Of a stretch of 16,795 nucleotides of DNA, positions 1-16,795 are shown in pieces. Origin of the DNA: Pedosphaera sp. Lineage in GTDB: Bacteria > Verrucomicrobiota > Verrucomicrobiia > Limisphaerales > SIBH01. The stretch is from contig JANOQV010000117.1 in the NCBI GenBank assembly GCA_031414955.1, positions 1 to 16,795 on the forward strand, given 5' to 3'. The notes under the pieces were generated by a model. It did no database searches, had not been told where the DNA came from, and was given only the letters and a program-made list of their open reading frames with translations. Made by a program: the position numbers and the translations under genes. Each line of letters starts with the position of its first letter. Within the stretch, counting starts at the first letter, position 1.

Positions 1-108
1 CGCCAAGCTCTTGTCTTGGGCCCGGGCGCGCAGCGCAATCACTGCGGCCGCGGCCAACGCCGCCGCGAGCATGCCGCCGGCCAGACCCGTGAGCGCGCGC
101 CGCGACAC
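1..108 (-). CDS. Possible 5' end of a divergent gene for an exported or membrane protein (runs off the window edge)
   Basis: Minus-strand frame from GTG at 108-106 reads (M)SRRALTGLAGGMLAAALAAAAVIALRARAQDKSLA to position 1 without a stop: basic N-terminus plus a hydrophobic stretch. GGAGG lies upstream. Only 36 codons are visible. Confidence 0.35.
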   Translation of the reverse strand, partial: MSRRALTGLAGGMLAAALAAAAVIALRARAQDKSLA

Positions 109-282
109 ATCGGCGCCCCACTCCGCCTCCGGATTTTCAGAACGGGGCTGAGGTTTTCCGGCTGGCGCTTTCTGCGGCCCTCCCGCCGCTGCGGTGCCAC
201 CGGGTGTCAGGTGCCGCTACACCGCAGCAGAGTTCCCGCAGATTCAAAACGGCCCCGGCCAGGTTGCCGGCGCTCCCAGGGA

Positions 283-330
283 TTTACGCGCGCTTAACAA
301 TTCTCCACGCGCGGCACACGGTTGCTTAAC
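283..330 (+). promoter_or_regulatory. Phased direct-repeat box, copy 1 (TTTAC-N6-TTAAC-AATTC-N11-CACAC-N6-TTAAC), putative transcription-factor site
   Basis: 35/48 gapless identity (manual count) to 2119-2166. Conserved pentamers at offsets 0, 11, 32 and 43 fall in helical phase. Confidence 0.7.
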
Positions 331-375
331 CCTGTGGGCTGAGGATCGGCGCGTGAAGCTGAACGTCATTGGTTT

Positions 376-510
376 GAAAACCCCAAGTCCCAAGACTCCA
401 ACCCCAGGGAAGCTCCAAGCGCCAAGCATCCATAGCGCCGGTGAACGTGTGGCCTGGGAACTTGAGATTTGGAACTTCCCTGGTGCTTGGGGTTTGGGAT
501 TTGGGATTTC
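376..510. repeat. Imperfect inverted-repeat element built from ~7-nt CCAA-containing units
   Basis: Left arm 376-432 (gaaaaccccaagtcccaagactccaaccccagggaagctccaagcgccaagcatcca) is complementary to right arm 455-510 (reverse complement gaaatcccaaatcccaaaccccaagcaccagggaagttccaaatctcaagttccca). Shared core is CCAGGGAAGyTCCAA. Confidence 0.85.
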
Positions 511-561
511 CAGACAGCATGGAATCACCTTCCCTCCCAACTCGGCCTCCGCCCGGCCTCG

Positions 562-570
562 TGCTAGAGT
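562..570 (+). promoter_or_regulatory. Putative extended -10 element (TGcTAGAGT) of a leaderless promoter
   Basis: TGn-TAnnnT ends 7 nt before the ATG at 578; no Shine-Dalgarno sequence in between. Confidence 0.45.
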
Positions 571-577
571 GCCCGCG

Positions 578-2113
578 ATGAATCGCCTGCTCGTCCTCGC
601 CTGTCTCTGGTTCGCCTGCGTCGCGCACGCGGTGCCGCAGAACATCCTGCTCATCATCGCCGATGATTACGGGGCGGACAGCAGTTCGCTTTACAACTCC
701 ACCAACGCCGGCGCGTCGCTGCCGCCCACGCCGAACCTGGCCGCGCTCGCGACCAACGGCGTCGTCTTCCGCAACGCTTACGCCAACCCCGTTTGCTCGC
801 CGACGCGGGCGTGTTTGATCACCGGGCGTTACAGCTTCCGCACGGGCGTGGGGGACGTGATTCTCGGCCCAGGCAGCACCACGCTCACGGCGGCGGAGTT
901 GACCCTGCCCGAAGTGTTCGCCGCGAACCCGGCGCTGAATTATCAGCTCGCTCATTTCGGCAAATGGCATTTGAACAACCAGGCGAACAGCCCAACCACC
1001 ATCGGCGGCTGGCCGACCTACGCCGGTTCGCTCGTGGGCGCGGTGGCGAGCTACACCAACTGGACCAAGACCACCAACGGCACTTCCTTCACGACCACGA
1101 ACTACGCGACGACGGACGTGGTGAACGACGCGGTGGCGTGGATCGCGGCGCGGACAAATCAGCCGTGGTTCGCGTGGGTGGCCTTCAACGCTCCGCACAC
1201 GCCGCTGCACAAGCCGCCCAATGCGCTGGCCCCGCACTACACCGGACTCTCCGGCACGCAGATGAACATCAACAACAACCCGCGACCTTATTACGAGGCG
1301 ATGGTCGAGGCGATGGATTCGGAGCTAGGCCGGTTGCTCGCCGCCGTGAACCGCACCGACACGCACATCATTTTCCTCGGCGACAACGGCACTACCAGCC
1401 AGGTCATCCAGTCGCCCTATTCGAGCGGGAAGGCGAAGGACACGATTTACGAAGGCGGCGTCAAGGTGCCGATGGTCGTCGCCGGCCCGGCGGTGGTGCA
1501 ACCCGGCCGCACGAACGACACGCTGGTTCACGCCGTGGATGTGTTCGCGACAATTCTGGCCATGGCCGGCATCAGCAACGCTGCGACGCTCACGGCCAAC
1601 ACGATCGACTCGCAAAGTTTTCTCCCGGCACTGACCAGCACCTCGAATCTGACGCGCTACGCATTTGCGGAAAAGTTCGGCACCAACGTGGCCGCCGACG
1701 ACGGGCGCGCGCTGCGGAACGCGCAGTTCAAGCTCCTGAGCTTCGATGGCGGCAACACGGAGTTCTACGACTTGCTCGTGGACCCGGCGGAGAAGACGAA
1801 CCTGTTGTCCGGCGCGCTGACGGCGACGCAGCAGGGGAATTACTACAGCCTCACCCTGCGGCTCGGCCTTTATCAGGACACGCTCGCTGCGCCCACAATC
1901 TCCAGCTCCACGCGGAGCAACGGGCAGTTCAGCGCCACCGTGCTGCTGGCGACAAACGTGGTCTTCAGCTTGTGGCGCGCGGCCACGCTCGATGCCCTGG
2001 CCTGGGCGCCGGTGACAAACGCCATGGTCGTGACCAACGGCTCCACGGTGCGCCTCACGGACCCGAGCGCGGCCACGGCAAACTTTTACCGGGTCGAGGC
2101 GAAAGCACCGTGA
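578..2113 (+). CDS. Secreted sulfatase-like hydrolase (formylglycine-dependent, Cys type) with a ~70-aa C-terminal beta-rich extension; 511 aa
   Basis: Signal peptide MNRLLVLACLWFACVAHA. Sulfatase motifs NILLIIADDYG, CSPTRACLITG (CxPxR), GKWHL, FNAPHTP, GDNG, YEGGVKVP. Start placed at ATG 578 rather than the ORF-track start at 194. Confidence 0.93.
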   Translation: MNRLLVLACLWFACVAHAVPQNILLIIADDYGADSSSLYNSTNAGASLPPTPNLAALATNGVVFRNAYANPVCSPTRACLITGRYSFRTGVGDVILGPGSTTLTAAELTLPEVFAANPALNYQLAHFGKWHLNNQANSPTTIGGWPTYAGSLVGAVASYTNWTKTTNGTSFTTTNYATTDVVNDAVAWIAARTNQPWFAWVAFNAPHTPLHKPPNALAPHYTGLSGTQMNINNNPRPYYEAMVEAMDSELGRLLAAVNRTDTHIIFLGDNGTTSQVIQSPYSSGKAKDTIYEGGVKVPMVVAGPAVVQPGRTNDTLVHAVDVFATILAMAGISNAATLTANTIDSQSFLPALTSTSNLTRYAFAEKFGTNVAADDGRALRNAQFKLLSFDGGNTEFYDLLVDPAEKTNLLSGALTATQQGNYYSLTLRLGLYQDTLAAPTISSSTRSNGQFSATVLLATNVVFSLWRAATLDALAWAPVTNAMVVTNGSTVRLTDPSAATANFYRVEAKAP

Positions 2114-2118
2114 GTCCT

Positions 2119-2166
2119 TTTACCTGCGCTTAACAATTCCCTCTCTTCGGCACACATTCACTTAAC
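2119..2166 (+). promoter_or_regulatory. Phased direct-repeat box, copy 2
   Basis: tttac ctgcgc ttaac aattc cctct cttcgg cacac attcac ttaac; same architecture and spacing as 283-330. Confidence 0.7.
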
Positions 2167-2218
2167 AGCGCGAGCCGTTGATCCACGCATGAGTTTGAAC
2201 GCAATAACCAACTTTTTT

Positions 2219-3958
2219 ATGAAGACAGCAATGCCCTCGCTGGTCCGCGCGGCCCTCGTGCTCGCCCTCGTTTCCGCCACCACGCTCCGTGCCGCGGACC
2301 CGCACACGGATTCGTGGTTCACGACTTACTCCGCCAAGTACGCGCGGATCTACACCACCGACGCCAACCAGACCGCCGGCAACTCCGTGAGCAACTGGAG
2401 CAACGGCACGCAGACGCAGGCGCTGCCGGCCTATTGTGGCGTGCAGGAAATTTATTCGTCGGCGGGCTGGGTCTATGTGCGCTCGACGGGGCTGGGCAGC
2501 CACGTCATGGGACCGTGGTTGAACGGCGCTTTTCCGAACCTGCCCAAGAACCAGAAAGTTTTCTACCGCATCCCGCGCACGCCCGTCGTGCCCGGGACGA
2601 AGACGCTGACCGGACTCGGTGCCATCGGCTATTTCGTGGATGGCGTGGCGATGTTTGATTCGCGCGACGGCTTCGTGTGGACGGGCAGCGCAGAGAGCGG
2701 CATGGGCACGGGCTACTGGAACCGAGAGGCGTATGTGAATGAAGGCGCGACTTTTGATCCCGGCTACGCGCATCAGGAGCAAAGCGGCACGCACCATTAC
2801 CACGCCAACCCGATCGCGTTGCGTTACCTGCTCGGCGACCATGTTGATTACGTCCCCGCGACGAAAACTTACGCCGAATCCACCAACGTCGTGACGAAGC
2901 ATTCGCCCATCCTCGGCTGGGTGCGCGACGGTTTTCCGATCTACGGGCCCTATGGCTACTCGGTTTCCAACAACGCCGCGAGCGGAGTGCGCCGGATGCT
3001 CTCGGGCTTTCAGCTTCGCAACGGCTCGCGCGGCACGGATAATTTGACGAACACGCTCCGCGCCAGCTTGCCAGCGTGGGCGGTGCGTCTTTACGGCACG
3101 AACACCTCCGGCCCGGACAATCTCGCCACCTATCCCGTCAGCCGCTACATGGAGGACAACGCGTTTCTCGGCGACCTCGGTTATGCGATGGGCACCGACT
3201 ACGACCTCGACGAATACAACGGGCGCTTCTGCGTGACGCCGGAATTTCCCGGCGGCACGTATGCCTACTTCGTCAGCATCAGCACTAATGGCACGCCGGT
3301 TTACCCTTACAACATCGGGCGCACCTTCTACGGCACGCCGAGCGGCGCGGCGGTCACGACGCTGGCGGAGACGGTGGCAACCAATTTCGTCGGTGGCGCG
3401 AGCGCGCCGCAGACTTTGGCCAAACCCACGGTGAGCGGTGGCAACGTGACACTGGTGTGGAGCGGCACCGAGGGCGGCACGTATCGCGTGGAAGGCACGA
3501 CGAACTTCACCACCTGGACGACGAACGCCACGAACCTCACCGCGCCCAACGGCACGGGCCGTTACACCAACAGCAGCACGGCGGGCCTCGGCTTCTACAA
3601 GATCGCGCGCACCGCGCTGGCGACTTACGACCTGGTCACCGGCGGCGGCGGTGGCAACGGCATTCTCGGCGTGTCGCCCAGCAACGCGTCGGTGGGCAGC
3701 ACTTTCACGCTCACGGTCAATCTGGATCCGGCGGTGAACCCTCCGCCGATGAATGCGCCGGTCAACAGCGTGACCATCGGCGCGATCGCCGGCACCAGCC
3801 GCATCCACGCCAGCGCCACGCAGGTGACGGCGAGCTTCACCATCCCGGTTGGCACCACGCCAGGCACCAACACCGTGACGGTGGTTTTCCCCGGCCCGCC
3901 GGGCAATCCGACCGCGACCGTGACCTACACGCTGCCGAATGGATTCATCATCAACTGA
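2219..3958 (+). CDS. Secreted YHYH-domain protein with C-terminal beta-rich/Ig-like domains; ~579 aa (alternative starts 2189, 2231)
   Basis: Signal peptide ...LVRAALVLALVSATTLRA. YHYH-family motifs IGYFVDGVAMF, AHQEQSGTHHYHANP, HSPILGWVRDGFPIYGPYG, DLDEYNGRFCVTPEFPGGTYAYF. Confidence 0.88.
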   Translation: MKTAMPSLVRAALVLALVSATTLRAADPHTDSWFTTYSAKYARIYTTDANQTAGNSVSNWSNGTQTQALPAYCGVQEIYSSAGWVYVRSTGLGSHVMGPWLNGAFPNLPKNQKVFYRIPRTPVVPGTKTLTGLGAIGYFVDGVAMFDSRDGFVWTGSAESGMGTGYWNREAYVNEGATFDPGYAHQEQSGTHHYHANPIALRYLLGDHVDYVPATKTYAESTNVVTKHSPILGWVRDGFPIYGPYGYSVSNNAASGVRRMLSGFQLRNGSRGTDNLTNTLRASLPAWAVRLYGTNTSGPDNLATYPVSRYMEDNAFLGDLGYAMGTDYDLDEYNGRFCVTPEFPGGTYAYFVSISTNGTPVYPYNIGRTFYGTPSGAAVTTLAETVATNFVGGASAPQTLAKPTVSGGNVTLVWSGTEGGTYRVEGTTNFTTWTTNATNLTAPNGTGRYTNSSTAGLGFYKIARTALATYDLVTGGGGGNGILGVSPSNASVGSTFTLTVNLDPAVNPPPMNAPVNSVTIGAIAGTSRIHASATQVTASFTIPVGTTPGTNTVTVVFPGPPGNPTATVTYTLPNGFIIN

Positions 3959-3977
3959 AACGATTTATTCTTCGCTG

Positions 3978-5879
3978 ATGATGCACGCCGAACTCCAAAG
4001 CGCGGATGGGTGGCACAGGCAGGCAGTTCGTGCTACCTCGGCGGCTGCGCTGGAGCGCCGAGCATCGCTCGGCCTGACGCCCGGTCGCACCTCCGAGCCG
4101 AGCAATGCTCGGCGCTCTGCTTTTGCCCTCGCCCTGCTGCTACTCACCCACTCCTGCTTGGCCGCCACGTTGGAAATTTCCCTCCGCCACACCTTCAACG
4201 GTGAACCGCTGCAACTCGACTCGGTGCGTTACCAGAATGCCGCCGGGGAAACCTTGTCGGTCACGCGAGCGGGCTGCCTTCTGACTGGCTTCGCCCTGGA
4301 GCGCAGCGACGGCTCATGGCTGGAATTCACCAATGCCCTCGCCTGGATGGACGCCGAGAAGGGGCGCACCTCCCTTCGCATCCCCGAAGTCCCTCCCGCC
4401 GTCTATCGCAGCCTGCGCTTCCACTTCGGCCCCGACGCCGCCGCAAACCACGCCGATCCCGCGAAGCTCGCCGCCGACCATCCACTCAACCCGAACCTCA
4501 ACGGCCTGCACTGGAACTGGCAGGGCGGCTACATTTTTCTGGCGCTCGAAGGACGGTGGCGGTCTGCCGCAGACCGGCCGCGAGATGCCGCCGCAAAACT
4601 AGATGGCTTCTCTTTCCACTTCGCGAACGATACGAACCGGACGCGCATCCATCTCGCCACTGCGATCGACCTTACGCGCGACGCCCGTCTCGAACTCGAC
4701 TTTGATCTCGCGCCTTTGTTTAACGCGCCGCGCCCGATCTCGTTCGTGAAGGACGGTTCCTCCACCCACTCGCGACCCGGCGATCCCATCGCGGCGTCGC
4801 TGCAGGCCAACCTTCCCGGTGCCTTTCGCGTGCGACGCGTCTCCAAGGTGGATGCGACAGACATAACGCCAGCAGTCGTGCGACCGCTTTATCTGCCCGC
4901 GAAATTCGCGCCCTACCGTTTCACCATGAGCGCGGTGTTTCCCATTCCTGATTTGCCGCGCGACAATCCGCTCATCGAAGAACGCGTGGTCTTGGGCGAA
5001 AAGTTGTTCCGCGAAACGGCCTTGTCGCGTGACGGCACGATCTCCTGTGTTTCGTGTCACGATTCCAAGGCCGCCTTCTCCGATCCGCGACGTTACAGCC
5101 TCGGTGTGCACAACCAGGCCGGCACGCGTCACGCCATGCCGCTGTTCAACCTCGCGTGGAAGAGCTCGTTCTTCTGGGATGGTCGCGCCCCGTCATTGCG
5201 GGTGCAGGCCCTGATGCCCATTCAGGATCACGTCGAGATGGATGAGTCGCTGAGCAATGTCGTGGTCAAGCTGGCGGCAAAGGATGGTTACGCGACCGGC
5301 TTCACCGCCGCCTTTGGTTCCCCGGTGATCACTCCGGAAAAAATCGGCCTGGCCATCGAGTCTTTCGTCCTCACTCTCACTTCCTTCGACTCCAAGTTCG
5401 ACCGCGCCTTTCGCGGTGAGGCGCGACTGACCGACGAGGAGAAGCGCGGCTTCGAGCTGTTCATGACCGAATACGATCCACGCCGTGAACAGTACGGTGC
5501 CGACTGTTTCCACTGCCACGGCGGGACGCTGTTCCAGAGCCAGACCTTCGCGAATAACGGACTCGACGCGAAATTCTCGGACTTGGGCCGCGCGAAAATT
5601 ACAGGCAAGGACTCCGACGCGGGGAAATTCTCCACGCCCTCGCTGCGGAACATCGCCCTGACTGCGCCCTACATGCACGACGGCCGTTTCGCCACGCTGG
5701 ACGAAGTTGTTGAGCACTACAGCTCGGGAGTGAAGCGCAGCGCCACGCTCGACCCGAACCTCGCCAAGCATCCCGAGGGCGGCTTGGGGCTGAGCGCCGA
5801 GGACAAGCGCGCTTTGGTGGCGTTTCTCAGGACGCTGACGGATGAGAAGTTTCAACCGGGCACGGTGGCTCCGCATTAA
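3978..5879 (+). CDS. Fusion of an MbnP-like copper-binding domain (N-terminal) and a di-heme cytochrome c peroxidase of MauG/MbnH type (C-terminal); ~633 aa
   Basis: Signal h-region AFALALLLLTHSCLA. MbnP-type motifs NHADP and LHWNWQGGYIF (WxW at 4512-4520). Peroxidase motifs LGEKLF..LSRDGTISCVSCH (5046-5060), FWDGRA, CFHCH (5505-5519), KFSTPSLRNIALTAPYMHDG. Starts 19 nt after the YHYH stop codon. Confidence 0.88.
   Translation: MMHAELQSADGWHRQAVRATSAAALERRASLGLTPGRTSEPSNARRSAFALALLLLTHSCLAATLEISLRHTFNGEPLQLDSVRYQNAAGETLSVTRAGCLLTGFALERSDGSWLEFTNALAWMDAEKGRTSLRIPEVPPAVYRSLRFHFGPDAAANHADPAKLAADHPLNPNLNGLHWNWQGGYIFLALEGRWRSAADRPRDAAAKLDGFSFHFANDTNRTRIHLATAIDLTRDARLELDFDLAPLFNAPRPISFVKDGSSTHSRPGDPIAASLQANLPGAFRVRRVSKVDATDITPAVVRPLYLPAKFAPYRFTMSAVFPIPDLPRDNPLIEERVVLGEKLFRETALSRDGTISCVSCHDSKAAFSDPRRYSLGVHNQAGTRHAMPLFNLAWKSSFFWDGRAPSLRVQALMPIQDHVEMDESLSNVVVKLAAKDGYATGFTAAFGSPVITPEKIGLAIESFVLTLTSFDSKFDRAFRGEARLTDEEKRGFELFMTEYDPRREQYGADCFHCHGGTLFQSQTFANNGLDAKFSDLGRAKITGKDSDAGKFSTPSLRNIALTAPYMHDGRFATLDEVVEHYSSGVKRSATLDPNLAKHPEGGLGLSAEDKRALVAFLRTLTDEKFQPGTVAPH
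4052..4118. repeat. GGAG-type REP-like doublet inside the 5' end of the MbnP/peroxidase ORF
   Basis: gagcgccgagcatcgctcggc (4053-4073) and gccgagcaatgctcggcgctc (4097-4117) are 20/21 inverted repeats; each arm is itself palindromic (gccgagc-N3-gctcggc). Confidence 0.85.
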
Positions 5880-5942
5880 ACGTGGTCTGCTCCTCCTGAA
5901 TCGGAGCGAGGGCAAAGTGGAAAATCTCGCTTTGTGATTCGG

Positions 5943-6052
5943 GCGGGTAGGGCGTCGCTGTCCTCAGCGCGCCGGGGTGAGGTGCCAACGAGTTCGAGTG
6001 GCCTTGGTCAGGCGGTGGCCCGGCGCGCTGGGGACAGCGACGCCCTACCCGC
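5943..6052. repeat. GTAG-type REP-like doublet (intergenic)
   Basis: 34-bp arms 5943-5976 and 6019-6052 are 33/34 complementary (the mismatch would be G-U in RNA). Arm begins gcggGTAGGGCG. Confidence 0.9.
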
Positions 6053-6151
6053 TCCGGCAATTCTCTCAAGCAAAACGCGCATTTATTCATGGCGCGCAGC
6101 ATCCGGGTTCTTCAAAGTCCGGCCGGATTTTCCCGAACTCACAGGATTGAT

Positions 6152-9067
6152 ATGAAGCGATTGATGACCCTTGGCTGCTTGCTTGTCACTACGGCCCTGG
6201 CCTCCGCGGCCACCGGTCCCATCCGCGTGCTGCACCTGGGCGACGGTACGACCGCCACCACCCGCCATGCCCACGTCTTGATGCGTGATCTGGGCCGCGA
6301 CGCCATCTGGTTCGAGTACGCGAGCGACGCGGCGCGGGTGACACCGGAGTGGATCGCGAAGTTTGACGCCGTGCTGTTGGACGCGCCGAAGGACAGCTTC
6401 AAGTCGCTGGCCGGGGTGGAGGCGACGAAGATCATCTCGCCCGACTTCAGCCTGGACAGCGAGGCGCTGGTGCCGGTGGTGCGTGCGGCCGTGCTGAAGG
6501 CGGCAGGTGGCGCGCGGCAGAATGATTGGGAGGCGTTCCTCGCGCAGCGTGAGCCGGAGAAGCGCGCGGCCAACCCGAACGTCGCCAACTACGAGCGCCG
6601 CCCCGAGGCTCTCACGGTGCCGGAGCCGTTCTCGGTGAAGGGGAGCAAGGAGCGCACGCAGGTCGCGCCGGATTTGCGCCTGGAACTGTTCGCCGCCGAG
6701 CCGGACATCGCCAAGCCCATCGCCTTCGCCTGGGACGAGCGCGGACGCTGCTGGGTGGCGGAGACGCGCGATTACCCGCACAGCGTGCAGCGCAGCGGCG
6801 AGGGCAACGACAGCATCAAGATTTGCGAGGACACGGACGGCGACGGCAAGGCGGACAAGTTCACCATCTTCGCGGACAAGCTGAACATTCCGACCAGCCT
6901 GGTGTTCGTGAACGGCGGCATCATCATCTCGCAGCCGCCGAGTTTTATTTTTCTCAAAGACACGAACGGCGACGACAAGGCCGACGAGCGCCGTGAAGTC
7001 CTGACCGGCTGGGGCATCAATGATACCCACGCCCAGGCGAACAATCTGCACTACGGCCACGACAACTGGCTCTATGGCTGCGTGGGCTACTCGGGTTTCA
7101 ACGGCGAGGTCGGAGGCAAGCAACTGCGTTTTGCGCAGGGCACGTATCGCTTCAAGGCCGACGGCTCGGCGCTGGAATTCCTGCACCAGTTCTCGAACAA
7201 CTCGTGGGGTCAGAGCGCGAACGACGCGGGCGACCAGTTCGGCGGCACGGCCAACGGCGCGCCGATTTTTTACGGCGGCATTCCCGCCAGTGCCGCGCCG
7301 CCCGGCCTGCGCGTCGCGACCGCGCGCAAGATTAACGTCGAGGACACCTGCCATACCATCACGCCAAACTTCCGTCAGGTGGATGTGATGGGCGGCTACA
7401 CGGCGGCGGCGGGCAGCGCATTCATTTACTCGGGCAATTTGCCGCCGCGCCTGCAAGGCATGGCCATGGTCTGCGAGCCGACGATGAAGAACATTGCGCT
7501 TATGGATGTGCGGCCCAAGGGCGCGGGCTACACGGCTCGGGACGGTTTCAATCTCGTGGCCAGCAGCGACGAGTGGATGTCGCCTGTGTTCAGCGAAGTC
7601 GGCCCGGATGGCGCGGTGTGGTTCGCCGACTGGCAGAATTTCATCATCCAGCACAATCCGACGCCCAGCGTGCAACGCGGCGGCTACAACGCCAAGACCG
7701 GTGTGGGCGGCGCGCACGAAAATCCGCTGCGCGACCATGTGCGCGGCCGCATCTATCGCGTGGTGTGGGAGATGGCGCAGAAGCCGGCCATCACTTCGCT
7801 CCGGGGCGCGTCCAGTGACGCGCTGGTCGGCGCGCTGTCGAGTGACAATTCGTTCTGGCGCCTGACCGCGCAGCGCCTGCTCGTCGAGGGCAGGAAGACG
7901 GACGCCACCGAGTCATTGAAAAAAATTGTCACCGCGACCAACGCTGGGGTGGGCGCGGTCCATGCCCTGTGGACGTTGCACGCACTCGGCCAGCTTGATG
8001 ACAAGACGCATCTCGCCGGTTTGCTGGCCAAGGATTCCCGCGTCCGCCGCGCCGCGACCCGCGCACTCGGCCATGACGACAAGGCGAAGACACTGTTTTT
8101 CAGCGCCGGTGTCGTGACTGATACCGATCTGGTCACGCGCCAGACGGCCTTCTTGAAGCTCGGCGATTTCCCGACTTCCAAGGAGATTCAAACCGTCGTG
8201 GCCAGCCTCGCGAAGAATCCCACACACCGTTCCGACGAATGGTTGAGCGACACGACCCGCCTGCTGGGCAAGAAGCACAAGACCGACGCCTACATCGAAG
8301 GCCCGAACATCCTGCCCAATCCCGGCTTTGAAACCACGGGCGCGAGCGGCCTGCCCGAAGGGTGGAAGCGGCGCGATTACGCCGGGCTGCCGGGCAACGC
8401 CGGCGCGGAGTGGGCCAGCGTGAACGGCGCGGGCAACGTCCACGGCGGCGAGCGCGCCCTGCGCTGCATCACGCGCGACAACGCCGACACCAGCTTCTAC
8501 GCCGACGTGGAGCTAAAGCCCAACACCACCTACCGGCTCTCCGGCTGGGTGAAAGGCCACGCCCTGCGCGGCAAGATCAGTCTCAACGATCACCTGGGCC
8601 GCGCCGAGACCGAGCGCGCGCCGCGCGGGGACAGCGACTGGACGCTCGTGGAAGTGGATTACAACAGCGGCAACGTGACTAGGACGAGCATCAACATCCT
8701 CCACGTCGCCGTGGGCGACGGCTATTTCGACGACGTGAAGTTGTGTGAATTGCTGCCCATCGATGCGCCGGTGGGGGCCGTGGTTGGAGTGGCTCAACGC
8801 GGTGCTGATATTTTCCACAATCATCTGGCGCGCTGCGTTCTTTGCCACGCGCTCAAAGGCGAGGGCAGCACGGTGGGGCCGGCGCTGGACGGCATCGCCA
8901 GCCGCGCCACGCCGGAATACCTGAAGGAGAGCCTGCTCGAGCCGAGCAAGGTCATCGCCAAGGGATTCGAGAGTCTCGGCGCGGTGTCGCCGATGTTTCC
9001 GATGGGCGACATCTTCAGCCCGCAGGAAATCGAGGACATCCTCGCCTACCTCAAGACGCTGAAGTAA
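6152..9067 (+). CDS. PVC-type heme-binding CxxCH protein (putative membrane-associated dehydrogenase family): beta-propeller, HEAT-like repeats, CBM-like domain, C-terminal cytochrome c; 971 aa
   Basis: Signal peptide MKRLMTLGCLLVTTALASA. ELFAAEPDIAKPIAFAWDERGRCWV, EDTDGDGKADK, VGPDGAVWFADW and RGRIYRV typical of the family. NILPNPGFE...FDDVKL CBM4/9-like segment (8306-8743). CVLCH (8834-8848), VGPALDGIA, ESLLEPS, SPM. Confidence 0.9.
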   Translation: MKRLMTLGCLLVTTALASAATGPIRVLHLGDGTTATTRHAHVLMRDLGRDAIWFEYASDAARVTPEWIAKFDAVLLDAPKDSFKSLAGVEATKIISPDFSLDSEALVPVVRAAVLKAAGGARQNDWEAFLAQREPEKRAANPNVANYERRPEALTVPEPFSVKGSKERTQVAPDLRLELFAAEPDIAKPIAFAWDERGRCWVAETRDYPHSVQRSGEGNDSIKICEDTDGDGKADKFTIFADKLNIPTSLVFVNGGIIISQPPSFIFLKDTNGDDKADERREVLTGWGINDTHAQANNLHYGHDNWLYGCVGYSGFNGEVGGKQLRFAQGTYRFKADGSALEFLHQFSNNSWGQSANDAGDQFGGTANGAPIFYGGIPASAAPPGLRVATARKINVEDTCHTITPNFRQVDVMGGYTAAAGSAFIYSGNLPPRLQGMAMVCEPTMKNIALMDVRPKGAGYTARDGFNLVASSDEWMSPVFSEVGPDGAVWFADWQNFIIQHNPTPSVQRGGYNAKTGVGGAHENPLRDHVRGRIYRVVWEMAQKPAITSLRGASSDALVGALSSDNSFWRLTAQRLLVEGRKTDATESLKKIVTATNAGVGAVHALWTLHALGQLDDKTHLAGLLAKDSRVRRAATRALGHDDKAKTLFFSAGVVTDTDLVTRQTAFLKLGDFPTSKEIQTVVASLAKNPTHRSDEWLSDTTRLLGKKHKTDAYIEGPNILPNPGFETTGASGLPEGWKRRDYAGLPGNAGAEWASVNGAGNVHGGERALRCITRDNADTSFYADVELKPNTTYRLSGWVKGHALRGKISLNDHLGRAETERAPRGDSDWTLVEVDYNSGNVTRTSINILHVAVGDGYFDDVKLCELLPIDAPVGAVVGVAQRGADIFHNHLARCVLCHALKGEGSTVGPALDGIASRATPEYLKESLLEPSKVIAKGFESLGAVSPMFPMGDIFSPQEIEDILAYLKTLK

Positions 9068-9177
9068 CGGAGCGCGGGTTTTCAACCCGCAGCAACTTGT
9101 GAACGGCCGCACGCGCCAATGATTTCGCAGCTGTTCCGATAAGTGCGGCTTGCTGCGGGTTGAAAACCCGCGCTCCG
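9068..9177. repeat. GGAG-type REP-like doublet immediately after the stop codon
   Basis: Perfect 28-bp inverted repeat cggagcgcgggttttcaacccgcagcaa (9068-9095) / 9150-9177; each arm has an internal palindrome gcggg-N7-cccgc. Confidence 0.92.
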
Positions 9178-9179
9178 CA

Positions 9180-9198
9180 AAGTTCCTGTTGGCAGGCG
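9180..9198 (+). promoter_or_regulatory. 19-bp motif AAGTTCCTGTTGGCAGGCG, copy 1 (putative operator or promoter part)
   Basis: Identical to 15225-15243; contains the dyad CCTG-N4-CAGG; both copies are intergenic and upstream of a gene. Confidence 0.5.
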
Positions 9199-9258
9199 CG
9201 ACCAAGAAGGTGATTGACGTCCAGCCCCGTGGATCGCTGCATAGGCGCGATTCACTGC

Positions 9259-12200
9259 ATGAAATTAAGCTTGGTATTAACCGGCCTGCTCGCGCTGGCT
9301 TTTGGCTTTGCCGCCGAGGCCGTCGCGGCGGACAAACTTTCGTTCAACCGCGACATCCGCCCGATCTTTTCCGACACCTGCTTCCAGTGCCACGGGCCGG
9401 ATGAAGCCAAGCGGAAAGGCGGGTTGCGGCTCGACCAGCGGGCCAGCGCCATCCAGCCCGCCAAGTCCGGGGCCATCGCCATCGTGCCCGGCAAACCGGA
9501 TCAAAGCGAAGTGCTCACGCGACTCACTTCCAAGGATGAGGACGAGGTCATGCCGCCCGCGAAGCTGCACAAGACCATCACGCCCGCGCAGATCGCCACG
9601 GTCCGCCAGTGGATCAAGGAAGGCGCGCCGTATCAAGGGCACTGGGCGTTCATCAAACCGGAGCGGCCGGAAGTTCCGGTGATCAGTAAATCAGTAATCA
9701 GTAATCAGCCGGCCAGGAATAGCCGCCGGCCACTGAACACTGATTCACTGATTACTGATTACTCTCCCAACCCCATCGACGCCTTCATCCGCGCGCGGCT
9801 GGCGAAGGAAAAACTTTCGCCCTCGCCCGAGGCACCGAAGGAAACTCTCATTCGCCGCGTGTCGCTGGATCTCACCGGCCTGCCGCCCGCGCCGGAGGAC
9901 GTGGAGGCGTTCCTCGCGGATCGTTCGCCCCATGCCTACGAGAAAGTTGTGGATCAGTTGCTCGCTTCACCGCGCTACGGAGAGCATGCGGCCGCAAGCT
10001 GGCTCGACCTGGCGCGCTATGCCGACAGCAATGGTTTCCAATCCGACACGCGTCGCGAGATGTGGCACTGGCGCGACTGGGTCATCAAGTCCTTCAACGA
10101 CAATCAGCCGTTTGATCAGTTCACCATCGAACAGCTCGCGGGCGACCTGCTGCCGCAGGCCACGCGCGCTCAGCTCGTGGCCACGGGCTTCAATCGCAAT
10201 CACCGCCTCAACGGCGAGGGCGGGCGCATCGTCGAGGAATGGTTTGCCGAGACGGTGATTGATCGCGTGGAGACGACCGGGCTGACGTGGATGGCGCTGA
10301 CTTTCAATTGCTCCCGCTGCCACGATCACAAATACGATCCGATTTCGCAGAAGGAGTTCTATCAGCTCTTCGCCTTCTTCAACTCGAACGATGAGCAGGG
10401 CGTGATGGATGAATTCGGCGGTGCGGGTGCGACCCGCCAGGGCGGCAATTCCAAGCCGGCGCTCTCGTTGCCCGATCCCGAGCAGGAAGCGAAGCTCGCC
10501 ACTCTCGGAGCGGCGGTGAAGTCCGCCGAAGTCGGCTTGGCGGAGGCGAACAAGGCGTTGCCGGAATTACAGGCGCAGTGGGAAGAGAGTTTTCGTCGTG
10601 AACTTGAAGTGGCGAAACCTGCGTGGGCTCCGCTCGCCGCGCCGCAGGTGAAAAGCGTCGGTGGTGCCACGCTGACGAAACAGCCGGACGACTCCTGGCT
10701 GGCCAGCGACAAGAATCCTGCCAGTGACACGTACGAAGTGAGCGCGAAGATTGCCGCAGGACAATTCACCGGCGTGCTGCTGGAAGTCTTCCCCGACGAC
10801 TCGCTGCCGAACAAGAGCCTTGGTCGCGGGCACAACGGCAACTTCATCCTCACCGGCGTCGAGGCGGAGATCAGTGCGCCAGGCTTGAACGAACCTTTGA
10901 TCGCCCATTTCACCCGAGCCGTCGCGGACTACGAGCAGAAGGAGTGGGAAGTGAAGAATGTCCTGCCCGCCGACGCGACGCCCGCGCCGAAAAAGAAAGG
11001 CGCGAAGGCCAAGGCTCCGGCCAAAGGCAAAGGCTGGGCCGTGGATGGAAACGCCGAGGACAAACGCCTGCCGCGCAAGGCTCTGTTCGCGTGCGAGCCG
11101 CTCACGGTTCCAACAAATGCGACCGTGACCGTGCGCTTGCTGCACGGCTCGGGCAGCGGCGATCACAATATCGGGCGTTTCCGGTTGAGCAGCAGTTCGC
11201 TCGCGCCCGCCGCACTGGCTCTCGGCGGCCTGGCCTTGCCTGACTTGGTCCGCTCGGCGCTCAACACCAATGCCGCCGCCCGCACGGCCGCGCAGAAAAA
11301 AGAGCTGGCGAAGTTCTTCCGCGAGAACGCCGATCATCCAGCGAAAAAAGCGGAGGCGAATGTCGCTTTGGCGAAGAAAGCGGTGGCGGCTCTCCAAGCG
11401 AACATCGGCAACACGATGATTTTCAAGGAACTGCAAAAGCCGCGCGATGCTTTCCTGCTGGTGCGCGGCGAGTACGACAAGAAAGGCGACAAAGTGGAGC
11501 GCGGCGTGCCGGCCTCGTTGCCGCCGCTGCCGGCGGGCGCTCCAACCAACCGACTCGGCATGGCCCAGTGGCTCATGAGTCCCAAGCATCCGCTCACCGC
11601 CCGGGTCTGGGTGAACCGCACTTGGGAAAAATTCTTCGGCGCCGGCCTGGTGAAGAGCACGGAAAATCTCGGTTCCCAATCAGAGTGGCCCAGCCATCCC
11701 GAACTGCTCGACTGGCTGGCGGTCGAGTTCATGCAGCCGACGGTGTTGCCGGCGGTCAACGGTCGTCCGGCGCAGCGTTGGGACATGAAGGCCATGCAGA
11801 AGCTCATCGTGATGAGCGCGAGCTATCGCCAGTCCGCGCGCGTCACGCCGCAGTTGGTGGCCAAGGATCCTGAGAACCGGCTGCTGGCGCGCGGGCCACG
11901 CTTCCGGCTCAGCGCGGAGATGGTGCGCGATCAGTCGCTCGCGGTGAGCGGATTGCTGGTGGAAAAACTCGGCGGCCCCAGCGTGAATCCTTACATGCCG
12001 GAGCGGGTCTGGGATGAGACGAGCGTTTACGGCGACATGCGCAATTACAAACCGGACAGCGGTGGGAGCTTGTATCGCCGCACCCTCTACACGATCTGGA
12101 AGCGCACGGCCGCGCCGCCCACCATGCTCATGTTCGATTCCCCCAGCCGCGAGATCTGCACGGTGAAGCGCTCGCGCTCGAACACACCGCTCCAGGCGCT

Positions 12201-12531
12201 CGCGCTGCTCAACGAAGTCACCTACGTGGAAGCGGCCCGCCGGCTGGCCGAGCGGATGTTGAGCGAAGGCGGCACCACGCCGGAGGCGCGCATCGACTGG
12301 GCGTTTCGCCGTGCCACCGGGCGGGCGCCGGAGAAAGCCGAGGTCGCGGTGCTGGCCAAGGGACTTCAGTCGCGCCTGCAAAAATTTCAGGCGGACGCCG
12401 ATGCAGCGAAGAAATTGATCACGCAGGGCGCATCGAAGCCGGATGCGAAATTGGAAGCTCCCGAGTTGGCCGCCTACTCGACGACGGCCAACGTGATTCT
12501 CAACCTTGACGAGGTCGTGACGCGGGAATAG
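9259..12531 (+). CDS. Planctomycete cytochrome c + DUF1549 + DUF1553 (PSD1) domain protein; 1090 aa
   Basis: Signal peptide MKLSLVLTGLLALAFGFAAEAVA. FNRDIRPIFSDTCFQCHG, HWAF, NPIDAFI, LIRRVSLDLTGLPP, WLDLARYADSNG, CSRCHDHKYDPISQKEFY, HPLTARVWVNR, PSHPELLDWLA, RLSAEMVRD, NTPLQALALLN. Confidence 0.95.
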   Translation: MKLSLVLTGLLALAFGFAAEAVAADKLSFNRDIRPIFSDTCFQCHGPDEAKRKGGLRLDQRASAIQPAKSGAIAIVPGKPDQSEVLTRLTSKDEDEVMPPAKLHKTITPAQIATVRQWIKEGAPYQGHWAFIKPERPEVPVISKSVISNQPARNSRRPLNTDSLITDYSPNPIDAFIRARLAKEKLSPSPEAPKETLIRRVSLDLTGLPPAPEDVEAFLADRSPHAYEKVVDQLLASPRYGEHAAASWLDLARYADSNGFQSDTRREMWHWRDWVIKSFNDNQPFDQFTIEQLAGDLLPQATRAQLVATGFNRNHRLNGEGGRIVEEWFAETVIDRVETTGLTWMALTFNCSRCHDHKYDPISQKEFYQLFAFFNSNDEQGVMDEFGGAGATRQGGNSKPALSLPDPEQEAKLATLGAAVKSAEVGLAEANKALPELQAQWEESFRRELEVAKPAWAPLAAPQVKSVGGATLTKQPDDSWLASDKNPASDTYEVSAKIAAGQFTGVLLEVFPDDSLPNKSLGRGHNGNFILTGVEAEISAPGLNEPLIAHFTRAVADYEQKEWEVKNVLPADATPAPKKKGAKAKAPAKGKGWAVDGNAEDKRLPRKALFACEPLTVPTNATVTVRLLHGSGSGDHNIGRFRLSSSSLAPAALALGGLALPDLVRSALNTNAAARTAAQKKELAKFFRENADHPAKKAEANVALAKKAVAALQANIGNTMIFKELQKPRDAFLLVRGEYDKKGDKVERGVPASLPPLPAGAPTNRLGMAQWLMSPKHPLTARVWVNRTWEKFFGAGLVKSTENLGSQSEWPSHPELLDWLAVEFMQPTVLPAVNGRPAQRWDMKAMQKLIVMSASYRQSARVTPQLVAKDPENRLLARGPRFRLSAEMVRDQSLAVSGLLVEKLGGPSVNPYMPERVWDETSVYGDMRNYKPDSGGSLYRRTLYTIWKRTAAPPTMLMFDSPSREICTVKRSRSNTPLQALALLNEVTYVEAARRLAERMLSEGGTTPEARIDWAFRRATGRAPEKAEVAVLAKGLQSRLQKFQADADAAKKLITQGASKPDAKLEAPELAAYSTTANVILNLDEVVTRE
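9679..9762. repeat. In-frame 84-bp palindromic element of GTAATCA heptamers inside the DUF1553 gene
   Basis: Left arm gtgatca-gtaaatca-gtaatca-gtaatcag (9679-9708); right arm ctgaacactgattcactgattactgattac (9733-9762). AT-rich in a GC-rich gene; encodes VISKSVISNQPARNSRRPLNTDSLITDY. Confidence 0.88.
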
Positions 12532-12544
12532 CGCAGGGAGTTTT

Positions 12545-12721
12545 ATGGCAGAAAGATTTTATGGCAGGAAAATGGGAGGGGAGGCGGGCGGCTGCAAAAA
12601 CGCATGGGGCGGAGCGCCGCTAATCCTGCCGCGCTTCGAGTTTCGCCACCGCTCCGAGAGACATGAGTATTCCCCTTCCCGTCTCAGTCCCCATTTTCCT
12701 GCCATCAAATCTTTCTGCCAT
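12545..12721. repeat. Long hairpin element upstream of the GxxExxY gene (arms A and B)
   Basis: 32-bp arms 12545-12576 and 12690-12721 are 31/32 complementary. Arm A overlaps a tandem dimer of a 16-mer TTTTATGGCAGRAARA (12541-12572). The spacer has a nested stem cggagcg (12610-12616) / cgctccg (12650-12656). Confidence 0.92.
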
Positions 12722-12741
12722 TTTCCCTCAGCATTTTAAGC

Positions 12742-13527
12742 ATGCCCATCGTCCCGAGCATTCCCTTGCGGCGCATCTCCCAAAAGGAGTTCGGCGCGAT
12801 GTCGTTCGAAGTGATGCGGCATGTCTTCGAGATGCACAACGACCTGGGCCGTTTCTTTGACGAGAAGATTTACAAGCGCGAGCTGGCCCGCCGTGTGCCT
12901 GGCATCCGGCTTGAAACGCCCATCGACTTCATCCACGAGTCCTTCTCCAAGCGATACTTCCTCGATGTCTTGCTGGACACCGCCGGGCTGTTCGAGTTCA
13001 AGGCGGCGGAACGCATCGTGCCCCGCCATCGTGCCCAGTCGCTGCACTACTTGTTCGCCGGCAACCTCACCCACGCGAAGTTGATTAACATGCGCCCCGA
13101 GTCGGTGGAGCATGAGTTCATCAACACGAGCCTGACCGAGGAGGAGCGAAAGCGATTTGCCGTCACCACGACGCGCTGGGATCGGACGCTGCCTGGAGCC
13201 GCGCGGGTGGAAGAGGTCATGCTGGCCCTGCTCCAAGATTGGGGGGCCGGACTGGAAGTGCCGCTCTACGAGGAAGCGTTGACCCATTTTCTCGGCGGCA
13301 ATTCCATGGTGGATCAGGAAGTGGAAGTTCGTCTCGGAACGGTCGCGCTGGGCCACCAACGCTTCCGTCTGGCTGCGCCGGAAGTGGCGTTCAAGCTGAC
13401 GGCGTTGACCGAGCGCCAGGAAGAATTCGAGGATCACACCCGCCGGCTGCTGGCCCACACGCGAATGCAAGCCCTGCTCTGGGTGAACCTCACTGTCTCC
13501 GAGATCACCTTCACCACCTTGCAATGA
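12742..13527 (+). CDS. GxxExxY-family protein (PD-(D/E)XK nuclease fold) with two tandem GxxExxY-like domains; 261 aa
   Basis: Domain 1: HNDLGRFFDEKIYKREL ... YFLDVLL ... LFEFKA ... HRAQSLHYL ... LINM. Domain 2: WGAGLEVPLYEEAL ... EVEVR ... LLWVNL. Confidence 0.85.
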   Translation: MPIVPSIPLRRISQKEFGAMSFEVMRHVFEMHNDLGRFFDEKIYKRELARRVPGIRLETPIDFIHESFSKRYFLDVLLDTAGLFEFKAAERIVPRHRAQSLHYLFAGNLTHAKLINMRPESVEHEFINTSLTEEERKRFAVTTTRWDRTLPGAARVEEVMLALLQDWGAGLEVPLYEEALTHFLGGNSMVDQEVEVRLGTVALGHQRFRLAAPEVAFKLTALTERQEEFEDHTRRLLAHTRMQALLWVNLTVSEITFTTLQ

Positions 13528-13528
13528 A

Positions 13529-13557
13529 ATTTTCCTGCCATAAAATCTTTCTGCCAT
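13529..13557. repeat. Arm C: third copy of the GxxExxY-flanking repeat, filling the gap between the GxxExxY stop and the DUF1501 start
   Basis: attttcctgccataaaatctttctgccat; 29/29 inverted to arm A and 28/29 direct to arm B. Confidence 0.95.
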
Positions 13558-13561
13558 GCCC

Positions 13562-15028
13562 ATGAACTGCAACGACCATCAATTCCTCCGGCTCGGTGCG
13601 CAGCAGCGGCCCGGGCTGACGCGGCGAACTTTCCTGCAACGCACGGCCAGCGGCATCGGCCTGGCCGCGCTGGGCGGATTGTTGAACCCGCGCACGTTCG
13701 CCGCCGCGGGCGGTCAGACTGGCTTTCCGAACTTTGCCCCCAAGGCGAAACGCATCATTTACCTCTTCCAATCGGGCGCGCCGTCGCAGATGGACCTCTT
13801 CGATCCGAAGCCGGAGCTGGCCAGGAAGCGCGCGGAAGATTTGCCCGCCTCCATCCGGCAGGGGCAACGCCTCACCACGATGACCAGCGGGCAGAAGACT
13901 TTTCCGGTCGCGCCGAGCATTTTCAAATTCGCCCAGCACGGCCAAAGCGGCGCGTGGTTCAGCGAGTTGATGCCGCACATGAGCAAGCTCGCCGATGACT
14001 GGTGCATCATTCGCTCGATGCACACCGAGGCCATCAATCACGACCCGGCCATCACCTTCATGCAGACCGGTTCGCAGCTCGCGGGCCGTCCCAGCATCGG
14101 CGCGTGGGCTTCTTATGGTCTCGGCAGCGAGAACGCCGAGCTGCCCGCGTATGTCGTGCTCACGTCCTTCGGCAGCGGGCGCAAGGACGACCAGCCGCTT
14201 TATGATCGCCTGTGGAGCGCGGGCTTTCTTCCGTCCAAGCACCAGGGGGTAAAGTTTCGGAACTCGGGCGATCCGGTTCTGTATCTCTCCAATCCGCCCG
14301 GCATGAACCGCGAGATGCGCCGCGAGACGCTTGATGAAATATCGGTGTTGAACAAACGGCGCCTCGATGCCTTGGGTGATCCAGAAATCCAGACCCGCAT
14401 TGCCCAATACGAAATGGCCTTCCGCATGCAGGCCAGCGTGCCGGACCTGACCGACTTTTCGAAGGAGCCGGCCTCCGTGCTCGAAGCCTACGGTCCCGAC
14501 GTGAAGCGTCCCGGCAGCTACGCCGCAAATTGTCTGCTCGCCCGGCGGCTGGCCGAGCGCGACGTGCGCTTCGTGCAACTTTTTCACATGGGCTGGGATC
14601 ACCATTTTGGTTTGCCCGCCGCCCTGAAGGGCCAATGCAAGGACACCGATCAGCCGACCGCCGCGTTGATCAACGACCTCAAGCAACGCGGGCTGTTTGA
14701 TGACACGCTGATTGTTTGGGGCGGCGAGTTCGGCCGCACCATCTACTCACAAGGCGCGCTCACGGAGACGAACTACGGCCGCGATCATCATCCGCGCTGC
14801 TTCAGTCTGCTCATGACGGGTGCGGGCGTGAAGAAGGGCATCACCTACGGGGCCACGGATGATTACTGCTACAACATCACCGAGAATCCGATCCATGTGC
14901 ATGACCTCAACGCCACCATCATGCACCTGATGGGCGTAAACCACGAGAAGCTGACCTACCGCTATCAAGGCCGCGATTTTCGCCTCACCGACATTCACGG
15001 AGAGTTGGTCAAGGGCGTGCTCGCGTAG
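13562..15028 (+). CDS. DUF1501 domain-containing protein with Tat signal; 488 aa (alternative start 13556)
   Basis: TRRTFLQ twin-arginine signal; PKAKRIIYLFQSGAPSQMDLFDPKP, NHDPA, GRPSIGAW, CLLARRLAERDVRFVQL, GWDHH, WGGEFGRT, GRDHHP, HVHDLNAT. Confidence 0.95.
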   Translation: MNCNDHQFLRLGAQQRPGLTRRTFLQRTASGIGLAALGGLLNPRTFAAAGGQTGFPNFAPKAKRIIYLFQSGAPSQMDLFDPKPELARKRAEDLPASIRQGQRLTTMTSGQKTFPVAPSIFKFAQHGQSGAWFSELMPHMSKLADDWCIIRSMHTEAINHDPAITFMQTGSQLAGRPSIGAWASYGLGSENAELPAYVVLTSFGSGRKDDQPLYDRLWSAGFLPSKHQGVKFRNSGDPVLYLSNPPGMNREMRRETLDEISVLNKRRLDALGDPEIQTRIAQYEMAFRMQASVPDLTDFSKEPASVLEAYGPDVKRPGSYAANCLLARRLAERDVRFVQLFHMGWDHHFGLPAALKGQCKDTDQPTAALINDLKQRGLFDDTLIVWGGEFGRTIYSQGALTETNYGRDHHPRCFSLLMTGAGVKKGITYGATDDYCYNITENPIHVHDLNATIMHLMGVNHEKLTYRYQGRDFRLTDIHGELVKGVLA

Positions 15029-15051
15029 CGCGACGCCCACTGCGGACGTGT

Positions 15052-15196
15052 CTTGGAAGTGCCGCCAACACGAGACTGGAAAGTCTCTCAACCTGCCGGC
15101 TGGAAAGCCGGCGTTACGGCGTAGCGCCGACATTCGTGTCGGCAGGTGGCGAGACTTTCCAGTCTCGCAGTTCACCAGCCTGGCGGCACTTCCAAG
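15052..15196. repeat. Nested composite REP-like palindrome between the two DUF1501 genes
   Basis: Outer perfect 16-bp IR (15052-15067 / 15181-15196), inner perfect 17-bp IR (15071-15087 / 15151-15167), acctgccg/cggcaggt, and ...GTTAC ggc GTAG... at the centre. Sub-hairpins carry TGGAAA/TTTCCA loops. Confidence 0.9.
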
Positions 15197-15224
15197 CTGC
15201 GCCCGCCCCATGCCACGCGCGGCG

Positions 15225-15261
15225 AAGTTCCTGTTGGCAGGCGTGGGTGATTGGCTAGATT
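15225..15261 (+). promoter_or_regulatory. 19-bp motif copy 2 overlapping a putative leaderless sigma70-type promoter (TTGGCA-N16-TAGATT)
   Basis: AAGTTCCTGTTGGCAGGCG at 15225-15243; TTGGCA 15234-15239; TAGATT 15256-15261 ends 6 nt before ATG 15268; no Shine-Dalgarno sequence. Confidence 0.5.
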
Positions 15262-15267
15262 GCCGCC

Positions 15268-16728
15268 ATGTTCCTCGGCGGCAGCCACTGCTCGCGGCGT
15301 GATTTCCTGGCGCGAACCAGCGCGGGATTTGGCGCTCTCGCTTTTGGAGCGTTGTCTGCGCTCAACGCGCGCGGCGAGGGTACGAAGCTCCGCAAGATTG
15401 ATCCGCTGAATCCCTTCACTCCGCGCCAGCCCGATTTCAAGCCCACGGCCAAGTCAGTCATCTTCCTCTTCATGGTCGGCGGGCCGTCGCACGTCGATAC
15501 GTTCGACTACAAGCCGGAGTTGCAGAAGCTCAATGGCAAACCGGTGCCGGACTCGATCAAGAAGGCCGTGCTGTCGACGCGGCACGCCAATGTCTTCCAC
15601 GGCTGCAAGGAGGAACTGCTCGCAAGTCCCTACAAGTTCAAGCAACACGGCCAGACGGGACTGTGGGTCAGCGAACTGTATCCCAAGGTCGCCGGGCATG
15701 TGGATGAACTGTGCTTCATCCATTCGCTTCAGGCCGAGTCGAACAATCACGCACCGGCCAGTTATCAGCTTCACACCGGAGACATTCGTCCGGGCAAGGC
15801 CAGCCTTGGCTCGTGGGTCACGTACGGGCTGGGCACGGAGAACCAGGACTTGCCCGGCTATGTGATGTTGTTCGATGCCGGCCCGCTTGGAGGCGCTGCG
15901 AATTACTCAAACGGGTTTTTGCCCGCCGCCTTTCAGCCCACGCGCCTGCGCGACAAGGGGACGCCTGTGCTCGACCTCTTGCCGCCGGATGAATTCGCTC
16001 CCGGCCAGCGGGCCTCGCTCGATTTGATCAAGACGCTGAATCTCAAGCATCGCGAGTCGCGGGCCGGAGTGACTGAACTTGACGCGCGCATCGCCAGCTA
16101 CGAACTCGCCTATCGAATGCAAACCGCCGCGCTCGATGTGGGCAACATGGAAGGCGAGTCGCAGCCGCTGCGCGCCAGTTACGGTTTCGAGCACAAGGAC
16201 AAGCGCACGCAGAGCTTCGGGCGCAAATGTTTGCTCGCCCGCCGCCTCGTTGAACGCGGCGTGCGTTTCGTGCAGGTCTATGACATGCCGGACAAGGACG
16301 GCTGGGACGCGCACGGCAACCTCACGGGGAACCACACGCCGCGCGCGCGTTGGACGGACGAGCCGATTGCCGCACTGCTCACGGATTTGAAACAGCGCGG
16401 TCTGCTCGACACCACGCTGGTGATCTGGGCGAGCGAGTTCGGCCGCACGCCGATGATGCAGGGCGACAATGGCCGTCAGCACAACGCCGCCGGCTTCACT
16501 GTCTGGATGGCGGGCGGCGGCGTGAAGCCAGGCGTGCGCATCGGCGCGACCGACGACATCGGACTGATGGCCGTGAAGGACGCGCACCCGTTCAAGGATC
16601 TGCACGCGACCATTCTGCGCGCCATGGGCCTCGACAACGAAGAGTTGGGCTTCGAAGTCAGCGGTCGCACCGAGCGGCTCACCGGCGTGGCGGGCACCTC
16701 AAAGATTATTCCAGGCGTCTTGGCGTGA
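15268..16728 (+). CDS. DUF1501 domain-containing protein (second paralog) with Tat signal; 486 aa
   Basis: SRRDFL twin-arginine signal; AKSVIFLFMVGGPSHVDTFDYKP, NNHAPA, SLGSWVTYGLG, CLLARRLVERGVRFVQV, GWDAH, WASEFGRTP, GRQHN. Confidence 0.95.
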   Translation: MFLGGSHCSRRDFLARTSAGFGALAFGALSALNARGEGTKLRKIDPLNPFTPRQPDFKPTAKSVIFLFMVGGPSHVDTFDYKPELQKLNGKPVPDSIKKAVLSTRHANVFHGCKEELLASPYKFKQHGQTGLWVSELYPKVAGHVDELCFIHSLQAESNNHAPASYQLHTGDIRPGKASLGSWVTYGLGTENQDLPGYVMLFDAGPLGGAANYSNGFLPAAFQPTRLRDKGTPVLDLLPPDEFAPGQRASLDLIKTLNLKHRESRAGVTELDARIASYELAYRMQTAALDVGNMEGESQPLRASYGFEHKDKRTQSFGRKCLLARRLVERGVRFVQVYDMPDKDGWDAHGNLTGNHTPRARWTDEPIAALLTDLKQRGLLDTTLVIWASEFGRTPMMQGDNGRQHNAAGFTVWMAGGGVKPGVRIGATDDIGLMAVKDAHPFKDLHATILRAMGLDNEELGFEVSGRTERLTGVAGTSKIIPGVLA

Positions 16729-16734
16729 GCGGGC

Positions 16735-16764
16735 AAAGCGGCGCTAAAGCGACCGCACTCCAAA
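16735..16764. repeat. Single arm of a probable GGAG-type REP-like element (partner may lie beyond the window)
   Basis: Reverse complement tttGGAGtgcggtcgctttagcgccgcttt has a GGAG head and an imperfect internal palindrome (gcgg-t-cgct-tt-agcg-ccgc). It lies just after the stop codon, like other REP-like elements here. Confidence 0.5.
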
Positions 16765-16795
16765 CGCTGTCGCGCATCACACGTCGCCTCGAATT

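Follow-up and report, generated by a model that had tools for sequence, protein, structure and literature searches.

Between two host genes of the DUF1553 and DUF1501 type lies a unit of about 1 kb that carries a single nuclease-fold gene. The window analysed here is the whole stretch of 16,795 nucleotides (contig JANOQV010000117.1, positions 1 to 16,795, forward strand) from a Pedosphaera sp. assembly of 6.5 Mb and 62% GC (GCA_031414955.1), and the unit and its two neighbours consist of the following features, listed from left to right.

9214..12531, + strand: upstream host gene, encoding a DUF1553/DUF1549/PSCyt1 protein (Pfam PF07587/PF07583); its stop codon, 12529-12531, is the left junction of the insert
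12531..13560, no strand: whole insert, 1030 nt; the empty allele has 5 nt instead
12533..12731, no strand: A-B hairpin, a REPIN-like doublet 5' of the gene, with a 44-nt stem at 86%
12545..12573, + strand: arm A, with words at 12547-12557 and 12563-12573, class AA
12545..12739, + strand: putatively translated relay ORF of 64 codons spanning the A-B hairpin; it stops 2 nt before the nuclease start
12693..12721, - strand: arm B, a third copy, whose 1 mismatch falls in the linker between the words
12742..13527, + strand: tandem GxxExxY gene, 261 aa
12769..13137, + strand: domain 1 of the tandem GxxExxY protein, about aa 10-132, PD-(D/E)XK fold
13123..13125, + strand: codon of Asn128, the residue co-varying with base 8 of the arm word
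13183..13524, + strand: domain 2 of the tandem GxxExxY protein, about aa 148-261, a degenerate copy of the GxxExxY fold
13524..13565, + strand: putatively translated relay ORF of 13 codons spanning arm C, with an ATGA overlap at each end
13529..13557, - strand: arm C, the perfect reverse complement of arm A
13562..15028, + strand: downstream host gene, encoding a DUF1501 protein; start placed by orthologues

Arms A and C are 29 nt long, 100% complementary and separated by 955 nt. The initial annotation had described a perfect 29-bp inverted repeat at 12545-12573 and 13529-13557, starting 13 nt past the DUF1553 stop codon and enclosing a GxxExxY gene, and all of this proved correct. It had also taken the two arms for the ends of the unit, and while the A/C pair is real, the third arm, B, had been missed. 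Similarly, the length and pairing of the 29-bp repeat stand, but an arm is not a simple 29-mer, as it is built of two 11-nt words of the form NNCARxxxxAT at 16-nt spacing. The A-B hairpin was not equalled in quality by any of 200 shuffled sequences (z = -6.7). The right end had been placed at the DUF1501 start; three orthologues put this start not at 13556 but at the ATG at 13562, 4 nt past arm C, and the 13-codon relay ORF overlaps by ATGA both the nuclease stop and this start. In HMM searches only PF13366 and TIGR04256 matched within the insert, and no transposase domain was found. Rfam searches gave no family near threshold, only sub-threshold matches to long hairpins, and PADLOC assigned no family to the locus. 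A sigma-70-like promoter considered at 13519-13546 was rejected, as its match is at chance level. The GC3 of the nuclease gene is 0.81 against values of 0.79 and 0.80, and composition is thus no mark of foreign origin. It needs to be mentioned that the window contains five further long intergenic hairpins (372-515, 4053-4117, 5943-6052, 9068-9177 and 15071-15167), and that a heptad-repeat hairpin lies in frame within the DUF1553 gene at 9683-9759, where the G013 orthologue is without 26 residues.

The 1-kb unit is a real, polymorphic insertion between the DUF1553 and DUF1501 genes. A search of 13 relatives retrieved three orthologous DUF1501 genes (84-88% identity), and at all three junctions the DUF1553 gene precedes by 5-10 nt with no insert. 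In addition, a contig found in runs X3 and X5 of one study, 95% identical on the left flank and 91% on the right, carries an empty allele, in which position 12530 is joined to 13561 via 5 other letters. The early claim of an insertion splitting a DUF1553-DUF1501 pair thus holds, and a strictly vertical, fixed presence in all relatives is ruled out by the empty orthologous junctions and the empty allele. The empty allele also sets the bounds of the insert at 12531-13560, which makes the inserted unit slightly wider than the 1013 bp (12545-13557) proposed at first. For a second strain, sampled in runs X1 and X2 and with a left flank about 89% alike, the contig pieces suggest a filled junction, with an A-B spacer that in run X2 seems shorter than in the source locus. 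No target-site duplication was seen against the empty allele, which comes from a relative 5-9% diverged, and no precise excision joint of the source strain was present in the contigs of X1 and X2, a kind of data that drops rare variants. Paralogous DUF1553-DUF1501 junctions in relatives (L061, L078, L058) hold other inserts: a RAYT-type hairpin, what appears by eye to be a toxin-antitoxin pair, and a 300-nt stretch. The DUF1553-DUF1501 junction looks like a tolerant landing site.

Searching the source genome for the arm 29-mer gave 34 copies at 6 mismatches or fewer, mostly intergenic. As many as 28 of them are arranged in 14 inverted doublets, gene-less or beside the gene, seven in each orientation. 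The notion of a transposon-like unit with unique terminal repeats therefore had to be given up, since the arm belongs to a dispersed, REPIN-like family. No flanking direct repeats or target-site duplications were found beside the 14 doublets. The strict word pair occurs 17 times in the genome, once in 13 relatives of the host family and not at all in a reversed control, and the tandem GxxExxY gene is present in a single copy. The genome also contains three single-domain GxxExxY genes (L001-L003, on contigs C19, C301 and C184), each with its own distinct arms of 9-10 nt words, short motifs of which have 11, 9 and 3 genome matches. Most of the four-helix-bundle, Y1/RAYT and DUF559 genes of this genome that we inspected by eye have arms of their own too. 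Three of the five extra hairpins of the window resemble, by eye, the arms next to a four-helix-bundle gene (C241) and two RAYT-type genes (C94, C241), and short motifs from these three hairpins have 57, 38 and 27 genome matches as compared with 15, 1 and 2 in reversed controls. As four-helix-bundle genes with no known catalytic site show the same arm-gene-arm layout, this layout does not require a mobiliser as its cargo, and we consider this the strongest caution against the interpretation developed below.

The 261-aa ORF scores 52.4 bits against TIGR04256 (cut-off 35) and 55.5 bits against PF13366 (cut-off 22). It has 654 homologues at E <= 1e-20, mostly of 261-262 aa among the matches listed, and GxxExxY proteins occur in 86 of 121 genomes of the source's order. 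Residues E41, D75, E85, K87, Q99 and Y103, the last two forming a QxxxY motif, are kept in 65-66 of 66 aligned homologues. The GxxExxY motif itself is altered in domain 1, where Phe38 stands at the glycine position while E41 and Y44 are kept. The C-terminal half matches a single-domain GxxExxY profile (HHalign probability 89.9, E 2e-7), and it is without the D...ExK and QxxxY residues. The two halves do not match each other in a direct BLASTP comparison, and their profile-profile match is weak (probability 1.7); the duplication was shown via the single-domain profile. By sequence the protein is a tandem GxxExxY protein, composed of an intact PD-(D/E)XK domain and a degenerate copy. The fold noticed in the initial annotation is right, with the corrections that there are two such domains and that the motif glycine is replaced in the first. 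By codon comparison both domains are under purifying selection, as dN is well below dS in each for six of seven pairs, the seventh pair being nearly identical.

The AlphaFold model of the protein (pLDDT 96) finds its best structural matches in Cas4, RecB/AdnAB, MGME1 and restriction enzymes, all of them weak (Foldseek E 4e-3 at best). The top match, Cas4 SSO0001, has Z 7.0 and rmsd 2.4 over 90 aligned residues. Such matches support a PD-(D/E)XK fold and no particular function. A homodimer prediction scored 0.65, as compared with 0.00 for the best of three controls; of 30 known pairs 20 attain the mark used, as does 1 of 23 single chains. The dimer runs agree in at least 97% of contacts, with pLDDT of at least 93, and place residues 34-50 on 196-239 of the partner. 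The predicted assembly is a head-to-tail homodimer with two active sites, in which domain 1 of each chain packs against its partner's domain 2.

The arms turn out to go together with the type of protein. From 121 homologue records we kept 111 with 200 nt of flank, 65 of them tandem and 46 single-domain. The left and right flanks of a locus invert-match each other (score >= 14) in 59/65 tandem and 39/46 single-domain loci, whereas only 5 of 1000 ordinary control ORFs have matching inverted flanks. The expectation that GxxExxY homologues carry co-varying flanking inverted repeats was thus confirmed. Flanks of different loci match in 6.6% of tandem and 5.1% of single-domain pairs, and in merely 0.07% of tandem-single pairs. 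The words recur every 14-17 nt in tandem loci (58 of 59) and every 8-10 nt in single-domain loci (36 of 39); those of tandem loci have the common frame NNCARxxxxAT, and an outer forward arm with an outer reverse arm is the constant part of the layout. Word class follows the protein clades, with 9 changes as opposed to 31 when shuffled. Arms are still found at frameshifted or stop-broken tandem genes (L230/L272 in G529 C2, L269/L273 in G768 C214, L053, L108 and L111).

One position of the protein stands out in its relation to the word. In a screen of roughly 250 alignment columns over the 61 loci for which a word had been called, residue 128 best predicted word class (adjusted mutual information 0.83, the next column reaching 0.51). 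A rule for residue 128 was written down, and 32 new loci, most of them related to the discovery set, were then fetched. In 29 of these the words could be read, and while 8 have residues not covered by the rule, 20 of the 21 with a covered residue were predicted correctly (Asn 8/8 AA, Ser 9/9 AT, Ala 2/2 GG, Phe 1/1 CG, Thr 0/1). A later frameshifted copy also fits (Ala, GG), which brings the held-out total to 21/22. The misses of the rule are locus L013, a Ser with A, and the Thr prediction, L248. Base 8 of the word is A in all 30 Asn128 proteins and in 1 of 66 others. On a quick tree of these 96 rows, from which columns 122-132 were left out, there are 3 changes of Asn128 and 4 of A at base 8. 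All three residue changes carry the base change, and L232/L237 represent a nested reversal of both. Three independent changes (one on starred branches) are too few for a sign test, and 11 of the word classes were assigned by eye; the co-variation between residue 128 and base 8 is thus suggestive and not significant at three events. Asparagine commonly reads adenine, and it is plausible that Asn128 contacts or specifies base 8.

Since repeat spacing tracks the number of domains and one base tracks one residue, it is likely that the protein reads its own repeats, and probable that it spreads them. It is from this co-variation that we infer an action of the protein on its repeat.

The gene and the repeat are also associated across genomes. 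A tandem gene was found in 43 of 401 genomes (E <= 1e-60; six candidates scored per genome), and the AA or GG word pair occurs at least five times in 25 of these 43 genomes as opposed to 26 of the 358 without the gene, an odds ratio of 17.7 obtained from word pairs counted by hand and with kin treated as independent. The repeat is hence enriched together with the GxxExxY gene, and it is not a generic high-copy sequence lacking such an enrichment. The largest word-pair families have 337 (G614), 237 (G529) and 174 (G633) exact copies. In about half of the repeat-rich genomes no tandem gene was found. A complete tandem gene was absent from all 15 repeat-rich gene-less genomes that were rechecked in full, one of which has a contig-end fragment; an assembly of only 10 contigs with 52 word-pair copies is among the gene-less ones, and in G529 no GG-class gene accompanies the 237 GG-class copies. 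Gene loss or incomplete assemblies would explain these genomes, and so would another mobiliser. Among 30 loci around the repeats of the gene-less genome G773, no other ORF was found with a forward word pair on one side and a reverse one on the other. A metagenome scan with a single protein returned two loci, and no match to the protein was obtained on plasmids, phages or viral contigs. Eight stretches from a viral collection (L259-L266) contain the AA word pair, two of them as doublets; these may be the flanks of prophages, or a route by which the repeats spread.

How often does such a cassette move? There are no recent within-genome copies of the gene, the top identity among 33 pairs being 59%, and 46 of 66 close pairs (at least 62% identity) share their site. 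A GG-class clade (L009, L011, L149-L151, L154, L156, L161, L162 and L164) precedes the same zinc-ribbon-like gene in eight families, with a different upstream gene in 4 of the 10 loci. On the other hand, a 94%-identical pair adjoins different upstream genes, and an 84%-identical pair, one member from Planctomycetota and one from Verrucomicrobiota, occupies different sites. The lack of recent duplicates and the many shared sites, next to some unrelated ones, argue for rare movement and long residence, as for RAYTs.

As to the placement relative to neighbouring genes, the first word lies 30 nt or less from the upstream stop codon in 45 of 54 loci according to crude gene calls. Relay ORFs are weakly enriched on the left side (11/49 as compared with about 7 expected, p 0.06-0.07; with two hops 16/49 against 9.6, p 0.015). 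On the right side they are enriched (14/33 against 4.9 expected) relative to a shuffle that destroys the ATG and TGA contained in the words, and a relay ORF may thus be partly a by-product of these triplets. The source locus was scored negative on the right side because its start was taken as 13556. At L007/L008, L009, L011, L038 and L045 the ORF itself reads into the downstream arm and stops at a TGA inside a word.

Taken together, these data lead us to propose, with about an even chance of being right, that a two-domain nuclease-fold protein recognises the words of its own arms and nicks or cuts there, and that host repair then spreads arm doublets and, rarely, the cassette. The insert would be one cassette of a dispersed hairpin-repeat family. 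Its dimer may read a pair of 11-nt words, as the co-variation suggests, and the conserved catalytic residues make nicking or cutting of the arms probable. The substrate is presumably DNA, probably single-stranded or in the form of an extruded hairpin, the nearest folds being of the Cas4/RecB type. Repair by the host would distribute arm doublets that have no gene over the genome and only rarely move the whole cassette, a mobilisation suggested by the gene-repeat association and by analogy with RAYTs. The nuclease gene may have no promoter of its own and may be expressed by read-through. Short relay ORFs may keep the split operon coupled, and such coupling would explain how inserts of this kind survive at stop-start junctions.

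An unlikely alternative is that the protein reads the words on RNA or serves a host purpose, as a domesticated regulator or processing factor, the repeats being spread by other means. It would fit all the co-variation results equally well. Crude gene calls put the cassette in line with the genes on either side at 44 of 61 tandem loci, as compared with 259 of 574 ordinary genes, and this placement, like the occupation of one site across eight families, the purifying selection and the lack of duplicates, speaks in its favour. There is also a precedent in IVS elements, in which an ORF lies in a stem that RNase III processes as RNA, according to the part of PMC4990558 that deals with them. However, the nearest solved folds, weak as all these matches are, are mostly DNA nucleases. 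Also against it are the patchy presence of the gene (43/401 genomes), word classes that are not the same in sister genomes, and a gene count that tracks how many DNA copies of the repeats there are.

It is doubtful that the gene is a mere passenger, its arms being moved by another enzyme, for example one of the 12 PF01797 (Y1/RAYT-type) matches of the genome, all of which lie away from the insert, or by host hairpin processing, with arms and protein co-varying through co-inheritance alone. The same layout around four-helix-bundle, RAYT and DUF559 genes of the source genome is in its favour, as are repeat families with no cognate gene, and co-inheritance alone predicts that word class should track protein clades. 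Yet each gene family has its own arm grammar, tandem-single cross matches are nearly absent, and the word period tracks the number of domains. Moreover, the words stay constant across proteins that are about 40-50% identical and then switch with one residue, nested reversal included, and the catalytic residues are invariant.

A homing-type element, whose nuclease would cut an empty or doublet-only allele and whose cassette would be copied by repair from a filled one into the same site of other lineages, is improbable. Close strains do coexist in an apparently filled (about 89% left-flank identity) and an empty (95%) state. In the clade that precedes one and the same gene in eight families, gene identity and downstream-gene identity are hardly correlated (Spearman 0.09); both trees are poorly resolved, so that incongruence is not established. 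The empty junction, however, contains no word, and homing alone leaves the gene-less doublets at many unrelated sites unexplained. Finally, a classical IS or MITE with 29-bp TIRs moved by a DDE-type transposase, to which the perfect 29-nt outer arms and their constant forward/reverse layout might point, is largely refuted and highly improbable, because a target duplication and recent or multiple gene copies are lacking, as are a transposase domain and a plasmid or phage match, and the doublets occur in both orientations (7 and 7).

The proposal of a self-recognising nuclease can be widened to the family as a whole, and here we put the chances somewhat below even: GxxExxY proteins may be the engines of previously undescribed mobile elements that recognise themselves by a modular word code and use no transposase, integrase or HUH enzyme. 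In such a code one domain would read with a period of 8-10 nt and two domains with 14-17 nt, residue 128 would set base 8, and both the cassette and gene-less hairpins would be spread. If true, this would provide a function and a predicted substrate for a widespread family listed as being of unknown function (PMC3424549, in its treatment of the family), and would mean that an enzyme with no relationship to RAYT is able to run repeat families of the REP/REPIN kind. Each gene has its own predicted target alongside, with one residue (Asn128) and a substrate named, and a residue-to-base rule that can be read from a small nuclease would be of interest for protein-DNA recognition and for tool development. 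No published description of a single-domain or tandem GxxExxY cassette was found in a search of mostly open-access main texts.

Several known systems share parts of this picture. A mycobacterial MIRU, like the right end of our insert, is an insert at a start codon and carries a short ORF that a 4-nt overlap couples to the gene behind it; the MIRU passage of PMC12548453 names no nuclease gene for these repeats. In the S23p IVS of Coxiella 23S rRNA, likewise, a long stem with arms of short tandem words carries an ORF in its loop. As set out in the IVS section of PMC4990558, however, this IVS resides in rRNA, its product is a four-helix bundle, and RNase III excises it at the RNA level, whereas our insert separates two protein genes and its product has a nuclease fold. 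GxxExxY or PDDEXK_3 proteins (TIGR04256, PF13366) are described in the relevant entry of PMC3424549 as having no known function and multiple transfers. Domain 1 resembles them in exceeding both HMM cut-offs and in keeping the catalytic D...ExK, while the protein as a whole differs from the single-domain form of about 116-130 residues in being twice as long, with a degenerate second domain and a replaced motif glycine.

The REPIN-RAYT system, in the accounts consulted (Bertels and Rainey 2011, PMC3116915; Bertels et al., 10.1101/119735), is closer. There, too, inverted doublets dominate, and the gene is single-copy per repeat family, shows no near-identical duplicates and persists for long. The differences are the fold of the enzyme, the position of the gene, which here lies between two outer arms at operon junctions, homologues that clearly extend across phyla (84% identity) and excision, which was not observed here. 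The RAYT/REP analogy with a different nuclease fold, drawn at the outset, nevertheless fits well. Closest of all are TIRtrons and REPtrons, in which TIRs or REPs stand on both sides of a tyrosine transposase gene, as they are presented in the main account of Di Nocera et al. (2013, PMC3733652). According to this account they also consist of one gene between inverted repeats of a moderately abundant dispersed family, often arranged as dimers; several repeat-specific systems coexist per genome, the gene may vanish while the repeats stay, some repeat families have no dedicated transposase, and read-through expression is proposed there too. Their enzyme is an HUH Y1 transposase (PMC3733652), in contrast to the two-domain PD-(D/E)XK protein found here, and our arms are non-palindromic direct word pairs with no GTAG or CGTC tag, unlike the short palindromic REPs. 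The best reading, by analogy, is thus an insert that would work like a REPtron or TIRtron in which a PD-(D/E)XK enzyme replaces the HUH transposase, and it is on this enzyme that it falls outside the group.
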